A stretch of DNA of 64,000 nt. It comes from an uncultured archaeon (lineage in GTDB: Archaea; Asgardarchaeota; Lokiarchaeia; Sigyniarchaeales; SOKP01). The stretch's first letter is position 1. Every line of letters starts with the position of its first letter. The translations under genes were made by a program, and so were the position numbers. The stretch spans positions 32,001-96,000 of the forward strand of contig CAYLZE010000007.1 of the NCBI GenBank assembly GCA_964388035.1, in the 5' to 3' direction. This document shows, in pieces, positions 1-64,000 of this stretch. Under the pieces are notes generated by a model, which was given only the letters and a program-made list of their open reading frames with translations, did no database searches and was not told the origin of the DNA.

Positions 1-577
1 CAATCCTTCCCGTCGGGGTTGGTTTGATGTCATAAGGCCCCATAGGGGTAGTAGGTAAGATTGTACATGTCGGTAAACCTTTTTTATTCCATTTTAAGGC
101 AACCAATTCACCTAAATATTTCGATCTCTTATAATATCCCGATAATTCTCGTTTAGATGCAAACAATTCTTCATTGCCTAATGAACCATCAGAAGGCATC
201 CCAATTGCACTTTCTGAACTTGTATATATTACTTTTTTAATCTCTTTTTGATGTGCTATTTTCATCAATTTATCGGTTGCCCTAACATTGACATCATAGA
301 GTGCTTGAATTTTATTAAGATCTGCCCAAAACCAAAGAGGAGAAAAAACATAAATTCCACCATTGTGAATAATAAATTCACATCCTTCCATAGCGTTCTC
401 TAATGCTTTTTCATTCCTTAAATCCCCATAACATAATTCTATAGGTAAACCATTTATATTACTTAAGTCAGAAGTTTTTCTTACGAGTGCTTTCACATCA
501 TATTCCAATTTTAAAGCAGCACGTACAATATTAGCCCCTATAAACCCATTCGCACCCGTAATTAATATTTTAGACAT
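1..577 (-). CDS. NAD-dependent epimerase/dehydratase (extended SDR, HpnA/dihydroflavonol reductase-like); 3' end runs off the window
   Basis: Not in ORF track; translated by hand from ATG at 577: MSKILITGANGFIGANIV (GxxGxxG), TSSESAIG, YKRSK (YxxxK), PMGPYDIKPTPTG. Confidence 0.85.
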   Translation of the reverse strand, partial: MSKILITGANGFIGANIVRAALKLEYDVKALVRKTSDLSNINGLPIELCYGDLRNEKALENAMEGCEFIIHNGGIYVFSPLWFWADLNKIQALYDVNVRATDKLMKIAHQKEIKKVIYTSSESAIGMPSDGSLGNEELFASKRELSGYYKRSKYLGELVALKWNKKGLPTCTILPTTPMGPYDIKPTPTGRI

Positions 578-1195
578 ATTAAATATTACACGAATTTTTT
601 ATTATATAATATTTACGTCGTTTTACTTAAAGAGATTTCTTTATAGAAGGATTTTTGATATTACATTAATTTTAAATCAAGATTTTTCTAATAATTTACG
701 AAAGTCACGGACATTATTGAACTAAATGTAACACGTAAAAGAAAATATTAGAAGTTATTTTCCCAGACCAGCAGATTGGATAAATAAGAGTATCAGATTA
801 ATTGAATAAAATACATTTAAAAGTTTTTCGTAGTAAATTTTAAAGAATGTCTATCATAATTTTTTTATTGAATAACTTCCGCGAAATATATTTGTTGAAG
901 ATCTTTTCCAAATAAACTAGCTTCATTTTTTCCTTATAAATTACATGATAATTTCTCTCATGTTGCTTATGAGCTTACATATTTGTCCATTGAGACAAAA
1001 TTTTTAGCGTATTTTTCTAAAATACCTTTGAGTTGTTTAAAGATTGTTTCTAGATCTAGCATAGAAAAAAAATAAGCTATTTATTTAATCCTTGAACTTT
1101 TAATTCAAAATGAAATTAATATTAAATAAAGCCATGTAATACATAAGCTACAAAAATAAAAAAAATAAAGTTATATGATATTATATTAACATTTC

Positions 1196-2128
1196 TTAGT
1201 TTTCTTCTAAACGAACACCACAATGCATGCAAAATACTACCTTCCTGTCCGTGGGTAAAACATTATTGCAAAAAGGACATATCGATTTATCACTAATATC
1301 AGCTTCAATTACTTTTGGTAAATTTTCTCTCGGTAGACGAAAAGGTAATACATCAATAAAAGTTGATTTCTGTCCACAAGATGGGCAGTAATCCCTTTTC
1401 TTGCCAGTGAAATAATAAATTAACCATATTCCACCAACACAAAAAATAGAAAGCAAAACCATTGCAATGATGGGTCCGGGTTTATATTTCTTTTTAGGTC
1501 GAACAATATTTTTACATCTAGTACAATATTTCAAACCCTTCCAATTTGTAATAAATGGGTAATCTTCCATGTTGGGGGGTTCATGTTCAACCTCAATTTC
1601 TAATCTCTTTTTTGGATCAGCTTTGGCATAGTCAGCAACAGAATGGACTGTAAAGTTTCTAATAATTCTTTCTTTGAGTTTACTATGGACGGGATTATCA
1701 AATAAATATAGGGTTCTTAAATTCTTTAAATTTGATAATACGGGTAAGAACTGTATGTTGTTATTACTAATATCGAGATGCTCTAAGTCGGTTAATCCGG
1801 AATTATTAAGTGTAGAGAGATCTGATATTTGATTATTTTTTAATACTAACCTTTTTAATTTGTTTAATTTATCAAGCCCCTCAATTTTTTTAACATGATT
1901 ATTAGTCAGCGTTAAACTTTCTAAATTCACTAAATCTTCCAATCCAGAAATTTTCTCGATTTCATTATTACTTAAGTTTAATTGTTCTAAGTGATTTAAA
2001 TCGCTAAGTCCTTGAATATCAGTAATATTTTTAATATGTTTTCCTATAATAACCAAATTCCACTTTTTAAGCTCTCTTTTTACACGATATTTCTTAGATC
2101 CAAAAAGAACATATTTTTTATCTGAAAT
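1196..2128 (-). CDS. Leucine-rich repeat protein with C-terminal LITAF-like zinc/membrane domain and an extra zinc ribbon
   Basis: SDS22-like LRRs (LEQLNLSNNEIEKISGL); CTRC-hydrophobic segment-CPSC; CPFC/CMHC. Start extended from track TTG (2056) to in-frame ATT at 2128, 7 nt after SD AGGTGA. Confidence 0.75.
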   Translation of the reverse strand: MSDKKYVLFGSKKYRVKRELKKWNLVIIGKHIKNITDIQGLSDLNHLEQLNLSNNEIEKISGLEDLVNLESLTLTNNHVKKIEGLDKLNKLKRLVLKNNQISDLSTLNNSGLTDLEHLDISNNNIQFLPVLSNLKNLRTLYLFDNPVHSKLKERIIRNFTVHSVADYAKADPKKRLEIEVEHEPPNMEDYPFITNWKGLKYCTRCKNIVRPKKKYKPGPIIAMVLLSIFCVGGIWLIYYFTGKKRDYCPSCGQKSTFIDVLPFRLPRENLPKVIEADISDKSICPFCNNVLPTDRKVVFCMHCGVRLEEN

Positions 2129-2384
2129 AAAAATGTCACCTGGAGTATTGTTTTTTCTTAAAAAATGATGATTTAATTGAAAAAAATTTGTCTAATAAAA
2201 TTCTGTACAATGAATTTATAAATATATATTTCACAGATTATATAAAAACATTTTGAAATTATTTAAATAAAACATCCGAATTTTTAAATCTAGTTGATTA
2301 ACTTAAGGAAATTTTATCCTTTAAGACTAATTCAGTTTGCTGTTATTTTTAAAAATAAGATAAGGACTTCGTGAAACAAAGATT

Positions 2385-3038
2385 TCACGAACTATTGACA
2401 CCTTCAATTCCATTTAGGATAATTTTTATTGAATGATCGAAATATTGTTTTTTAGTAATTTTTAGTTGATTCAAGAGCATTTCATACTCAGATGGGACGT
2501 AAGCCGCTGCTTCTATTGAAGCACCAATGAAAAGCGTGGTTTGATAAGGATCTAAATCCGATTTAAGTGTTTTATCTTTAATTCCGGCAGAGATAGCTTT
2601 TTTTGTTAAATTTAATAGGTCAATTGTCAACTTAATATATTCTTGAGCGTTATCAATTTCATTATTAGCAATCATGGCAGCAAATCGAGGCCCTCGTGAT
2701 GCTAGATTAAGACGATAATAATCTGCATTTTGCTGAATGTAGTCATAAAATGCTCTTGCAATGCTTAAAACTTTATCCTTTCCACATTTCTCCTTCTTTA
2801 TGGTTTGTTTAAAAACATCTCTCAGCATGCTCATGCCTTTTATTACCACTGAGAAAAAAAGCGATTGTTTATTCTTATAATATAAATACAGCGTTCCCTT
2901 AGCTAATTCCACATCATTAGCAATATCTTCCATGGATACTTCATCATAAGTATATTTAAAGAATCTTTTCTGGGCTGCTTCGAGAATTTCCATTCTTCGC
3001 TCTAATTTCTCGCGTTCCCTGCGGGTCAATTCGGACAT
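2385..3038 (-). CDS. TetR/AcrR family transcriptional regulator
   Basis: N-terminal HTH: EVSMEDIANDVELAKGTLYLYYKNKQSLF. Confidence 0.93.
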   Translation of the reverse strand: MSELTRREREKLERRMEILEAAQKRFFKYTYDEVSMEDIANDVELAKGTLYLYYKNKQSLFFSVVIKGMSMLRDVFKQTIKKEKCGKDKVLSIARAFYDYIQQNADYYRLNLASRGPRFAAMIANNEIDNAQEYIKLTIDLLNLTKKAISAGIKDKTLKSDLDPYQTTLFIGASIEAAAYVPSEYEMLLNQLKITKKQYFDHSIKIILNGIEGVNSS

Positions 3039-3054
3039 TTTGATATATGAAATT

Positions 3055-3933
3055 TCATGTGATTTTCTTTTGATTAATCATATCGTTAACTCGAGCATAA
3101 GGATGGGGATATCTCCCTTTTTCTTCTGTATAAGATTTCATGTAATATTTCGAATATATTTGGATCGCTTCTGAGGGGCAAAAATTGAGACAGGCATAGC
3201 AAAAATAACAATCAACATTAGGTTGCCAGAATGGTCTTTCTTCTACCATGGTAATTCTGCCCGAAGGACACACTTTTTCACAAATTCCACATCCCGTGCA
3301 TTTTGAATTTGAATAAAAGTAATTCTTTTCTCTGGGAGCAAAGTAATGCACAGCAAAAGGAACCATGCGTTCTAATATACCATTTAATAATTTCGAGTTA
3401 GAAAATGTGACTCCATCCATATTATCAGTATAATTTTTCTTTTGCTTAATAATTTCTTCAATAAAGGTTAGTTTTTGTTGAGTTGTTTCCTCAAGGGTTA
3501 ATAATTCATCTTTTGAGGGAATTTCGAATGCTTTTAATTTGGGATCATTCGTATACATAGTTATTATAAAACATGCGTTCAAGTCTTTATTTTGCATTTT
3601 AAGTAATTTTTCAAGTAATTTCTTTCCACGAAATACTGATCCTCCTCTAGTTATTATCGAAAAAATATATTGGGACGACTTGAACGAAAATATTTTTAAA
3701 AAACGCTTAATAGGAATAGGAATGGTCAATCCATGACAAGGAAAGATAAGTCCAATTATTTCTGCTTCTGAAATAAATTTATCGTTTTGAGTTTTTTTAT
3801 CTTGATTATTTGTTAAATACTCCTTAAGAATTGAAGCAATGGGGATGATCTTGGAGTTAGGAAGTTTAAGGGATAATTCCTTTGCGATAAATAAGGAATT
3901 TCCGGTACCAGAAAAATAATATAATTCAATCAT
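3055..3933 (-). CDS. EFR1-type flavodoxin/4Fe-4S ferredoxin fusion
   Basis: YFSGTGNS flavodoxin-like start; CTGCGICEKVCP and CYFCYACLNFCP. Confidence 0.88.
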   Translation of the reverse strand: MIELYYFSGTGNSLFIAKELSLKLPNSKIIPIASILKEYLTNNQDKKTQNDKFISEAEIIGLIFPCHGLTIPIPIKRFLKIFSFKSSQYIFSIITRGGSVFRGKKLLEKLLKMQNKDLNACFIITMYTNDPKLKAFEIPSKDELLTLEETTQQKLTFIEEIIKQKKNYTDNMDGVTFSNSKLLNGILERMVPFAVHYFAPREKNYFYSNSKCTGCGICEKVCPSGRITMVEERPFWQPNVDCYFCYACLNFCPSEAIQIYSKYYMKSYTEEKGRYPHPYARVNDMINQKKIT

Positions 3934-3962
3934 TTTTAATGCGATAAGAATTTTTTATTTTT

Positions 3963-4015
3963 AATGACCATAATTCATCAAGTGAACCTTGGTCAGTTGA
4001 TGAACGATAGTCATT
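3963..4015. promoter_or_regulatory. Three TGA-N7-TCA boxes at 18-bp period, putative TetR operator
   Basis: TGACCATAATTCA 3965-3977, TGAACCTTGGTCA 3983-3995, TGAACGATAGTCA 4001-4013, lying between a TTTAAATA TATA-like element (minus strand, ~4021-4028) and the ferredoxin start. Confidence 0.65.
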
Positions 4016-4186
4016 TTCTATATTTAAATCTTCCTATTTCACCCTAAGGAAAAATTAGTAGTGAAAAGACCATAATATGAATCCTTTAACCTTTTGATAA
4101 AACATTTAATAATTGGTCCAAAGAAATAGTCAAATAGTTAACTCTATTATGTTAAAATAAGCTAAATACTGAAAATATAATCGCGG

Positions 4187-4708
4187 TTATAATTCCATTT
4201 TTTTCTTAATTTCATTCAACATGTTATCTTTTTCCTTGTTAATATCTTCTAATATTTCCCTAAAAATCTGATTGATATCAATCCCTTTCAATTCACAGGC
4301 TATAAACAGTAAAGATGCAATTTCCCTCGTTAATGTTTTGAAAGATATAATATCAGTTATAGGGATTCGTATGCCTAAAGCTTTCATGTCCTGTTTTTGT
4401 TCAAGATCATATTGCTTAATTGCAATTAAAATATCATTTTTACGACCTTTCCACATTTCAGATATAGCCCTTACCGACAACATGTATCTCTTGGAAGGGC
4501 TTGCAATTCCGTGCACATCTTTCGCAAAATCCAAGGGTTCCGAATTTTGAAGAGTCTTAAGTCCAAAACTCCGGTTAAATTTATCTTGTTTATCTAATTT
4601 ATGTTTCATTTGAGAAATTTCACTGGTCATTTGTTCCATTTTTAACGACAATCTCTCAAAATTCTCAAGAAACAATTCTTTACTCAATTGATCTTCAGAT
4701 TCATTCAT
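4187..4708 (-). CDS. Hypothetical protein with N-terminal coiled coil
   Basis: 173-aa ORF, helical and charged; no recognisable motif. Confidence 0.6.
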   Translation of the reverse strand: MNESEDQLSKELFLENFERLSLKMEQMTSEISQMKHKLDKQDKFNRSFGLKTLQNSEPLDFAKDVHGIASPSKRYMLSVRAISEMWKGRKNDILIAIKQYDLEQKQDMKALGIRIPITDIISFKTLTREIASLLFIACELKGIDINQIFREILEDINKEKDNMLNEIKKKMEL

Positions 4709-4984
4709 TCTTTATTAGATTTCAGTTATAATTTATACATCTATTGAATTGTTAATTTAAATAAATTATTATTAAATCAATAATCTCAGAAGATTTTTTG
4801 ATTTATTATCAACAAGATAGGAACCAAAAAATCAGCTAAATACATGTATAAAATAAATAATAATGGAATGACATAGCGATATATATTTTCTGAGAAGAAG
4901 ATCTCAAAGTTAAGTCTTTATAATTTAAATAGTTTTTTTTGCAGATCATTTTTTAATGTCATTAAATTATAAAAAGCATACAAC

Positions 4985-6415
4985 ATGGCAGAATCTGAAA
5001 AAAGCAGTCCTATCTCCAAATCTAAAGAAAAGCAAGGAGTTAAATCCAGAGTTTGGCCCGCTTTTTTATTTCCCATGGGAAATTCTTTCCAAGAACCACA
5101 TCTCTGGCTAGCGATAAACATGATAGTAATTTCACGCATAATATGGCCATCCGATCCCATTCATACCGAACAAATCGCATTATTATTTGGATTATGCTAT
5201 ATTTTTGGTGCTTTTTCTAAATTAACTTCTGGTATTTTAGCGGATAGATATTCCCGTATAAAACTAATAGCTATAACTAGTATTGGGTCGAGCTTTTCTT
5301 TCATGCTATACGGATTCATGCCTGAGGGATTAGCAATGGTGACATTCTATTATATAATAGGAATTTCTCTATTACGTGAAACATTTACGGGAACGGAAAC
5401 TGTTATTCCATCTTTCATAGATGATGCGGTTGATGAGCATAGAAGAACAGAAATATTTGGTTTAACTACTATTCTATATCAATTAATGTCCATCATTTCT
5501 ACTCTAATAGCTTCCTATTTCTTTAGATATGTCTGGAAGCAATACTTTTTGATTGCGGGATTAGGTGGGTTAATTGTTGGCGTTATCATTTTAATAAAAG
5601 GAGTCGAACCAAAACGTGCTTCTAAAAGAAATGAGTTGTCCCATCTTTTACATTCAAAGGAAATTGAATATAAATATAATTTAACTAAGGAAACCTTTAA
5701 ATCTACTATTTTCTCAAAAACTAATCTCATTATAATTGGTGAAGGTTTTTTTACCCAAATTATATTAGTTGTCCCCTATGTTTTTCTTATAGGATATCTC
5801 GAATCCCCTCCATATAATTTTTCCCCCGTTATTTTTGCTTATTTGGGAATACTCTTTGGTGGACCAGGAATGATCCTCGGCAATATTATTTTTTCAAAAA
5901 AAATTGATAAAGCGGCTCAAAAAAACATTAAAAATCGGATTTATTTCATATTTACATTTCTAATTATCTCCTTTATTGCTTGGGGGTTAATGTTATTCAT
6001 TCCTTATAAAGAAATGAGTGTATTGGAAGGAGATAATTTTATAATTTTTATATCGTATCCCGCACACATCCTCGCAGGAATTATATATGCTTTAGGATTC
6101 TTGTCAATAGGAATTTTTGCAATTACACAACGTCCCTTAATCCAAAAACTTAATCTCCCAGAAGCACAAGGATCTATTAGTTCAATAAATAGTTTTTTTG
6201 AGATTTTCTCAATAGGATTAGGGGCTATCATAGCGGGGTTTATTTTAAGTTTATTTAATACCAATTATCAATTGACTGTATTGGTGTTAGTGATTATTGG
6301 ACTGATTGGAGCATTAATTTGGCTTTTCGCTTTAAAAACAATTGAAACGGATGTTAACCGAATCTCTGATATATTAAAACAAAGGTCAGAAGATATGAAT
6401 ACTATTAATGGGTAA
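4985..6415 (+). CDS. MFS transporter
   Basis: About 12 TM segments; motif A-like GILADRYSRIK. Confidence 0.85.
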   Translation: MAESEKSSPISKSKEKQGVKSRVWPAFLFPMGNSFQEPHLWLAINMIVISRIIWPSDPIHTEQIALLFGLCYIFGAFSKLTSGILADRYSRIKLIAITSIGSSFSFMLYGFMPEGLAMVTFYYIIGISLLRETFTGTETVIPSFIDDAVDEHRRTEIFGLTTILYQLMSIISTLIASYFFRYVWKQYFLIAGLGGLIVGVIILIKGVEPKRASKRNELSHLLHSKEIEYKYNLTKETFKSTIFSKTNLIIIGEGFFTQIILVVPYVFLIGYLESPPYNFSPVIFAYLGILFGGPGMILGNIIFSKKIDKAAQKNIKNRIYFIFTFLIISFIAWGLMLFIPYKEMSVLEGDNFIIFISYPAHILAGIIYALGFLSIGIFAITQRPLIQKLNLPEAQGSISSINSFFEIFSIGLGAIIAGFILSLFNTNYQLTVLVLVIIGLIGALIWLFALKTIETDVNRISDILKQRSEDMNTING

Positions 6416-6534
6416 AAAATCTCAATAAATTATCTTTTTAATTTTTTTAAAAATAAAAATTACTAAACAATTCCCTCGGAATTCTTTAGTTTAATTTATT
6501 AAAATAATAGTAGTAATTGATATAAAACTTATAA

Positions 6535-7941
6535 TTAGATTTCATTATTATTATTTTCTTCGTTAGAATCGTCGAATTTATTATTAGAATCCATTTTTTT
6601 GCTAACATCATCTTGCTTCCCTTCCTCAGTAGGCTCAACTGATGCATTATCTCTCGAAGAATCGGATTTCAATTCATCTCTTAATTTTGCCATTTCCGCT
6701 TCAAGCTCTTCATCTTTTAATTCGAAAGGAACATTATCATCCTCCATTTCAGCGTCTTGTATTAATCCCTCTAAAGTATCGTATTCGCTTGTTTCTTCTT
6801 CAGATCCTCCTAATCCTCCTAATTCGTCGAATTCTTCTAACTCTTCTGATTTTAATACTTCTTCCAATTGCTTTAATCCGGGACCTTGTTCTTGGACAAT
6901 AAATTTTCTTAATTCATAGCTACCCACAATAACAATAAGTAAAATGAAGAAAATCAGAATTCCCACATTTTTATAAAGAGAGAGATCGGAACCTATCAAT
7001 ATAATAGTATCTAGTTGAAGAATATTCTGAAGAGCAGGAACGGAATTTAAGAGATCGTAATTAAAATTATTGTAAAATTCATAACAAGCTTTTGAAGCGA
7101 TTAAAGTGATCATTGCCGTATCAATTCCAAAAAATCTAGAATTTAACTTTTTTACCAAGAGCTCAGCCTTATCACTTAAAATAGCGCTGACATTATAAAT
7201 TAATAATCCTATATCCAAGATGTATAATCCAATTTGAGCTGTTAATGTGGTAGTTCCCGAACTACTAAGGGACAAAAAGACTTGGATTACCAAGTAAAAG
7301 GTATAAATAGAAATTAACACTAGGAAAAGCCCAGACCAACCCACTAAAATCTTTTTCTTAGCTAATACATAGAGATTATAAACAAAATAACTAATCAAGA
7401 TGATTCCTACGACAAGATATACCAGATTGATGAATATAGGAATTGAAGGAGATAAAAAGATTACATAGATAATAGATCCCGTAGTAAAAATCCCTAATAA
7501 AAGTATAGAAAGAATAAATCCTCCAAATAATTCCAAACCCCTTGTAAATTTATTATACTTCCTATTTTTTAGGGTTTTATCAACTCTATTAGCGGTTAGA
7601 TAACACCAATACAAGGTAAACCACGATTGAAGAAATACATAGACGAGCACTGCAACCAACGCTAAAATGACTAAAAATGCAAAAATTAATATGAGAAAAG
7701 GTAGGGATATGAAAAAAAAAATAATGATCTGATAAGTGGGATACTCTTCGACATTTTTTTTTGAAATAAGGGAGAGAAATAGAAGAAAGACTAAAAAGGC
7801 AAGCATGGGAAGAAAAATGAATACTCCTACAACCGGAAAGAAGCGCATAAATCCAATTCCTCCGATCAACCATACTACTAATACAGAATAACGCCAATTA
7901 TTCTTAGCAAAAAGGTTTCTAATATTCTCTATTGTTCCCAT
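6535..7941 (-). CDS. Polytopic membrane protein with ~120-aa acidic C-terminal tail
   Basis: Many hydrophobic segments followed by an E/D/S/N-rich low-complexity tail. Confidence 0.7.
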   Translation of the reverse strand: MGTIENIRNLFAKNNWRYSVLVVWLIGGIGFMRFFPVVGVFIFLPMLAFLVFLLFLSLISKKNVEEYPTYQIIIFFFISLPFLILIFAFLVILALVAVLVYVFLQSWFTLYWCYLTANRVDKTLKNRKYNKFTRGLELFGGFILSILLLGIFTTGSIIYVIFLSPSIPIFINLVYLVVGIILISYFVYNLYVLAKKKILVGWSGLFLVLISIYTFYLVIQVFLSLSSSGTTTLTAQIGLYILDIGLLIYNVSAILSDKAELLVKKLNSRFFGIDTAMITLIASKACYEFYNNFNYDLLNSVPALQNILQLDTIILIGSDLSLYKNVGILIFFILLIVIVGSYELRKFIVQEQGPGLKQLEEVLKSEELEEFDELGGLGGSEEETSEYDTLEGLIQDAEMEDDNVPFELKDEELEAEMAKLRDELKSDSSRDNASVEPTEEGKQDDVSKKMDSNNKFDDSNEENNNNEI

Positions 7942-8027
7942 AAATAAAACATCTTAAAAGTCCTATTTAAAATTTATTACTGTTGGAGGAAAGGGGATCC
8001 TTAAAAGTAAATAAAATCGTTTCTTTG

Positions 8028-8828
8028 TTATAGAAAATCAATCAATTTTTTTTGTAAACTAAAATTTGTATAAGAAAGATCATATTTCTTTTTTAAGATA
8101 TTTGATGTTTCTGGAGCGAATCCTGAAAAATGATTATTTACAATGATAAAAATCTTGTACATTTTTGGACTTTTTTTAAGAGTTTGAAGCTGCTGGTCCA
8201 GATGATTTAGAGCGTCATGTTGCTCTCGCTGTACCATATTAAATTTGCTTAATCTTCGATCTCCAATCAGACGTATGTAATAATGTTCTTGATCTGGGAA
8301 ATAGTATGGATTTACATTTTTCAAATAACTAGTTGCAATTATTACATTACTTTTTTTAACTATTTGAGACAGAACTCGTTCTTGAAACCAATCATCATCT
8401 CTGAATTCTAATATTAATTTCTTTTTGGTAGGAACTCTACTTAGTATTGAGAATAATTTTTGTAGATGATTTTCTGAAAATTTGAACCAAGGAGGAAATT
8501 GAAATAAATATCCAAAAATTTTATTTTCTAATTCTCTAAATCGGTCAAAAAATGAGGTGATTAATTCTTGAGATTCGAAATTGTTCATGTCGTGGGTTAT
8601 TTCTTTATTAACTTTAATGATATAAATAAAATCATTGGGAACAGAATCCTTCCAATGCAATATGGTTTCTTCCGAGGGCCGATTGTAAAAAGTGGAATTT
8701 ACTTCATTTACATCAAAATATTGAGCATAAAACCCAAGATGTTCGTGATTTTGTAATCTTTTTGGATAAAAAGAACCGATCCAATCCTTATATTCCCATC
8801 CTGCGCAGCCAATATAAAGTTCTATCAT
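8028..8828 (-). CDS. DUF72 family protein
   Basis: IGCAGWEYKDW, EVNSTFY, LFQFPP, YIRLIG, VNNH motifs. Confidence 0.9.
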   Translation of the reverse strand: MIELYIGCAGWEYKDWIGSFYPKRLQNHEHLGFYAQYFDVNEVNSTFYNRPSEETILHWKDSVPNDFIYIIKVNKEITHDMNNFESQELITSFFDRFRELENKIFGYLFQFPPWFKFSENHLQKLFSILSRVPTKKKLILEFRDDDWFQERVLSQIVKKSNVIIATSYLKNVNPYYFPDQEHYYIRLIGDRRLSKFNMVQREQHDALNHLDQQLQTLKKSPKMYKIFIIVNNHFSGFAPETSNILKKKYDLSYTNFSLQKKLIDFL

Positions 8829-8951
8829 CGAGAAAGAGCTAATTAAAAATTTAGTTATTTTATTAATAATAAACTATATAGGCATTTAAATTCTAAATTT
8901 ATGTAAAATTAATTTATAAAACTCTTGTGAAGTAAACCAGAATAAAGCATC

Positions 8952-10058
8952 ATGAATGATATTTATTGGGATGATAATTCTGATATAGACAATCAGTTGG
9001 AAATTTCAAAATATGAAAATTTGCAGAGTTTTAAACAAATTTTAGAAAAGAAGAATAACAATAAAAAAGAAACATGGAACACTAACAATCAAAGGAATTG
9101 GAGAAATTTACTATTTTGGGAAGATAATTTAAACGTATTGTATTATCTTTTAAATGATCATGAAGAAAAAGTGGATTTAATTTATATAGATCCTCCTTTT
9201 TTCTCGGGAGTTAATTATAATATTGGAATTCAAGAGAATGGAATAGAGAAGGAAACCCTTGCGTATGGAGATACGTGGCAAAAGGATCTCAATAAGTATC
9301 TTGGCATGTTAAATAGGCGGATTTATTTAATGCGAAAATTGTTGAAAAAAGAGGGATTAATTTTTATCCACTCAGACTGGCATGCCGTTCATTATATCAG
9401 AATCCTACTAGATAGAATTTTCGGTCCGGAAAGATTTGTAAATGAAATAATATGGTATTATTACAATAAATATTCAGCGGGAAAAAAGACCCTTCCTAGA
9501 GCTCATGATAATATCTTGGTGTATTCCAAATCAAATGATTATGCTCTTAATGAAATTCGCATTCCGCGACAAAAACCCACCAAACAACTCAAGAGAGTGA
9601 TGGTTGATGGAGTATTGAAAAATGCTAAGGATGAGAAAGGGCATGTCATTTATAGAATCGTTAATGATAAAAAAATGGATGATGTATGGAAATTACCTTG
9701 CCTCCAACCTGCTTCAAAAGAGTTTACGGGATATCCTACTCAGAAACATCATGATTTGATAAAAAGAATCATTACACTAGGGTCAAATGAAGGAGATTTG
9801 GTTGCAGATTTCTTTTGTGGTTCTGGAACTACTTTACTCGTTGCTGAGCAATTAAATAGAAGATGGATTGGTTCGGATCTTTCAAAGTATGCTATTTATT
9901 TAACAAGAAAAAGGCTATTGAAACTCTACAATAAAGAGAGGAATAGTTTACAAAATTCTTGCTTTTTCGAGATATTTAGTACTATCAATGAAGAAAGAAA
10001 GAAAATTATTGATTCTGGATTTTTTGATAAAAAATTTACTATTAAAAAAGCAAGATAA
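8952..10058 (+). CDS. Site-specific DNA methyltransferase (N6-adenine/N4-cytosine, beta class)
   Basis: Catalytic IYIDPPF precedes SAM-binding ADFFCGSGTT; YPTQK. Confidence 0.9.
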   Translation: MNDIYWDDNSDIDNQLEISKYENLQSFKQILEKKNNNKKETWNTNNQRNWRNLLFWEDNLNVLYYLLNDHEEKVDLIYIDPPFFSGVNYNIGIQENGIEKETLAYGDTWQKDLNKYLGMLNRRIYLMRKLLKKEGLIFIHSDWHAVHYIRILLDRIFGPERFVNEIIWYYYNKYSAGKKTLPRAHDNILVYSKSNDYALNEIRIPRQKPTKQLKRVMVDGVLKNAKDEKGHVIYRIVNDKKMDDVWKLPCLQPASKEFTGYPTQKHHDLIKRIITLGSNEGDLVADFFCGSGTTLLVAEQLNRRWIGSDLSKYAIYLTRKRLLKLYNKERNSLQNSCFFEIFSTINEERKKIIDSGFFDKKFTIKKAR

Positions 10059-10152
10059 AGTTAAAATACTTCATAATATTAGCCAAAAAAGACCCTTCTG
10101 AAAGATTAAGTTAAGAAAAGAAGAAAAATTAAAAAAAAAAATATCGATTTAT

Positions 10153-10854
10153 TTAGGTTTTTATTCCATAAAAGAGCAATATGCCGCTAATGATGATTCC
10201 TACCCGTACAATTGGTAAAAGGAGGCCAGGAGGGATTAAAGCATCAAAGACGGTTGCTACGGCAAAGATGATAAATCCAATAGATAAGGAGAGAAATTTT
10301 TTCCTGATTACTCCTGTCCCTTGAACTGCTTTGCGAAGGAATCCAATTCCGTTGAAAATGATAACAGACAAGAGAAAAATTGCGATCAATAGGAACGTGG
10401 GACCAATCTTGTTGGATGTATCTATTAAATCTTCTCCGGGGGTTGCAGGTAAAGTAAAATCAAAGGACCCTTCCAGATTTGTAAATAGAAAAATTTCAAA
10501 TAAAATGCCAAGGATCAAGTAGATGATAATCACAATCATTTTCCGATTAGGAATTAAAAGTTCTGCCCCTAAATACATTGCAAAAAAAACGGCAGGGGCT
10601 GTCCACATGTAGCTTAGCATTCCATATAACCAAATAGGATTTAAATTTGCGCCTGTAATTAAAATGGTTAAAAAATCAGTTGAAGGACCCAACCACAATG
10701 TTCCAGTAAAAAGAATTGTACCACCAGCAACGGCAAGAAGTTTTGCATTTAATTTTCTTGATCTATAAAAGCAATATGACCCTACTATGATATCAAAAAT
10801 CAATACTATTAAGGCGGTAGATCCATTTAACCAGCCTTCTAAACTTAAAGCCAC
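10153..10854 (-). CDS. Stand-alone seven-TM membrane protein (sensor-like)
   Basis: Seven hydrophobic helices, no cytoplasmic output domain. Confidence 0.65.
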   Translation of the reverse strand: MALSLEGWLNGSTALIVLIFDIIVGSYCFYRSRKLNAKLLAVAGGTILFTGTLWLGPSTDFLTILITGANLNPIWLYGMLSYMWTAPAVFFAMYLGAELLIPNRKMIVIIIYLILGILFEIFLFTNLEGSFDFTLPATPGEDLIDTSNKIGPTFLLIAIFLLSVIIFNGIGFLRKAVQGTGVIRKKFLSLSIGFIIFAVATVFDALIPPGLLLPIVRVGIIISGILLFYGIKT

Positions 10855-11289
10855 TTTTCACACCCTAAATTATTATTTTATCTCTTAATTAATTAAATTT
10901 TTAACAACAAGTGTAAATAACTTGTATGAAATTATATAATTTTAAGAATATATAAATTTTTATTTATCTTATTAAAATAAAATCATATTTTTAATACATT
11001 AAAATTTATGCGAGTTAAATTCGATTTTTCATATCTTCCTTGCTTCCTATCATCTCGAAGGAATTTTTCTCAAATTAAAGCAACTTGCTGGTATTATAAA
11101 TTAACAAAAGTTAAGTTTATATTATCAAAGATAAATGATTTGAAATCATGATCAAGTTTCTTTATCAAAATATTTTTCATGGATTGAAAACACCTAAACA
11201 GTTCTATTTTTTTGAACAACACATCCCAAATTAAATATGATTTTCTTCATTCTTAGGAATGAAGAATAGTTTTTAAATAGAAAAAAATC

Positions 11290-12492
11290 ATGTATGAGCA
11301 AAGAAACCAATATGATGTAACCCCGGAAGCTTTAGGTTCTATAAAGAGAAAAATTGCTCACCTGGAACGAAAGGTGCCAACAAAGACTGCTTTTTTAGGT
11401 TTTGATGGAAATATCGATTTTCTCTACATGTTACTCAAGTCTCGAGAAGACTTGACCAAATGGCAAAAAATGGATAGCATGAAAACCCTAGCAGAATTAA
11501 TTTTAAAGGTAGCCGGAAGTTCTACCAATGTAGAATTAATTTTAAAGAGAAAAGTATCGGGGGGATTTTGTGCCAATGTCAGTAAGGCAATGGGGGGAGT
11601 AGGTTTAAAAGTAAATATTATTGGAGCGATGGGCTTTCCTAAAATAGACGACGTTTTTAATAATATTCAGAAAAATTCTCAAATAACTATTAAATCCATA
11701 GGTAATCCTGGAATAACAATTGGTTTAGAATTTGATGATGGGAAAATAATGCTTACAGACTTTCAAAATCTGTTAAAAATAAACTGGGATTTAATAATTG
11801 AGAGAGTAGGGCCTCAAGATATAGTTGATTTAACAAGTAATTCAAATATTATTGGGATTGGGTATTGGGCACCAATACCAAGATTTGAAATGATATGGGA
11901 TCAATATATTCAAGATATATTTCCTTCTCTAAATAATCTCAAAGAAAAATTATTTCTTGTTGATTTAGCAGATATTAAGAAGAAAAATCAAAAAGACATA
12001 TTAAGGATGATTAAAATCCTCAAAAAAGTTGATGAATTCACTCCCGTTGTTTTAAGTCTAAATGATCAAGAGACAAACGATTTAGCTAAAGCACTAAATA
12101 TTCAAAATAAAGCAAAAGTAAATAGAGAAAACGATGATGATTTAAATGAAGTAGGAAAATATCTTAATGATGAGTTGAATTTATCCTATTTAATTATACA
12201 CTCTCCAGATTTTGCCACAATTAGCACTGAGAATGATCATTTTTGGGTAAAAGAAGGTTTCACGGCATCTCCAAGATATACTACTAGTGCTGGAGATCAT
12301 TTTAATGCGGGGATGGTGATCGGATTAAGTTGTAATTTGACTCCGTCTGAAGCTCTCATTATAGGGAATGCTCTAACAGCAATCTTTGTCAGAACGGGTA
12401 ATTCGCCCAACTTCCAACAATTATCTTATTTTATCGAGAACTACATGAATTACATTGAAAAAGATATTCCTGATTTTCCTTTAAATAAATGA
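11290..12492 (+). CDS. PfkB/ribokinase-superfamily carbohydrate kinase
   Basis: C-terminal signature TTSAGDHFNAG; GG-x3-N near the N-terminal third. Confidence 0.8.
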   Translation: MYEQRNQYDVTPEALGSIKRKIAHLERKVPTKTAFLGFDGNIDFLYMLLKSREDLTKWQKMDSMKTLAELILKVAGSSTNVELILKRKVSGGFCANVSKAMGGVGLKVNIIGAMGFPKIDDVFNNIQKNSQITIKSIGNPGITIGLEFDDGKIMLTDFQNLLKINWDLIIERVGPQDIVDLTSNSNIIGIGYWAPIPRFEMIWDQYIQDIFPSLNNLKEKLFLVDLADIKKKNQKDILRMIKILKKVDEFTPVVLSLNDQETNDLAKALNIQNKAKVNRENDDDLNEVGKYLNDELNLSYLIIHSPDFATISTENDHFWVKEGFTASPRYTTSAGDHFNAGMVIGLSCNLTPSEALIIGNALTAIFVRTGNSPNFQQLSYFIENYMNYIEKDIPDFPLNK

Positions 12493-12506
12493 ATAAAGTA
12501 AAAATT

Positions 12507-14441
12507 TCATCTTTTTCTTGCTAATTCTATTTTAATCACCTTTGATCCATTTGAAATGATTTCCAAGATTTGATCCTTTTCTTTAACTTGGATGGTCTCT
12601 TCAGATAACTTAATCTCATAACCATTAGGAAATTGAATGGAAGGAACATAAATGAGAGTAGGTGCTTTTATGGAACCATTGGCTTCATAAGAAAACGAAA
12701 AATATCCCTTTTTATAATTGAATTGCATCTCCAAGGGAGTTCCCGCACACTTCAGAAAATGGGGACGACAAAATCCCCGTGTTGCTCGTCCCCCACTGTT
12801 AATATCTTTAGGATCTAACTGCTGATCTCGAGAAAACAAGGAGAGATCTTCTAAATTCCATAAATCCCCCCAATCATTACAATTATCCGAAGTATAAACC
12901 CATTCTGTCCCGTGCAAGAGATTTGCATCAAGAGCATTGTAATGCATGCTTAAAGCCCTGACATTCGTATTGAATGCTTTATCTCCAAGCTTTTTAAATT
13001 GTTTATACGCTTTTTTATGGTTCAAATCAACATGCAACCCAAATTCCCCGATTAAAGTGGGATTTCCTCCCGTGATGCGTTCTGAGACGGTCTTAATGAT
13101 ATTTAATTGACGATTAAACATTTTTTGGACATTTTTTTTGCCAAAAACTAATTTATCATTCATGATATCCAAGTTCATTCTAATCCAAGCTTTTTTAGTT
13201 GCAGAGGCGGCAGCATCATACCAATGAGGGGCATGGACAAAAGGACCATTCTGAGCTAAAAGGTTGTAATTCATTTGTTCGCCTTTTATCATGCGCATTT
13301 CAGGACCTTCAAAAAAAAGGATGGCATCCGGAATGATTTCATGAACCATTTTAGCATAATCATTAATAAAAGGGGACATGTAATCCGCATAGAAGTCAAT
13401 TCTTTTTCCTTTTACATTCACGAAATGATCATTCCGTAAAATAATAGGCTCATCCTTCTCGTTGATTGTCCATACACCTTCTCTTCTCCAGATATCCTCT
13501 GCATCTTCAAACCAACAACTGACCTTATCAATATTCAGCATATCTCTTCTGGTTTCCTTTATTCCCACTCCCTTTATCTCCCTGTATCCCACTTCTCTTG
13601 GAATACCCGCTGCAATAGCCATTGCATCGATGGGAGCAAAATCATGACCCAAAATTTCTGAAAAACCTTCTTTTTCTCCTCCATCAACGTATTGTTCAAT
13701 CCAACCCTGTTTCGGTTCATTTAAAGTATCAAACCCTATCACTGAAGGAAAGTCTTTCACGCGAACTGCGACTTCTCTTACGGAGTTAAAGTAATGCATT
13801 TGCATGTATTCTTGTACATTCTTACCCTCTATTTTACAAGAAGGAGCAAAATCTTTACCTCCAAAAAAAAGTGTCCACATAGTTGCACTGGCTAATCTTA
13901 CATTATTATTATCCCAATACATGGCAGGATATGCTTTTGGATCTTCGGGATCATATCGATATTGCATTACGAAAGCTGCCTCAGATGCATCAAATTTAGT
14001 AAAATCTAATCCAACTTTTTCGAACAGCCATCCTGGTGCTCCATCTCCTCCTGTCATTCTACTCCAAGAATCTTGATGTGGATCTATGAAAATATAAAAG
14101 TCATGCTCATCAGCAATTTTTAAAACTTCTTCTAAATATTCTAAGTAATCTTTATCATAATTTCCGGGACCATAATGTTCAATTGCTTCCCAGATAATCA
14201 AAAATCTGAGGCAATTAAAGCCCCAATGCTTAATTCTAGTAAAATGTTCCTCTGCTTCCTCCAGAGGAAAAGGACGACCCACAAAAGAAACATTCTTATG
14301 ATCTCTAAAATCAGTCTTTATGTGAGTAGCTCCGTTCGGATGTACTGGAACTTTCGTACTTCCTCCTAAGTTAACCCCTCGCAATAATACATTCCTTCCT
14401 TCTTTATCCTGAAACCAGTTTCCCTTAATATTTAATCTCAT
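12507..14441 (-). CDS. Glycoside hydrolase family 5, endoglycoceramidase/steryl-glucosidase-like
   Basis: LRGVNLGG, HQDSWSR..GGDGAP, acid/base NEP, APHWYD, nucleophile IGEFG, WNLEDLS. Confidence 0.88.
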   Translation of the reverse strand: MRLNIKGNWFQDKEGRNVLLRGVNLGGSTKVPVHPNGATHIKTDFRDHKNVSFVGRPFPLEEAEEHFTRIKHWGFNCLRFLIIWEAIEHYGPGNYDKDYLEYLEEVLKIADEHDFYIFIDPHQDSWSRMTGGDGAPGWLFEKVGLDFTKFDASEAAFVMQYRYDPEDPKAYPAMYWDNNNVRLASATMWTLFFGGKDFAPSCKIEGKNVQEYMQMHYFNSVREVAVRVKDFPSVIGFDTLNEPKQGWIEQYVDGGEKEGFSEILGHDFAPIDAMAIAAGIPREVGYREIKGVGIKETRRDMLNIDKVSCWFEDAEDIWRREGVWTINEKDEPIILRNDHFVNVKGKRIDFYADYMSPFINDYAKMVHEIIPDAILFFEGPEMRMIKGEQMNYNLLAQNGPFVHAPHWYDAAASATKKAWIRMNLDIMNDKLVFGKKNVQKMFNRQLNIIKTVSERITGGNPTLIGEFGLHVDLNHKKAYKQFKKLGDKAFNTNVRALSMHYNALDANLLHGTEWVYTSDNCNDWGDLWNLEDLSLFSRDQQLDPKDINSGGRATRGFCRPHFLKCAGTPLEMQFNYKKGYFSFSYEANGSIKAPTLIYVPSIQFPNGYEIKLSEETIQVKEKDQILEIISNGSKVIKIELARKR

Positions 14442-14594
14442 GATCTTGTTGAAAGAATATCATTTTTTTATAATATTATTATTAAAAAAAAAAGACGGAT
14501 AGTAAATAAAAATCACTTAATCTTTAATGATTTTTACAATAATGAGATATAATTCTAAATGGATTAAATTATTACAGAAGGACCGAGGAAAAAT

Positions 14595-15131
14595 TTAGGT
14601 TTGCTTTACATGAACCTGCACTACTTTAGAAACTAATAATTCCACCGCTTCCGCTACATTTTCCCCTGTTTTAGACGATATTTCCATGTAATCAATACAA
14701 GAAGGATATTGATGCACTAAAGATAAAATATGTTCCTCAATCGCTTTTGATGTCTCTTCATCTATTAGATCTCGTTTGGAGCCCAAAAGTAATATGGGAA
14801 TCTCGCTTTGGCTTTCAATAATATTAAACCATTCTCCTATCTTGTCTAACGTACTTAAACGGGTTAAATCGAACAAAAAGAATGCCCCTCTTGCTCCTTT
14901 TACAAAATCAGATAATATAAAACGGAATTGGTCTTGCCCTGCGAAATCAAATAATGAGAGAGTAAAAATTTCATTTGCAAATTCTACTTCATTACAAAAA
15001 AAGTCAATTCCTCTAGTTAGATTGCTATTAGCATCAAAGATCCCGTTGCAATAACGATTCATGAAACAGGTTTTTCCCGAGCCGCCTTCTCCGCAAATAA
15101 TAAGCTTCACGAGATTTTCATTCTTTCCCAT
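14595..15131 (-). CDS. Rab-like small GTPase
   Basis: G1 GEGGSGKT, G2 TRGIDF, G3 DFAGQ, G4 SKRD, G5 SSK. Confidence 0.9.
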   Translation of the reverse strand: MGKNENLVKLIICGEGGSGKTCFMNRYCNGIFDANSNLTRGIDFFCNEVEFANEIFTLSLFDFAGQDQFRFILSDFVKGARGAFFLFDLTRLSTLDKIGEWFNIIESQSEIPILLLGSKRDLIDEETSKAIEEHILSLVHQYPSCIDYMEISSKTGENVAEAVELLVSKVVQVHVKQT

Positions 15132-15280
15132 TAACTAGTGCATAGCAATTAAACTTTTTAAAATTCGAGAAAATTTTATTAATTTGTGGCATAATAACGG
15201 ATAACTCATACTGTTCCATTTTGTGGTAAAAAATAAAAAAAGTAGAGAAAGAAAGAGAAAAAGAAAGAAAAAAAGTAATT

Positions 15281-16711
15281 TTATTCATGAAAATATATAT
15301 CCCATCCCAGATAATTCATTAAAGCTTCTTGGACAATCTCAGAAACATGTTGTAGTGTTGCTGCAACATGATGGGCGAATCCTCCAAAACAAAGAACCTT
15401 CAGGAGAGCTTGAAGGTCAGGAATTGCCACTACGCCATATCCACCATAGGTATCTAACGGGTCCTTAGTGTATTCCCCTTCCGCTAAGACACCTTTAATT
15501 TCACCGCTAAAATCATCCGTTTCTATCCTTAACATTGTGCACGGTCGAGCTTTTATTCTTCCTTCAATGGTACCATACGCTTGCTCCGGACTTTTCATAT
15601 CCGAAATGATGGGATGAGCAGTTAACCGGGTTTCTTCAAAAAAAGAGCGAGGGAGATTGCTACAATGGAAAAGAACCATTTTATCAGGATCATCTCCGTA
15701 GTTATTGTTCCAATCTAAAATGGCAGAGGGAGTATCTGAAGCTTCCTGCAAAATAAGCATTCCTACTAATCCACCAACATCTACTTCACATGCGGCAGGC
15801 ACTAACCCCTCACTGAACATGCTCATTACTACACAAGGTACGATTCCTAGATTATCTTGAAGGGATGGCCAACACTGGAAAGCAAAGCCATCCAACTCAT
15901 TTTCAACTACCCATTGTTCCACTACCACGGCCAGTTTAGCTAACTTGATCAGACCTACTTCTTGAAATTGGTGTGTTTGAGAGGTATAATCCTTTATGAA
16001 TTTAATTTTTTCTTTTACCCTTTCATCCTCATCGTTTAATCTACTTATTTCCCCTAAGATTTCTGATAAATCAATTGGTTCAATGCTAATTCCATTCAAT
16101 TCCAGGATTTTTTCACTATATCGAACCGTATCAAACGCTTCTGGTCTCGTTCCAATTTGTCCTAAACGAGCATTACGGACTTTATTAACAATTCTACAAA
16201 CCTTTTCAAATTTTTTAACATCAGCTTTAAATTCTTCGGATTTAATCGAGCAAGTATGGGAGGTAGTCAGGCTGAAAGGAAAGCCATATTGGCGTAATAT
16301 ATTACAAACAGAGAGTTTGCCACAAAATGCATCGCGTCGATATTTTCGAGACATTTTATCGACTTCATCTGACGAGGCTTGAACTAATATGGGAACATTG
16401 AGGTCCGCTATTTTTAAAGTATTTGCAATTCCTTTTTCATCTCCAAAATTTGGAAGACATATTATAATCCCTGAAATTTTATCTCGATTTTTTTTAAATA
16501 ATTCCCCGCATTTTTTCGCATCCTGGTAAGTTCTTACCACACCAGAATCGGTTTCTGATTCGTCAATAATAATATACTTATAGTTCAATTCTTTCATTAC
16601 TTCAAGAATTTCTTGTCTTCCCTCTGCAGCAAGATGAATGGGAAATGCATCTCTGTTACCCACGATAATACCAAACGTGAATTCAGATTTAGGTGGTTTT
16701 ATAAACGACAT
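15281..16711 (-). CDS. L-fucose/L-arabinose isomerase family protein
   Basis: RRDAFCGKLS, QCWP, ACEVD, FHCSN, FAHH. Confidence 0.85.
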   Translation of the reverse strand: MSFIKPPKSEFTFGIIVGNRDAFPIHLAAEGRQEILEVMKELNYKYIIIDESETDSGVVRTYQDAKKCGELFKKNRDKISGIIICLPNFGDEKGIANTLKIADLNVPILVQASSDEVDKMSRKYRRDAFCGKLSVCNILRQYGFPFSLTTSHTCSIKSEEFKADVKKFEKVCRIVNKVRNARLGQIGTRPEAFDTVRYSEKILELNGISIEPIDLSEILGEISRLNDEDERVKEKIKFIKDYTSQTHQFQEVGLIKLAKLAVVVEQWVVENELDGFAFQCWPSLQDNLGIVPCVVMSMFSEGLVPAACEVDVGGLVGMLILQEASDTPSAILDWNNNYGDDPDKMVLFHCSNLPRSFFEETRLTAHPIISDMKSPEQAYGTIEGRIKARPCTMLRIETDDFSGEIKGVLAEGEYTKDPLDTYGGYGVVAIPDLQALLKVLCFGGFAHHVAATLQHVSEIVQEALMNYLGWDIYFHE

Positions 16712-17232
16712 GTTAAATACACTTCATTTTATCTATTTTTTAAATATGTATAAGAAAAAGTGTTTTTTTTCTTTTATGCTTTATAATAATTTGATGAATT
16801 TGTCGGTTAGTATAAAATGGAGGAAGGGTTGACTTTAAGACTATAATCATACCTTTTTTTCTAAATTTAGCCACATTTTAATTTATGGGGAAAGTATTTT
16901 TAGTTGCTTTTCCGTTTAGATTCCTTTTTAAATACTAACTATTATTGATATTATAAGAAAAACAAAAGTCGTTCAGATTGCTATATTAACCATGCCAGTT
17001 CATAATACCATTCTTTACGTTCATTATGAAAATCAAAAATTACTAAAAGTTTTATTTATCCAAATTTTATTTCACATAGGTTTTTTATTAATAATATGGG
17101 TTTGTAGTTTCAAAATTGAAGTGGTAATTTCTTTTTACTTCGTTAAAATTAGTCACCTAATCTTCATTTTATTAGGTAGGTATAGGCAAGGAATGGAGAC
17201 GTTAGAATCAAAGATAAATAAGTGATGATTTC

Positions 17233-17946
17233 GTGGAAATAATACCCGCTATTGATATTAGTGAAGGCAAATGCGTGAGATTATACAAAGGGAAAAAAGG
17301 CACGGAAGTCGTGTATTATAAAAATCCCGTGGATGCACTTCAGTTCTGGATAGATGCAGGGGCAATTAGATTACACGTGGTTGATTTAGATGGAGCATGG
17401 GGTTCCGATCAAAATAAAAATTTGCTGAAAAAAATGATTAATCAAGCAACAGACAAGGTTAAACTTCAAATTGGCGGAGGAATAAGGAGTGTAAAAGCGG
17501 CAAAGGAAATAGTACAGTTAGGTGCAGATAGGGTAGTAATTGGTACTCTTGCGGTTAAAAATCCACAAGCAATAGAAGAGTTAGCTAATAATATGGGTTC
17601 TGAACGATTAGTAATTGCCTTAGATTATAAATTTGGAAAAGTATCCACTCATGGCTGGACAGAACAAACCAATTTAGACCCCTTTATTTATGGAAAGTTA
17701 ATGGAGGAAAAGGGAGCGGGATATATTCTTTTTTCATCCGTCGAATCGGATGGAGCGTTCACTGGCCCAGATCTGCAAAATGTAGAAAAGATGGTTAAAT
17801 CCGTAGGTATTCCCGTTTATGCTGCCGGAGGAGTCAGAAATGAACAAGACATTCTTGATCTTGAAAAAATTGGTGTTCATGGCGTAGTTGTTGGGAAAGC
17901 TTTTTATGAAAATAAACTATCTTGCTCTATAATCCGTAAATTCTAA
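17233..17946 (+). CDS. hisA: ProFAR isomerase (histidine biosynthesis)
   Basis: IIPAIDISEGKCVRL, LHVVDLDGA, QIGGGIRS, AAGGV. Confidence 0.93.
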   Translation: MEIIPAIDISEGKCVRLYKGKKGTEVVYYKNPVDALQFWIDAGAIRLHVVDLDGAWGSDQNKNLLKKMINQATDKVKLQIGGGIRSVKAAKEIVQLGADRVVIGTLAVKNPQAIEELANNMGSERLVIALDYKFGKVSTHGWTEQTNLDPFIYGKLMEEKGAGYILFSSVESDGAFTGPDLQNVEKMVKSVGIPVYAAGGVRNEQDILDLEKIGVHGVVVGKAFYENKLSCSIIRKF

Positions 17947-18020
17947 ATAAATAAACACAATTTAATTATATAGACATTAAAAATAAAGAAAAATGTCCCA
18001 AGAATAAAAAGGAAACGACG

Positions 18021-18731
18021 ATGCAAGAATATTTTATTATTTTTTTACCAGCATTCTTGCTTGGCATTTTACACACTTTCATACCATGTGAAGATAAAAC
18101 CATATTATTATTTTGGTCTTTAGGCATTTCAAAATCGGCAAGAAAAAGTTTATTTATATTAGCTCTTTATGGAATTGGTTTAATTATTGCAAATTTAACG
18201 ATAGCTTTTGGTACCGTTTTAGTTAGTATCATCCCAAGAATAATCTTTCCCCAAGCCCTTTTCGATCCTTATTCTATAGTTTTTTTTGGTGCTTTATCTT
18301 CAACTTTTGTGGCAATTTTCATGCTGTTCTTCTTAACGCGAGTAGATTACACCCCCCATTCCCATTCCAAAGAAATAAGACTAATACAAAATTTAAATTG
18401 GGATAAATATAGAACCCCTCTTTTCATGGGAATTCTTGCAGGTTTTCCACCTTGCATTTTCGAACTTTTTATATATTCCCAATGTTTAACTTTGAGTCTT
18501 AGTTATGGTTATGCTGAAGCAATACTCTCTGTTTTTTATTTTGCCTTAGGAACGGTTATTGGATTATTTCCCTTGGCTTTAGCGAAACAAAGCACGGAAT
18601 ATATTGTAAGGGAAAAGGCTACCAGAAGATCTAAGATTTTTATTCTGATGCTAATTCTTATTATTGTATTTAATACAATCATCATGATTCTAAGTTTCCT
18701 TAGAATCCGCATTTTTCCCCCGCCGATATAG
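18021..18731 (+). CDS. Membrane protein, NiCoT/UreH/DsbD-2-like transporter
   Basis: About 6 TM segments; LGILHTFIPCED and GFPPC motifs; HSHS loop. Confidence 0.6.
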   Translation: MQEYFIIFLPAFLLGILHTFIPCEDKTILLFWSLGISKSARKSLFILALYGIGLIIANLTIAFGTVLVSIIPRIIFPQALFDPYSIVFFGALSSTFVAIFMLFFLTRVDYTPHSHSKEIRLIQNLNWDKYRTPLFMGILAGFPPCIFELFIYSQCLTLSLSYGYAEAILSVFYFALGTVIGLFPLALAKQSTEYIVREKATRRSKIFILMLILIIVFNTIIMILSFLRIRIFPPPI

Positions 18732-19041
18732 ATATTTATGACCTTTTTATTTTCAATAAAAAATAACGAATAAATTAATATTTCATTTAATATTTCCAGC
18801 ATTTAAAGTTTTTAAATGTTATAGATAAATTTTCAATTGGTATTTACTTATTATAATTAGGATTATCACAGTTATTAGTTGGATGAGATAGAGACCGATG
18901 TTTTAAAAAGTATTAATCTCGTTGATAATTCATTATAATAAATTTTAGAAAAAATTGGACTACTATAAAAATATTTAATATTCTTTTCTATTATAATTAT
19001 AATAGAATAAAAGCATGAAAATTTGATTGGAGGAAAAATCT

Positions 19042-21396
19042 ATGCCCAAATGTTTATTCTGTGATTCTCAAAACATTGACTTTACGTGTGAGAAATGTGG
19101 ATCTTCTTTTTGTATCAATCATAATGTGTCAACGGAACAATGGCATTGTAAACGACATGATATATATTATTCCAAAGCAACTGCTACGGAAAATGGTTTT
19201 AAGTGTAATGTTGTGGAAGAAAGTAGATGTCCGGAATGCGGAGGCTCTTTAATGTTAGATAGACTCAAATCCGGACAATATTATCTAAAATGCACCAAAT
19301 GCGATTGGAATTCTTATCTTAAAACACCAGGCTTGTTTTTCCCGAGCAAAGAACAACTTGCCCGTGAAGCCCAAAGATATGGGCTGATAAGAGGACTAAA
19401 ATTGTGTGGGAAGAAATTAAGAAACGTGCCAGGGAAAGAAATCTGTCCTAATTGTTTTATTACCTTATTAAAAAGGTCTCCCATTACAAAATTTTCCACT
19501 CTAGCAGATACTTTTAATATCTCGAATCCACAAATAATAAAAGTTATCAATAAATTCATGGATGAAGAACGGATTTATGGAATAATTGACGAAGTACATC
19601 ACATGTTCTACTATATTTCCTCCGAGCTCCGTGAAAAAATCTTAACTAAGTTTCATGAAGATGGAATCATGAAAGTCTCGGATTTATCTGAAATGTTAGA
19701 TACTAATAACGATGCAGCCATTCAAGTAATTTACAAATTAATTAGCCGATTTCACATTAAAGGCTCCTTCTCCTTGGATAAAAAATATTATTATACTCAA
19801 AGTTATATTTTGGAGAATATTATTAAAAAAATCAAAGAGAAAGGACGAGTCCCGGTTCAAGAATTATCTAGCGAGTTTGGATTACCGCAAGAAAGAATTA
19901 AATCTTTTTGCGTAAATCTAATGAGGACAAAAGAAATTAATGCCTTTTTTGCGGATAAAGGAAATGAAGTTATTACCACAAATCAAATTACGAAAGAAAT
20001 CCTCAATTTTGCGGACCGAGAAGGACTATTTGAACTTTCACGATTAGCCAAAGATTTAAAAATTGCGGTGGAATTAGCCCGAAAAAGTCTTCATGATATC
20101 ATTAAAACCGGCAATATCAAAGGGATTTTTACCCAAAGAAGAGAATTCATGACACTTAAACACATGGAAAAAAAAATAAAGGAAATTGCAAAGGCTTATA
20201 GAACAATGCCCTTGAGAGAATTATCTAACCGATTGGGTGTCACTGAATCCAGTATTGAAGAAAATCTAGCGTTATTAATCAGCAGAAATGAAATTGATGG
20301 ATATATCGATATGGCACAAAAAGTCTTTGTTGCCTATAGTGTTTCCTCACCAGAAACGGCACGAGCTAAGCAGCTAACCGTTGAACATGAAGATGAGGGT
20401 CATATAAAGGTATTAAGAGACTATGATTTCGTGGGAGGACAAGTGAGATTTAAGGTCGTTGTAAAAAATAATAGCAACATGGCTATTAACAATGTAAAAG
20501 TCATCTTGGATGCTCCCACTAGTTATAAAATAAAAGATCCTCTCATTAATATTCCCGTAATTGAATCGGGAAATTCACGAGGAGTAGATTTCTATATTGA
20601 GCCAAAAGAATGCGGAATGTCAAATATCTCGGGAACGGTGATCTATAAAAATGCGAAAGGAGATCAACGAACAATTCATATTCGAAATAAAGAAGTTCAA
20701 ATCAAGTGTCCATTAGTGTGTACGGATTTATCAACCATCGAAGATTGCCAATTAGCAATACAAACCTTGCCAAATGATGCAAGAGCATTCTTAATTGCCG
20801 ATTTGGATCCTCGCTTGGCGTTTAGAGCGGGAATCAGAGCCTTAAAGACTTTTGAAACGAACATGGTCACCTCCTATGAAGGAGGAAATGCACAAAAAGA
20901 ATATGAGGCGGAAGCCTGGTTTTGCGCTGAAGCAAAGGTTACTGGAGGACGTATCATCACAAGAGTGTACGTATCTGCCGCAAGTGAATCATTGGAAATG
21001 AGAGTATGGTGCAATAACCCCGGACAGTTAACCGGTTTTTTAGCTAAAGCAATTGAAGTACTTTTCGAGGAAATTAACATCATTAGAAAAATTAAAAGCG
21101 AAGAAAGAGAAAAAACCTTAGATGTAATGGCAATAACTCAAAACCTTGCAGAAATCAGCGATTATTGCATGCTTCGCTGGAAAGCACAAAATATTCGCAC
21201 TAAACTACATGATACTTTTGTACGACTTCAGAAAGTGATAGGCGAAAATGAAGCTATTTTCGGAAGATTTGAATTTTGGCTGACCCGTTTGAATGCTTAT
21301 GAAAAGGATGATAATATCTCGGATGAAGACGCTGATAAACTTGTCAATGATGTGGAAAAATTCAAGGATCTCCTCGCACGTACTATAAAAATATAA
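19042..21396 (+). CDS. Multidomain protein: zinc fingers, tandem winged-helix (PCI-like) repeats, Ig-like sandwich, alpha/beta platform and helical C-terminus
   Basis: Multiple CxxC at N-terminus; five ~60-aa repeats of helix-helix-strand type (e.g. LRELSNRLGVTESSIEENLALLISRNEIDGYID); VRFKVVVKNNSNMAINNVKV sandwich. ATG 19042 follows SD GGAGG. Confidence 0.7.
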   Translation: MPKCLFCDSQNIDFTCEKCGSSFCINHNVSTEQWHCKRHDIYYSKATATENGFKCNVVEESRCPECGGSLMLDRLKSGQYYLKCTKCDWNSYLKTPGLFFPSKEQLAREAQRYGLIRGLKLCGKKLRNVPGKEICPNCFITLLKRSPITKFSTLADTFNISNPQIIKVINKFMDEERIYGIIDEVHHMFYYISSELREKILTKFHEDGIMKVSDLSEMLDTNNDAAIQVIYKLISRFHIKGSFSLDKKYYYTQSYILENIIKKIKEKGRVPVQELSSEFGLPQERIKSFCVNLMRTKEINAFFADKGNEVITTNQITKEILNFADREGLFELSRLAKDLKIAVELARKSLHDIIKTGNIKGIFTQRREFMTLKHMEKKIKEIAKAYRTMPLRELSNRLGVTESSIEENLALLISRNEIDGYIDMAQKVFVAYSVSSPETARAKQLTVEHEDEGHIKVLRDYDFVGGQVRFKVVVKNNSNMAINNVKVILDAPTSYKIKDPLINIPVIESGNSRGVDFYIEPKECGMSNISGTVIYKNAKGDQRTIHIRNKEVQIKCPLVCTDLSTIEDCQLAIQTLPNDARAFLIADLDPRLAFRAGIRALKTFETNMVTSYEGGNAQKEYEAEAWFCAEAKVTGGRIITRVYVSAASESLEMRVWCNNPGQLTGFLAKAIEVLFEEINIIRKIKSEEREKTLDVMAITQNLAEISDYCMLRWKAQNIRTKLHDTFVRLQKVIGENEAIFGRFEFWLTRLNAYEKDDNISDEDADKLVNDVEKFKDLLARTIKI

Positions 21397-21762
21397 TTTA
21401 TTTCAATATCTTTTGTTTTACCTTTTTTAAAAAAATACTTGTAGTGTAAGAATTGTCCTGTTTTTCTTACTTAAGGATTACTTAGCAATTTAGTCTTAAA
21501 AAGATTAAGATCGATAATTGGACCATTCAAGATGTTTACAATGGAAAATTAAATATGTTACTTATAAGGGATTTTAGTAAAAATATGGCTTAATTTCCCT
21601 TCAAAAACATGAATGTAAAAATATTTTAAAAAAAATCAATTGAGTTATATAGAGAACATATATATAAGCATCATGATTAATTAACTAGTAATAGAAAAAA
21701 ATTATTATTGAATTAGTGTAAATTTAATAATAAATTAAAATTATAAAAAAGTCGGAATACTT

Positions 21763-22182
21763 ATGCCCATTATCAGTATCAGCCTTAATAAAAGTCTGGA
21801 AAAATTTATTAATAAATTAGTTTGCGACGACCAGTATCAAAATAAATCAAAAATAGTTCGAGATGCCTTGTTAAGGTTGATGTCCACCATGGACGTTTCC
21901 GATTCGATTGCGGAAGGATATGGCGAACTGGTCCCTATATCTAAAAACATCATGGGGAACATGATCATCATCGTTGAAAATGATGTTGAAATTCATAAAA
22001 AGTTAAATAAAATCGAGTTGGACTTCAAAGATCAAATTGTAAGTAAAACTCAGAATTTTTCTCCAAAAGAGAGCTTAATTTTCATAACATATGAAGGAAC
22101 AGTAAAAGATTTCCAAAGAATGGTCGTGGAGATCAATAGCATAAAAGAATTAAAGAACTTTCGTTATTTAATTGTAAATTAA
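21763..22182 (+). CDS. Ribbon-helix-helix (CopG/NikR-like) regulator with ACT-like C-terminal domain
   Basis: MPIISISL...YQNKSKIVRDAL RHH signature. Confidence 0.75.
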   Translation: MPIISISLNKSLEKFINKLVCDDQYQNKSKIVRDALLRLMSTMDVSDSIAEGYGELVPISKNIMGNMIIIVENDVEIHKKLNKIELDFKDQIVSKTQNFSPKESLIFITYEGTVKDFQRMVVEINSIKELKNFRYLIVN

Positions 22183-22348
22183 ATTTAATTGCTTTAAGAT
22201 TAAATCTAACCTACTTTTTCTTGTTCACCCCATTTTTATTTAATTAAAGTTAGGACGTAAATAAAATTGATATCTAGTTTTTATTTCTTTCTTTCACGTT
22301 AGTTTAACTTTCAAAGTTTATTTGACATTCATTGTTAATTTTATTATC

Positions 22349-22708
22349 ATGGGAAAAAATAAATATGGAAAGGGATACCAAGATAAGAAAAGTACCTCAG
22401 AAAGTTCCGGTAAAAGTGGAGGTGCACCCATTAAAGGAGGAAAAATAAAAGCGTCTCATATTCTCGTGGATAAGTTGAGCCAAGCGCAAGATATACATGA
22501 ACAACTTCTTTCGGGAGCAGACTTTGCAGACCTTGCAAAAAAATATTCTACTTGTTCAAGTAGAAAGAAAGGTGGAGATTTAGGAGCATTTCCTAAAGGA
22601 ACCATGGTACCCGAATTTTGGGATGCTTGCGTGAAACTGAACATTAACCAAATTTCCACTCCCGTGAAATCCAGGTTTGGATATCACATCATTAAACGTA
22701 CGGGATGA
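22349..22708 (+). CDS. Parvulin-type peptidyl-prolyl isomerase (Par14-like)
   Basis: KASHILV, GGDLG, MVPEF, SRFGYHII; ATG 22349 preferred over track TTG. Confidence 0.92.
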   Translation: MGKNKYGKGYQDKKSTSESSGKSGGAPIKGGKIKASHILVDKLSQAQDIHEQLLSGADFADLAKKYSTCSSRKKGGDLGAFPKGTMVPEFWDACVKLNINQISTPVKSRFGYHIIKRTG

Positions 22709-22734
22709 TTTCTTTAATTCTTATAGCATTAAAA

Positions 22735-22839
22735 TAGTCCCGCCCGGATTTGAACCGGGGTCTCGGGATTTCTCCACGTCCGAACGGCTAATAAGAACAT
22801 TTCAGAGTCCCAAATGCTTGGCCGCTACACCACGGGACT
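22735..22839 (-). tRNA. tRNA-Gln(CTG) with 32-nt canonical 37/38 intron (22770-22801)
   Basis: Acceptor AGTCCCG/CGGGACT (A1-U72), T-arm CCCGG TTCAAAT CCGGG, BHB helix CTCT/GGAG; 73 nt spliced. Confidence 0.95.
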
Positions 22840-23917
22840 TGAGTATTTATTTAAGCAATAAAGTAATAAGGAATTACTCGAATTATTGAAGTCAAATTCA
22901 TAGATAAAAATACTTTAAATTGTATAATTTAACGAAATATTAATTTTTTGTTATTTTTTTTCTTTACTCGTCCTCGAAAAATATTATTATAATGCCAAAT
23001 AATGAGAAAGTGAACCTACATGTCTAAAAATTAAGAAAACTCTAAATTCACTAGAGATAATTGTTTTATGTCCTTTGATCTTTGCTGAATAAAAAAAGAG
23101 ACCTTTCGATATGGTTTTAAGCCCAATTATAATTATTATTAACCTATTAATATGCTTCAATAGTTAGAATTAGTTAAGGCGTAAAAAAAAGATCCCATAT
23201 GTATCCCCTCGTTTTAAGGAGCAAAATAGTTAAATTATCCATGTATGGGTAGCCAATTCAATCATTAAAATCTCAATTGTTTGAAATCCCTTTGCTACAG
23301 CTAATGGAACTCGAAAGAAAATTTGAATACTTCAATTATATTGGTCTTCTCGAAAACATAGAATCTTGAAAATAGAAATGCAAATGGAAATTTCATTTTA
23401 ATAGTGGTCTTAAATTCAGATGAATGATTTCTTAGAACATAAGTTTTTTTCGAATATTTTTGATAATTTATATATATTAAAGATAGATTTATTAACGTTT
23501 ATATCTATTTTATTACTAGGATTACACATTCATGGAGAATCGAAAAAGAGAGATTCAGTTTTAAAAACTTATTTTTTAACCCTTTTTTAGGAAAAAAAAC
23601 CCCGTGACTTACTTAAAAAGACTGAAAAAAAAACCCTAAAAACTGGATAATCTTTAAAATTCTCCAGTGTAATCCGCTTTAATAATTATTTAAATTCTAT
23701 TATTTAAAATTGATGTAATATACAAACATGTATGATATTTGATCTGAAGCATGTTATTCCTTTTACCCATTGAAATTATTTATAATTAGGTTATGTAGAG
23801 TATTGTTCTTTTTCTAGGTGTTAAGCAATGCTATAGTGAATCAGAATAAAGATTTATCCCTGCCCAAGCACAAATTAGAATTTTTTGAATTCAAATGCAA
23901 GGTAAAAAAATTGCAGT

Positions 23918-25141
23918 TTAATCTAAACTTTTCGTTATAGATTTATAGACATGTTTAAAATATTTATCACTCATCCCCGACACGTAATCTCGAACAATGA
24001 GAGGCAAGTTTCCTTCTTTTCGAAGCGGCTCGTAATATGTTGAATATTTTTCATCATCAATATACTCTATGTGATCCTTGAAAATAGGAGCTTCATAATT
24101 TTGTTCTATCAAATCCTTGAGACTAGTATCAAAAATAAGTTCAAATTTTTTTTTCAATTCTTCTAAATAAGTTTGATTCGAGTTTTCTTGTTTCACGAAA
24201 AGATCTCTCCTGAGATATACATTTTCGTGATTAAAAATTTTTAGTTCTCTTAAAGCTTCAAAGATTTGTTGAGAATAACCTATGGAGTCATTATCAAAGC
24301 TAAAAGTAAGGAGGTCCATGATTAAAGTATTCATGATACTGCGATTCGTGTCCCCCAAAATTTCCCGACATCTATTAGGAATATCCTCTCGTTTTATAAA
24401 ATTTAATAGAATAGCATCTTCCAGATCCCTTCCAATATATGAAATGGTATCTGCAAATCGGACTGCAATCCCTTCATAAGACATCGGAATTCTTTTAATT
24501 TTATGGTCTCCGAAACAATCTTCATATTCCTTCTCATGATCGTTCCATGTTTTTCCATTAATTTTAGTGGGTTTTAATTTCTGCTCATTAATTTCTCCAT
24601 CATGACATAAGATGCCATCCAGAACTTGTAGAGTCAAGTTCAATCCTTTTGCGGGTTGCTTGGGAAAGCGCCTTTCTAAATAGGATAGCCATCTAACGCT
24701 TTGGGCATTATGGCTGAAACTTTTCATGCCATTTTTCCTGCTAATTTCATCCAAAATTCTCTCTCCTAAATGTCCAAAAGGACTATGTCCAACATCATGC
24801 CCTAAAGCAATGGCCTCAATTAAATCATTATTTAATTTTAATACTCTACCAATTTGCCTAGAAATTCTTGAAACGAGAATCACATGTAAAGACCGATGGG
24901 TAATATTGGCATTGTTAATTTCAAAAAATACTTGAGTTTTATCAATATATCTCGCATAGGCTTTGCTATGGACGATTCTATCTACATCTCTAAAAAAAGG
25001 GGGCCTAATATCTTTATAGCCTCTTTCCTCTTCATCTTCTTCATATAATCGGGAGGCTTGAGAATCTAAAATGCCATGTGGAGCAATATCAGAATCTTTT
25101 CTTAATCGAACACGCAATTGTTCAATCATTTTTTGATCCAT
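23918..25141 (-). CDS. HD-domain dGTP triphosphohydrolase (Dgt-like)
   Basis: RDVDRIVHS, KTQVF, RSLH, GHDVGHSPFGH, ADTISY, RDYVSGMSD; ATG 25141 after SD AAGGTG. Confidence 0.88.
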   Translation of the reverse strand: MDQKMIEQLRVRLRKDSDIAPHGILDSQASRLYEEDEEERGYKDIRPPFFRDVDRIVHSKAYARYIDKTQVFFEINNANITHRSLHVILVSRISRQIGRVLKLNNDLIEAIALGHDVGHSPFGHLGERILDEISRKNGMKSFSHNAQSVRWLSYLERRFPKQPAKGLNLTLQVLDGILCHDGEINEQKLKPTKINGKTWNDHEKEYEDCFGDHKIKRIPMSYEGIAVRFADTISYIGRDLEDAILLNFIKREDIPNRCREILGDTNRSIMNTLIMDLLTFSFDNDSIGYSQQIFEALRELKIFNHENVYLRRDLFVKQENSNQTYLEELKKKFELIFDTSLKDLIEQNYEAPIFKDHIEYIDDEKYSTYYEPLRKEGNLPLIVRDYVSGMSDKYFKHVYKSITKSLD

Positions 25142-25259
25142 ATTTAGCACCTTGGATGGAAATTACTTATATTTATACTTTACCTTGGATTTTGGGATTG
25201 AATTAAATTCAAGGTCACATGGCTTGTGTAATATTAAAGAATAAAAGATATTCATAAAA

Positions 25260-26213
25260 TTACCCAAATTTTATTTCAATAGCTAAATGTGGGCATTGTT
25301 CTTTGCACGTTAAACAGAGATTACATTCCCCTTTTCCATTAAAGAACTCAAAGGGTTCATCTAAAATGCGGATTTGTTTAGGACACACTTTTTCACATAT
25401 TCCACAATTGGCTCTGCCCACGCATCTCACGGGACTTCGGGATAATTTTAAAAAAGAATAATTGCCAATGTATGCAGCAAAAGCTCCGAATGGGCACAAA
25501 TACTTACAATAGGCTCTTGGATACCAGACGGAAATAACAATGACGATTAAATAATAAATAAATATGAAAAAAGTTAGAAAATCCTTAAATAAAGATTGTA
25601 AATTGGCTTGCTTTAAAATTTGTTGGATTAGATTGGGAAGAAAATAGAAAAGATATTCGGACAGAGAAAAATATCCCATGGGCTTATTTCCAAGAGCACC
25701 CAGATTATCCCTAAAACTTTGATAAAACTCAGGATCTGTATTATAAGTAAACGCTAAAGGAATGGTGATAATGAATAAAAGAATTAGTATAAATTTTTTA
25801 ATTCGAACAAGGAAATTGTGCATGTCTTTTGACACCGTTTTTTTATTTTTAGTGGGAATCGCCACTAACGCATCTTGAATTGCCCCTATAGGACAAATCC
25901 ACCCACAAAAGAATCGGCTGGTAAATAGCAAAATTAAGACGAGCGCGCCTATCAAAAACCAGGGATAAATTCCCTCCGTTAGGGAGAAAAAAATAAATTC
26001 TAAAAAACCAGCGCCATCTGAAAGATGATTTCTGGGAGAATTTAAGATAGGTAAGATTTTAATTAAAACATCATATTCAGAAAGGTTGATCGAGAAAATA
26101 TATTCTATGATAACAAAATTGATTACAATAAATGCAATAATTTGAATGACATGTCGAATTTTCGTGGTAACATGTTCCGTGAATTTCATTTTCTTAAGAG
26201 TCAATACATCCAC
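25260..26213 (-). CDS. Membrane-bound 4Fe-4S protein (NapH/MauN-like)
   Basis: RFFCGWICPIG, YCKYLCPFG, two C-terminal ferredoxin motifs, TM helices. Confidence 0.85.
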   Translation of the reverse strand: MDVLTLKKMKFTEHVTTKIRHVIQIIAFIVINFVIIEYIFSINLSEYDVLIKILPILNSPRNHLSDGAGFLEFIFFSLTEGIYPWFLIGALVLILLFTSRFFCGWICPIGAIQDALVAIPTKNKKTVSKDMHNFLVRIKKFILILLFIITIPLAFTYNTDPEFYQSFRDNLGALGNKPMGYFSLSEYLFYFLPNLIQQILKQANLQSLFKDFLTFFIFIYYLIVIVISVWYPRAYCKYLCPFGAFAAYIGNYSFLKLSRSPVRCVGRANCGICEKVCPKQIRILDEPFEFFNGKGECNLCLTCKEQCPHLAIEIKFG

Positions 26214-26371
26214 TACAAACCAAGTTTAAATTATTTAATCTTTGTTTTTTAAAAAAAATTCTCATAATCACATTAATCTTTAAGATAACTTGAACGATTA
26301 TCTTAAAATTATTAAATAGAATTATGAGTTGGACGGTAAAATTAGGTATTAAGAATAAATTTTTAATATTA

Positions 26372-28282
26372 TTATCTCAATAAGATCGTTTCACAATTTC
26401 GCATTGCTTTGGTCGCCTTCCTGAGCTTTTTGTGCACCATCGTGGAAAGACTAATTGTTTTACTCTCCTCTCCGTGATTAGTTAAAACTACTTTAGGGCG
26501 GGGTTGAATTCTTCTGAGGAATTGCGATATTTGGGATCTTGATGAGTGCCCACTAAATCCTTCTAATGTAAAACTATTAAGATTTAATCTTACTAATTGT
26601 GTTCTCCCCTTTTCATCCACGTATTGGAATTCCTTGAATCCTTTTTGTATTCTATTACCTAATGTTCCCGCAACTTGATAAGAAACAAAGACCAAGGAAC
26701 TATTTTTATCTTCAGCCAATCCTTTTAGATATTGAACAGATGGGCCTCCAATAAGCATTCCACTGGTAGCCATGATGACGCATGGACCTCCCCCAAGAAT
26801 ATCTAATCGTTCTTGATGCGTATTAACGGTGGTGAATAAATCACTGAGAAAGGGATTTTTTCCTTGATGTAATATTTTTTCCCGTAAATCGCTGCTTAGA
26901 AAATCGGGATTGGCAGTGTGGATTGCGGTTGCTTCTGCAATTAACCCGTCTAAAAACACGGGAACTTTATCGATTAATCCTTTTGAAATAAATTCTTCCA
27001 GGACAATAATTAACTCTTGTGCTCTTCCTACTGCCAAGACAGGGATCAATATTTTTCCACCTCTATTAATGGTAGAATTAACGATTTGTCGGAATTCTTT
27101 TTCAGAATCTTGCCTGCTAGGGATTCTATCTTGGGGTCCACCATAAGTAGATTCAATTAATAGACCCTCAACTCTTGGGAATTTTACATTTGCTTTCTCT
27201 AATAGCCTTGTTTTTTGATATTTCATATCTCCCGTATATACGAAATTAAATCCTCCTTTTCCGAAATGTAGGTGTATCATGGAAGAACCAAGAATATGAC
27301 CAGAATTATGAAGAGTTAATTTAATGTCAGGAGCAATATCCGTTACTTTTCCCCAAGATAATGGGATAGTATGAAGTACCGTGGTTTTAACATCACGTTT
27401 TGAATACGGAGGTACCACTCCTTCCTTTTCACAAATTTGCACGAAATCTAATTGTAGCATGGTGGATAAATTACGGGTGGGTAGAGTACAATAAACTGGT
27501 CCCCGATATCCGTATTTATAGAGAAAGGGAACCATTCCACAATGGTCTAAGTGTGCATGAGATACTACCACAGCATCTAAATCTCTTACACTGAATTCGG
27601 GTAATTCAAAATGGGGAAACATTTCCGAATTATTACCCACATTTAATCCACAATCTAAGAGTACATTACTATCTCTAGTTTGCATCAAGATGCACGATCT
27701 TCCGACTTCTCTAAAACCTCCCAAGGTGGTTAAACGAATATTCAGATCATTAAAAAGTACGGGCCTATGAATCCTTTTTCCAATTCTTAGTAAAATATCC
27801 TTTTGAGTTTGTCTTTCATTTGCAAGCATCTTTCTTATTAAAGTGATGGTTTTTGATTCTAAAGGCGGGGTTCGGATGGTTTTAGGTTGCCAAAACGTAT
27901 TAGTTCGAATTTCCTTTAGATTAACTCCTTTTTTTCCAATCACGATACCGGGTTTCCCGCTTTCAATTATTACCTCGCCCCTAGTATGATCAAATTCAAT
28001 CGCAGATACTTCTGCCGCTTCGCCAACAAGATTTCGTATATATGCTTCTGTTTCGGCTGGATCTTTCCTTTCTTCTACGTTCCATCGAAATACAATTCGC
28101 TTTCGCATTTTTTTGGCAAGTTCTTTTAATACCGAACTATTTTCAATGGATTCGGTATCATGATTTGAACTATATACCGCAATTTCCGGACCTTCAAATT
28201 CAATGCGATGTACATCGACATCAGGAGGAAGACTTTGAATAATTTGGTCCTTTATTTTCTGTAATGCAATATCTACTGACAT
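26372..28282 (-). CDS. fttA: Beta-CASP ribonuclease aCPSF1 (FttA, transcription termination factor)
   Basis: Two N-terminal KH domains (KPGIVIGKKG), SHAHLDHCG, GHILGS, FSGHS, NHGE; 636 aa. Confidence 0.95.
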   Translation of the reverse strand: MSVDIALQKIKDQIIQSLPPDVDVHRIEFEGPEIAVYSSNHDTESIENSSVLKELAKKMRKRIVFRWNVEERKDPAETEAYIRNLVGEAAEVSAIEFDHTRGEVIIESGKPGIVIGKKGVNLKEIRTNTFWQPKTIRTPPLESKTITLIRKMLANERQTQKDILLRIGKRIHRPVLFNDLNIRLTTLGGFREVGRSCILMQTRDSNVLLDCGLNVGNNSEMFPHFELPEFSVRDLDAVVVSHAHLDHCGMVPFLYKYGYRGPVYCTLPTRNLSTMLQLDFVQICEKEGVVPPYSKRDVKTTVLHTIPLSWGKVTDIAPDIKLTLHNSGHILGSSMIHLHFGKGGFNFVYTGDMKYQKTRLLEKANVKFPRVEGLLIESTYGGPQDRIPSRQDSEKEFRQIVNSTINRGGKILIPVLAVGRAQELIIVLEEFISKGLIDKVPVFLDGLIAEATAIHTANPDFLSSDLREKILHQGKNPFLSDLFTTVNTHQERLDILGGGPCVIMATSGMLIGGPSVQYLKGLAEDKNSSLVFVSYQVAGTLGNRIQKGFKEFQYVDEKGRTQLVRLNLNSFTLEGFSGHSSRSQISQFLRRIQPRPKVVLTNHGEESKTISLSTMVHKKLRKATKAMRNCETILLR

Positions 28283-28872
28283 TGGGATTATTAAGGTTAT
28301 CTTCTCTTTTTTTAGTATAATTTCTTTAGGAATTAATAATAACGCTTTTGAATTTCTTAGTATCTAATTATTTTCAAAATATTAGATTAAATATGATGAT
28401 TAATAATATTCTTTTTAATTAACTCGTATTAGTTAATTGGCGTGTAGATATGGTTTTATTTGCTTTAATAATTAGGTAGCGTGTCAAAACGCTAATTTCA
28501 GCGTTAATAAAACAAATTCAAAAAGAAATTATTTCTTAATTTCTACTTAAAATAAAACATAAAATAAATAAAAACCTTTCCATTTACTTGAGAAAAACCT
28601 TTACCCTTAATAAGATCCACTGAAGGACAATTTGTTAATTATCTGGTTAAAATTTGTTTTTCCTCCATTAATTATCTTTAATGCCTTCATGATTCAAAAT
28701 TTAAGGTGTTATTATTTCAAGGGTAATTCAACCTTTACTGGTTATTTCACTCGATATCTTGGGTCAAACTCTTATAATTTTGAAACATCTATACTCAGAT
28801 TTTAATCTGAAGATAATGGATAATTCTCCTTTGATACAAAATTTTTTTATATATAAAAATTACAGATGAAAT

Positions 28873-29505
28873 ATGGACAAGGTGAAAATTGGAGCTATAG
28901 CTTCTGGATCGGGGTCTAATTTTGAAGCTGTTGTTAAGGCATGTGAAACGGGAATTTTAAAGAATAAGGCAACCGTGGAAGTGCTAATTTGTAATAAAGC
29001 AGGAGCGTATTGCATGGAGAGAGCTAAAAGCCATTTAATCCCATATTATTTAATAGAATCAAGCGAGCATGAGGGGACGAGAGAAGAATTTGATGCAAAA
29101 ATGGTTCACGTTTTAAAAAAACACGAGTGTACTTTGGCCATTTTAGCGGGATACATGAGATTTGTAAGCCAATATTTTATTGAGGCGTTTAAGGGTAACG
29201 TCATGAATATTCATCCCGCTCTATTACCTTCGTTTAAAGGCATGCATGCCCATAGGGATGTTCTAAATTATGGCGTGAAAGTTTCGGGATGCACTGTTCA
29301 TTTTATTGATGCAAAGGAGGATCACGGTCCGATTATCATACAAAAGTGCGTGCCCGTTTATGATACTGACACGGAAGTAACTTTAGGAGCAAGAGTGTTG
29401 GAATTTGAACATAAAATTTTTCCTAAGGCAATTGAACTTTTTTGCGATAATCGGCTTCATGTAGATGGAAGAATAGTACGAGTTGATGGAGAAGTTACTT
29501 TATAG
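28873..29505 (+). CDS. purN: Phosphoribosylglycinamide formyltransferase
   Basis: SGSGSNFEA, LAGYMR, NIHPALLPSFKG, GCTVHF, DHGPII. Confidence 0.95.
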   Translation: MDKVKIGAIASGSGSNFEAVVKACETGILKNKATVEVLICNKAGAYCMERAKSHLIPYYLIESSEHEGTREEFDAKMVHVLKKHECTLAILAGYMRFVSQYFIEAFKGNVMNIHPALLPSFKGMHAHRDVLNYGVKVSGCTVHFIDAKEDHGPIIIQKCVPVYDTDTEVTLGARVLEFEHKIFPKAIELFCDNRLHVDGRIVRVDGEVTL

Positions 29506-29554
29506 AGAACTTAATTTATCATCTTTTTTTTAATATATTGGGAAATGGCAATTT

Positions 29555-29618
29555 ATGATTGTTCTGACCCATCTGATATTGGAGTTTTCAATAAATGAAG
29601 AAGATCTTGAGTTCTGAC
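29555..29618 (+). ncRNA. Putative box C/D guide sRNA; D guide predicted to direct Cm34 of tRNA-Leu(CAA)
   Basis: C-like ATGATTG, 11-nt guide, D' CTGA (29573), 7-bp hairpin, C' ATGAAGA (29595), 12-nt guide AGATCTTGAGTT, D CTGA (29614), then T-tract. Confidence 0.65.
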
Positions 29619-29753
29619 TTTTTTATTCCCTCTCCTTCTATATTAGAGGGAATAAGTCATTTCCCTTTACATTTTCCTTAATTTATAACACCAAACTTTT
29701 AATCAAACTAAATATGAATTTTATTAGACTTTTTTAATTAGGATGGAAAAAAA

Positions 29754-31943
29754 ATGCCCCGTCGAAAAGAAATTTCGGAAATATTAAAATTAATGGAAAA
29801 ACCCGCTTCAACAAGAAATTTTGGACTCATAGGACATATTGATCATGGTAAAACCACCCTTTCTGACTCTCTCTTGAGTGAAGCAGGGTTGTTATCTCCG
29901 GAATTAGCAGGAGAAGCTCGAGTGCTGGACTATTTAGAAGAGGAACAAAAAAGAGGAATTACGATGAAGTCTACAAATATCTCCTTATATTATGAAAAAA
30001 CTGCGGAAAAGTCTGAGCCGTTCTTGATAAATTTAGTAGATACTCCGGGACATTTAGATTTTAGTGGAAAGGTCACTCGGGCATTACGACTAATCGACGG
30101 TGTAGTGGTCGTGGTAGATGCTGTAGAAGAAATCATCACGCAATCAGAAACGGTCATTAAACAAGCATTGGAGGAAAATGTAAAGCCGGTCCTTTATATA
30201 AATAAAGTAGATCGACTCATTCGAGAATTGAGTCTCACGGATGATCAAATAAAAGAAAAATATGTTCGGATCATTAAAGATTTTAATACTTTAATTGAAC
30301 GTTATGCTGATGAAGCATTTAAAGAAGAATGGAAGGTTTCTCCTGCAAAGGGCACGGTTGCCTTCGGCTCAGCCCTTCATAAATGGGGGTTTACCTTAAA
30401 AATCTTAGAAAAAAGCAGCTTGAAATTTAAAGATATACGAGAAAGATACAAGAAAGAAACCATATCAGAAAGGAAGTATGAAGATCTTCCCGTATATTTT
30501 CCCATTCATGAAGCCATTTTGGAGATGGTAGTCAATCACATGCCAAATCCTCAAGAAGCTCAGAAATATCGTATTAAAAAAATCTGGGATGGAGACATGA
30601 ATACAAAAGCGGCTAAAGCCATGGTATCCTGCGATCCAAAAGGACCTTTAATAATTTGCTTGAGCAAAGTACAAGCAGATAAACATGGTTTGATCGCTAC
30701 CGGAAGAATATTTTCCGGTTCCTGCACGGAACGAAAAGAAATCTTCTTAATGAGAGAAAATGAGTATGGGACTATTCGAAGGGTAGCAATTTTTATGGGA
30801 CAGCGAAGAGAACAAGTGAAGAGCATTCCTGTAGGGAACATCGTGGCGATTGAAGGATTAAAGATGCTTAAAAGTGGAGAAACTCTGGTGGAACCGACAA
30901 TTCTCAATGAAATGGTACCATTTGAGAATGTAAAATATGTATCAACGCCTGTTGTTACTGTTTCTATTGAACCGGAGTATTTAAGGGAATTGGATCAAAT
31001 GAAAAGAATCATAGAAGAATTATTAATAGAAGATCCTAACCTAAATTTTGAAATTAATGAGGAGAATGGAGAATTCCTATTGTCAGGAATGGGCCCGCTC
31101 CATTTAGAAGTTACAACAAATGAAATAGAAAAAAGAGGAGTTAAAGTCTCAACATCTCCCCCGCGTCCCGTATTTAAAGAATCTTGCAAGAAGAATTCTT
31201 CGCTCATTGAAATTCAATCTCAAAATGAACAAAATAAGTTAAAAATTTATATTGAACGATTGGACGAAATAACCGTTCAATTTTTTCACAATACTAATTA
31301 TCACTCTATAAAACCAAAAGAATATCTTAAATCTGTTTTGAAAACGAAAACATCTCTCAGCGAAGAAGAAGTGCAAAAATTCTGGCAATGCGATGAAGAT
31401 CAAAATCTATTATTATGTGATAATTATGAACAACTGGATGAGTATATACAAAAAAATATCCTTGAAATAGTTCAGAAAGTTCATTTAAATGGCCCTCTTG
31501 CAGGTGAAAAGCTCACTCAGGTAAAGATTGCCATCAAGGAATTAACTTTAAACGACATCAATGAAGATACTGCTTTTACGGAATTATCTGCCCTATTATA
31601 CGAGGGAATAAAACAAGGGTTGAAAGAAGGAGAAATGATTTTCATAGAACCGATATATAGAACTGTTATTCAGATCCCCCCAGCATATATAAAAAATACT
31701 CTTACTATTTTATCTAAAAATGGTGGTAAAATTAAAACCATTAATCAAGAAAAGGAGTATCAAGCCAGCATTGAAGTACTAATTCCCGTTAGAAAATCCC
31801 TTACCTTTGCTGAAGATATTCGTTCTTCCACTTCAGGTCGCGCATTTTGGATGAATGAGTTTTACGCCTTCATGGAAGTACCCCCTCACGAAGCACAAGA
31901 AATAATCAGTACTTTGCGATTTAGAAAAGGATTATCCTGGTAA
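29754..31943 (+). CDS. Elongation factor 2 paralog (aEF-2p-like), diphthamide motif absent
   Basis: GHIDHGKTT, RGITM, DTPGH, NKVD, GMGPLHLE, IRSSTSGRA; the domain IV HRG loop is replaced by NDINEDTAFTE. Confidence 0.85.
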   Translation: MPRRKEISEILKLMEKPASTRNFGLIGHIDHGKTTLSDSLLSEAGLLSPELAGEARVLDYLEEEQKRGITMKSTNISLYYEKTAEKSEPFLINLVDTPGHLDFSGKVTRALRLIDGVVVVVDAVEEIITQSETVIKQALEENVKPVLYINKVDRLIRELSLTDDQIKEKYVRIIKDFNTLIERYADEAFKEEWKVSPAKGTVAFGSALHKWGFTLKILEKSSLKFKDIRERYKKETISERKYEDLPVYFPIHEAILEMVVNHMPNPQEAQKYRIKKIWDGDMNTKAAKAMVSCDPKGPLIICLSKVQADKHGLIATGRIFSGSCTERKEIFLMRENEYGTIRRVAIFMGQRREQVKSIPVGNIVAIEGLKMLKSGETLVEPTILNEMVPFENVKYVSTPVVTVSIEPEYLRELDQMKRIIEELLIEDPNLNFEINEENGEFLLSGMGPLHLEVTTNEIEKRGVKVSTSPPRPVFKESCKKNSSLIEIQSQNEQNKLKIYIERLDEITVQFFHNTNYHSIKPKEYLKSVLKTKTSLSEEEVQKFWQCDEDQNLLLCDNYEQLDEYIQKNILEIVQKVHLNGPLAGEKLTQVKIAIKELTLNDINEDTAFTELSALLYEGIKQGLKEGEMIFIEPIYRTVIQIPPAYIKNTLTILSKNGGKIKTINQEKEYQASIEVLIPVRKSLTFAEDIRSSTSGRAFWMNEFYAFMEVPPHEAQEIISTLRFRKGLSW

Positions 31944-31946
31944 AAA

Positions 31947-32113
31947 TGCGCCCGCCGGGAATTCCGTTCGACTCGAAAAGAGCGCGAGCTTCGAACCCGG
32001 GTCACTGGCTCTTTCCGCTATTTTTCATGCAAGAATAGGCAACAGCATGGGAAGCCAGCATAATACCGTTATACGAGAGGTGAGAAATGTGACCTCTTCT
32101 ATACAACGAGCGC
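31947..32113 (-). tRNA. tRNA-Gly(CCC) with three introns (15/16, 37/38, 59/60)
   Basis: Exons 32113-32099, 32068-32048, 32010-31990 and 31960-31947 join to a 71-nt cloverleaf GCGCTCGTTGTATAGCGGTATTATGCTGGCTTCCCAAGCCAGTGACCCGGGTTCGAATCCCGGCGGGCGCA. Confidence 0.9.
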
Positions 32114-32166
32114 CTTAGAGATTTAATATTAATTTTAATATAATCGTCTGTCATAATTAAACCTTA

Positions 32167-33750
32167 TTATCTTCTTTCTTGAGAGAAGTTAAGGATATAA
32201 TTTTTAACTAAATAATTTGGAACAGCGAATTCGGCAGTTCCTCTTTCAATTGCTTCTCGGGGCATTCCATATAAAACAGCCGTTTCACTTGATTCTGCAA
32301 TAGTTTTTCCTCCTGCCTTTTTGATGGCACCCAAGCCTGCAACTCCGTCCGCCCCCATTCCGGTGAGCAGAATGCCCATGGCTCGATGTTTAAAAACTTT
32401 TGCAACAGAATAAAATAAAACATCGATTGAAGGCAGACAATAGTTTACAGGGGTTCCCTTATAAATTCTAATACTTGGCTTTAGTCCAGATAAAGTAATC
32501 TCCATGTGCCTATTCCCTGGGGCAATGTATACATTTCCAGATTTGATTTCTTGGTTATTTTGGGCAAGGTGTATTGTCATTTTACCAAAATTGTTTAAAA
32601 ATTGAACAAACGAATCAACAAATCCTGCATTTAAATGCTGTACTATTAAGATAGGGCAGGATAAATTTCCAGGAAGCTCTTTAAGGATTGATATTAATGT
32701 TCGAGGGCCGCCAAGGCTCGCACCGATTGCAATTATATTTGATTTTAACTCAATGGTATCCGGATGTTGACTTGTCTGAGAAGAAGGGAATTCTTGGGTG
32801 ACCTGATTCTCGAGTGAAGCATATAAAGCTTTTAAAGGTGATGCACTTTTTTCCTGTACTTTTTCCTCGAGTTCTTTATTATTATCGAGGATTATTGATA
32901 TTTCATCAATCTGAATTTGAGGAGGAGCAGAATTCCTCTTTTTGGAGCTTACTTTTTTAATTATGGGCTGCTTTCTTTCTTCTTTTTTGAATTCAGTTTG
33001 ATGAGCTTTCTCAATATTTTTTAACTTTTTTATAGAAATTTGGTTTTCATTTTTGAAGTAAGAAAGAGGTTTTTTCTCGGCAGAAATTTGTTGAAATATC
33101 TCATTAACAAGCTTTTGTCTTAAAGGCAAAAAAGAATTGCTTTTTGATGCATTCTTTTTTTCTTTTGAAATTAAAGAGTTTGTATCCATCTCTATTTCTT
33201 GACTATCACTTGATTTCCATCGAGTAGATCCAAAAAGTGGATGGGCCCTATTGAGATACTGCCCGAATTTGAAAATATCATTGATATTGCGTTGCCTTAA
33301 GGTTTGTAATTTTTTAACTTTTAATTCTTTGGTATCATACACTCTTTTTATTTGCGATTGACAGGCCAAAATTACTTTATTCAATAACTCTTCTTTAAAA
33401 TTGGGAACCTCCATTGCACCCAAACCTCCTGGTTTAATAATATAATCAAAGGCTCCTAGTAATAAGGCTTGGACACTGGCGTTCATATTTTTTGGATTTA
33501 TTGCAGATAATATAATCGTTGGCAAGGGATTTTCTTCCATGATTTCTCTAAACGCATCTAATCCACTCAATAGAGGCATGATGAGATCCAAGAGCAAAAC
33601 GTCTGGTTTGTGTTCTTTAACTTTTTCAATGGCCTCTAATCCATTTTGGGCTTCTGCTATAACATTTATCTCAATTTGACTTGATAAGATGTTTCTCAAG
33701 ACTTTTCTCATGAATTTAGAATCATCCGCGATAATTACCTTTATCTCCAT
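32167..33750 (-). CDS. cheB: Chemotaxis methylesterase CheB with ~200-aa linker
   Basis: Receiver domain (ADDS, LLDLIMP, IKP) plus esterase (IGASLGGP, VQHL, PSIDVLF, LTGMGADG, YGMP). Confidence 0.93.
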   Translation of the reverse strand: MEIKVIIADDSKFMRKVLRNILSSQIEINVIAEAQNGLEAIEKVKEHKPDVLLLDLIMPLLSGLDAFREIMEENPLPTIILSAINPKNMNASVQALLLGAFDYIIKPGGLGAMEVPNFKEELLNKVILACQSQIKRVYDTKELKVKKLQTLRQRNINDIFKFGQYLNRAHPLFGSTRWKSSDSQEIEMDTNSLISKEKKNASKSNSFLPLRQKLVNEIFQQISAEKKPLSYFKNENQISIKKLKNIEKAHQTEFKKEERKQPIIKKVSSKKRNSAPPQIQIDEISIILDNNKELEEKVQEKSASPLKALYASLENQVTQEFPSSQTSQHPDTIELKSNIIAIGASLGGPRTLISILKELPGNLSCPILIVQHLNAGFVDSFVQFLNNFGKMTIHLAQNNQEIKSGNVYIAPGNRHMEITLSGLKPSIRIYKGTPVNYCLPSIDVLFYSVAKVFKHRAMGILLTGMGADGVAGLGAIKKAGGKTIAESSETAVLYGMPREAIERGTAEFAVPNYLVKNYILNFSQERR

Positions 33751-34016
33751 TGAATTTCACGCCAAATTCATTCTCATTTTTAATATTTTCTGGATGAAGG
33801 GATTCCCGCGCATTCTTGGATACCTCTCTATGAAAGGGTTTAGTTCATACCATGTATCAATTTAGCTTTCTATAATATTTTTAAATTTCACTGTAATTGA
33901 ATATTTTTTATTACTCTAATTTAGATTTGGTTAGATTTTAATCTTAAAATGCTCGAAGAATCTTTGATCAATTTTTTTATAATGTAAGTCATGAAACCTT
34001 GTACATCCCTGATCGC

Positions 34017-34970
34017 TTAGATGCAATTTGTAGCTAAAAAAGTGAATACCTCGTCTAATCCTTCTCCTGTGTGAGCAGAGGTTTCAAAAAAAAAACAATT
34101 ATTATGAGATGCAATGCTTTCTGCCTTTTGCTTAAGTTGGTCTCTATTTTTGGCTAAATCTATTTTATTTCCCACTAATAAATAAGTCACCGCCTTATTT
34201 CCAACAAATTGCCGAGCTTCTTCAATCCATTCATTAATCGTGTTTAAAGTTTCTTCACGAGTATAATCAAATAGAATAATTACCGTATTTGCATCATTAT
34301 AGAAAAATCTTCTAACCTTAGAAAAGCTTTTAAGCCCTCCCAAGTCAAAAAATATGAGACATATCTTTAATCTATTAGTTATTTGTAATTCTTTTTCTGC
34401 TAGAGAAACTCCTATCGTCGGCTTATAATTATCTATAAATTCGCCATTGATGTACATGTTTAATAGACATGTTTTTCCACAATTTTCCGGACCAATTAAT
34501 AAGAGTTTATTTACTTTACTTTTTCCCTCATCGGATACATCTATATCCTTGGGAATAAAATTACCGGTAGAATTTAATTTGGGTAATTCTGTGGATGTCT
34601 GAATATTATTTAGAATGAGGGAGACCTTCTCTGCTACTAAGTAAGAATATGAAGTTAAACTCTCTATTTTTGAATAGGGGTCAGCAACTAGTACAAATAA
34701 CCCAGTGCCTCCCAGTTCTAAGTAAAACAACCTAAACTCATTTGTGTCAAACGTGCCACTTCCGTAGGAAGTCTCAGCAAATCTTTTAATTTTGCTTAAT
34801 GTTTGTTCCAAAACGCTCATGATAGCTCCAATTATCTCCTCATTAAAGCCTTCTACCGATTGTTGTGCAATAATTAAACCTTCCAAATCAACTACTAGCG
34901 CAGCTTGGAGATCACTAGCTTCATTAAGCAAATTTGCTAATAATTCGTTTAATAAGGGAGCTTTTTGCAT
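34017..34970 (-). CDS. Roadblock/LC7 domain fused to Rab-like small GTPase
   Basis: N-terminal LQAALVVDLEGLIIAQ roadblock; GPENCGKT, PTIGV, DLGGL, NKID, ETSA. Confidence 0.88.
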   Translation of the reverse strand: MQKAPLLNELLANLLNEASDLQAALVVDLEGLIIAQQSVEGFNEEIIGAIMSVLEQTLSKIKRFAETSYGSGTFDTNEFRLFYLELGGTGLFVLVADPYSKIESLTSYSYLVAEKVSLILNNIQTSTELPKLNSTGNFIPKDIDVSDEGKSKVNKLLLIGPENCGKTCLLNMYINGEFIDNYKPTIGVSLAEKELQITNRLKICLIFFDLGGLKSFSKVRRFFYNDANTVIILFDYTREETLNTINEWIEEARQFVGNKAVTYLLVGNKIDLAKNRDQLKQKAESIASHNNCFFFETSAHTGEGLDEVFTFLATNCI

Positions 34971-35063
34971 TTTATGAACGGATATGTTTTTTCTTGCAAT
35001 GGTAATAAAAGTAATTCTTTTTAAAATTCTCTAAATAGAAAAGTCGAAAAACAAAATAATATT

Positions 35064-35077
35064 AAAAAAAAAAAAAA
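35064..35077 (-). terminator. Oligo-U (14 T) tract just after the stop of the LCIB-like gene
   Basis: A14 on plus strand, 7 nt downstream of the stop at 35085; U-tracts are the usual archaeal termination signal. Confidence 0.5.
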
Positions 35078-35084
35078 GAGATGT

Positions 35085-35885
35085 TTAGTTTCTGGGATAA
35101 GAGATATCTTTCATTATAAAGATATCTTGGGAACCAAGGTTCACGGTTATACCAGAAATTTTGGCTATATCTCCTTTAAAATGTTCCTTTTCTTTCATTA
35201 GAAATTCATTTATCATTTGATTTGCTTTATTCATGACCAAATCATAGTTTAATTTAAAGAGGTTGACAACCTGTAAGTTTTCATCTTCAATGGCTAATAT
35301 GTCGCTAAGTCTTGGAGCATAATTATTGATCAATTCACCATGGAGAACCATCCTCGTTGGATCCATGTTGGAATTATCGGGAGCGATTTTAAAATCTTCG
35401 GGACTTCCCGCTTGCTTTAATGCAGCCAAGAATCCCATCATTGCCCCGCAAGAAGAAGTAAGGTTTTGTTGCCCCGGTCGAGCTAGTTTTCCATAGATAT
35501 ATTCTCCTTGCTGATTCTTAATAAGACCCACATGAGGACTAATAAAAAAGATCAAGTTCCCGTGCTTTTTTTCCCCATTAGATTTGTTGTCTGGAGAGTG
35601 GTGCGAAGCGGCAGTTATTCCTGAAACACCCCCCATCGGATAGGCGCCTAAGCCTCCCAAGTGAAACTCTCCGTTATAATTTGAGGTTAATGCATTTTCC
35701 ACGGAATCCACTTCATCAATTCTATTCACATCGTCTGGACAAACTGAAAAGACGAGTCTAGAGTTATGCTTCTCAAGTCCATGATCCGTCAAGTTTTTCC
35801 TAACTTCAAGCATAAAATTGTTAATTGAAAGGATTTTTCCCCAATTTCCATAAGTTTTATTTAATTCATTAATGAATTCGTTCAA
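35085..35885 (-). CDS. LCIB/LCIC-family beta-carbonic anhydrase-like protein
   Basis: SVCPDDVN, FHLGGLGAYPMGGVSG, SHHSPD, PHVG, RPGQ..SSCGA (Cys/His/Cys zinc ligands). Confidence 0.8.
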   Translation of the reverse strand: MNEFINELNKTYGNWGKILSINNFMLEVRKNLTDHGLEKHNSRLVFSVCPDDVNRIDEVDSVENALTSNYNGEFHLGGLGAYPMGGVSGITAASHHSPDNKSNGEKKHGNLIFFISPHVGLIKNQQGEYIYGKLARPGQQNLTSSCGAMMGFLAALKQAGSPEDFKIAPDNSNMDPTRMVLHGELINNYAPRLSDILAIEDENLQVVNLFKLNYDLVMNKANQMINEFLMKEKEHFKGDIAKISGITVNLGSQDIFIMKDISYPRN

Positions 35886-36152
35886 TTTTATTCTTCCCCT
35901 AATTTGTTAATTAAATTTTTTATACTAACTTCATTGAAAAAGATTTTTTATTTATAATTTTTGAAAAACAAAACACCATATTCGGGATCAGATTGAAATT
36001 TATTATTATCGTTAAAGATAACGTTGAAAAATTAAATGGTTCTGTCTCATAGTTGATCTGATTGAATGATAATTCTCCTTTCAAATTAATTTGGCTTAAT
36101 TCATACTCCGGTAAAAATATCGAATGAAAATTAGAATAGCAAATAATGCTTA

Positions 36153-36602
36153 TTATGGGAGAGGTTTACCACAATTCGAACATTTCTTAGCAAAACTGGG
36201 GTGAACCATTCCGCAATGACTACATGTTTTAATGAATGACTTTCCATAATTAAAATCGAGAGATACAGGTTCATGGGCTTTAATTTTCTCACTTTGGATA
36301 TCAGAAGTGATATCCTCCATTAACTTTCTTCGTCGCCGTTCTCTTTTTATTTTATCCTCCTTTGTCGGAAACAACTGAGAATAAAGTCCTTTTTGTTTCC
36401 TTCGCTTCAATAAAAATCCTCCGACAAAAAGGAACAGGAAGACTATAATTAAAATAGAAACAATGGGATTGGTATTTAATTCCGTTAGATAAATATATAG
36501 AATATAAAGAATGATGATATTGATCAATAGAATTAGAATCTCCACTACTATTTGTTTACTGTATTTCTTTTTAAGTTCTTCCCGATTTTCTACTTCATTC
36601 AT
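36153..36602 (-). CDS. Two-TM membrane protein with C-terminal zinc ribbon
   Basis: Two hydrophobic helices; CSHC...CSNC; follows atpI by 32 nt. Confidence 0.7.
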   Translation of the reverse strand: MNEVENREELKKKYSKQIVVEILILLINIIILYILYIYLTELNTNPIVSILIIVFLFLFVGGFLLKRRKQKGLYSQLFPTKEDKIKRERRRRKLMEDITSDIQSEKIKAHEPVSLDFNYGKSFIKTCSHCGMVHPSFAKKCSNCGKPLP

Positions 36603-36634
36603 TCTTTCATTTATCTCATTTTTTGGAGTTAGTA

Positions 36635-38869
36635 TTATAAGTACTTGTTGATAATATACTCGCGAGCTCTTTCAATATTTTCTTGCGCTTTTTTAATAGT
36701 GATTTCTTTTTCGATTTCTTCAGAGATTACATCTACCTCATAATCCGTGGTTATTACTATATTTGAGAAATCGCTCTCCAAGTAGAAAGGATAAAACTCG
36801 GTTCCTGTGCCTTGGTAGAATTTAAAGAAAAATTCATAGAAATGTAACCTCAACGCATTGATGAATGCCAATAAGCCCTCCAGTAAAATAACCATGACAT
36901 TTCCAAGAATTAACCCTATCACTTTGAAAATTTGCGTTAATATACCCGTAGCAGTAAAGAGGCCTATAATGGCTTCAATAGTAAACATTAAAGCAATATG
37001 TGCTAAGGCGAGAGCTAATAATCGGATATAGGAAGCCACGTTACTTAAAACCGATAAAAATGTCTCAAAAGTTTCGAATGAACCCTCACCAAATAAGCTA
37101 CTATAAGATTCGATATTCAAATATGATACTTTAAGAGCTTTTCCCAAAGGTTTGAAGAATATCAATAAAATTCCAGGTATTATCGGTAAAAGGATAGGAA
37201 ATGGCTCCGCGAACCAAGCATTTAAATTAAAACCCCATACAAATAATAGAATAGTACCTCCCGTAAGAAGAAAAATCTTAGTTAAAGAATCAGTAAATGC
37301 TAAATATCTTCTTTTTTGCCTCCAATAGTTAAGAAATTGAATTGACCAGCCAAAATTGATTTGAACAACCCCAACTAAAAGAGCGAACTTTAAAACCATG
37401 GTGATATTATTTAATGGATTATAGAGAGTAAGAGACCCAATATGTACAGGAACCAGTTGATAACCGAAAATATGGTTTTGTCCAAAGAATTCTCCATAAA
37501 GAATTCCTGCCAAAATTGCTCCCCATCCACAATAAAAAATGATCCATGAAAAATTTCTCAGATTTTCACTTTTTTTCCTAAAAAGAATTCCTCCCATTAA
37601 TCCTGCTATGACCAAACAGAGACCATGACCAATATCTCCAAACATCAAACCAAATAAAAACGGAAAAGAAATAGCGATAAAGGGAGTGGGATCGGTCTCA
37701 CCATATGCGGGGACTCCATACATTTTCACTAGCGTTTCAAAAGGGCGAATTAAGAAGTTATGTTTCATAATAGTAGGCGTTTCTTTTCTTAAATCTTCCT
37801 CTTCCTCTTTCTTTCGAAATTGTGGGACTTTTCCATCTTTTCCTTCTTTTTTAATTATCTCCGCTTCCGTGATTTTTTCTCCTTTCTCAATATTAACAGC
37901 ATCCACAATAATTTTATCTTTAAACGCTTTTAAGAGCCGATCTTTCACCTGTGTTTTATCCCTTGCAGGTATAAAAAACTTGAGAACGAAGGTCGTTGGA
38001 GATACTGCTTCAAACTGACGCTGGACCCAAAAATAATCTTCAATATTTTTAATGACCTCTTCAATTGCGGCGAATTTTAAAAGGTTTTCATTTCTAATTC
38101 GTTGCACTTCTAGTTCATATTTCGTTAATGTTCTTTCGATGTAATCAATTTCCTTGTAAATGCGCTCAAAATTAATTTTATCATACATTAAATATTTCTT
38201 ATAAATGTGTATCTCTTCTGCATGAATTAATTTAATTCGTTCATTTAATTCATTTTCTTTATCTTTCGGATAAACAATAAATATGATGATCCTATCTTCT
38301 GAGGTTTGTTCCCATTGATATACATTAGGAAATGCTTCAAAATCAAACAGGTTCACTAAATTTTCAATATTTTTCGTGAAAGTGGTATACACCCTAAAAT
38401 TCAATTGGGAAAAATAAGATAAACTAAACCGATTTAAATTATAATTTTTCAGAAAAGAATAACATTTTTCATTAATTTTAACGTTTTCAAGCTCTATTCG
38501 AGCTTTAGCAATATAACGTTCTAATTCATTAATTCTGTTAGAATAAAAATTTACTTCTTCCAGCGTATGATTAATTAGATCATCCAGATTTTTACCGGTA
38601 AATGTTTCTTTTTGTTCAACCTTTAATTGATCAAAATCAGACTGTTTTATATTTAGTTTTTTTAGTAAGGTATCAGAAATTTGTCGTAATTTCTTAATCC
38701 TATCTAAACTGGATTGATCCTCCTTAGTTTGCTTCTCCTCTCTTTCTAATTGATCCAATCTCTCTTTGATGTGAACATCATGGATTTGAGAAAGTTCATT
38801 TAATAGTTGATCCTTATATATCCGACCAATCGTTATACGGAACAAACTCATGTAATTTTGTCCTGGCAT
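36635..38869 (-). CDS. atpI: A/V-type ATP synthase subunit I (a)
   Basis: YGVPAYGETDPTP, FGLMFGDIGHG, SYIRLLALALAH (essential Arg), LRLHFYEFF. Confidence 0.95.
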   Translation of the reverse strand: MPGQNYMSLFRITIGRIYKDQLLNELSQIHDVHIKERLDQLEREEKQTKEDQSSLDRIKKLRQISDTLLKKLNIKQSDFDQLKVEQKETFTGKNLDDLINHTLEEVNFYSNRINELERYIAKARIELENVKINEKCYSFLKNYNLNRFSLSYFSQLNFRVYTTFTKNIENLVNLFDFEAFPNVYQWEQTSEDRIIIFIVYPKDKENELNERIKLIHAEEIHIYKKYLMYDKINFERIYKEIDYIERTLTKYELEVQRIRNENLLKFAAIEEVIKNIEDYFWVQRQFEAVSPTTFVLKFFIPARDKTQVKDRLLKAFKDKIIVDAVNIEKGEKITEAEIIKKEGKDGKVPQFRKKEEEEDLRKETPTIMKHNFLIRPFETLVKMYGVPAYGETDPTPFIAISFPFLFGLMFGDIGHGLCLVIAGLMGGILFRKKSENLRNFSWIIFYCGWGAILAGILYGEFFGQNHIFGYQLVPVHIGSLTLYNPLNNITMVLKFALLVGVVQINFGWSIQFLNYWRQKRRYLAFTDSLTKIFLLTGGTILLFVWGFNLNAWFAEPFPILLPIIPGILLIFFKPLGKALKVSYLNIESYSSLFGEGSFETFETFLSVLSNVASYIRLLALALAHIALMFTIEAIIGLFTATGILTQIFKVIGLILGNVMVILLEGLLAFINALRLHFYEFFFKFYQGTGTEFYPFYLESDFSNIVITTDYEVDVISEEIEKEITIKKAQENIERAREYIINKYL

Positions 38870-38887
38870 TGTTTTATCCCTAACTGT

Positions 38888-39520
38888 TTATTTATATATT
38901 AAATCTTTAGTTTTCTTTAATCGAATAAAATTTTCCCTATCTACTTCTTCTAGAATTTCTCTTATTTTTTTTATTTCCGCTTGTAATTCAGGAATGATGA
39001 TATTTTTAAGACCATTTATCCTACGATTTAATTTTTGAAAATTATGAGCAAATTTCAACATCATGTCTTCCTTCTGTGCTAAGGAGACCATTAGCTCAAA
39101 AAGGGTTATCATCATCTTTATCAAATCATCCAAATGATGGCTTGTTTGCATGAAAGAATATGCGGGAAGTTGTTTATCTTCTTTAAGTTTTAAAGTAATT
39201 TCGGGTAAAATGTTTCCCATTTGTTTAATATAAGTAACTAAAATTTTTGGAACAAATTGAATCTTGCTCATTTTACTAATCAAATATAAATTTCTGGTGC
39301 CCATTTCCTTATAAGTTTCATATAATTTCCCCATAGCCCTAAGGTATAGTCTCAGAAATTCCTTTCTTAAAGATAGATATTCGGGAAAATAAATCTTTAT
39401 TTCACTTATGATTTGTTCTCTTTTGAATTCGAGAAAATTTTCCCCTCTTACCGTAAAACGGAGTCTTTTCTGTAATCCAAGCAGATTAGTCTTGGTAGGT
39501 CTTACTTTCTTAAAGGAAAT
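38888..39520 (-). CDS. atpD: A/V-type ATP synthase subunit D
   Basis: NRRINGLKNIIIP and EVDRENFIRLKK; the frame stays open 62 codons upstream of the track ATG (ISFKKVRPTKTNL...LEFKRE); probable ATT start at 39520. Confidence 0.88.
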   Translation of the reverse strand: MSFKKVRPTKTNLLGLQKRLRFTVRGENFLEFKREQIISEIKIYFPEYLSLRKEFLRLYLRAMGKLYETYKEMGTRNLYLISKMSKIQFVPKILVTYIKQMGNILPEITLKLKEDKQLPAYSFMQTSHHLDDLIKMMITLFELMVSLAQKEDMMLKFAHNFQKLNRRINGLKNIIIPELQAEIKKIREILEEVDRENFIRLKKTKDLIYK

Positions 39521-39534
39521 ACACGAACACCTCG

Positions 39535-40929
39535 TTAAAACTGTTCACGATAATATTTATCAATAAATTTTTCTTTAATTCTGAATAATTGATTCTTGGG
39601 AAGAACCGAGAGAATGTCCCAAGCAATATCTAAAGTTTTTTCAAAACTTCGATTTTCGTTTGCACCTTGATTCAAAAATTTATTTTCAAAATCATCGGCA
39701 AACGTCAGTAAATATCTCTGCTCCTGGTTCAATCCTTCTTCTCCCACAATAGAAATAAGATCTCTTACTTCTAAAGAACTTGAATAGGTAGCTAGTAATT
39801 GAGAACTAACATCTGCATGATCCTCTCGAGTAGTTTTCGCTCCAATAGCATCCTTCATTAATCTAGAAATGGAGGCTAACACTTCAAAGGGAGGATAAAC
39901 CCCTTTTTTATGGAGATCCCTGCTAAGCACCAATTGGCCTTCCGTTATATACCCCGTGGTGTCAGGAATGGGATGGGAAATATCGTCGTTAGGCATGGTT
40001 AATATCGGAATTTGAGTAATAGAACCTTTTTTTCCTTTAATCTTACCTGTTCTCTCATAAAGAGAAGCGAGATCCGAATATAAATATCCAGGATATCCTT
40101 TTCTGCTAGGTATTTCCTCTTTTGCAGAGCTTAGTTCTCTTAGCGCTTCAGCATAATTCGTGATATCAATTAGTACGACTAATACATGCATGTCCTTATC
40201 AAATGCAAAATATTCTGCCGTTGTTAAAGCGACTCTAGGAACGATTAGACGTTCCATGATAGGGTCATCAGCGAAATTAATAAACGAAATAATGTTTTGT
40301 ATGTTTCCACTTTCTTTAAAGCGATCCAAAAAAAAAATTGCTTCATCTCTAATAATCCCAATTCCACAAAAAATGATTAAAAAAGGTTCTTCAGTTAACA
40401 CTTTTGCTTGAGTAATTATTTGAGCAGCTAGTTGATTATGAGAAAGCCCTTGTGCGCTAAAAATGGGCAACTTTTGGCCCCTAATTAAAGTAAAGAGCCC
40501 ATCAATAGCGGATACTCCCGTTTGAATGACATCTGAAGGATATTGTCGAGCAAATGGATTTATTGGAGCTCCATTTATATCTCTTTCCTCATCTGTTAAA
40601 ATGTTGTAATCTAATTCCCTCTTTGTACTGATGTCTATGGACTTTCCTAGGGAATTAAATACTCTACCAAGCATGTCCGGAGATAATTTGATATTAAAGG
40701 TATTTCGAGTGAAAGAAATTTTCGAATTTTCAGAAGAGAGTCCTTTAGTACTTTCAAACACCTCAACAACGATCGTATCCTCATCAATTTTGACGACTTC
40801 ACCGTTGCGTTCGGATCCATCTTGCGTATATATTTTAATAATTTCCCCATATTGAACATCATGCTCATTTTTCAAAAAGATTAGAGGACCTATGATTTTT
40901 TCAAGTCGGCTATAAGTAACTTTACTCAT
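39535..40929 (-). CDS. atpB: A/V-type ATP synthase subunit B
   Basis: [37 protein letters not shown]. Confidence 0.96.
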
Positions 40930-40981
40930 TTTCCCTCATCTATTCTGATTTTTTTCATTTTTAACATTACTCATCCTTTTC

Positions 40982-42808
40982 TCATCTACTTTGAATTGAT
41001 TTTAAAGAATCCATTTCTTCTATTAATTTATCTCGTAATTGTTCCATTTGGGAAATATCATCATTTTTAACATTAGAGCTGACCCGTTGGAGATCATAAA
41101 TGATCTCGAGACTCTTGATATCCTCTACTAATACTCCTTGATTGATCAATTCCCGTGCTTCTTGATGAAATAACAATATAAGCTTAATTTGCGCTAAAAG
41201 TTTTTCCGGAGAAGTGAAACAATCGATATCATTAAATGCATTTTGTATTAAAAATCCATTCTTTATTATTTTCGCAACGAATAAATCAAGTTGTTGATCA
41301 TCAGGCAAGTTCTCTTCTCCAATAAGTTGGGTAATGTTTTTTAAATTGTTTTCTACAGACAAAATATCATTTACTCTTTTTCTGCACTGGAACCAATCTA
41401 ATTCTATGTTATGCCATTCAACATCTCTCTCATACCACCAATCCGAGATGTAATCGGGATAATTGGAATAAGAATCACGCCAACTAATAGCAGGATAATG
41501 TTTGGAATATGCTAAATTAGCATCTAATGCCCAAAAGGCTTGAACAAATCGTTTTGTGTTTGATGTGACGGGTTCATTAAAATCTCCGGAAGGAGGAGAT
41601 ACCGAACCAATAATGGAGAGAGAGCCAAGATTTTCTTTCTCTTCAGATTTACCTAATACATTGACAATTCCCGCTCGTTCATAGAAACTTGAAAGTTTAG
41701 AAGGAAGATAAGCAGGGTAACCCTCTTCAGCAGGCATTTCTTCCAATAACCCGGATATCTCTCTTAAAGATTCCGCCCATCTAGAAGTACTATCAGCAAG
41801 AAGGGCAACATCATAGCCCATATCCCGATAATATTCTGCAATCGTCACTCCCGAGAAAATACTTGCTTCTCGAGCGGAAACGGGCATGTTTGATGTATTA
41901 GCGATTAAAATAATTCGATTCAATAACTTCTTTCCCGTTCTAGGATCTTTTATTTCAGCGAATTGTTGTAAAACATCAGCGATTTCATTCCCTCTTTCTC
42001 CACATCCAACAAATACAATAACATTAGCATTACACCATTTTGCCAAGGATTGCTGGATTATCGTTTTACCCGTACCAAATCCTCCGGGAACGGCCACGGT
42101 CCCTCCTTTAGCAATAGGAAATAATAAATCGATAACCCTTTGACCAGTAATTAAGGGTTCAATTAAGTTTAATTTCTTTAAGTATGGCCTACTTTCCGTT
42201 ACAGGCCATTTTTGTATCATGGTAAAAGATTTTTCTTTATTATTAGTTTTTATACGATAAATTTCATCATTAACGTGATATTTACCATCTTTCACCACAT
42301 GAGTAAGTATTCCAGAAAGATAAGGGGGTACCATTATTTTATGTTGAACGGAATCTGTTTCTTGCACAATTCCAATTGTCTCCCCCCGCGTTACCTCATC
42401 ATTTACACTTTTTAACGCTTTGAATTCCCATAATTTGGTTCGAGAAAGGGAGGGTAATTCTAAACCCCTTTTTAAAAACCCTTTATTCTCAGTTTCTTCT
42501 AAGGCAAATTCAAGAGGTCTTTGAATGCCATCAAAAATGTTTCCAACGAGACCCGGACCCAATTCCATCGAGAGAGGTTCGTTTAGAGATATTACCTCTT
42601 GGTTAAGTTTCAGATTAAAAGTATCTTCATAACATTGAGCAACCACGTGATCTGCATGGATTTGGATGACCTCTCCCACAATATTGTTCTTTACTACTTT
42701 AATCAAATCATTTAGACGTGTAATTTCTTCAATTCCTTTTATTTTAATTAAAGATCCGTTAATGGATGAGATGTATCCCTTGCCATTTTTATGATTAGAT
42801 TTGATCAT
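40982..42808 (-). CDS. atpA: A/V-type ATP synthase catalytic subunit A
   Basis: P-loop GGFGTGKT, GCGERGNE, EMPAEEGYPAYL; no intein. Confidence 0.97.
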   Translation of the reverse strand: MIKSNHKNGKGYISSINGSLIKIKGIEEITRLNDLIKVVKNNIVGEVIQIHADHVVAQCYEDTFNLKLNQEVISLNEPLSMELGPGLVGNIFDGIQRPLEFALEETENKGFLKRGLELPSLSRTKLWEFKALKSVNDEVTRGETIGIVQETDSVQHKIMVPPYLSGILTHVVKDGKYHVNDEIYRIKTNNKEKSFTMIQKWPVTESRPYLKKLNLIEPLITGQRVIDLLFPIAKGGTVAVPGGFGTGKTIIQQSLAKWCNANVIVFVGCGERGNEIADVLQQFAEIKDPRTGKKLLNRIILIANTSNMPVSAREASIFSGVTIAEYYRDMGYDVALLADSTSRWAESLREISGLLEEMPAEEGYPAYLPSKLSSFYERAGIVNVLGKSEEKENLGSLSIIGSVSPPSGDFNEPVTSNTKRFVQAFWALDANLAYSKHYPAISWRDSYSNYPDYISDWWYERDVEWHNIELDWFQCRKRVNDILSVENNLKNITQLIGEENLPDDQQLDLFVAKIIKNGFLIQNAFNDIDCFTSPEKLLAQIKLILLFHQEARELINQGVLVEDIKSLEIIYDLQRVSSNVKNDDISQMEQLRDKLIEEMDSLKSIQSR

Positions 42809-43529
42809 ACTCTCTCAAATATTCCTCTATCTTTGATTTTTGCGTTTGAATAAATACTGCAAATTCATGCTCTATCTTTTTCATCTCTTCTTCAGAAATT
42901 AATTTCAAAAATTCTTTCTCAATTAAGGATGAATTATTATTAATGATTTCATCAATCGAATAATCTCGAGCTATTTTTTCGGCAGGTAATATTATTCTAT
43001 ATCCCCCAATTAATCCTTCTTCTAACTTTCTTAATTGAACTTTTTCTCCAAATAAATCTTCGTGTTGTTTCTTGTTTTGTGTAAAATAATCATAATCTTT
43101 GGAATTAAAATGGTACTCAAGGGATGATTCCCCTTTTAAATCCTTTACACTTTCTTCCATATTCTTAATCATGAACTTGATATACTCCGAATAATTTTTT
43201 TGGATATGCTCATTAACTTTAGCTCGGATATCTTCATTTAATTCATTGTTCAACCGATTTTTAAGGTTAAGAGAATAGTCCTTGGTTCTAATAAGATTGG
43301 AAGATAAAGAATTATTGCAAAATTCATTATAAGTATCGATAAAAGTATTTTTGATTTGTTGGGAACGCTCTTTGGTTTTTTCAAGATTTTTTTTTTTGAT
43401 TTTTGCTTTCTGAAATAATACTAATTGATTCATTTCTCTAATTTCTTTATCCGCTTTTTGGACCAAGTACACTCCTAATTTTCCCACTCTATTTTTTAAT
43501 TCTTTCTCTTCAGAAATGTCTCTTCCCAC
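42795..43529 (-). CDS. atpE: A/V-type ATP synthase subunit E
   Basis: N-terminal coiled coil, LIGGYRI...DYSID; operon position. Confidence 0.8.
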   Translation of the reverse strand: MGRDISEEKELKNRVGKLGVYLVQKADKEIREMNQLVLFQKAKIKKKNLEKTKERSQQIKNTFIDTYNEFCNNSLSSNLIRTKDYSLNLKNRLNNELNEDIRAKVNEHIQKNYSEYIKFMIKNMEESVKDLKGESSLEYHFNSKDYDYFTQNKKQHEDLFGEKVQLRKLEEGLIGGYRIILPAEKIARDYSIDEIINNNSSLIEKEFLKLISEEEMKKIEHEFAVFIQTQKSKIEEYLREYDQI

Positions 43530-43533
43530 CTTT

Positions 43534-43854
43534 TTAAATTATTATTTTATGAATGATATCATAAATTTTGTTATAAAATATATCCGCACTGTCAATATTA
43601 GGTTCAAAAATATTAGGAACGTGAAATACAAAAGGACTTCTATTATTTATTTTGAAATCTAATAAGAAATCAATATCATTTGGAGATAGTTCCATTGCGA
43701 TGATAATCATGCCTATTGATTTTTGTTTTATTAATTCGTTAAATACTTTAATAAAATCTTCAGGTTTTTCCACTTCTTTACCTTCTATTCCCAAGAGCCC
43801 AAATAACCTAACTAATTCAGGATCTCCCATTATAAACATTTCTTGTTCCGGCAT
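43534..43854 (-). CDS. atpF: A/V-type ATP synthase subunit F
   Basis: IMGDPELVRLFGLLGIEG, IGMIII, PFVFHVP. Confidence 0.88.
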   Translation of the reverse strand: MPEQEMFIMGDPELVRLFGLLGIEGKEVEKPEDFIKVFNELIKQKSIGMIIIAMELSPNDIDFLLDFKINNRSPFVFHVPNIFEPNIDSADIFYNKIYDIIHKIII

Positions 43855-44168
43855 TAAAATTCAAGCTTTAGTTTTTGTAAAATTGTATCTATTAATTGTT
43901 CTTTATTCTCCAAAAAAGCATTTTCGATATTTTTCAATGCACTAATAAAACGAGCATCAAAATTTTTTATTCCGACATGTACATCTTCAGAAAGTTCCTT
44001 TAACGCAGTATTGACGGTAGCGTGTTTTTTGTCAATTACATTTTCCATGCTGGTATCTTGCTCTTTCCGATAATTTTTCAAATCAACATTATTCTCTTCC
44101 TTAGCATTTTCGATCAAATACTTGTATGTCTCCTCAATATCCTTTATCCAATCAAATAAGTCAACCAA
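43854..44168 (-). CDS. A/V-type ATP synthase peripheral stalk subunit H/G (putative)
   Basis: 104-aa helical protein (IKDIEE...IENAKEE), stop overlaps atpF start. Confidence 0.65.
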   Translation of the reverse strand: MVDLFDWIKDIEETYKYLIENAKEENNVDLKNYRKEQDTSMENVIDKKHATVNTALKELSEDVHVGIKNFDARFISALKNIENAFLENKEQLIDTILQKLKLEF

Positions 44169-44185
44169 TTTTTTTCAATCCTCAA

Positions 44186-45247
44186 TTATATTTCTTTATT
44201 TCTTAATAATTCAAACTTTTTATCAATTAATTGCACCGCTTTGGGAAGAATATCAAATTTAATTTCTTTTTCCTTCATAATTAAAAGCTCCAATATTTTA
44301 TAAATTGTAATATATTCAATATCGCCAATTTGCAGACTAACCTTTGTAAAAAAATATTCAATATAAAGTGATTCTAGCGCCCAATTTAGATGATCCTCAT
44401 CAAAAGAGGATTCATGATAGAGATCTTTTATTTTTGAAGATGAACTTAAAATATATTTGAGATTGTCAATGAAAGATTCAGTATTTTCCAATGCAATCAA
44501 TGTTTTTATTATTTGTGGGGTTAAAATTAAATAATTATTAATAATTATTTGACTCAAGAGATTTCTGTCTACATTATTCTTGATCCCTCTATAAATTGTA
44601 CTTAAATTGTAGACTTCTACAGCATAATCTACAAACAAATTAATGGCGTTTCTTTCCTCTTTACTTGTACTATGCCCTATGTAAACCAAATTTCTGTAAT
44701 ACAATTGATCTAAGAATGCATCTAACACAAAAATCTCATGATTGTTCCTAAAATATAGCAGTCCTTCTCTTATGACTTCATAATATCTAGTTTTTCTCAT
44801 GAAGTATTCAATTTCTTCTAGAGAATAGAGCTCAAGTAATTTTTCGATGAACTCCTCATTATCTAAATATTCTTCTACAGTAAAATTTACATTTTCCTTC
44901 CTTTCTTCTTTGCTTAATCCTACAATAGTTCCTATAATTATCTGTTTGATATTGTAAATTTCATATTTTAATAGAAATGTTCTAAGAAAGTGGCGCATAT
45001 CATCGGGCGAATAGAGCATTATTTTTCCAATAACTTTTATAAAAATATTATATAATTTACTTTCCACTTCCTCGACAGTGGGGGCTTCGATCTTCATATC
45101 AGGATAATATGGTTTGATAAACTCCAAAAACTCTTCAAAGTTTTCAATGCTCCTTAATTTTTTTAAAGCTGGTTCATCCATTATTATCATTTTCAGATAA
45201 CCTATTTTAACATAGGTATACGCGTATGAAGGAATTTGAAATGTCAT
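44186..45247 (-). CDS. atpC: A/V-type ATP synthase subunit C (d)
   Basis: YAYTYVKIG, KYEIYNIK, LDQLYY, VYNLSTIYRG; size and operon context. Confidence 0.85.
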   Translation of the reverse strand: MTFQIPSYAYTYVKIGYLKMIIMDEPALKKLRSIENFEEFLEFIKPYYPDMKIEAPTVEEVESKLYNIFIKVIGKIMLYSPDDMRHFLRTFLLKYEIYNIKQIIIGTIVGLSKEERKENVNFTVEEYLDNEEFIEKLLELYSLEEIEYFMRKTRYYEVIREGLLYFRNNHEIFVLDAFLDQLYYRNLVYIGHSTSKEERNAINLFVDYAVEVYNLSTIYRGIKNNVDRNLLSQIIINNYLILTPQIIKTLIALENTESFIDNLKYILSSSSKIKDLYHESSFDEDHLNWALESLYIEYFFTKVSLQIGDIEYITIYKILELLIMKEKEIKFDILPKAVQLIDKKFELLRNKEI

Positions 45248-45368
45248 AAGATAACACCACGATTACATTTTTTAAAATAAATAATAAATAATTTTTATCT
45301 CCTTAGCAATTGGTAGAGGTATAATACATTAGAATGTTAAAAATTATAGCATGTTTCTATTAGCTAAG

Positions 45369-45749
45369 TTAGGGTAATGAAGGAATTTTAGTCCATAGTA
45401 AGACTGCCATGATTAATCCATAAATTGCTAATGCCTCACAGAGTGCTACTACGAGAAAAGCTTTAAAAAAGACTTCTTCCTTCTCAGATAATGACGCTAT
45501 TGCTGCTGTACCCGTTGTTTTTAATGCTGTACCCGCACCTAAAGTTGATAACCCTATGGCTATGCCCGCTCCTAAACCGAGCATCCCAGCAGTGTTGGCA
45601 CTATAGTAATCATAATTAGAGGGTTGCTGAACTTGTGCACTAACAAAACTAATTATTCCATCAACGGAGAAAAGAACTACCATCACCAGAAGAACTTGAA
45701 ATACCGCTAGTAATAAAAAAAACTTCTGTTTACCATTCATCAATTTCAC
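45369..45749 (-). CDS. atpK: A/V-type ATP synthase proteolipid subunit K (c) with N-terminal signal-like extension
   Basis: Gly-rich helix GLGAGIAIGLSTLGAG and VALCEALAIYG carrying the ion-binding Glu. Confidence 0.92.
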   Translation of the reverse strand: MKLMNGKQKFFLLLAVFQVLLVMVVLFSVDGIISFVSAQVQQPSNYDYYSANTAGMLGLGAGIAIGLSTLGAGTALKTTGTAAIASLSEKEEVFFKAFLVVALCEALAIYGLIMAVLLWTKIPSLP

Positions 45750-46185
45750 GTATTATGATTTGTTCTTAATTAATATTCTAAATAATTTTAAAATATTTTA
45801 AGTCTTCCTAAAAGAAAAAACTATTGCTTAGATTTATAATGAATGATATGAAAGAAACTAGTTTCCAAAAAAATTATATCGTTAAAAACCTCTTTTGTTT
45901 CTCACCTTCTTTGATTGCTACTAAAATTTTAATTATAAGCATAAAAAGCCGAATATTATAATATTTAATTAGAAATAGTAATCTTTGAATATCTGCCATT
46001 TTGAGACTAATATTATTTTCCTATTATACTCATGTAGAGGAATATTTATAGAATCTTTTTATCTTCAATGTTTTAACATATTTTTTTGAGTCATTTTTCG
46101 AAACCGAGAGATTTAAAAGCACGTACCCCATTAAAATTGCAAATTAGTCTCATGTAATTATAAAAATATAACCCGATAAACAAAA

Positions 46186-47685
46186 ATGATATATCAAGGA
46201 TTGTTCAACATATTAGACTTGTATTTAAACCAAATGCACTCCTTTTATAGTTCTATTGATAATTATTTTCAGCAGAAAATCAAAAATGTCTTTGGAACAA
46301 CGGTCATTAGCAATGAGATTAAAGAAACTCATGAGAAAATCATTTCTATGATTTCGGAAGATTTGAGCGAATTAGGGTTAACAATGGAGGATATTGATTG
46401 GATCTTTTCAAGAAGATTCTCCAATGGACAAAAATCTCTTCTTAGCAAATCAGAGATATATGTTACTGCTTTAGAGATTTATAATGCTAAAATATCCTCC
46501 GTGCTCCATGAGTTTTTTTTAGAAAAAATATTTGAGTATTTAGCAGATGAACCAACGAGTAACTCAACAATAATGTACTTAAAATCTAAGAATTTCTTGA
46601 CTATTGAATTCATGATGGAATTGCGGAATTTAAAAAGTTTATATGATAAAGCCCCAAAAAAGAAAAAAAACTTAGGAAAATACCTCAAAATTCGGGAAGA
46701 AATCTTATACCTCTTGAAAAAAAATAGAGAAAAGATAGAAGAACTCGAAGAATTTTCTGATCCGAGAGATAGATTGCAGTTATTCTACATGATATTTCGG
46801 ATTATCGACTTTTTTGGAATTCAAACGATATTTGATTTTAGTAAGATCAAGAATTACATCCAAAATAATATAGAGGAGTGGCTAGAAACCCTTCCTTTAG
46901 TTACCTTAAAGAATCCTGACCTCTATTATTGTGGAATCTATTTAGCAAAGGGGTTAGATTTAACTTTTAAGGAAGAAGATGAATATACAATCAAATACTT
47001 TCTACTAAGTATATATGATGAAAATATTGATGAATTTGAAGCACCAGTAATTGAAGCTACTAATAAAGTGGACTATTTTCTTAGATCTTCATTATTAATG
47101 GACTTAGAATTATCAGAGGAACAAGTTAAGGAGCTCCTAAAAATACCTCCTAAATTCTTAAGGGGTAATCATCTAAAAAATTTAGAAACATCTCAATTAG
47201 TCCTTATCCTACAAATGTATAATATAATGAAAGTAAAAAATGTAGATAGTACCATTGTAAAAATGATAATGAATGAGATTGAACAGCGCATTTCAACGGG
47301 AGGAATCAAGCAATTTAGAGAAGGATTTATTACTTCTGAGGCAACTTATTATGTCATGTTATGTAATTATATGCAAAGTACAATGAATATTTTAAAAGAT
47401 TATGACTTGATTGATAAACTAATCTCACGAATTTTTAGAAACTTAGGAATACTTGTTTTTACTGAAGAAACGAATTATGATTTATTGAGCGAGATCTTTT
47501 TCTCTTGTGAAGCTTTAAAATTATTAAATTGTGGTGAATCCATAACTGCCCTTATTCATCTAGTAAAATATTTATTTCCACAAGACGTATTAGATAAAAT
47601 TTTGATCAGGGGAAATAAATTTAAGCAAGATATCAAATTCAACAATTTAAAAATTAGTAGACTTACAGGAGAAAACCTCCATTAA
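46186..47685 (+). CDS. Hypothetical alpha-helical protein, possible degenerate prenyltransferase-like repeats
   Basis: 499-aa ORF; GGIKQFREGFITSEATYY resembles an alpha/alpha-toroid repeat. Confidence 0.5.
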   Translation: MIYQGLFNILDLYLNQMHSFYSSIDNYFQQKIKNVFGTTVISNEIKETHEKIISMISEDLSELGLTMEDIDWIFSRRFSNGQKSLLSKSEIYVTALEIYNAKISSVLHEFFLEKIFEYLADEPTSNSTIMYLKSKNFLTIEFMMELRNLKSLYDKAPKKKKNLGKYLKIREEILYLLKKNREKIEELEEFSDPRDRLQLFYMIFRIIDFFGIQTIFDFSKIKNYIQNNIEEWLETLPLVTLKNPDLYYCGIYLAKGLDLTFKEEDEYTIKYFLLSIYDENIDEFEAPVIEATNKVDYFLRSSLLMDLELSEEQVKELLKIPPKFLRGNHLKNLETSQLVLILQMYNIMKVKNVDSTIVKMIMNEIEQRISTGGIKQFREGFITSEATYYVMLCNYMQSTMNILKDYDLIDKLISRIFRNLGILVFTEETNYDLLSEIFFSCEALKLLNCGESITALIHLVKYLFPQDVLDKILIRGNKFKQDIKFNNLKISRLTGENLH

Positions 47686-47746
47686 TATGGTAGTGAGTCT
47701 TTATCTTTCCTTTTTAGTTCCATTTGGAAAATATCTTTTTTTAATT

Positions 47747-48790
47747 TTAAGCAAATAGAATTATTTTTAATATAGCGTAAGTTGAATAATAAAAAATTAA
47801 GATAAGTGATTCCCGAACAGTTAAAGTATTATCAGTCCATAGAAAAATAAGACTTAAGAAAATTGCTCCCAATAAAAGAGGAATATCAAACCATATTAAA
47901 GAGGGGGGAACGATAAAATCTACTATTATTGCACCTGATCCAGTAGCTAATAAAATATCACAGATATTTGATCCAAGGATATCTCCTATCGCAATTCCGG
48001 AAGATTTTCTTTTTAAAGCGGTTAAATCAGCTACTAGTTCTGGTAAACTTGTACCTACTCCAACCAGAAATAACCCTATAATGTATTGGGGGATCTGTAA
48101 TATTTTTGCTAATTCATGTGCATTTAGAACAGTCAATTCTGCGCCGATTAATAAGATAGTTAATCCTAATAAAAAGATTAATAGATTCCTAAAAACTTTA
48201 TTCTTAATATCTGGTATGTCTTGCTTATTTTCCACATTTTTTATAATGGCAGAAGATTCATCCTCAATTTTTTCTTTTAAAGCCAAATATTTACGAACTT
48301 CTTTTTCCGCTCGTTCGTTTTTTTTTTCACTCCAAATTATAAAAATTAAAAATAAAAAATAAGAGACAATATAGATAATTGCATCTATTCTTGAAATGAT
48401 TCCATCCATCGCACAGAAAAAAAATATAGCAAGGGCCACGATCATCATCAATCCTTCCCGTTTTAGTTCCCATTTTGAAACAAAGATGGCTTGAGTCAAT
48501 CCCAATATCCCTAAAATTAAACTTATTTGTGCGAAGAATGATCCTACTTTATTTCCTATTACGATACCATCAATTGTGGGATCCAATCCCGTTACTTTAT
48601 CAAAAGCACCCATTACACTAACTGCAATTTCGGGAAAGCTCGTTCCTATAGAAAGAATAGTCAGACCTATAAGAATATGACTAATCCCAAACTTTTTTGC
48701 TATGTTTTCTAAACTAATCACGGTTAATTTTGCTCCATAAAACAAACATATTAGCCCTAAAAAGAGAAACAAAATCGTATTTACAATCAT
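47747..48790 (-). CDS. Cation/Ca2+ antiporter (CaCA, YrbG-like)
   Basis: Two alpha repeats GTSFPE / GTSLPE, GNKVGS / GDILGSN. Confidence 0.92.
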   Translation of the reverse strand: MIVNTILFLFLGLICLFYGAKLTVISLENIAKKFGISHILIGLTILSIGTSFPEIAVSVMGAFDKVTGLDPTIDGIVIGNKVGSFFAQISLILGILGLTQAIFVSKWELKREGLMMIVALAIFFFCAMDGIISRIDAIIYIVSYFLFLIFIIWSEKKNERAEKEVRKYLALKEKIEDESSAIIKNVENKQDIPDIKNKVFRNLLIFLLGLTILLIGAELTVLNAHELAKILQIPQYIIGLFLVGVGTSLPELVADLTALKRKSSGIAIGDILGSNICDILLATGSGAIIVDFIVPPSLIWFDIPLLLGAIFLSLIFLWTDNTLTVRESLILIFYYSTYAILKIILFA

Positions 48791-49042
48791 TATTGCTTTA
48801 ATATACAATACTTTTTTAAAAATTTTGAAAAGCAAAAAGCACTAAAATTATTATTTCTTAATTGGTTTCATATTCACAATTATCAAATAGATTAATAAAT
48901 ATTTTGAATTCCAATAAACATGGATAATTTGTGACAAAATAAAAATTAAGGTCAATAATTTTTTAATACTATCATCAAAGACTCAAAAATATCCTTTATG
49001 TTAAAATAATTAATAAGCAGATTAAGGAAAATTGATAATAAT

Positions 49043-49564
49043 TTATTTAATGATTTTCTGAATTTCGACAATCCTTTTCGAAATGTGTTCTAGTGAATAT
49101 TTAATATGATTTTGCATTTCAATTATTTCTGATAATATTTTATTAATATGGGTTTTTTGAGAATTTGATAAGGATTTTTGCATTTGTGAGGATTTTATGG
49201 AATTCTGCGGATTCTCTTCTTTTTTTACGATAAAAGTTCTGGATTCTCCAGGATATTTAAGATCCACGCGTCCTTCAATAATTTCATTATAAATTGGGAT
49301 AAATTCTTCTGGCTCACGACCTTGCTTGATTAATTCATATTGATAATCATAATATTGCTTTTTACCTTTTAATTTTCCCGCCCAATTCGAAGCGATATAA
49401 CGATGAAAGAGCCGGGATTTTTGCCCTGCCCATAACCATATGGTTTTAATGGTCTTATCTATAATTAGATAGACACCTTCAGGCTCAAAAAAAGTAGTGA
49501 TTTCATTTGATAAAGATTCCCCGTCAATAATATAACAATATTCTGAATATTCCTTGCTTAACAT
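49043..49564 (-). CDS. Single gelsolin-domain protein with C-terminal coiled coil
   Basis: FEPEGVYLIID...IWLWAGQKS...ELIKQGREPEEF matches the gelsolin repeat consensus (vyilD, iyvWxG, QgxEpxeF). Confidence 0.82.
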   Translation of the reverse strand: MLSKEYSEYCYIIDGESLSNEITTFFEPEGVYLIIDKTIKTIWLWAGQKSRLFHRYIASNWAGKLKGKKQYYDYQYELIKQGREPEEFIPIYNEIIEGRVDLKYPGESRTFIVKKEENPQNSIKSSQMQKSLSNSQKTHINKILSEIIEMQNHIKYSLEHISKRIVEIQKIIK

Positions 49565-49759
49565 TTTATTCTCTCTCCTTTGCTAATTAAAAAATTAATC
49601 TAAAAATTCCTAATTAAATTTAACGTAAAGAAAAGGCACTTGTAATAAAGAAAAAATAAATAATAGCTATTTAAATTAGGGAAATTAATCGTTAAATTGC
49701 TAAAAGGTACTGATTTTAAGTATATCAAGATTAAAAAAAGAAAATAAAGTGATAATTTA

Positions 49760-51694
49760 TTATTCATAAAACTGTTCCAATGCCAATAGTAAGTCCTTGA
49801 GGGTGCTTAGATCCGGTATGAAGAGAAAAGTCCCAACCATTTTTATGTCCGTTATCAATACATTCGTCGTAATAACCAAGGATAATTTCTTTAAGAGCCC
49901 GATTTCTTTTTGTAATATTTTAAATAATTGCTTACCTGTATCAACGCTAATATCGGGAGGTTCGGTCATTAATCTTAAATTAAGAAGATCACCAATCGCG
50001 TTAGCATAATGGCTGGCTAAGATGTGTCCCAATTCTTTCATAGCATCTTCATAAATTTCTGGAATATCTTTTACAGCTTCGATCTTTTTTCGCATATCTA
50101 TCTTCTTTTTATCCTTATCGTCTATGATAATCGATGTGAGATCAATGAAATCTTTAATTTTGAAGATCGATAATACCGTTGCCCTCGTTTTTCCTATGAC
50201 ATTACTCCAAGCGATAAAGAGTTTTTCATTTTTCTTACTAATTTCATTAGCATATTTATCCAATTCTACCATTTCTACCGATGGTATATTGATATCCACT
50301 CTTTTATTGATCATTTTGGCTAATGCATTAGCCGCATTGCCCGCCCCCATATTTCCTACTTCTTGAAGGGCATCCCTTTGTAATTCAGTCAATTCTATTA
50401 CCTCTATCTCTTTTTCCACAGTATCATTTTTAATTCCTTTAATTAATGGTTCATAATCTATTTGAAGCTTGTCGAAAAAGTTGTAAAGCGTGTTGATATC
50501 GGGAATAAAGAAAAACACACCATTCAACCTTAAGTCCACCACCTTAATGGAAGTCTTGATAATCACTACAAAATCCGCAATGGCATTTATTTCTGAGCCT
50601 AAAAATTCTCCTAGCGATCCAACATTAGTTAAAGCAAATTCGGGCTTTTCAAGCATCATTTTCATTTTTGTTAAATCCGCTAATGCAGAAACGTAATGTC
50701 CCGCCATGATATTACCCATTTCTTCAATAGTAGAGATGGCAAAATCATCCAAATCTTCTTTTCCATTAACTTTACTTGGGTCTACTTTTGTATCCTTGCC
50801 CGCTAAACTCGCCACCAATTTCATTAATGGTCTCACTTCAAATACTTGAAGTATTGTCGATTCCGAAGGTCCTTTAATTTTTGAGAAAATACCGCAGATT
50901 TTTTCTTGAATTCCTCCAAATTGGTTACTAAGTTGTTCAAAGGTAATTATTCCGACATCTGTCAAGTCGACATCAATTTTTTTCTTTATCAATCGAGAAA
51001 GAGCGGTAATTGCATTACCGGAACCGATATTCCCGATTTCTTTCAATGTATCTTTTTGATATTCAGTTAGCTTCAAATCCACTTCAGTTGCGTTCGAACC
51101 CCGCTTAAATGCAAGAGGTTTCGGTTCAGGATGAGGAATTCTTGGGATAAAATCTTCTTCTTGTGGAATTTGCTTAAATTCTCCTTGATTGACCTCTTTT
51201 TTATTGGGGAGCGACACAGGTTTAGGTGCCATGGTTCTAAGGGAGGGGGGGACAATTGCATCTAGGTCTAATAAAATGTACGTCGTATCATCCAATACTC
51301 CTACCGATTTGATAAACCTGTAATCAATATAAGTCTCAATAATAGTACTCTTTGTCTCAAAAATCGAGAGGGGAAGCTTTTTTACGCCTATGACTTCATC
51401 TATCAATAAAGCAATTTTCAAATTACCCATTTCTAAAAGTACAATTCTTGACTTTTCGGTTAATTCATAATCTGTTACTTTTTCATATAATTTATGCCGT
51501 AGGGAAATGATGGTATAAATTTCTCCTCGAATATCAATGAGACCTAATATACTTTTATCTGCTAAGGGAACGGGAACAATATTCTCTTTAGGAATGAAAA
51601 TTTCCTTCACATTCTTTACTTGTAGCAAATAATTTTCATTCCTTACTTTGATGATGATTGTATTCACGTTCTTGACTTCTTCTGACTCGATCAT
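49760..51694 (-). CDS. CheW-CheC-CheC fusion protein
   Basis: N-terminal CheW (VPVPLA..ILGLIDIRGEI, LLIDEVIGV); CheC motifs EIGN, EMGN, EVGN, ELGH. Confidence 0.88.
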   Translation of the reverse strand: MIESEEVKNVNTIIIKVRNENYLLQVKNVKEIFIPKENIVPVPLADKSILGLIDIRGEIYTIISLRHKLYEKVTDYELTEKSRIVLLEMGNLKIALLIDEVIGVKKLPLSIFETKSTIIETYIDYRFIKSVGVLDDTTYILLDLDAIVPPSLRTMAPKPVSLPNKKEVNQGEFKQIPQEEDFIPRIPHPEPKPLAFKRGSNATEVDLKLTEYQKDTLKEIGNIGSGNAITALSRLIKKKIDVDLTDVGIITFEQLSNQFGGIQEKICGIFSKIKGPSESTILQVFEVRPLMKLVASLAGKDTKVDPSKVNGKEDLDDFAISTIEEMGNIMAGHYVSALADLTKMKMMLEKPEFALTNVGSLGEFLGSEINAIADFVVIIKTSIKVVDLRLNGVFFFIPDINTLYNFFDKLQIDYEPLIKGIKNDTVEKEIEVIELTELQRDALQEVGNMGAGNAANALAKMINKRVDINIPSVEMVELDKYANEISKKNEKLFIAWSNVIGKTRATVLSIFKIKDFIDLTSIIIDDKDKKKIDMRKKIEAVKDIPEIYEDAMKELGHILASHYANAIGDLLNLRLMTEPPDISVDTGKQLFKILQKEIGLLKKLSLVITTNVLITDIKMVGTFLFIPDLSTLKDLLLALEQFYE

Positions 51695-51733
51695 ATTTTT
51701 TACCTCTTTCTTTCAATTGTTTTTTTTAGATTT

Positions 51734-52567
51734 TCACGTTTTTATCATAATACCTTTCCAAATTAATTCAATAACTTGTTCTTGTTCTTTTACCACTTCA
51801 GAAAAATAACCTATTTGCCGGAAGATAGCAATTTGCCCTCCATCTGACATCTTATAAATGTAATCCAATAAGTCTTGAATATCCCCGAAATTAAACCCTG
51901 CAATCTTAAATTGTTCCACATCGTTAAGCATGACGATTATTAAATCTTCCCCATTAAAATTTTTTTCAGGATCCATGTACTCTACCCATAATTCGGGATA
52001 AATTGTTTTTTGTTTCAAGTTAAAGGCTTCATTGATAGGTATGTTTCTAAAAGTCTTATTGGTAGCAATGATGACTCGATCCGGTTCAATATTTGAGACC
52101 GTACCATAAGTGATGATATTATTAATGGTTTCCATGTAAAGAGATAAATCTAAAGTATCGCAACACGTAATGAAAATTATTTTATCATCTTTATCTTGAA
52201 CGCCAAAATCGATATCATTACTTTCTAAATCCAATTTAATAGATTCTATATTCATTTTTTTTGTATATTTTAGATATTTATATAATCGCCATTTAATGGC
52301 CTTTCTATCATTTAATTCCTTACTTATGAAGATTTTGTATAACAGTTCAAGTTGAGCATGATTTAATTTGGAAAGATTCTCATTATTTCCAAATTCGCCG
52401 GTTAGTTCATAATACCTTTCTTTAGATATTTTATCATTTTCACCTGCTAGATCATTCAGAATTACCGAAATTTCTCCTGCAGTAAAGCCGGGAGTAATTC
52501 TTTTTAATAATTCTCTCAAAAAGTCATCTGATTTATCATACAAGGTGTCATAATATTGATAATTCAT
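51734..52567 (-). CDS. Hypothetical protein in che operon (possible degenerate PD-(D/E)XK-like alpha/beta domain)
   Basis: 277-aa ORF with 33-39-nt spacers to neighbours; DIDFGV..KIIFITC..PDRVIIAT pattern. Confidence 0.55.
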   Translation of the reverse strand: MNYQYYDTLYDKSDDFLRELLKRITPGFTAGEISVILNDLAGENDKISKERYYELTGEFGNNENLSKLNHAQLELLYKIFISKELNDRKAIKWRLYKYLKYTKKMNIESIKLDLESNDIDFGVQDKDDKIIFITCCDTLDLSLYMETINNIITYGTVSNIEPDRVIIATNKTFRNIPINEAFNLKQKTIYPELWVEYMDPEKNFNGEDLIIVMLNDVEQFKIAGFNFGDIQDLLDYIYKMSDGGQIAIFRQIGYFSEVVKEQEQVIELIWKGIMIKT

Positions 52568-52600
52568 TTGTTATCTTTCTCCTAATATTCTTTATTATAT

Positions 52601-55600
52601 TTATCCAAAAATAAAAGATTCTAATTCATCATATTCTATTTCTTTATCATCCATTTTTTTCACATAATAACGAATTTCCTTTTCTTGATAAGGTTGAATT
52701 TTTTCTATAGTAAATAATATCGTGTCGCCTTTTTCTGCTTTAGATTTTTCCAATTCATAATTAATATTGGAGGAAATAAACTTAAATGATTTTGAGAGGG
52801 TATCCTTAATAATTACCTCCTCTACATCTACATCCGAATTATTCCGGACTATCACGCTGATTCCGAATTCATTTAATTCTCTTCCGGGAAAAATTTCCTT
52901 ACCAATCAATAAATCCCTGCGCTTATGAATTACCTTTAACTGGGGTAATAACTTTGACGGCACGCTACTTTGAATGATATAATATAATATTTCCGCTTCC
53001 TTTTCGTGCTGGTGAATATATGGGAAGTAAATGGTATAGTCCAAGGGAAAATTATATGCTTTTTTATGGTTTGGAGTAATTGCCTTTAAAGGATACTTTA
53101 TCTCGAGAAAATCATCGACGTCCATTAATATAGATTGACTATCTTTTTGGAGATTCAAGGATAATTCTAGTTGATGAGATTTCGTAGGATCCTTATCATA
53201 AGGTATGATATTCACTTTGATAATATTTGAACTTATCTTACCCGAAGAATTCCTAACTTGGAATTCTGAGCTATCAAAAGAAGGAAGAAAATCCGAGGGA
53301 ATCATTTCAATCAGATTCATGCTCTTAATTGCAATTGTACCGAGATTTTTGATCATGACGACATTCTGCAGGACGTTCTCTTCAAAAGATTTTATTTCAT
53401 GCTGAGAGAATTTTTTGTCTATGCGTAAATCAGCAATATCAAAATAGCGATCATCGAATTTGAGAGAAACAATAGATCTTTTCTCGATTTGATAAGTTAC
53501 TCCGTATTCTAATTTTCGGTAAAACTTCGGTTCTTTTAAACTTTCAACCATCCACCCTTCGCTTTCGTATTGGGAACCGGGATGAATTATGCTTGTTGAA
53601 TCATTCGAATCAAAATGTAGATCTAAATAATTTTGTTTTCTATTTTCATCAACAACGTTTATTGATTTTAATAGAATATTAAAATCGCTATTATTTAGAA
53701 ATGTGAGAAAACAGTGCCACTTATTAGGTTCTTCCTCCATTTCTTTTAAATTCATAGCATGCATCACGTGAGAATACCCTGAAAAATTCTCAATATCTAA
53801 TCCAGAAATCAGTTGGCTTTTATAAAGATAAGAGATTTGAACTGTCCCTGTACTGATAATCTTTCTTTCGGAGGGATATATTTCTACAAAAATAATAATT
53901 TCTGCTTTTGCCCCGGGTTTTAACTCATTTAATGTACAAAATAAGGTCCTATTTTCAATTTCAATTCCTTGTACAGCATCACTTTTATATTTAAAATCAT
54001 AAAAATCTTCAGAGAATAACTTTCCTAATTTTATATCCGTAATAATACTATCAGATACATTTTCAAGCTTAAGGGTAAACTTGACGGAATTTTTCTGATT
54101 AAATAATAACAATAATTTATTTTTTGCCTCATAGCTCTCTAATTTTTCCACATGTTCCAAAAAGGAAGACTTTTTTGCGTCCTCCTCTTTATAAATTTCT
54201 TCTAATTTCTCTTTTAAGGTGAATTCTCTTTTATCCTCATAATCTTGAACTTCATTTTTGAGATTAATTATTTTTGATTCTAGCTCATTTTTTTCCTGAA
54301 ATAATTCGCTGGATTGGTCACAAACTTTGTTATATTCTTTCTTCATCTCGTTTAACTTGGATCTGAATTCTTCTAAAGTTGTATCATGTTTATTAATAAT
54401 GGAATCAATTTTCTTGTCGAACTCTTCTTTAATAACGACATTATTTCTTAGGCTCTTTATTTCCTCATCTTCTAATTTCGAGAGTTCTCTCCCTTCTTTG
54501 TCTATTAGGTTTTCTTTAGTAGCAACCAGCTCTTCAAATATTTTTCTCTTTTGTTTAACTAGATTATCCAAATTTTTTCTTTTTTCTTCCCATTGATCAA
54601 GTTCTTTATTAAATTTTTCATAAAAAGACTCTTCGCTTTCAAGCTTTTTTTCAAGATCATCAAGACTCTCTTGAAATTTTTTTTCTACTTCAGCTGAGTC
54701 TAATCCTTCTTTTTCTGCATTTTTCAGTTCTTTTGATTTATCTTTCAATAATGATTTTTGATTTTTTGATAAGTCTTTAATTAAAGTCTTTTTATCTTTA
54801 TTAGTCTGTTTTAACTTATCCGCCTTTTCTAAGGCATCTTTCAAATCTTTTTCATTTTTATCTAATTCTAATTGAATAGCCTTAATTTGTGGATCATATT
54901 CCTTATTTAAATCTGATATTATTTTATTTTTCTTTTCTTGAAAATTAATTTTCGTTTTCTCAATCCGGTTATTCAATTCTGACAATTCTTCTTGATTTTT
55001 GACCTTAAGTGTCTTAAGGTCCATTTCTTTTTCAATCGGATGACTTTCACTTAAATCTTTCAAGTATTTAATTTGAAGCTCTATCTTTTTTTGTACTATA
55101 TTATTTATTTCATTTTCATTCTGTTCAATTAAATTGCTTAACTGTTCTTTTTGATTAGAAATATTATTAAATTGTTTCATTACATCACTATAATATTCTT
55201 CCTTAGAACTCACATCTGATTTTAACTTTCCCAGTTTTGTATCAAAATTCTTAGCGATTTCTTCATTTAGCTCGTCTTGTTTCTTGGAGGTTTGCTTTTT
55301 AATCTTTTCAATTTCTTCCTCCTTATTTTCAAAACGAAGCTTTTTTATCTCAACATTAGTAACTTCTATAGTTTCGGTTAATTTTAATGGAGGAGCAAGT
55401 TCCTTAGTATCAATTAAGCTATAATTAACATTTTTAGTACTTCGGGGTTCAAAATTACCTAAACTGATAGTATTTCCTCCTTCCAAGTTAATATTATTCA
55501 TTCCAGTGAGTGTAAGTTTTGAATCCCATACTCTATCCTTTTTTGAACTATTTAATGCTCTTATTACTCCTGTACCAGAAAAATTGGTTAAATTTTTTTC

Positions 55601-55795
55601 TTTATCATAAATATATTCAATAATTTCTTCACATAATAGAGAAAAGTCTGAAAATAATTCTATACTTTCTTTCTTTATTTCGCTTTCTCCTTGCTGCAAC
55701 TTTTCTATAATTTCCATCCTTCTAATTGGCATTCCAATAAATGCTGAAGCGATACTTGTTTCTAAATCCTTAATAGTCACGTGTTTAAATCCCAT
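52601..55795 (-). CDS. Large cytoplasmic protein: Ig-like beta-sandwich repeats interrupted by a ~400-aa coiled coil
   Basis: Beta-rich repeats (VKFTLKLENVSD, NVVMIKNLGT, ISVIVRNNSDVDVEEVIIKDTL) flank a K/E-rich heptad region at ~aa 155-560; no signal peptide or TM. Confidence 0.7.
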   Translation of the reverse strand: MGFKHVTIKDLETSIASAFIGMPIRRMEIIEKLQQGESEIKKESIELFSDFSLLCEEIIEYIYDKEKNLTNFSGTGVIRALNSSKKDRVWDSKLTLTGMNNINLEGGNTISLGNFEPRSTKNVNYSLIDTKELAPPLKLTETIEVTNVEIKKLRFENKEEEIEKIKKQTSKKQDELNEEIAKNFDTKLGKLKSDVSSKEEYYSDVMKQFNNISNQKEQLSNLIEQNENEINNIVQKKIELQIKYLKDLSESHPIEKEMDLKTLKVKNQEELSELNNRIEKTKINFQEKKNKIISDLNKEYDPQIKAIQLELDKNEKDLKDALEKADKLKQTNKDKKTLIKDLSKNQKSLLKDKSKELKNAEKEGLDSAEVEKKFQESLDDLEKKLESEESFYEKFNKELDQWEEKRKNLDNLVKQKRKIFEELVATKENLIDKEGRELSKLEDEEIKSLRNNVVIKEEFDKKIDSIINKHDTTLEEFRSKLNEMKKEYNKVCDQSSELFQEKNELESKIINLKNEVQDYEDKREFTLKEKLEEIYKEEDAKKSSFLEHVEKLESYEAKNKLLLLFNQKNSVKFTLKLENVSDSIITDIKLGKLFSEDFYDFKYKSDAVQGIEIENRTLFCTLNELKPGAKAEIIIFVEIYPSERKIISTGTVQISYLYKSQLISGLDIENFSGYSHVMHAMNLKEMEEEPNKWHCFLTFLNNSDFNILLKSINVVDENRKQNYLDLHFDSNDSTSIIHPGSQYESEGWMVESLKEPKFYRKLEYGVTYQIEKRSIVSLKFDDRYFDIADLRIDKKFSQHEIKSFEENVLQNVVMIKNLGTIAIKSMNLIEMIPSDFLPSFDSSEFQVRNSSGKISSNIIKVNIIPYDKDPTKSHQLELSLNLQKDSQSILMDVDDFLEIKYPLKAITPNHKKAYNFPLDYTIYFPYIHQHEKEAEILYYIIQSSVPSKLLPQLKVIHKRRDLLIGKEIFPGRELNEFGISVIVRNNSDVDVEEVIIKDTLSKSFKFISSNINYELEKSKAEKGDTILFTIEKIQPYQEKEIRYYVKKMDDKEIEYDELESFIFG

Positions 55796-55851
55796 AGGTT
55801 AATCCTCCATTTTTTTAAATTCTTGTCATTTTAAAAAATTGTTTTTTTAAT

Positions 55852-58002
55852 TTAAGATGCATCAATTGATTCTAGTTTCTCAAATACATGAGTAATTGAA
55901 GAAATGATGTTTGGCACATCAAGAACAATACAGATTGATCCATCACCGGTAATCGTCACTCCCAATATTTCCTTAAAAGAAGAGTATTTTGATCTAAACG
56001 GTTTTATCACCAAATCCATTTGTTGCAGAATTTCATCTATTATGAATATTGCTGAATCTTTTTCATCTTTATTACAATAGATTGCAATTTTTCCTTTAGA
56101 TTCTGCATCGGATTTAACTCTTTCTTGTTTTTCATCATCTTTTGGAACTTCAGGACTTTCGATTGAAGGATCTGTTGTGAGAATTAAGTCCTCTATTTTT
56201 TCTTGTTCCATTTGTGTTGAAATATTTAAATATCGGTCTAATCTGACGATGGGTACTAAATCAGAACCAAGACGGTAATATTCTTCACCTTTCACGTATT
56301 CTACCAACTCACGAGAAAAGAAATAAATTTGATTGATATTTTCAATGGGAATCGCATAGAGATCTCCAGCCACTTTAAACATTTGAGCTTTTAAAATAGC
56401 TCTTGAAAAAGGCACGGTCAGCGAAAAGATAGTTCCTTTCCCAGGAGTAGAAGCTAAGTTAAGAGAACCTCCGAGTTCCTTGATTTTTTCGGCAACTATA
56501 GCAAGACCCATCCCTCTCCCCGAAATCAGATCTGCGCTGGATAATGTTGAAAATCCGGGAGTGAATAACACTTTTTTAAGATCACTTTCGGAGAGTTCCG
56601 TTGCTTCTTCGGGGGTATATAATCCTAATTCTATTGCTTTAGTTCTTGTTCTTTCATAATCTATTCCCTTACCATCATCTTCTATTTGGATGATTACTGA
56701 ACCGGCTCTTCTAAAGGTTTTAAGTTTAAGGTTCCCCATTCCCGATTTTCCCAGGCTCCTTCTAATATCAGGGGTTTCAATTCCGTGATAAATAGCATTC
56801 CTTAAGAGATGAATCAAAGGACTATTTAATTGTTCAAGAATCTTCCTATCAATCTCTACATCCGTTCCTTCCAACAAGAATTTCACATTTTTATTCGTTT
56901 CTTTTGAAACATCCCGGACCAATCGTCTATATCTTCTAAATGCTGATTCTACACGCACAAGTTTTAACTTAAAAATGATCTCTTGTATTTCTAAAAATAA
57001 CTTATCCATGCTATCAAAGTAGCGATTCACCCCCCAATCTCCACGTGAAGAAAGAATTTGACTTAATTGATTTTTAATAATAATGACTTCTCCAAAATAA
57101 TCCATGAGTTCTTCTAATGTTTCTATATTTACCTTAACAGACGTGATTCTTCCCAATTCATCTTCAAAAGAACCAGTTGTGCTGGGAACTCTATCAATAC
57201 CTTTTTGTTCAATGACTTGCTCTTCTCTCCGAGCATCTTTTTTCAATTTAGAATTGGCCTCTAATAAAACATCTTTGAATTGCTTAGACGAAAGGGGTGC
57301 AATTGATTTATTTTCAATTTCTAAGATTTCATCTAACACTTGCGTTATTTTTTTCGAATCATGCTCCGTAAGATAATAGATTGCCAATTTGAGGTCAAAC
57401 TGACCATTTTCTAATAAATATGGTTCTGGATCACTCCAATATATTTGACCAATCTCATTTAACGCCCTAAAAATAATAAACAATCTAACTTTTTTAAATA
57501 CGCAGGTAGATTGTAATTCTATTGTTATTTTATAAAACCTATTTTTTTTATTGGTGGTCAATGAGTCTATTTGATCATTGGGAATGGTTTTAATAAAGGT
57601 AATTTCATAATCCGATTGAAATTCTTCAAATCCTTCTTTTAATTCTTTAACCATTCTATCATCTATATCTTTAATTTCTCCTGCCTTGGCCTGCTTAGTT
57701 ACAAGTCTCAAAACATCTAGACTTTCGAACATCAATTCTACTATTTCCCGGGATTTATTGGCTGATACTTCTTCTTCCTTTGCTTTATCAAGTAAATTCT
57801 CAAAATTATGACAAAATTCGGAGAGATTGTCTAATCCGACCATGGCAGTCATTCCTTTTAATGTATGGAATGTAAAATATAAATTCTGGATTGCTTTTTT
57901 ATTATCTGGATTTTCCTCTAAATTTAACACGTTATCTTCAATAGTCTGAACTAAATCTTCTGTCTCCGAAAGGAAGATTTTCATATCTTCATTTGACGCC
58001 AT
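55852..58002 (-). CDS. cheA: Chemotaxis histidine kinase CheA
   Basis: Hpt FHTLKG, P2, HLLRNAIYHGIE, EDDGKG, GFST...SGRGMGL, C-terminal CheW domain. Confidence 0.97.
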   Translation of the reverse strand: MASNEDMKIFLSETEDLVQTIEDNVLNLEENPDNKKAIQNLYFTFHTLKGMTAMVGLDNLSEFCHNFENLLDKAKEEEVSANKSREIVELMFESLDVLRLVTKQAKAGEIKDIDDRMVKELKEGFEEFQSDYEITFIKTIPNDQIDSLTTNKKNRFYKITIELQSTCVFKKVRLFIIFRALNEIGQIYWSDPEPYLLENGQFDLKLAIYYLTEHDSKKITQVLDEILEIENKSIAPLSSKQFKDVLLEANSKLKKDARREEQVIEQKGIDRVPSTTGSFEDELGRITSVKVNIETLEELMDYFGEVIIIKNQLSQILSSRGDWGVNRYFDSMDKLFLEIQEIIFKLKLVRVESAFRRYRRLVRDVSKETNKNVKFLLEGTDVEIDRKILEQLNSPLIHLLRNAIYHGIETPDIRRSLGKSGMGNLKLKTFRRAGSVIIQIEDDGKGIDYERTRTKAIELGLYTPEEATELSESDLKKVLFTPGFSTLSSADLISGRGMGLAIVAEKIKELGGSLNLASTPGKGTIFSLTVPFSRAILKAQMFKVAGDLYAIPIENINQIYFFSRELVEYVKGEEYYRLGSDLVPIVRLDRYLNISTQMEQEKIEDLILTTDPSIESPEVPKDDEKQERVKSDAESKGKIAIYCNKDEKDSAIFIIDEILQQMDLVIKPFRSKYSSFKEILGVTITGDGSICIVLDVPNIISSITHVFEKLESIDAS

Positions 58003-58044
58003 ATCTTACATCAACTCTTTTATTTACCTATTAATTCTTATTTT

Positions 58045-58422
58045 TTATTTTTTTAACAATCTTTCCAAGACTTCCTCTACTTGTTCATTTTTAAAAGGTT
58101 TTTGAATAAAATCTTTAGCACCTTTTTTTGCTGCTTCTAACACTAATGCTTCCTGACCCAATGCAGACACCACCACAATGATTGCATTTTTATCAAGCTT
58201 TAACAATTCTTCAGTAGTCTCTATTCCCCCTTTTTCAGGCATAACTAAATCCATGGTGACCAAATCAGGCTTCAACTTTTTATATAGTGTAATGGCCTCA
58301 TTCCCATTTACAGCCTCTCCCACCACTTCAGTATAAGCCGTATTATCTATAATTTTCTTTAACATGTTGCGGGTGAAAGCAGCATCGTCCACGATAAGAA
58401 CCCTTTTTTTGTTATTTGACAT
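58045..58422 (-). CDS. cheY: Chemotaxis response regulator CheY
   Basis: VDDAAFTR, TMDLVMP, SALGQ, QKPF. Confidence 0.95.
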   Translation of the reverse strand: MSNNKKRVLIVDDAAFTRNMLKKIIDNTAYTEVVGEAVNGNEAITLYKKLKPDLVTMDLVMPEKGGIETTEELLKLDKNAIIVVVSALGQEALVLEAAKKGAKDFIQKPFKNEQVEEVLERLLKK

Positions 58423-58476
58423 TTTTGTTAACGCCTCTATTTATTGATTTTTATTTTTTATGGTTTTTAATTTAAA

Positions 58477-58998
58477 TTAAATAATAGATTTTTGATCTTG
58501 TTGAAGAGAAATTTGTTCTGCTTCTGATAATATTTCGCGTAAATCTATGAGAATTCTCGGTCTATCCTTGAATTTAACCACGCTTTTTATGTATTTAATA
58601 TCACTAAGACCCGTCTGAAAAATTGGACTCAGTCCAACCAAGTCTTTTCTGGTGATGTGAGAAACCTTAATGATCCGATCTACATAGAAGCCAATTTGCA
58701 TGTCCCGTATATTCACTATAATGATAAATTTCTTTCCTGAATCGTTTTTATCGTTTAAATTTTGAGCTTTATAAATGTCATAATCATCCAAATTCAATTT
58801 CTTTTTTAAATTAATAATGTGAATGATATTACCCCTGTAATTGTAAATACCTTCTATAAAATCTAGGCTCTTGGGTAATCTTCTAATTTGCCCGGTTTGA
58901 ATAATTTCTTTAACATCCAAAAGATCTATCACAAATTCCTCCCATCCTACTTTAAAAATAATTAAGGAAATCTGTTCTTCAAGCTGTTGTTCTCCCAT
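58477..58998 (-). CDS. cheW: Chemotaxis adaptor CheW
   Basis: VKEII, RLPKSLDFIEGIYNYRGNII, GFYVDRI. Confidence 0.92.
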   Translation of the reverse strand: MGEQQLEEQISLIIFKVGWEEFVIDLLDVKEIIQTGQIRRLPKSLDFIEGIYNYRGNIIHIINLKKKLNLDDYDIYKAQNLNDKNDSGKKFIIIVNIRDMQIGFYVDRIIKVSHITRKDLVGLSPIFQTGLSDIKYIKSVVKFKDRPRILIDLREILSEAEQISLQQDQKSII

Positions 58999-59238
58999 TT
59001 TCTATACCATCCTTAAATTTTACTCAATTATTATTATTAAATTTTAAATTATTCTCATTTTATTTCTTGATAAATTTTTCAACCATAATCAATTCTTTAT
59101 TTCAATAATCTTAAATTTCATTTCTACAAAATATTTTTATCCACATTATCCAATAAAATAAAATATAAATGGAAATTAATCCAAATTTAAAAAAATTTTT
59201 TTCATTCGATGAACCTGAGGTCCATCCTTATTTATTAA

Positions 59239-60234
59239 TCATTTTGTTACCTTTGCTTCAGCACTTGCTTTCTGTTCAACAGCATGAATATCCAATGTTT
59301 TCTTCAACTCATCTGCTAAAGTACCGAGTCTATTAGCGGTAGCTGCGATGTCATCCATAGATGCTTTTTGTTGATCTGTTGCCTTCATAACTGCCTCGAT
59401 GTTTTCTTCATTTTCTTCTTCATGATGTTCGACATCTTCAATCTCCTGAGTAACTGCATCAATGGCAGTGGTAGTTCCTTCGATTAAACTTTCAATAAGG
59501 TCTATATTTTTTGATGATTTAGAAACCGATCCTTTTGATTCTTCCGCGAGCTTTCTTACTTCATCGGCTACTACTGCAAATCCACGACCATGCTCCCCCG
59601 CCCTTCCCGCTTCAATGCTTGCATTAAGGGCTAACAGATCCGTTTGTTCAGATATTTTTGTAATGATTTCCATGACTTGATCAATATCTTTAGTATGGGT
59701 GATTATTTCATGAGCATTTTTATCGATGGTTTCTGAGTGACTCTCTATTTCTTTTAAGGCCTTTACTTGTGCCACGGTTGCATTATCTAATTTATGCATC
59801 CTTTCGGTGATTTCACCTGCTGTTGCGTCAACCTGTGTAGCACTTGCAGATAATTCTGCTGCGATGCTGGACACATTAATAGCGACTTCTTCGGCATGAT
59901 CAACGATAGATTCCATGGAAAATTCTTTTTGTGCAAGTTCTTCCATTGTTTGAATTAATCTATATTCAATCATAACAACTAATCCTGTAGATAAGATTAG
60001 AACTGCTGATGCTAAACTCATCAGATCAGAAATTACATCTGCCATTCCTGCTTCAGTAAAAATTGCTATTCCATTCCATCCAAATCCAATGGTGAGATTC
60101 AAGAATAAAATCATAATTAAAAGCCGACTCAAGCTACTAGTATTGCGTCGATATGCATCGATCATTAACATAGCACTAATGCCAAAAAAGACAGCTCCCA
60201 TAATAAACATTAGACCTGAAAATACATCTACCAT
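59239..60234 (-). CDS. Methyl-accepting chemotaxis protein (3 TM, no HAMP)
   Basis: [38 protein letters not shown] hairpin signature. Confidence 0.95.
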
Positions 60235-60235
60235 G

Positions 60236-60556
60236 TTATTTACCTCCTCTTACGGATGATTCTTGAGTTGTCGTTTCGGTTTTCTTTAAAGCCACACGCC
60301 TATAATATACGACCCCGACCAGGGAAAATATTCCCGCGAGAAAGAAACATAATGCTTCTACTGTGGGATTGCCAAGATACATGAATAAAACTGAACCAGC
60401 CATCGAAAGGAATGTGAGAAGAAATATGCGCAATTCAGGTTTTCTATAAGCATTGATTATAAATATAATGATCCCTAAGATGTAATAGATTAAAACCATT
60501 GGATCTATAAATGCCATTATTGCTGATTCTTCAGCTGTTGCTGTTTGTAATATCAT
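60236..60556 (-). CDS. Small three-TM membrane protein coupled to the MCP gene
   Basis: SD GAGGTG; stop is 1 nt before the MCP ATG. Confidence 0.75.
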
Positions 60557-61291
60557 AAGTTACACCTCTTTTTTTTAGTCTTACCATTTTTACTCCTTTT
60601 ATTTTAATTTATTATAAGGATATTATTTTTGTTGTCAAAAAAAATTACGAGTTATAATTTTTTATATACAAAACACAAGAAATTCTATTTAAATGTTTCC
60701 TTTAGAATAACTATTAAATTTTAAAATATCAATTCTTTCTCAATAGAAAATAGATATTAAAGGTAGTAGGTAAAAGGGAAAAATGTGATAAAATTATTTT
60801 TTTAATATTCTAAAAATATTTTTGGAAATAATTTTGTAATAAAAAAGAAGTTTTGTACAAAAAAAGGTAAAATTGATTGATAATCTTTTTTTCCTTATCA
60901 TTTAATTAATGCTTATTTTCATTAGGATTTTTGATTCAATGAAGTGAACCTTTCAAAAATATATAAATTATTAAGCAGAAACCATTATATAATCATTAAT
61001 TTTTTGCTTCTAATATACTTCAGATTACCATGCGAATATTACCTTTTTTATGAGCGAAAGCTTGAAAGTCAATTTTGTGATTAATAATTAAATTTTTTAA
61101 AAAAAAGATATAAAAAAACCTAACTTTTTTCATTCAAACTTTACTTGTGTTAAAAAAAAGAGCGTTCAACTTGAGCATATAAATTTTTTTGAATACTTTT
61201 GATAGTAAATTCATTACATTAATAAAATCATAAAGAAAGTTTATTAAATAAATGTTGAATATTAATATATTAGAAAATATTAAGTTATATA

Positions 61292-61558
61292 ATGACTGAA
61301 GAAAAAAAGTTGGAAATTGAAAACAATATTAATAGGAAATTACTTCTCATAAAAAAAACATTGAAAAATATAGAGGAAATTTTCATTTTATTCAAACCCC
61401 TTTTTGAAAAAATCATTGAACTCGAGGAATCTGAGGAATTTATAAGAGATGGATCATTTCTTCGAGTATCATCATTATTTGGAGAGATTTCGAAGGATTT
61501 TAAAGAAATGGGGGGATTACCGATTTCCAAGGAATTTTTAGAAAGTCTTTTAAATTAA
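61292..61558 (+). CDS. Small hypothetical helical protein
   Basis: 88-aa ORF with protein-like composition after an AT-rich promoter region. Confidence 0.6.
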   Translation: MTEEKKLEIENNINRKLLLIKKTLKNIEEIFILFKPLFEKIIELEESEEFIRDGSFLRVSSLFGEISKDFKEMGGLPISKEFLESLLN

Positions 61559-61754
61559 AATTTAAATTGGGTTTTTTGAATAATTCTCTTTCTATAATAT
61601 TTCATGCTTCCTCTTACCAATTTTTATAAATAATTTGAAGATTATTTAATTACCTATTCAATAATAGTTACAGCATGAGCTTTAATTAATGTTGAATTAA
61701 TAGATTAGTTATAACATCCTTCATTATGATTTATTCAAGTCAAGAAAATTATAA

Positions 61755-62405
61755 ATGGTAAAATCAACCATGAGTAAATTTGATACTTTATCAAACAGAC
61801 TATTTTCCAAAGTTGCAGGGGGTATTTATGGATTAATTTCTTCTGTTATCGCGGGATTAGGAGATATACTATCACTTCAATTTTTTCCCAATTATAGTAT
61901 TGTTAATGACATGGTTTCAGAGTTAGGGATAACCAGTGGCGGTATTTTTTTTAATTTTGGTCTTATTATTTCCGGATTAATTGGTCTCGCTTTTTATTAT
62001 TCGCTAAGTAAAGTTTTCTTAAAAGAAAATCGATTGATAAGAAAATGTGCTTTAATTTCCTCTTATTTATCTTGCATTACGTTTTCTTTAATCGGAGTAT
62101 TTCCGGCTTACCAGGAAAAAGAATTAATTCTCTCGCTATATTTGCACGGCACATTTGCTGCCTTGAGTTGGATAACGGGCAGCATGTATTGCTTCTTTTT
62201 TAGTATATTGATGATGAGGAATAAATTCTATACTAATTATTTAGCTTATTATGGATTTTTCTGTTCCGCTTTATTTATTATTCTTCTTCTGACTTGGATA
62301 CCAATTTTAGAATGGAGTCTCTCGTTTGCTATTTTTGGATATGTTATTTTTAATTCGATATATCTCATAAAAATAAACACTGAAGAATTCTCTAATTCTT
62401 CATAA
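61755..62405 (+). CDS. DUF998-like membrane protein
   Basis: YSIVNDMVSELG, FFNFGLIISG, LIGVFP, LHG, LEW. Confidence 0.78.
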   Translation: MVKSTMSKFDTLSNRLFSKVAGGIYGLISSVIAGLGDILSLQFFPNYSIVNDMVSELGITSGGIFFNFGLIISGLIGLAFYYSLSKVFLKENRLIRKCALISSYLSCITFSLIGVFPAYQEKELILSLYLHGTFAALSWITGSMYCFFFSILMMRNKFYTNYLAYYGFFCSALFIILLLTWIPILEWSLSFAIFGYVIFNSIYLIKINTEEFSNSS

Positions 62406-62500
62406 ATCAATCCAACCATTTTATTAATAAATTTAAAGAATATATTAATTAATTTACTTAGATTATGAAAAATAGTAATATAATTTAATGGGTGATAATC

Positions 62501-63172
62501 ATGAAAATTGAAGAATTAGAAATAACTAAGAATTTGATCATAAATGAGTCGGATGCATTGCTTATTGTAGATATGCAATATGATTTCATGCCAGGGGGGG
62601 CTTTGCCTGTAGAAGGGGGAGATCAAATTATTGCTCCAATAAATGAGATTGAAAAAATTTTCAAGGAAAAAGGGTGTCTTATTGTTTTAACTCAAGATTG
62701 GCATCCAAAAGAACATTTATCCTTTGCGAGCAATCATCCTGGGAAAAAACCAGGAGATTCATTCCAAACAGAGGCAATAGGCCCCATTTTATGGCCGGAT
62801 CATTGCGTACAAGGTTCAAAAGGCGCTGACTTTCATAATAAACTTGAAACAAAGTTAGCTCAAGCAATTATTCGAAAGGGTTATAGACCCATGGTAGACA
62901 GCTATTCAGGATTTTTGGAAAATGATAAGAAAACGGAAACAGGTTTATCAGGATATCTGAAATCTCGAAAGATCAAACGTTTGTTTATATGTGGATTGGC
63001 ATTGGATTATTGCTGTTATTTCACTGCCTTGGATGGAATCTCTTTTGGTTTTGATATGGTATTTCTCATCGATATGACACGAGGTATAGATCAACCGGAA
63101 GATAATATTTCAAAGTCTTTAGAAAATATGATTTTAAAAGGTATAAAATTTGCCAATAAAGATAGTTTTTAA
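62501..63172 (+). CDS. pncA: Nicotinamidase/pyrazinamidase
   Basis: VDMQYDFMPGGAL, TQDWHP, WPDHCVQG, RKG, DSYSGF, GLALDYCC; ATG after SD GGGTGA. Confidence 0.93.
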   Translation: MKIEELEITKNLIINESDALLIVDMQYDFMPGGALPVEGGDQIIAPINEIEKIFKEKGCLIVLTQDWHPKEHLSFASNHPGKKPGDSFQTEAIGPILWPDHCVQGSKGADFHNKLETKLAQAIIRKGYRPMVDSYSGFLENDKKTETGLSGYLKSRKIKRLFICGLALDYCCYFTALDGISFGFDMVFLIDMTRGIDQPEDNISKSLENMILKGIKFANKDSF

Positions 63173-63290
63173 CATTTTTTCTCTCTCGTTCAAATCTTTA
63201 TTTTATATTACCAATTAACTATTTAAGATTTTAAAGGATTTTACATTATTTTTAATTAGCATTTATTTTAATCAAATTAAAAAAAAGTTA

Positions 63291-63770
63291 ATGAGAAAAG
63301 ATTCTTTCCCTTTTAAAAGCATATTAGTGGCTTGTAGTGTAAATACGGCTCGCAGTCCCATGGCAGAGGGATATTTGAAGGAATACATTTCCAGAAAAGG
63401 CATGGATGTACAGATTCAATCAGGGGGAATCGCTTCTAACGCTAGAGATGGAATGTTAATCTCTTTAGATGCCCGATTAGCCATGAAAGAAGATGGTATT
63501 TTACTCCCCGAAGATTCCTTATCAGTTGATTTAAAAAAACACTCCGAAATTATAGATCAAGCAGATTTAATATTGACTTTAACAGAGCAGCATAAAACGG
63601 AAATACTGCACCATGTAAAATACAATAATAAAGTAATCCTTACATTGAGAGAATTCGCGGGAGAATGCGGTGATATAGAAGATCCCTCCATGAAAGGAAT
63701 TGAAGGATTTCGCATCGTAAGGGATGAGATCAAAGAATGTTTGATCAAGGGGTTAGGAAAATTCTTTTAG
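63291..63770 (+). CDS. Low-molecular-weight protein phosphatase family (LMW-PTP/YwlE-like)
   Basis: CX5R loop CSVNTARS-PMAEG, ADLILTL, DIEDP. Confidence 0.87.
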   Translation: MRKDSFPFKSILVACSVNTARSPMAEGYLKEYISRKGMDVQIQSGGIASNARDGMLISLDARLAMKEDGILLPEDSLSVDLKKHSEIIDQADLILTLTEQHKTEILHHVKYNNKVILTLREFAGECGDIEDPSMKGIEGFRIVRDEIKECLIKGLGKFF

Positions 63771-63866
63771 TTTCCTTTTAAAGTATAGAAATAATAGTAA
63801 AATTTGAAATCTCATTTAACATTTATAGTTTATACGAGAACGAGAAATATCGCAAAATAAGAAGAA

Positions 63867-64000
63867 ATGCTGATTGAATATATTATTATAGCAATTTTAC
63901 AAGGTCTCTTGGAATGGCTACCCATTTCATCATCGGGGCAAGTGATGATCGTTGCAATGACCCTTTTAAACCTGCCTCCTGATGAAGCTTTTAGCTTATC
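63867..64000 (+). CDS. uppP: Undecaprenyl-diphosphate phosphatase (BacA/UppP family), N-terminal fragment
   Basis: Manual translation MLIEYIIIAILQGLLEWLPISSSGQ matches the QGxxEfLPiSSxGH signature; truncated by window end. Confidence 0.85.
   Translation, partial: MLIEYIIIAILQGLLEWLPISSSGQVMIVAMTLLNLPPDEAFSL

Follow-up and report, generated by a model that had tools for sequence, protein, structure and literature searches.

Cm34 of tRNA-Leu, the 2'-O-methylated wobble cytidine, is made by TrmL in bacteria and by Trm7/FTSJ1 in eukaryotes. For haloarchaea, the guide RNA sR-tMet is said (Joardar et al. in 2011) to act on the intron-containing elongator tRNA-Met precursor and to have an unusual C'/D' motif. 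The bacterial enzyme is listed in the source that gives sR-tMet as a C/D guide for Cm34 of tRNA-Met (PMC4033218). Moreover, C/D guides for C34 of tRNA-Leu(CAA) were predicted earlier in Pyrococcus, as given in PMC7994747 (2001 work) and PMC7668247 (a Lowe-lab list), and these guides have a bipartite C-D'-C'-D layout, spacers of ~12 nt and the fifth-base rule. Cm34 itself was not detected in tRNA-Leu(CAA) of P. furiosus (PMC7668247). In Haloferax and Pyrococcus the intron of pre-tRNA-Trp is itself a box C/D guide, for positions 34 and 39 (PMC7994747, PMC4033218). Finally, Cm34 of human elongator tRNA-Met is snoRNA-guided, according to Vitali and Kiss 2019 as cited in PMC7994747, and a snoRNA-tRNA network has been described (PMC10576143).

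Our results suggest, with a probability of about 0.8, that the locus studied here encodes a box C/D guide RNA of ~65-90 nt, whose D arm would be directed to C34 of tRNA-Leu(CAA) and whose D' arm would be directed to the intron of pre-tRNA-Met. The locus lies in a window of 64,000 nucleotides (the whole stretch of DNA that was analysed; contig C7, 32001-96000) from a 5.47-Mb archaeal MAG with 33% G+C and 96.7% completeness, here called G000. It occupies the gap between a purN-like gene (28873-29505, + strand) and an EF-2-like gene (29754-31943, + strand), and all the features of the element given below are on the + strand. Inspection of the sequence reads the C-D'-C'-D element base for base at 29555-29617, in the order that the original prediction had laid out: box C, 11 nt, box D', hairpin, box C', guide and box D. 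Box C (29555-29561) was rightly called degenerate, since it reads AUGAUUG against the consensus RUGAUGA, from which it departs at position 6-7; in the family of G000 (f1) only the RUGA part is conserved. It is followed by the D' guide, an 11-nt spacer UUCUGACCCAU (29562-29572) with a core, UCUGACCC, that is invariant in the alignment and in 126 genomes, and by box D' (29573-29576), which is CUGA here and in most genomes and CCGA, CAGA, CGGA or AUGA in some. The D'-C' hairpin UAUUGGA-GUU-UUCAAUA (29577-29593; 7 bp, loop GUU) can serve as the canonical stem of the internal k-turn, and a single A (29594) separates it from box C' AUGAAGA (29595-29601; variants AUGAAGA, GUGAAGA, AUGUAGA, AUGACGA and AUGAUGA). 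The D guide is the 12-nt spacer AGAUCUUGAGUU (29602-29613), in which GAUCUUGAGU is invariant and G29609 faces the target nucleotide. Box D is CUGA (29614-29617), of which relatives mostly keep just the last two letters, GA (AUGA, UCGA, GUGA, UUGA or GCGA; UA in two genomes). The spacer lengths, 11 nt from C to D' and 12 nt from C' to D, are alike in the relatives.

Boxes C and D of G000 both contain the GA that forms the tandem G.A pairs. Its closing stem is short (~5 bp) and distant, the pairing left being only GGGAA/UUCCC, with the remnant 5' strand GGGAA at 29540-29544. Immediately upstream is a TATA-like A/T-rich stretch, T8-AATATATT (29524-29539), a possible promoter; since it adjoins the stem remnant, the G000 transcript may begin near box C. 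Box D is followed by a C and a run of six U (29618-29624, the U6 at 29619-29624), which is likely to be an archaeal terminator, and just past this run there is an extra hairpin of 9 bp, AUUCCCUCU/AGAGGGAAU (29625-29653). This hairpin, whose pairing lies within a chance match to a miRNA model, makes use of what remains of the terminal stem's 3' strand; it has no counterpart in the relatives compared and is specific to G000. Taken together, the decay of the stem to GGGAA/UUCCC, the abutting TATA-like stretch, the canonical box D and the U-run suggest that the local copy may be a shorter transcript. Canonical AUGAUGA/CUGA boxes are found in the genome G008 and in families f9 and f21.

A relaxed regular expression for this layout had a single match in the 5.47-Mb genome, namely this locus, and 0-1 matches per 2.8 Mb in first-order Markov shuffles. 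As this barely exceeds the shuffle rate, the motif by itself is weakly above chance and not compelling. Fold stability was no better than that of shuffles (z = -0.26), which is usual for C/D sRNAs. At gathering score, Rfam gave a single tRNA match in the window and none at the locus, where the best sub-threshold hit was the plant snoR31 (20.3 bits against 44, E = 0.79); on the opposite strand it was snoR23 (21.6 bits against 70). The marginal layout count, the unremarkable fold and the lack of an Rfam family would all suit an AT-rich intergenic spacer in which box-like motifs arose by chance and which holds no RNA gene. What makes that reading next to negligible is conservation. BLAST of the intergenic region against 40 relatives found homologues in at least 14 of them, in the same genus, in f1 and in a second family, f2, and the matches cover precisely the candidate, with the flanks excluded. 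We also searched 400 genomes of the phylum for the two-guide pattern TCTGACCC-N25-55-GATCTTGAGT, with the reversed pattern as control. The pair of guide cores, UCUGACCC ... GAUCUUGAGU, was present in 126 of the 400 genomes, almost always in single copy, and the reversed control in none (0/400). Boxes D' and C' are both conserved in these 126 genomes. By family, the pattern was found in 110/134 genomes of f1 and 7/14 of f2, and also in f8, f20 and part of f31; the single-contig genomes G171 and G038, from the sister family, are among the carriers. The pattern missed families f9 and f21 for the sole reason that the element is compact there; both guides are present in them too, together with canonical boxes (AUGAUGA and CUGA). 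In the alignment the guide cores stand out as two invariant blocks, and the GA of the boxes is kept amid variable sequence. Because it is conserved in this way, the locus is a real gene and not a chance motif, and it belongs to an old family of RNA genes that Asgard archaea (Promethearchaeota and sister lineages) carry in single copy.

Covariation is seen in both the terminal stem and the D'-C' hairpin. Misalignment of the hairpin and of the 3' strand kept RNAalifold, run on a MAFFT alignment, from recovering more than part of the terminal stem, and the homologues were therefore folded one by one. In the relatives the terminal stem has 10-16 bp, of the type GGGAAAUGAU.../...AUCAUUUCCC; at box C it extends to a 3-nt bulge that precedes the GA, and at box D it ends immediately past the GA, an arrangement with the geometry of a k-turn. 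Its sequence differs by lineage (GGGAAAUGAU/AUCAUUUCCC, GCGGGAAAUAAG/CUUAUUUCCCGC, UGAUCGGU/ACCGAUCA and AUACUCAAA/UUUGAGUAU; GCAGAC/GUCUGC in f20). The D'-C' hairpin, of 4-10 bp, was present in all the homologues folded, with sequences that are unrelated between lineages. G000 also encodes the proteins of such a particle: fibrillarin (PF01269, 257.6 bits) and Nop5 (PF01798, 199.5 bits), adjacent on contig C92, and L7Ae-family proteins (PF01248, 78.6 and 52.1 bits). The original prediction of an unannotated box C/D sRNA is thus supported by conservation in relatives and by covarying stems, at a locus that has no Rfam match at gathering score.

The predicted target of the D guide, the wobble C34 of tRNA-Leu(CAA), exists in G000 and, as had been anticipated, lies outside the window, on contig C31 (19047-19160). 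ARAGORN and RF00005 detect ~19-23 tRNAs in this intron-rich genome, none of them Leu(CAA), and a T-arm/acceptor scan added nothing decisive to the list. Exact and one-mismatch searches of G000 for both targets returned coding-region matches plus the locus itself, and they missed tRNA-Leu(CAA) because it has two mismatches to the 12-mer. ARAGORN labels this gene 'Ser(cga)' with a 36-nt intron, inside which the true anticodon arm, AUGGA-CUCAAGA-UCCAU, sits; the true intron, of ~29 nt, is located in the variable arm. The D guide, 5'-GAUCUUGAGUU-3', forms 10 Watson-Crick pairs plus G30.U with G30-C40 of the tRNA, C41 being mismatched, and C34 lies opposite G29609, the guide base five positions upstream of box D. 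The complementary 10-mer ACUCAAGAUC, which has 15 occurrences in 10.9 million genome positions, is kept in tRNA-Leu(CAA) of f1, f8 and f20, and the anticodon stems vary around it (AUGGA, CCGGA, CGGGA, CCAGA). The tRNA-Leu(CAA) gene of many f1 genomes is interrupted by an intron after position 38. Its precursor, ACUCAAGAUCU, would give the guide one pair more than the mature form does, a difference too small to tell which of the two is the substrate.

On these grounds it is quite probable that the RNA would guide Cm34 on tRNA-Leu(CAA), particle assembly and methylation being taken jointly. An RNA of about 65-90 nt would assemble with L7Ae, Nop5 and fibrillarin, the D guide would pair with the anticodon arm of tRNA-Leu(CAA), and the fifth-base rule would set fibrillarin on the 2'-OH of the wobble C to give Cm34. 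As the Pyrococcus guides for this C34 are already predicted, the D arm belongs to a known guide type: machinery, tRNA and nucleotide are the same (PMC7994747, PMC7668247). The Asgard RNA differs from those guides in its phylum, in its long covarying terminal stem, in an internal k-turn capped by a stem instead of a short loop, and in the relaxed form of boxes C and D. It differs too in having a conserved second guide, aimed at the intron of another tRNA.

The core of this second guide, UCUGACCC(A/C), demands (U/G)GGGUCAGA in a partner. The original prediction had named no partner for the D' arm and pointed to rRNA and tRNA; rRNA yielded none, but tRNA did, in relatives, as the intron of pre-tRNA-Met. 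When all copies of the 9-mer were listed in two relatives, one of the 18 genome-wide matches in G030 fell within a tRNA gene (~0.01 expected), in the intron of an elongator-type tRNA(CAU). Four other f2 genera have GGGUCAGA at a variable distance past the anticodon, in introns that are otherwise unalike, and this 8-mer is the sole element common to the unalike introns of f1, f2 and f20. The f1 precursor reads ...CCAGA-CUCAUAA-UCCUUCUGAAAAAAUGGGUCAGACCGGAUGAAU-UCUGG...; by its sequence we take this CAU precursor to resemble archaeal elongator tRNA-Met, tRNA-Ile2 being the alternative identity. The intron pattern CTCATA-N5-35-GGGTCAGA was found in 19/24 genomes of f1 and 8/11 of f2, with ~0-1 matches per genome for the controls. 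Phylum-wide it was found in 206/400 genomes (f9 3/3, f20 4/5, f21 6/6, f27 4/4), counts that are rough because GC-richer families carry a higher background. The same motif after the Trp anticodon occurred at background level only. The intron pattern had no match in G001, of the same genus as G000; in G000 itself, BLAST with f1/f2 queries, fuzzy patterns and motif context found no elongator tRNA-Met, and no copy of the D' target lay in a recognisable RNA.

Other RNAs were tried as D' targets and rejected. The rRNA scan, with G.U allowed, covered 23S in full for G001 and in part for G000 and G030, and 16S in full for G030, and its best result was one site with a central G.G mismatch, at a position that is not conserved. 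Note that the G000 assembly holds only the 3' half of the 23S gene (C23:53762-55777) and that no 16S rRNA gene was found in it, nor in four other f1 genomes searched. SRP RNA gave no match, and as regards the D-loop of class II tRNAs (a Gm18-like site), the Leu tRNA D-loops give 5 bp only.

The complementarity between the D' guide and the intron of pre-tRNA-Met is conserved and covarying in the relatives. The duplex has 8-10 bp, and its position 2 is A-U in f1 and f2, U-A in G010 (guide CCCUA, intron AAGGGUCAGA) and C-G in f9, f20 and f21 (guide CCCC, intron GGGGUCAGA); it is mismatched in G018, G178, G005 and genus g21. The RNA might instead be a single-guide sRNA, with a working D guide and an orphan D' spacer that matches the intron by chance or through a protein-binding motif common to both. 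The tRNA-directed sRNAs of Pyrobaculum are of this kind, usually with one functional guide and one that has no target, according to Lui 2018 as cited in PMC7994747. The predicted D' target base is moreover intronic, and since the D-loop intron of pre-tRNA-Leu(UAA) contains a closely similar sequence, GGGUCAAGACC, the motif might be a general intron feature. Orphan guides drift, however, and this D' guide is invariant over at least 7 families; its complement is likewise invariant within variable introns, with three compensatory states at one position, and the G030 count, one tRNA gene where ~0.01 was expected, argues against coincidence. An orphan D' spacer is thus rather improbable, and the intron of pre-tRNA-Met is likely to be the true partner of the D' guide.

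In this two-armed RNA, the D' guide would pair with an 8-10-nt (U/G)GGGUCAGA element in the pre-tRNA-Met intron, and several effects of the pairing can be proposed. The base facing the fifth position of the D' guide is the intron G just 5' of UCAGA. Being intronic, its methylation would have no obvious purpose, and real 2'-O-methylation of this base by the D' arm seems unlikely. As a tether, the D' arm might help the same particle to act on the anticodon loop of pre-tRNA-Met, which matches the D guide imperfectly (5 + 3 bp around two mismatches). Less likely still than intron methylation, the tether might time the splicing of pre-tRNA-Met.

As occurs with sR-tMet, the Asgard RNA is a box C/D RNA matched to an intron-containing elongator tRNA-Met precursor. 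sR-tMet pairs across the anticodon and the exon-intron junction and methylates the exonic C34, whereas the Asgard D' guide pairs 9-30 nt inside the intron, the base predicted to be methylated is intronic, and the 5 + 3 bp between the anticodon loop and the D guide are an imperfect match. The pre-tRNA-Trp system likewise ties tRNA introns to C/D-guided methylation; there the intron is the guide, whereas in the Asgard case the guide has a gene of its own and what the intron carries resembles a target. A possible parallel exists in eukaryotes, where C/D RNPs act on C34 of tRNA-Met.

A second precursor with a related element is pre-tRNA-Leu(UAA), which has a D-loop intron (loci L067-L091) and in G000 lies on contig C62 (17896-18028, - strand). 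The 3' part of this intron, GGGUCAAGAC(C)(GAUY), is invariant across ~20 genomes and the remainder varies. The element nearly repeats both the D' target and the motif of the tRNA-Met intron: in f1 the invariant GGGUCAAGAC(C) gives the D' guide 7 contiguous pairs and then an A.C mismatch, and in G030 the element GUGGGUCGGAAGG gives 11-12 pairs including G.U. Within the precursor, GACC of the intron can pair with the exon GGUC, and UCAAG with an upstream CUUGA. The anticodon arm CUGGA-CUUAAGA-UCCAG would itself pair with the D guide, with a G.U at U34. As a separate observation on tRNA structure, the T-loops of the elongator tRNA(CAU) in G035, G030 and G020 (loci L132, L157 and L151) are unusual, reading GUCAAGA, AUCAUUC and CUCGAAU instead of UUCRAAU; the T-arm of the G035 tRNA-Met, GGGGUCAAGACCC, resembles the intron element of tRNA-Leu(UAA).

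The intron motif is absent from tRNA-Leu(CAA), which is perfectly matched to the D guide. Since the imperfect partners of the D guide, Met and Leu(UAA), carry the motif and the perfect one lacks it, a tethering role of the D' arm is suggested. Docking sites for the D' guide would be GGGUCAGA in pre-tRNA-Met and GGGUCAAGACC or GGGUCGGAAGG in pre-tRNA-Leu(UAA). We tentatively propose that the D' arm could be an anchor or chaperone on the unspliced precursor, and prefer this over a purposeful methylation of the intron guanosine. Along the same line, and just as speculatively, a single guide RNA may act on several tRNAs by way of anchors in their introns, being tethered to unspliced Met and Leu(UAA). 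The tethered particle would then methylate the wobble base of Met and Leu(UAA) too, or would delay splicing until the tRNA is modified. A second ('extra') pairing region can reportedly strengthen a weak primary snoRNA-target duplex, as van Nues et al. are said to have described in 2011. If the guide does serve several tRNAs, some Asgard tRNA introns would persist because the modification machinery recognises elements in them.

No other prokaryotes are as closely related to eukaryotes as Asgard archaea. We found neither an Rfam family nor a paper on their guide-RNA repertoire, which is essentially undescribed, and our literature search found no described precedent for a phylum-wide guide arm aimed at an intron site well away from the exon. 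A Cm34 guide is thus an expected type of RNA in a lineage that has no catalogued ones, and the new part is the second, intron-directed arm. A phylum-wide, single-copy C/D RNA for which two partners are firmly predicted makes RNA-guided Cm34 of tRNA-Leu(CAA) testable in Asgard archaea, together with the docking of C/D particles on tRNA introns and the retention of some of these introns for the sites that they offer to the modification machinery. In its link to tRNA-Met the RNA also recalls human elongator tRNA-Met, whose Cm34 is snoRNA-guided. Asgard tRNA introns are very numerous (bioRxiv 10.64898/2026.10.13.758758).

The position of the element ahead of the EF-2-like gene bears on a further reading, in which it is a cis-regulatory leader of that gene whose two k-turn-like motifs bind L7Ae to control the mRNA, the guide sequences being kept for some other reason. 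Throughout f1 and, to some extent, in f2, purN, the element and the EF-2-like gene follow one another on one strand, and L7Ae is reported to bind mRNAs (PMC5539422). In f8 and f20, however, both guide cores are kept and no EF-2-like gene or purN was detected within ~1.5 kb (loci L162-L167), and this absence of the gene order argues against a leader role. In G000 the U6 run follows box D, 130 nt ahead of the EF-2-like start codon. A leader would moreover leave unexplained the exact complementarity to two tRNA precursors and the covariation, and we hold it to be very improbable compared with a guide RNA that has two conserved arms.

Two minor observations concern neighbouring genes. The EF-2-like gene that lies downstream of the sRNA is broken, in genus g4, after residue 32 by ~34 nt (L025:1912-1947, L028:1191-1226, L186:2732-2767 and L187:1856-1891); tblastn aligns residues 1-32 and 34 onward as separate pieces, and the break could be a small mRNA intron or a frameshift. 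Finally, the window contains an intron-containing tRNA at 22735-22839 (- strand; RF00005, 45.2 bits), which ARAGORN labels 'Pyl(cta)' and which, from its arm UGGGA-CUCUGAA..., is probably tRNA-Gln(CUG) with an intron.

Follow-up and report, generated by a model that had tools for sequence, protein, structure and literature searches.

The window, by which the whole analysed stretch of 64,000 nucleotides is meant, contains on its minus strand (32113..31947) a 167-nt tRNA-Gly(CCC) gene in which three introns separate four exons, and the locus is a real glycine tRNA gene, probably a functional one, from an Asgard archaeon of the Loki type. The original prediction had proposed this gene with introns of 30, 37 and 29 nt, two of them at non-canonical sites; all of the coordinates hold on rechecking, and the 71 nt that remain after removal of the introns are called tRNA-Gly(ccc), with a full cloverleaf, by ARAGORN. 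That this is a tRNA-Gly(CCC) gene whose three introns would be removed to give a 71-nt tRNA can be stated with high confidence.

Anatomy and genomic setting of the gene

Read from G1 (32113) to the discriminator A73 (31947; CCA is not encoded), the gene starts with exon 1 (32099..32113), which supplies the 5' strand of the acceptor stem, U8, U9, the 5' strand of the D-stem, A14 and G15. The 30-nt intron 1 (32069..32098) interrupts the D-loop at 15/16 with a relaxed motif of the HBh' type, and exon 2 (32048..32068) resumes with the 3' part of the D-loop (C16, G18, G19), followed by the 3' strand of the D-stem, G26, the 5' strand of the anticodon stem and the anticodon loop through A37, including the anticodon CCC at positions 34-36 (32049..32051, as identified by ARAGORN). 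Intron 2, of 37 nt (32011..32047), occupies the canonical 37/38 site in a strict hBHBh' motif. Exon 3 (31990..32010) carries A38, the 3' strand of the anticodon stem, a 4-nt variable region with C48, the 5' strand of the T-stem and T-loop positions 54-59, and is separated by the 29-nt intron 3 (31961..31989; T-loop 59/60, with the T-stem as outer helix) from exon 4 (31947..31960), which provides U60, the 3' strands of the T-stem and the acceptor stem, and A73. All of these features lie on the minus strand.

The spliced molecule has an acceptor stem of 7 bp (one G.U), anticodon and T stems of 5 bp each, a variable region of 4 nt and A as its discriminator. Its 4-bp D-stem is made up of a G.U, two Watson-Crick pairs and U13xU22, the last being the only non-pair of the cloverleaf. 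In the ARAGORN drawing, the anticodon loop has 7 nt with U33, CCC and a purine at position 37, as befits a tRNA-Gly(CCC). Glycine identity in archaea and eukaryotes resides in A73, C2:G71, G3:C70, C35 and C36; every one of these elements is present in the spliced tRNA.

The gene occupies a 223-nt gap between a gene for an EF-2 type elongation factor (729 aa; 29754-31943, plus strand), which lies on the lower-numbered side and ends at 31943, and a gene for a CheB-like methylesterase with a receiver domain (a response regulator of 527 aa; 32167-33750, minus strand), which ends at 32167. Directly 3' of A73 comes a run of five T (31942..31946, minus strand) that shares nucleotides with the stop codon of EF-2, the convergent gene; orthologues have T-runs at the equivalent place, and the run is likely to serve as the transcription stop. 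On the other side, TTATATTA (32136..32143, minus strand), spanning -30 to -23, is a candidate TATA box, on what in a genome of 33% G+C is weak evidence. A scan for sigma-70 promoters and intrinsic terminators was set aside as not meaningful for an archaeon. A protein-coding reading of 31947-32113 was rejected, the sole overlapping open reading frame being one of 50 aa and the interval falling into the gap between the EF-2 and CheB-like genes.

Splice motifs, orthologues and the D-loop junction

In all three introns the central helix of a bulge-helix-bulge (BHB) motif is complete (4/4) and stands in the exact register of the splice sites; when the introns were shuffled, a central helix in the given register had P values of 0.033, 0.014 and 0.028 for the three introns. 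Likewise, each has a pair of 3-nt bulges, one on either strand, and the predicted cut follows the second nucleotide of each bulge. At intron 2 (37/38), UUCC (32-35) pairs 4/4 with GGAA, with bulges CA|U and AG|A, an inner helix of 6 bp and an outer helix of 7 bp that is the anticodon stem. At intron 3 (59/60), U54-G57 (UUCG) pairs 4/4 with CGGA of the intron (one G.U; bulges AA|G and AU|U), the T-stem of 5 bp serves as outer helix, and the inner helix consists of a CxA mismatch followed by 3 bp. At intron 1 (15/16), G10-U13 (GUAU) pairs 4/4 with GUAU of the intron (two G.U; bulges AG|A and AA|C); a single unpaired C sets the inner hairpin of 6 bp (AGAGGU/ACCUCU) apart from the central helix, and a proper outer helix is missing. 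Because the flanking helices, h and h', are both present at intron 2, reduced to an outer and a weak inner helix at intron 3 and to an inner one only at intron 1, the motif of intron 2 is classed as strict and the other two as relaxed. They are as the original prediction had described them, namely perfect at 37/38, with a mismatched inner helix at 59/60, and relaxed (GUAU/GUAU) at 15/16.

The splice-site register and the spliced alignment to related genes, which makes no use of the motifs, are two independent lines of evidence, and the three inserts are therefore beyond chance. A single fold of the precursor that holds all three motifs together with the acceptor stem is computed at -52.2 kcal/mol, against -57.8 kcal/mol for the unconstrained minimum free energy (MFE) fold, so that the three splice sites can be presented together.

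Gly(CCC) genes of 11 related genomes were compared by spliced alignment with large gaps permitted in the genome only, and the spliced 71-nt product is identical to them at 56-67 of 71 positions. When a compact Gly(CCC) gene of another genus served as the query (66/72 identity), the inserts were placed behind positions 15, 36 and 54, the last of them displaced by 3 nt through mismatches in the T-loop. The gene has no introns in G009, G014, G015 and G017, one canonical intron in G012, G027 and G029, one 29-nt intron at 15/16 in G022, one intron at 15/16, read as 27 nt, in G001 (a genome of the same genus), one 29-nt intron after position 44 (44/45) in G016, and two introns, at 22/23 and in the T-loop, in G008. 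The 12 Gly(CCC) genes carry 0-3 introns each at six different sites, which shows fast intron turnover within one family. In the same genes pairing holds in 245 of 252 stem cells, with compensatory double changes in 8 of 21 pairs; the U13xU22 of the window gene recurs in G008, the remaining orthologues having G or A at position 22. The 3' flank, formed by the end of the EF-2 gene, is common to the window gene and to those of G022, G015 and G017, and these genes are therefore orthologous. An exact search for intron 1 in a public genome collection, which may omit records of the window's own genome, gave no match.

Where precisely is the D-loop insert cut? Its relaxed motif alone does not set the junction. 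The GUAUA repeat at intron 1 allows three products, positions 14-16 reading AAC, AGC or AGA, and, UAUA being self-complementary, GUAUA can act both as direct repeat and as pairing partner with no duplication required. The orthologues bear out the preference for 15/16 that had been expressed in spite of this ambiguity: all 12 Gly(CCC) genes have G15 and a pyrimidine at 16. Because 15/16 is the only junction that reproduces this arrangement, it is the best choice, though not a proven one, and it would keep the G15-C48 pair.

It is conceivable that the gene is real and that the insert is nevertheless cut at another junction, either within the GUAUA repeat, which would leave A15, or at 16/17 via the all-Watson-Crick helix UAUA/UAUA, which would leave A16, or else that it stays in place, the tRNA then being 101 nt long with an oversized D-loop. 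Shifting the register by +1/+1 likewise yields a 4/4 central helix, the MFE fold pairs UAUA/UAUA, several cuts are equivalent through the repeat, and D-arm inserts are frequently weak in motif, with 33% canonical (bioRxiv 10.64898/2026.10.13.758758). These cuts, however, do not restore the G15 and pyrimidine 16 common to all orthologues, and the 27-nt intron at 15/16 in G001, in our own reading, pairs cleanly as a GUAU/GUAC helix whose bulges are AG|A and AA|U. Retention of the 30-nt insert, in turn, would part G15 from G18/G19, and an EndA of the same loop type, that of A. pernix, cleaves a D-loop BHB intron (PMC3241643). Another junction, or a retained insert, is on balance improbable.

Could the locus, instead, be a decaying pseudogene with accumulated insertions, while tRNA-Gly(UCC), or a Gly(CCC) gene absent from the assembly, takes care of GGG codons? 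In principle, GGG is open to wobble decoding by tRNA-Gly(UCC), and a Gly(CCC) gene therefore need not be essential; moreover, the assembly is incomplete, so that a second Gly(CCC) copy could lie on unassembled DNA, and the D-stem has its one mismatch (U13xU22). Yet exon conservation equals that of the intron-free orthologues, every stem is intact, each insert sits exactly in splice-motif register, the T-run and the conserved genomic position are kept, and 25 other tRNA genes of the genome, single-copy ones included, show the same pattern. A further Gly(CCC) gene, part of the counter-evidence named in the original prediction, was sought by seeded spliced alignment, in which the whole genome (an incomplete MAG of 211 contigs) was gone through twice, and no second locus was found. 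Decay of the gene is thus a most unlikely explanation, and a three-intron tRNA-Gly(CCC) gene with its D-loop intron at 15/16 is the preferred reading.

The tRNA complement and the three glycine genes

The genome to which the window belongs is a MAG of 211 contigs and 5.47 Mb, 96.7% complete with 7.3% contamination and 33% G+C. Standard scans return 22 tRNAs (ARAGORN) or 19 (Rfam tRNA model), and across the whole genome neither scan reports a glycine tRNA. The unspliced tRNA-Gly(CCC) gene was missed by ARAGORN, in the window as in the genome, and by the Rfam tRNA model, at the gathering threshold as at E<=10. This blindness of standard scans had been anticipated; being what is expected of a gene with three introns, it is no evidence against the tRNA-Gly(CCC). 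Intron-containing ARAGORN calls in this genome include several with a wrong anticodon, e.g. Tyr(ata), Phe(aaa) and Stop(tta), because the intron is misplaced. Within the window, the tRNA-Gln(CUG) gene (22735-22839, minus strand) has one canonical 32-nt intron (22801-22770) in a strict BHB (central helix 4/4, inner 6, outer 7); its unspliced form is miscalled as 'tRNA-Pyl(cta)' by ARAGORN, and there is therefore no amber suppressor here.

A census was made by seeded spliced alignment of the whole genome, with references drawn from three related genomes (73 tRNAs), and was read after removal of 3'-end alignment artefacts, the insert load obtained in this way being a lower bound. It comprises 31 tRNA loci, and ARAGORN gives every spliced product the expected anticodon; reference-guided splicing thereby brings the count to 31 tRNA genes or more, the three Gly genes among them, whereas standard scans find only 19-22, which is of consequence for annotation. 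Interrupted genes make up 26 of the 31, with at least two inserts in 12 and at least three in five; the total is ~44 inserts, most of them 28-31 nt, or ~1.4 per gene as a lower bound. The genes with at least three are Gly(CCC), Ile(GAU) (contig C27, 38743-38900), Pro(CGG) (contig C29, 6079-6239), Trp(CCA) (contig C47, 35348-35512) and Pro(GGG) (contig C127, 12671-12834), the last possibly with four. Since five of 31 genes reach this number, the three-intron Gly(CCC) gene is typical of its genome, and the original view of triple-intron tRNAs as rare does not apply here.

The commonest non-canonical site in the genome is the T-loop site 59/60, at which an insert of the same design occurs in 12 of the 31 genes. 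A looser second pass of the census added a single gene, a tRNA-Thr on contig C23; an extension of tRNA-Leu (contig C62) from the same pass was discarded as spurious. About ten expected anticodons were not found in the genome after both passes, and the corresponding genes may be unassembled, without a reference, or too fragmented for detection. A tRNA-SeC(UCA) gene (contig C6, 4052-4205, plus strand) is broken by two inserts of ~30 nt, located behind positions 16 and 75 of the reference. It matches the compact SeC tRNA of G014 at 85/93 positions, and once spliced it is recognised as tRNA-SeC by ARAGORN. Compact SeC tRNAs occur in G009, G014 and G032.

The glycine family is complete in this genome, with three introns in CCC and two each in UCC (contig C50) and GCC (contig C104), and all three isoacceptor genes have a 29-nt intron at 59/60 (CCC, contig C7, 63946-64113; UCC, contig C50, 7695-7822; GCC, contig C104, 16235-16355), a constellation within one genome that may be new. 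In the same-genus genome G001, the CCC and UCC genes are without a T-loop interruption. A T-arm pattern search of 154 genomes of the order found at least one interrupted T-arm of Gly-type sequence in 38, and three only in the genome of the window, with the proviso that some non-Gly tRNAs fit the pattern too and that a few matches in one family look spurious.

What is the origin of these T-loop introns? A short-word BLAST of the three Gly(CCC) introns against the genome gave no further copies, and they are therefore neither a repeat family nor a mobile element. When intron cores were compared with the six constrained 3' bases removed, those of the Gly T-loop introns were weakly alike (UCC-GCC, p ~0.007; CCC-UCC, p ~0.01; CCC-GCC, not significant), and of the 66 pairs compared, UCC-GCC and CCC-UCC take second and joint third place, after a Lys pair. 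The latter, tRNA-Lys(CUU) and tRNA-Lys(UUU) (contigs C10, 5156-5276, and C23, 28642-28765), shares plainly homologous introns not only at 37/38 but also at 59/60, with an intron alignment score of 14 vs at most 4 for all other pairs, which points to gene duplication or conversion after intron gain in the lysine genes.

For the glycine genes, it may be suggested, tentatively and with considerable doubt, that the 29-nt T-loop intron was copied among the three paralogues, e.g. by gene conversion across the 3' halves (T-arm and acceptor), which hardly differ among the three. Three independent gains could account for the trio instead of copying: 59/60 is an insertion hot spot in this genome, as the count of 12/31 genes given above attests, and the similarity of the cores is partly forced by hairpin and T-loop pairing. 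If copying did take place, it would represent a within-isotype route of intron spread, to which the published Asgard tests, which look for at least 80% identity between tRNAs of different type, would be blind; the glycine trio offers a small, testable case for intron spread.

Splicing enzymes and known systems

Two EndA paralogues are found in the genome, each with both EndA Pfam domains (N- and C-terminal). The alpha paralogue (contig C146, 202 aa), whose closest relatives come from MAGs labelled Promethearchaeota and thereby mark the genome as Loki-type, has as its best match the catalytic subunit of the A. pernix enzyme (3p1z_B, E 1e-35, full length) and retains the active-site Tyr, His and Lys; its NKPR aligns to the EKPR of A. 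pernix, that is, to K44/R46 of the crenarchaeal specificity loop. The beta paralogue (contig C33, 200 aa) has Ser at the catalytic-His position of the M. jannaschii enzyme (1a79), as would be expected of a structural beta subunit. The genome thus encodes an (alpha-beta)2 EndA with a crenarchaeal specificity loop (L1/CSL), and with the Lys and Arg of that loop the broad-specificity endonuclease that the original prediction had deemed necessary is at hand. In the A. pernix EndA, K44 is needed for the cleavage of D-loop and relaxed introns (PMC3241643), and an (alpha-beta)2 EndA with the L1 insert has been described from Asgard archaea (PMC5829648). RtcB is encoded in the genome as well.

From the presence of these enzymes, together with the gene anatomy, the motifs and the orthology to compact genes, all of which are observed, we infer how the tRNA-Gly(CCC) precursor would be transcribed, cut and joined. 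The gene would give rise to a precursor of ~167 nt, three of whose arms are lengthened by one intron each. The 3' end of intron 1 would pair with the 5' strand of the D-stem, that of intron 2 with anticodon-loop positions 32-35 and that of intron 3 with T-loop positions 54-57, each pairing forming the 4-bp central helix of a BHB with the cuts two nucleotides into its 3-nt bulges. The (alpha-beta)2 EndA would cut all six sites and RtcB would ligate the four exons, and addition of CCA would yield a 71-nt tRNA reading GGG codons.

To what extent is a gene of this kind new? In Atabeyarchaeia and Freyarchaeia, introns are present in 92-95% of tRNA genes, with several in over half and many of them non-canonical (Valentin-Alvarado et al. 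2024, PMC11291895). A census of 90 Asgard genomes put the load at 2.2 inserts per gene for its focal families and at 0.91 for 'other Asgard families', with up to five in one tRNA gene, located the inserts at BHB boundaries, found (alpha-beta)2 EndA to be widespread, and reported that tRNAscan-SE misses 30% of the inserts, chiefly those of the D-arm (bioRxiv 10.64898/2026.10.13.758758). The present gene and its genome share with these published cases the short inserts, of 22-23 nt in the published median and 28-37 nt here, at canonical, D-arm and T-arm sites and several to a gene, their BHB boundaries, the blindness of standard tools and the (alpha-beta)2 EndA background. They differ in lineage, the published cases belonging to focal families other than the Loki-type (Promethearchaeota) represented here; the main text of the census (10.64898/2026.10.13.758758) does not name Lokiarchaeia. 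The load of ~1.4 inserts per gene, a lower bound, compares with its 0.91 for 'other Asgard families' and 2.2 for the focal families.

Given these publications, the kind is already known, and the Gly(CCC) gene is a further well-supported case and not a discovery: it adds a well-documented Loki-type example to the Asgard tRNA genes rich in EndA-type introns, and leaves knowledge of the splicing mechanism unchanged. With Asgard multi-intron tRNAs in print (PMC11291895; 10.64898/2026.10.13.758758), and up to five inserts among them, triple-intron tRNAs, originally called rare, are not so in this lineage, and Thermoproteales are no more the sole or foremost group for comparison.

Thermoproteales, a group of another phylum, nonetheless offer a close parallel. 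Their tRNAs reportedly have up to three BHB introns, also at non-canonical sites, and a heterotetrameric EndA with the crenarchaeal specificity loop processes these introns (Sugahara 2008; Fujishima 2010). Among them, different tRNA genes contain related intron sequences, 28% in families of at least 80% identity, whereas the three introns of the window gene are without copies in the genome and the Gly T-loop introns are weakly alike. The nearest likeness for the D-loop intron is that of A. pernix pre-tRNA-Thr(UGU) (PMC3241643; PDB 3p1z), a D-loop BHB intron whose removal requires K44 and its specificity loop. By comparison, the present motif is looser and lacks an outer helix, and the activity of the Asgard enzyme is a prediction from sequence; its alpha subunit aligns end to end with 3p1z_B, with both the K and the R of the loop kept.

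Follow-up and report, generated by a model that had tools for sequence, protein, structure and literature searches.

The gelsolin-domain gene that closes a chemosensory gene cluster in this archaeal genome is not there by chance: related archaea keep the two in a conserved order, and inherit and lose them together. The link is stronger than the initial annotation of this DNA saw, as the usual place of the gelsolin gene is within the operon, which further includes a Roadblock-Ras GTPase and a longin/roadblock-like protein. The best reading, though a tentative one, is that the window (the whole 64,000-nucleotide stretch of DNA analysed here) carries the central part of a chemosensory operon of Lokiarchaeia type with no archaellum to control, and that phosphorylated CheY (CheY-P) might act via operon-specific proteins on actin. 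We found no published description of this operon.

The cluster runs from position 60556 to 49043 as nine same-direction ORFs on the minus strand, with verified coordinates. The nine co-oriented genes reported in the initial annotation are all in place, and its spacings hold as well, with 54, 42, 56, 33 and 39 nt between the genes from cheW to the CheC fusion, and a 195-nt gap between the latter and the gelsolin gene. The nine genes are given here in their 5' to 3' order, followed by four further genes of the window.

60236..60556, minus strand: 3-TM protein of 106 aa, separately encoded partner of the MCP (three hydrophobic segments)
59239..60234, minus strand: MCP with a 3-TM N-terminus (PF00015, MCPsignal, 1e-31)
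58477..58998, minus strand: CheW (PF01584, 1.6e-25)
58045..58422, minus strand: CheY (PF00072, Response_reg, 8e-26)
55852..58002, minus strand: CheA (Pfam Hpt (P1), P2, H-kinase_dim, HATPase_c and CheW-like P5)
52601..55795, minus strand: BigCC, 1064 aa, cytoplasmic (AlphaFold2 model and Foldseek)
51734..52567, minus strand: Unk277, orphan protein of 277 aa (AlphaFold2 pLDDT 87)
49760..51694, minus strand: CheW-CheC-CheC fusion, 644 aa (PF01584, 6e-21; PF04509, 1.9e-36, in three stretches)
49043..49564, minus strand: gelsolin-domain protein specific to the operon, 173 aa (PDB 7c2f_B matched by the family profile; PF00626 in 16 of 39 members)
within 46186..48835, plus strand: orf499, no family, inside a 16-kb block missing in a che-less congener
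within 46186..48835, minus strand: Na+/Ca2+ exchanger (PF01699, 1.4e-44), inside the same 16-kb block
34017..34970, minus strand: Roadblock-Ras fusion GTPase (Pfam Ras, 5.8e-37, and Robl_LC7)
32167..33750, minus strand: long RR-CheB methylesterase, 527 aa (PF01339, 5e-57, and PF00072)

The Pfam matches of the chemosensory core, all far above cut-offs, identify unambiguous Che domains: an MCP signalling domain, CheW, CheA with Hpt, kinase and P5 regions, and the receiver of CheY. The MCP, with TM segments at residues 1-28, 33-53 and 63-82, gives the single PF00015 match of the assembly and is thus the sole MCP found in the genome. Directly upstream lies the gene of the 106-aa protein, which has zero Pfam matches and whose homologs also sit upstream of the MCP in three other loci (L030, L046 and L050). 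CheY retains DD12-13, D58 and K108 and is the best-conserved protein of the operon (72-82% identity to its orthologs), while CheA is the only full-length copy in the genome by whole-genome tblastn. The CheW-CheC-CheC fusion, with orthologs at 51-61% identity in 28 loci, is predicted to be an array-tethered CheY-P phosphatase. Adaptation enzymes are present too: CheB is in the window, CheC in the fusion, and the whole-genome search for cheR and cheD proposed in the initial annotation found both on contig C24.

The neighbourhood is widely conserved. Of the 26 loci that were informative, from named Promethearchaeota, Hermodarchaeota and other Asgard MAGs, 25 have the gelsolin subfamily directly behind CheW-CheC-CheC, and this position is kept in at least eight genera with identities of only 41-60%. 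Most loci have gelsolin internal to the operon, with CheR-CheB-CheD-CheC, the Roadblock-Ras GTPase and the long CheB behind it, and further same-strand che genes follow gelsolin in 18 of the 22 loci with enough downstream DNA. The initial annotation had suggested a synteny comparison across relatives, and there the extra genes proved tightly linked to che loci. Of 60 relatives, 13 have this CheA type, and 12 of these also have the gelsolin ortholog, which was found in none of the 47 others; other gelsolin paralogs are found in nearly all of these genomes. One Helarchaeota genome (L054/L015) has kept the operon and lacks gelsolin.

The same association is seen within genera. CheA, Unk277 and the gelsolin ortholog are present or missing together in four within-genus contrasts (g1, g3, g6 and g11), and in all four the Roadblock-Ras GTPase tracks the che set, lying on another contig in one che-positive g3 genome. 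A che-less genome of the same genus as ours (G001) is without exactly the 16-kb che and gelsolin block at the syntenic position, and also without a 4-kb block holding Roadblock-Ras and the long CheB, both gaps being set in an otherwise collinear backbone. A mobile-element origin of the 16-kb block was considered and rejected: no tRNA was found, and its only flanking repeats are AT-rich chance matches. Whether orf499 and the Na+/Ca2+ exchanger are members of the che system is uncertain; the order gelsolin, orf499, exchanger is repeated in L009/L031, and orf499 is found near the operon in four other loci (L029, L035, L046 and L050).

In this genome the operon is split, with the Roadblock-Ras and long CheB pair lying apart at 32167-34970, the GTPase gene being displaced about 15 kb from the che core. 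The long CheB is the conserved downstream partner of the GTPase, in the same pair order in at least 12 loci, and in relatives the GTPase gene is within the operon in 16 loci. The copy studied here shares 51% identity with the gelsolin-adjacent copy of L006/L007 (38-41% for the next paralog), and orthologs are present in eight che-positive relatives versus none of 46 che-less ones. A further operon member in relatives is an upstream 270-aa protein, putatively longin/roadblock-like on the basis of an ESM Atlas lead. Its comparison with the Roadblock domain of the GTPase is not significant (hhalign E 0.087), and a PDB profile search gave weak LC7 matches only (E 0.4-0.5).

No archaellum was detected as a target for the pathway. 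The assembly is 96.7% complete, and across it CheF (PF04283; positive controls worked), archaellin (PF01917) and the T2SSF/ArlJ-type platform (PF00482) have zero matches. CheF and archaellin are likewise missing from the 13 relatives that carry such an operon, and only one of the 60 relatives (G051) has a CheF match. The claim that cheF, arl and pilus genes are missing, made from the window, therefore extends to the whole assembly for CheF, archaellin and T2SSF; its pilus part has to be amended, since another contig carries a type-IV-pilus-like ATPase locus. The initial annotation had named two things that together would count against its reading, CheF plus an archaellum in the genome and extra genes not linked to che loci in relatives; neither CheF nor archaellin was found, and the extra genes are che-linked. 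The reading thus withstood its own check and is partly supported.

The gelsolin-type protein is predicted to consist of a gelsolin/ProGel-like domain (residues ~15-100), a variable linker and a conserved C-terminal helix (~140-173). Across the aligned subfamily, neither the W-x-G motif nor the long helix varies, and the last ~35 residues are conserved after the variable linker. A profile of 39 orthologs searched against PDB has Thorarchaeota ProGel (7c2f_B) as its best match (E 2.3e-9) and also matches 2DGel (5.6e-5), villin and CapG, while 16 of the 39 members individually match PF00626, the best at 5.7e-6. The gelsolin domain named in the initial annotation is thus supported for the family, but not for the protein of the window alone, which at 15.7 bits falls below the 21-bit cut-off of PF00626. 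Like ProGel (PDB 7c2f), it has a single gelsolin/cofilin-type domain with W-x-G (PMC7444086), and its C-terminal segment may be a counterpart of the coiled-coil domain X that follows the gelsolin domain in Asgard 1DGelX, a likeness of layout and not of directly compared sequence. Unlike both, it belongs to a subfamily of its own, seen solely alongside this type of che operon. ProGel has been crystallised on actin, its own actin binding is weak, and all Asgard gelsolin-domain proteins tested so far act on actin (PMC7444086). Four actin genes are present in the genome. The 195-nt spacer before the gelsolin gene is AT-rich with oligo-T runs, so this gene may be transcribed separately here.

Two other proteins are characteristic of the operon. 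The 1064-aa protein, BigCC, had been labelled Ig/coiled-coil, a label borne out by its AlphaFold2 model (pLDDT 77.8), where one beta-sandwich (residues 51-152) is followed by helices (158-553) and then by four to five further sandwiches (561-1047), and by Foldseek matches to strings of Ig-like domains. Its C-terminus matches DUF11 in Pfam, and it has zero TM segments. The coiled coil of ~395 aa is variable, absent from orthologs of ~670 aa and dispensable in most orthologs, while the position of the gene between CheA and Unk277 is constant across loci. Neither Foldseek (generic Ig-like strings) nor the Atlas (DUF11/CARDB-like features) gave a functional clue. Unk277 has zero Pfam matches and a conserved ELIWKGIM C-terminus, and just 38 homologs were found, every one of them a hypothetical protein of an Asgard MAG. 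Its residues 85-198 might form a restriction-endonuclease-like (PD-(D/E)xK) core: nuclease folds fill the VIA-align match list (Card1, Z 8.2; AF1548, 7.9; NucS, 7.8), at a middling Z of ~8 and with a Foldseek E of only 1e-3. The catalytic D...(D/E)xK motif of that superfamily was not found, with no (D/E)xK in any of 14 orthologs; D120 is invariant at the second strand, and the third strand reads xxFxxCxxxLE.

Taken together, these genes allow a pathway to be sketched. The 3-TM receptor and its separately encoded 3-TM partner would signal through CheW to CheA, which would phosphorylate CheY; the CheW-CheC-CheC fusion would dephosphorylate CheY-P at the array, and CheB, CheR and CheD encoded elsewhere in the genome would provide adaptation. 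On the output or adaptor side would stand BigCC as an Ig-like/coiled-coil scaffold, Unk277, the 1DGelX-like gelsolin-domain protein, Roadblock-Ras and the longin/roadblock-like protein. CheY-P would most likely act through operon-specific proteins on the gelsolin-type protein, the GTPase or both, altering local actin filament dynamics and so biasing protrusion growth or crawling. We infer from sequence every physical interaction in this scheme, as well as actin binding by the gelsolin subfamily and the direction of information flow. The gelsolin, the two orphan proteins and the Ras-like GTPase are candidates for steering actin-based crawling. In its fullest form, the proposal would have bacterial-type two-component chemotaxis wired directly to eukaryote-type cytoskeletal control (the gelsolin-family protein, Roadblock-Ras and the longin-like protein), with CheY-P steering actin-driven protrusion or crawling in place of a rotary motor and with BigCC and Unk277 as new Che adaptors in the role of CheF, a version that we regard as doubtful.

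In an alternative scenario, which we hold to be rather unlikely, the gelsolin-fold subfamily has lost actin binding and become a Che accessory, for instance as the target of CheY-P, as a regulator of CheC/CheD or as part of the array, and the pathway controls a pilus-like machine, adhesion or surface proteins, or some other function. Non-flagellar chemosensory outputs such as Pil-Chp, Wsp and Frz are well known in bacteria and offer precedents. The divergence of the gelsolin protein, reflected in its Pfam score, agrees with such a loss, and a helix conserved to this extreme degree could be there for any conserved partner. A candidate machine also exists: the only T2SSE matches in the assembly are a PIN-ATPase on contig C33 and the pilus-like ATPase on contig C26, which adjoins a pilin-like protein of 137 aa and a protein with seven TM segments. 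However, pilus-like ATPases are present in 43 of 61 relatives, many of them che-less, and thus are not coupled to the operon; a type-IV-pilus output was rejected on this distribution. The missing T2SSF and the activity on actin of every tested Asgard gelsolin-domain protein argue in the same direction.

The coupling to actin might, on the other hand, be real without being the output. The gelsolin-type protein, with BigCC as a long scaffold, might tether the array to actin filaments or position it along them, in protrusions for instance; or the gelsolin-type protein might report the cytoskeletal state to the pathway as an input, with the true output elsewhere. Dedicated proteins position chemoreceptor arrays in other archaea and in bacteria, and BigCC, which is long and cytoplasmic, lacks TM segments and is built of Ig-like and coiled-coil parts, would suit a spacer or scaffold; the co-inheritance data fit equally, as they give no direction. 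Nevertheless, a switch-type GTPase and a longin/roadblock-like protein in the operon fit signalling better than anchoring, and the coiled coil of BigCC is dispensable in most orthologs, so that we see this scenario as unlikely. It is highly improbable that the gelsolin gene hitch-hikes with the che operon as a passenger of unrelated function, as its terminal place behind the 195-nt spacer in the window and its absence from the Helarchaeota operon might suggest, given its constant and mostly internal position across divergent genera and the finding of its ortholog in no operon-less genome.

If CheY-P does act on actin as proposed, receptor-kinase directional control of the actin cytoskeleton predates eukaryotes, and a prokaryotic forerunner of chemotactic amoeboid movement exists in their close relatives. 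The operon names concrete proteins possibly joining chemosensing to crawling (the gelsolin, the Ras-type GTPase, the longin-like protein and the two orphans), and all are of a size suited to pull-downs, actin assays and complex prediction. Should the link prove untrue, two or three new conserved protein families associated with Che in CheF-less archaea would still be defined by the operon.

With the archaeal F1 chemotaxis system of Halobacterium and Haloferax, which acts through CheF and the ArlCDE switch, the operon shares a common core of MCP, CheW, CheY, CheA with P2, a CheC-type phosphatase, CheD, CheB and CheR. Unlike F1, neither this genome nor its 13 operon-bearing relatives have CheF or archaellin, CheC is fused to CheW, and five extra conserved genes are present (BigCC, Unk277, the gelsolin-type protein, Roadblock-Ras and the longin-like protein). 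Another comparison is with Ca. Lokiarchaeum ossiferum, an organism known for actin-filled protrusions, with a Lokiarchaeial che set and putative chemoreceptor arrays reported in 2022 along with broad proposed roles (cell-cell communication, interactions, motility) and no specific output (PMC9834061). Its genome (G055, 6,035,313 bp) carries three che clusters, all of other types and none with BigCC, Unk277 or this gelsolin, which led us to reject it as an experimental host for the operon; unlike ours, it also has archaellin-family matches. Actin-dependent crawling of Asgard cells was filmed and shown in 2026, in a paper that mentions no sensory control (PMC13716822). Since cultured L. ossiferum is a crawler whose che clusters lack this gene set, any link would be lineage-specific and not general to Asgard crawling.

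Finally, the Frz-MglA/MglB system of Myxococcus xanthus is similar in that a Che-type kinase pathway is genetically tied to a Ras-like GTPase and a Roadblock protein in a surface-motile cell that has no flagellum (PMC2907295). This genome likewise has a Ras-like GTPase and Roadblock genetically coupled to a Che pathway, a resemblance that can be read as analogy only. Frz-type response regulators were not identified in the genome, nor were the Myxococcus motors (type IV pili, Agl/Glt) found. Here, in contrast, Roadblock and Ras are fused into one protein, and a gelsolin-type protein is present.

On the minus strand, nine ORFs run head to tail from 60556 to 49043, and the spacer lengths reported in the initial annotation (33-56 nt from cheW to the CheC fusion, 195 nt from there to gelsolin) are confirmed by the coordinates. 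Pfam identifies an MCP signalling domain (1e-31), CheW (1.6e-25), a CheY-type receiver (8e-26), a complete CheA (Hpt, P2, dimerisation, HATPase_c and CheW-like domains) and, in one 644-aa protein (CheW-CheC-CheC, 49760-51694), a CheW plus two CheC domains (CheC, 1.9e-36). The 106-aa product of the first gene has three hydrophobic segments, as does the MCP N-terminus. Neither Unk277, a 277-aa orphan protein (51734-52567), nor the last protein, of 173 aa (49043-49564), gave an above-threshold Pfam match. Homologs of the cluster proteins belong to named Promethearchaeota/Lokiarchaeota MAGs, and the neighbourhood of the cluster is typically Asgard, with a Roadblock-Ras fusion GTPase, a UFL1/DDRGK/PCI/Vps28-like protein and an A/V-type ATPase operon.

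Genes flanking the che cluster in the window
19027-21396, plus strand: UFL1/DDRGK/PCI/Vps28-like protein, 789 aa, with DDRGK, E3 UFM1-ligase (UFL1), PCI and Vps28-like matches, a combination that suggests a fused ufmylation/ESCRT-type eukaryotic-signature protein
35085-35885, minus strand: LCIB-type beta-carbonic-anhydrase-like gene, within the ~4-kb long CheB/Roadblock-Ras block that a che-less congener lacks
36635-45749, minus strand: A/V-type ATPase operon (subunits I, D, B, A, F, C(AC39), c), between the two che-related blocks; the subunit-D ORF is short (148 aa), its match covering the C-terminal part of the family
46186-47685, plus strand: orf499, of no family, with paralogs on contigs C60 and C8; it recurs beside the che operon in several genera, in varying position
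47747-48835, minus strand: Na+/Ca2+ exchanger, which follows gelsolin here as well as in a second genus, where it is partly decayed (locus L009)

Genome-wide we counted a single MCP, a single full CheA and four genes for actin; contig C24 carries CheR as well as CheD, and the window itself encodes a long RR-CheB (32167-33750). The initial annotation had stated that cheF, archaellum and pilus genes are missing from the 64 kb. No CheF, archaellin or T2SSF platform protein was found in the entire 211-contig, 96.7%-complete assembly, the positive controls working each time, which extends the first two absences to the genome; as for pili, the absence holds for T2SSF, but contig C26 carries a pilus-like ATPase locus.

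Related genes elsewhere in the genome
Contig C26, 11454-15746 (L025, 7454-11747): type-IV-pilus-like locus encoding a T2SSE ATPase (726 aa), a protein of 137 aa whose N-terminus is pilin-like, and a 7-TM protein (509 aa); the locus adjoins ribosomal protein L3
Contig C44, 5666-6835 (L028): CheA-like ORF of 582 aa that lacks a kinase domain but has an Hpt domain and two P2-like repeats; three relatives (G008, G013, G015) have similar genes
Contig C24, 33240-34052 (L027): CheR, in an ORF of 679 aa that includes a long extension; a CheR that is also long (736 aa) follows the gelsolin gene at L011/L035

Judging from the C26 genes, the genome may encode a pilus-like machine. This T2SSE-type ATPase is widespread in Lokiarchaeia (43/61 related genomes), and since many of these genomes are che-less, its distribution is independent of the che operon.

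Of the 60 relatives compared, 13 have a close CheA ortholog (identity of 44% or more); the same 13 have Unk277 orthologs, and none has CheF or archaellin. On their contigs the order CheA, BigCC (a 1064-aa Ig-like/coiled-coil protein, here at 52601-55795), Unk277, CheW-CheC-CheC, gelsolin is constant. Scanning one genome per species with an Unk277 profile yielded 29 named loci, whose canonical operon reads (3TM-MCP), a 270-aa protein, CheW, CheY, CheA, BigCC, Unk277, CheW-CheC-CheC, gelsolin, CheR, CheB, CheD, CheC, Roadblock-Ras GTPase and long RR-CheB. Whether the extra genes are linked to che loci in relatives had been put forward as a check on the initial annotation, and for gelsolin the linkage is borne out: close orthologs occur in 12 of the 13 CheA-positive relatives and 0/47 others, and the gene directly follows the CheC fusion in 25/26 loci with downstream DNA. 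Weaker gelsolin paralogs are present in nearly all the genomes. The sole exception to this order is the Helarchaeota MAG LW55_61 (L054 / L015), whose locus has no gelsolin gene; separate CheW and CheC genes replace the fusion there, with CheR-CheB directly after. Given that che genes continue past gelsolin in 18/22 loci with sufficient sequence, the gelsolin gene is normally operon-internal.

These genomes abound in Ras-like genes, so proximity alone means little, and the GTPase argument was therefore built on one orthogroup. The Roadblock-Ras gene (34017-34970), immediately upstream of the long CheB, encodes a protein 51% identical to the post-gelsolin copy in two relatives, against 38-41% for the next paralog in this genome. 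At an identity of 47% or more, its orthologs are present in eight che-positive relatives and 0/46 che-less ones, and the gene lies within the operon at 16/29 loci. The 270-aa protein encoded upstream of CheW in relatives has its copy here on contig C50 and gave no Pfam match. Its C-terminal half falls near Fuz/Mon1-type longin and Roadblock/LAMTOR2 clusters (ESM Atlas, TM 0.78 by target); profile comparisons did not confirm this, and so the predicted likeness is a lead only.

A che-less congener (G001) is collinear with the window apart from two gaps. Positions 44072-45767 and 61809-63782 lie ~380 nt apart there, and thus a 16-kb block with orf499, the exchanger, gelsolin and all other genes of the che cluster is absent; neither a tRNA nor meaningful flanking repeats were found for this block. 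Similarly, ~800 nt separate 28831-31944 from 36675-43995, so the block with long CheB, Roadblock-Ras and the carbonic anhydrase is also absent. Genera g3, g6 and g11 display like all-or-none contrasts. At the level of gene content and order, these results place the gelsolin-type gene, BigCC, Unk277 and Roadblock-Ras functionally with the Che pathway.

BigCC, whose sole Pfam match is DUF11, has a predicted fold (pLDDT 77.8) in which an N-terminal beta-sandwich precedes long helices spanning ~395 residues and then four to five Ig-like sandwiches; Foldseek returned generic strings of Ig-like domains only, and no TM segment was found. The majority of its orthologs are ~670 aa long and have no coiled coil. 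Unk277 has a confident predicted fold (pLDDT 87), with residues 85-198 resembling restriction-endonuclease-like domains (Z 8.2 Card1, 7.9 AF1548, 7.8 NucS; Foldseek E ~1e-3); of the catalytic motif, every ortholog lacks the (D/E)xK part. Its 38 homologs in a 5.8-billion-protein collection are all hypothetical proteins of Asgard MAGs. Because the BigCC-Unk277 pair also stands beside divergent CheA genes of other, gelsolin-less families (L017, L018, L019, L023), it is the most widely conserved accessory part.

By itself, the gelsolin-like protein scores 15.7 bits against the Pfam gelsolin repeat, under the cut-off, and PF00626 is matched individually by 16/39 orthologs. The 39-ortholog profile matches Thorarchaeota ProGel chain 7c2f_B (E 2.3e-9) as well as Heimdall and Loki 2DGel, villin and CapG, and the alignment has a near-invariant core (VYLIID..IWIWAG..SRLFHRYIAANWAGKLK), then a variable linker and a conserved C-terminal helix. 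This plan of a gelsolin domain with a helical extension resembles that of 1DGelX, which was found to nucleate and sever actin and not to need calcium (Akil et al., PMC7444086). Given that Asgard gelsolins act on actin, in every case tested (PMC7444086), and that actin-dependent protrusions drive Asgard cell crawling (PMC13716822), coupling of the Che pathway to the actin cytoskeleton is the most economical reading. That the pathway steers actin is our best, still tentative, reading of this coupling. Use of the gelsolin fold for a purpose other than actin is only slightly less likely, and a Che pathway positioned by actin less likely again. A general role of the gene set is disfavoured on two counts: the gelsolin gene here has a 195-nt, oligo-T-rich upstream spacer and its own GGAG site, and the three che clusters of Ca. 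L. ossiferum (G055) are of types without BigCC, Unk277 or che-linked gelsolin. The latter genome (regions 5215287-5217284 and 859980-865961 of contig C1) has six archaellin-family (PF01917) matches and no CheF match.

Full-text searching of the literature turned up no account of a che operon that includes gelsolin or GTPase genes, and chemotaxis goes unmentioned in a 2026 review. Already published are the che genes and putative arrays of Lokiarchaeia (PMC9834061), actin-dependent crawling (PMC13716822) and the Asgard small GTPases and roadblock proteins (PMC10933270), the last two papers being silent on chemotaxis. To these the window adds a split, derived operon arrangement, clean indels within a genus and a GTPase association tested at the orthogroup level.
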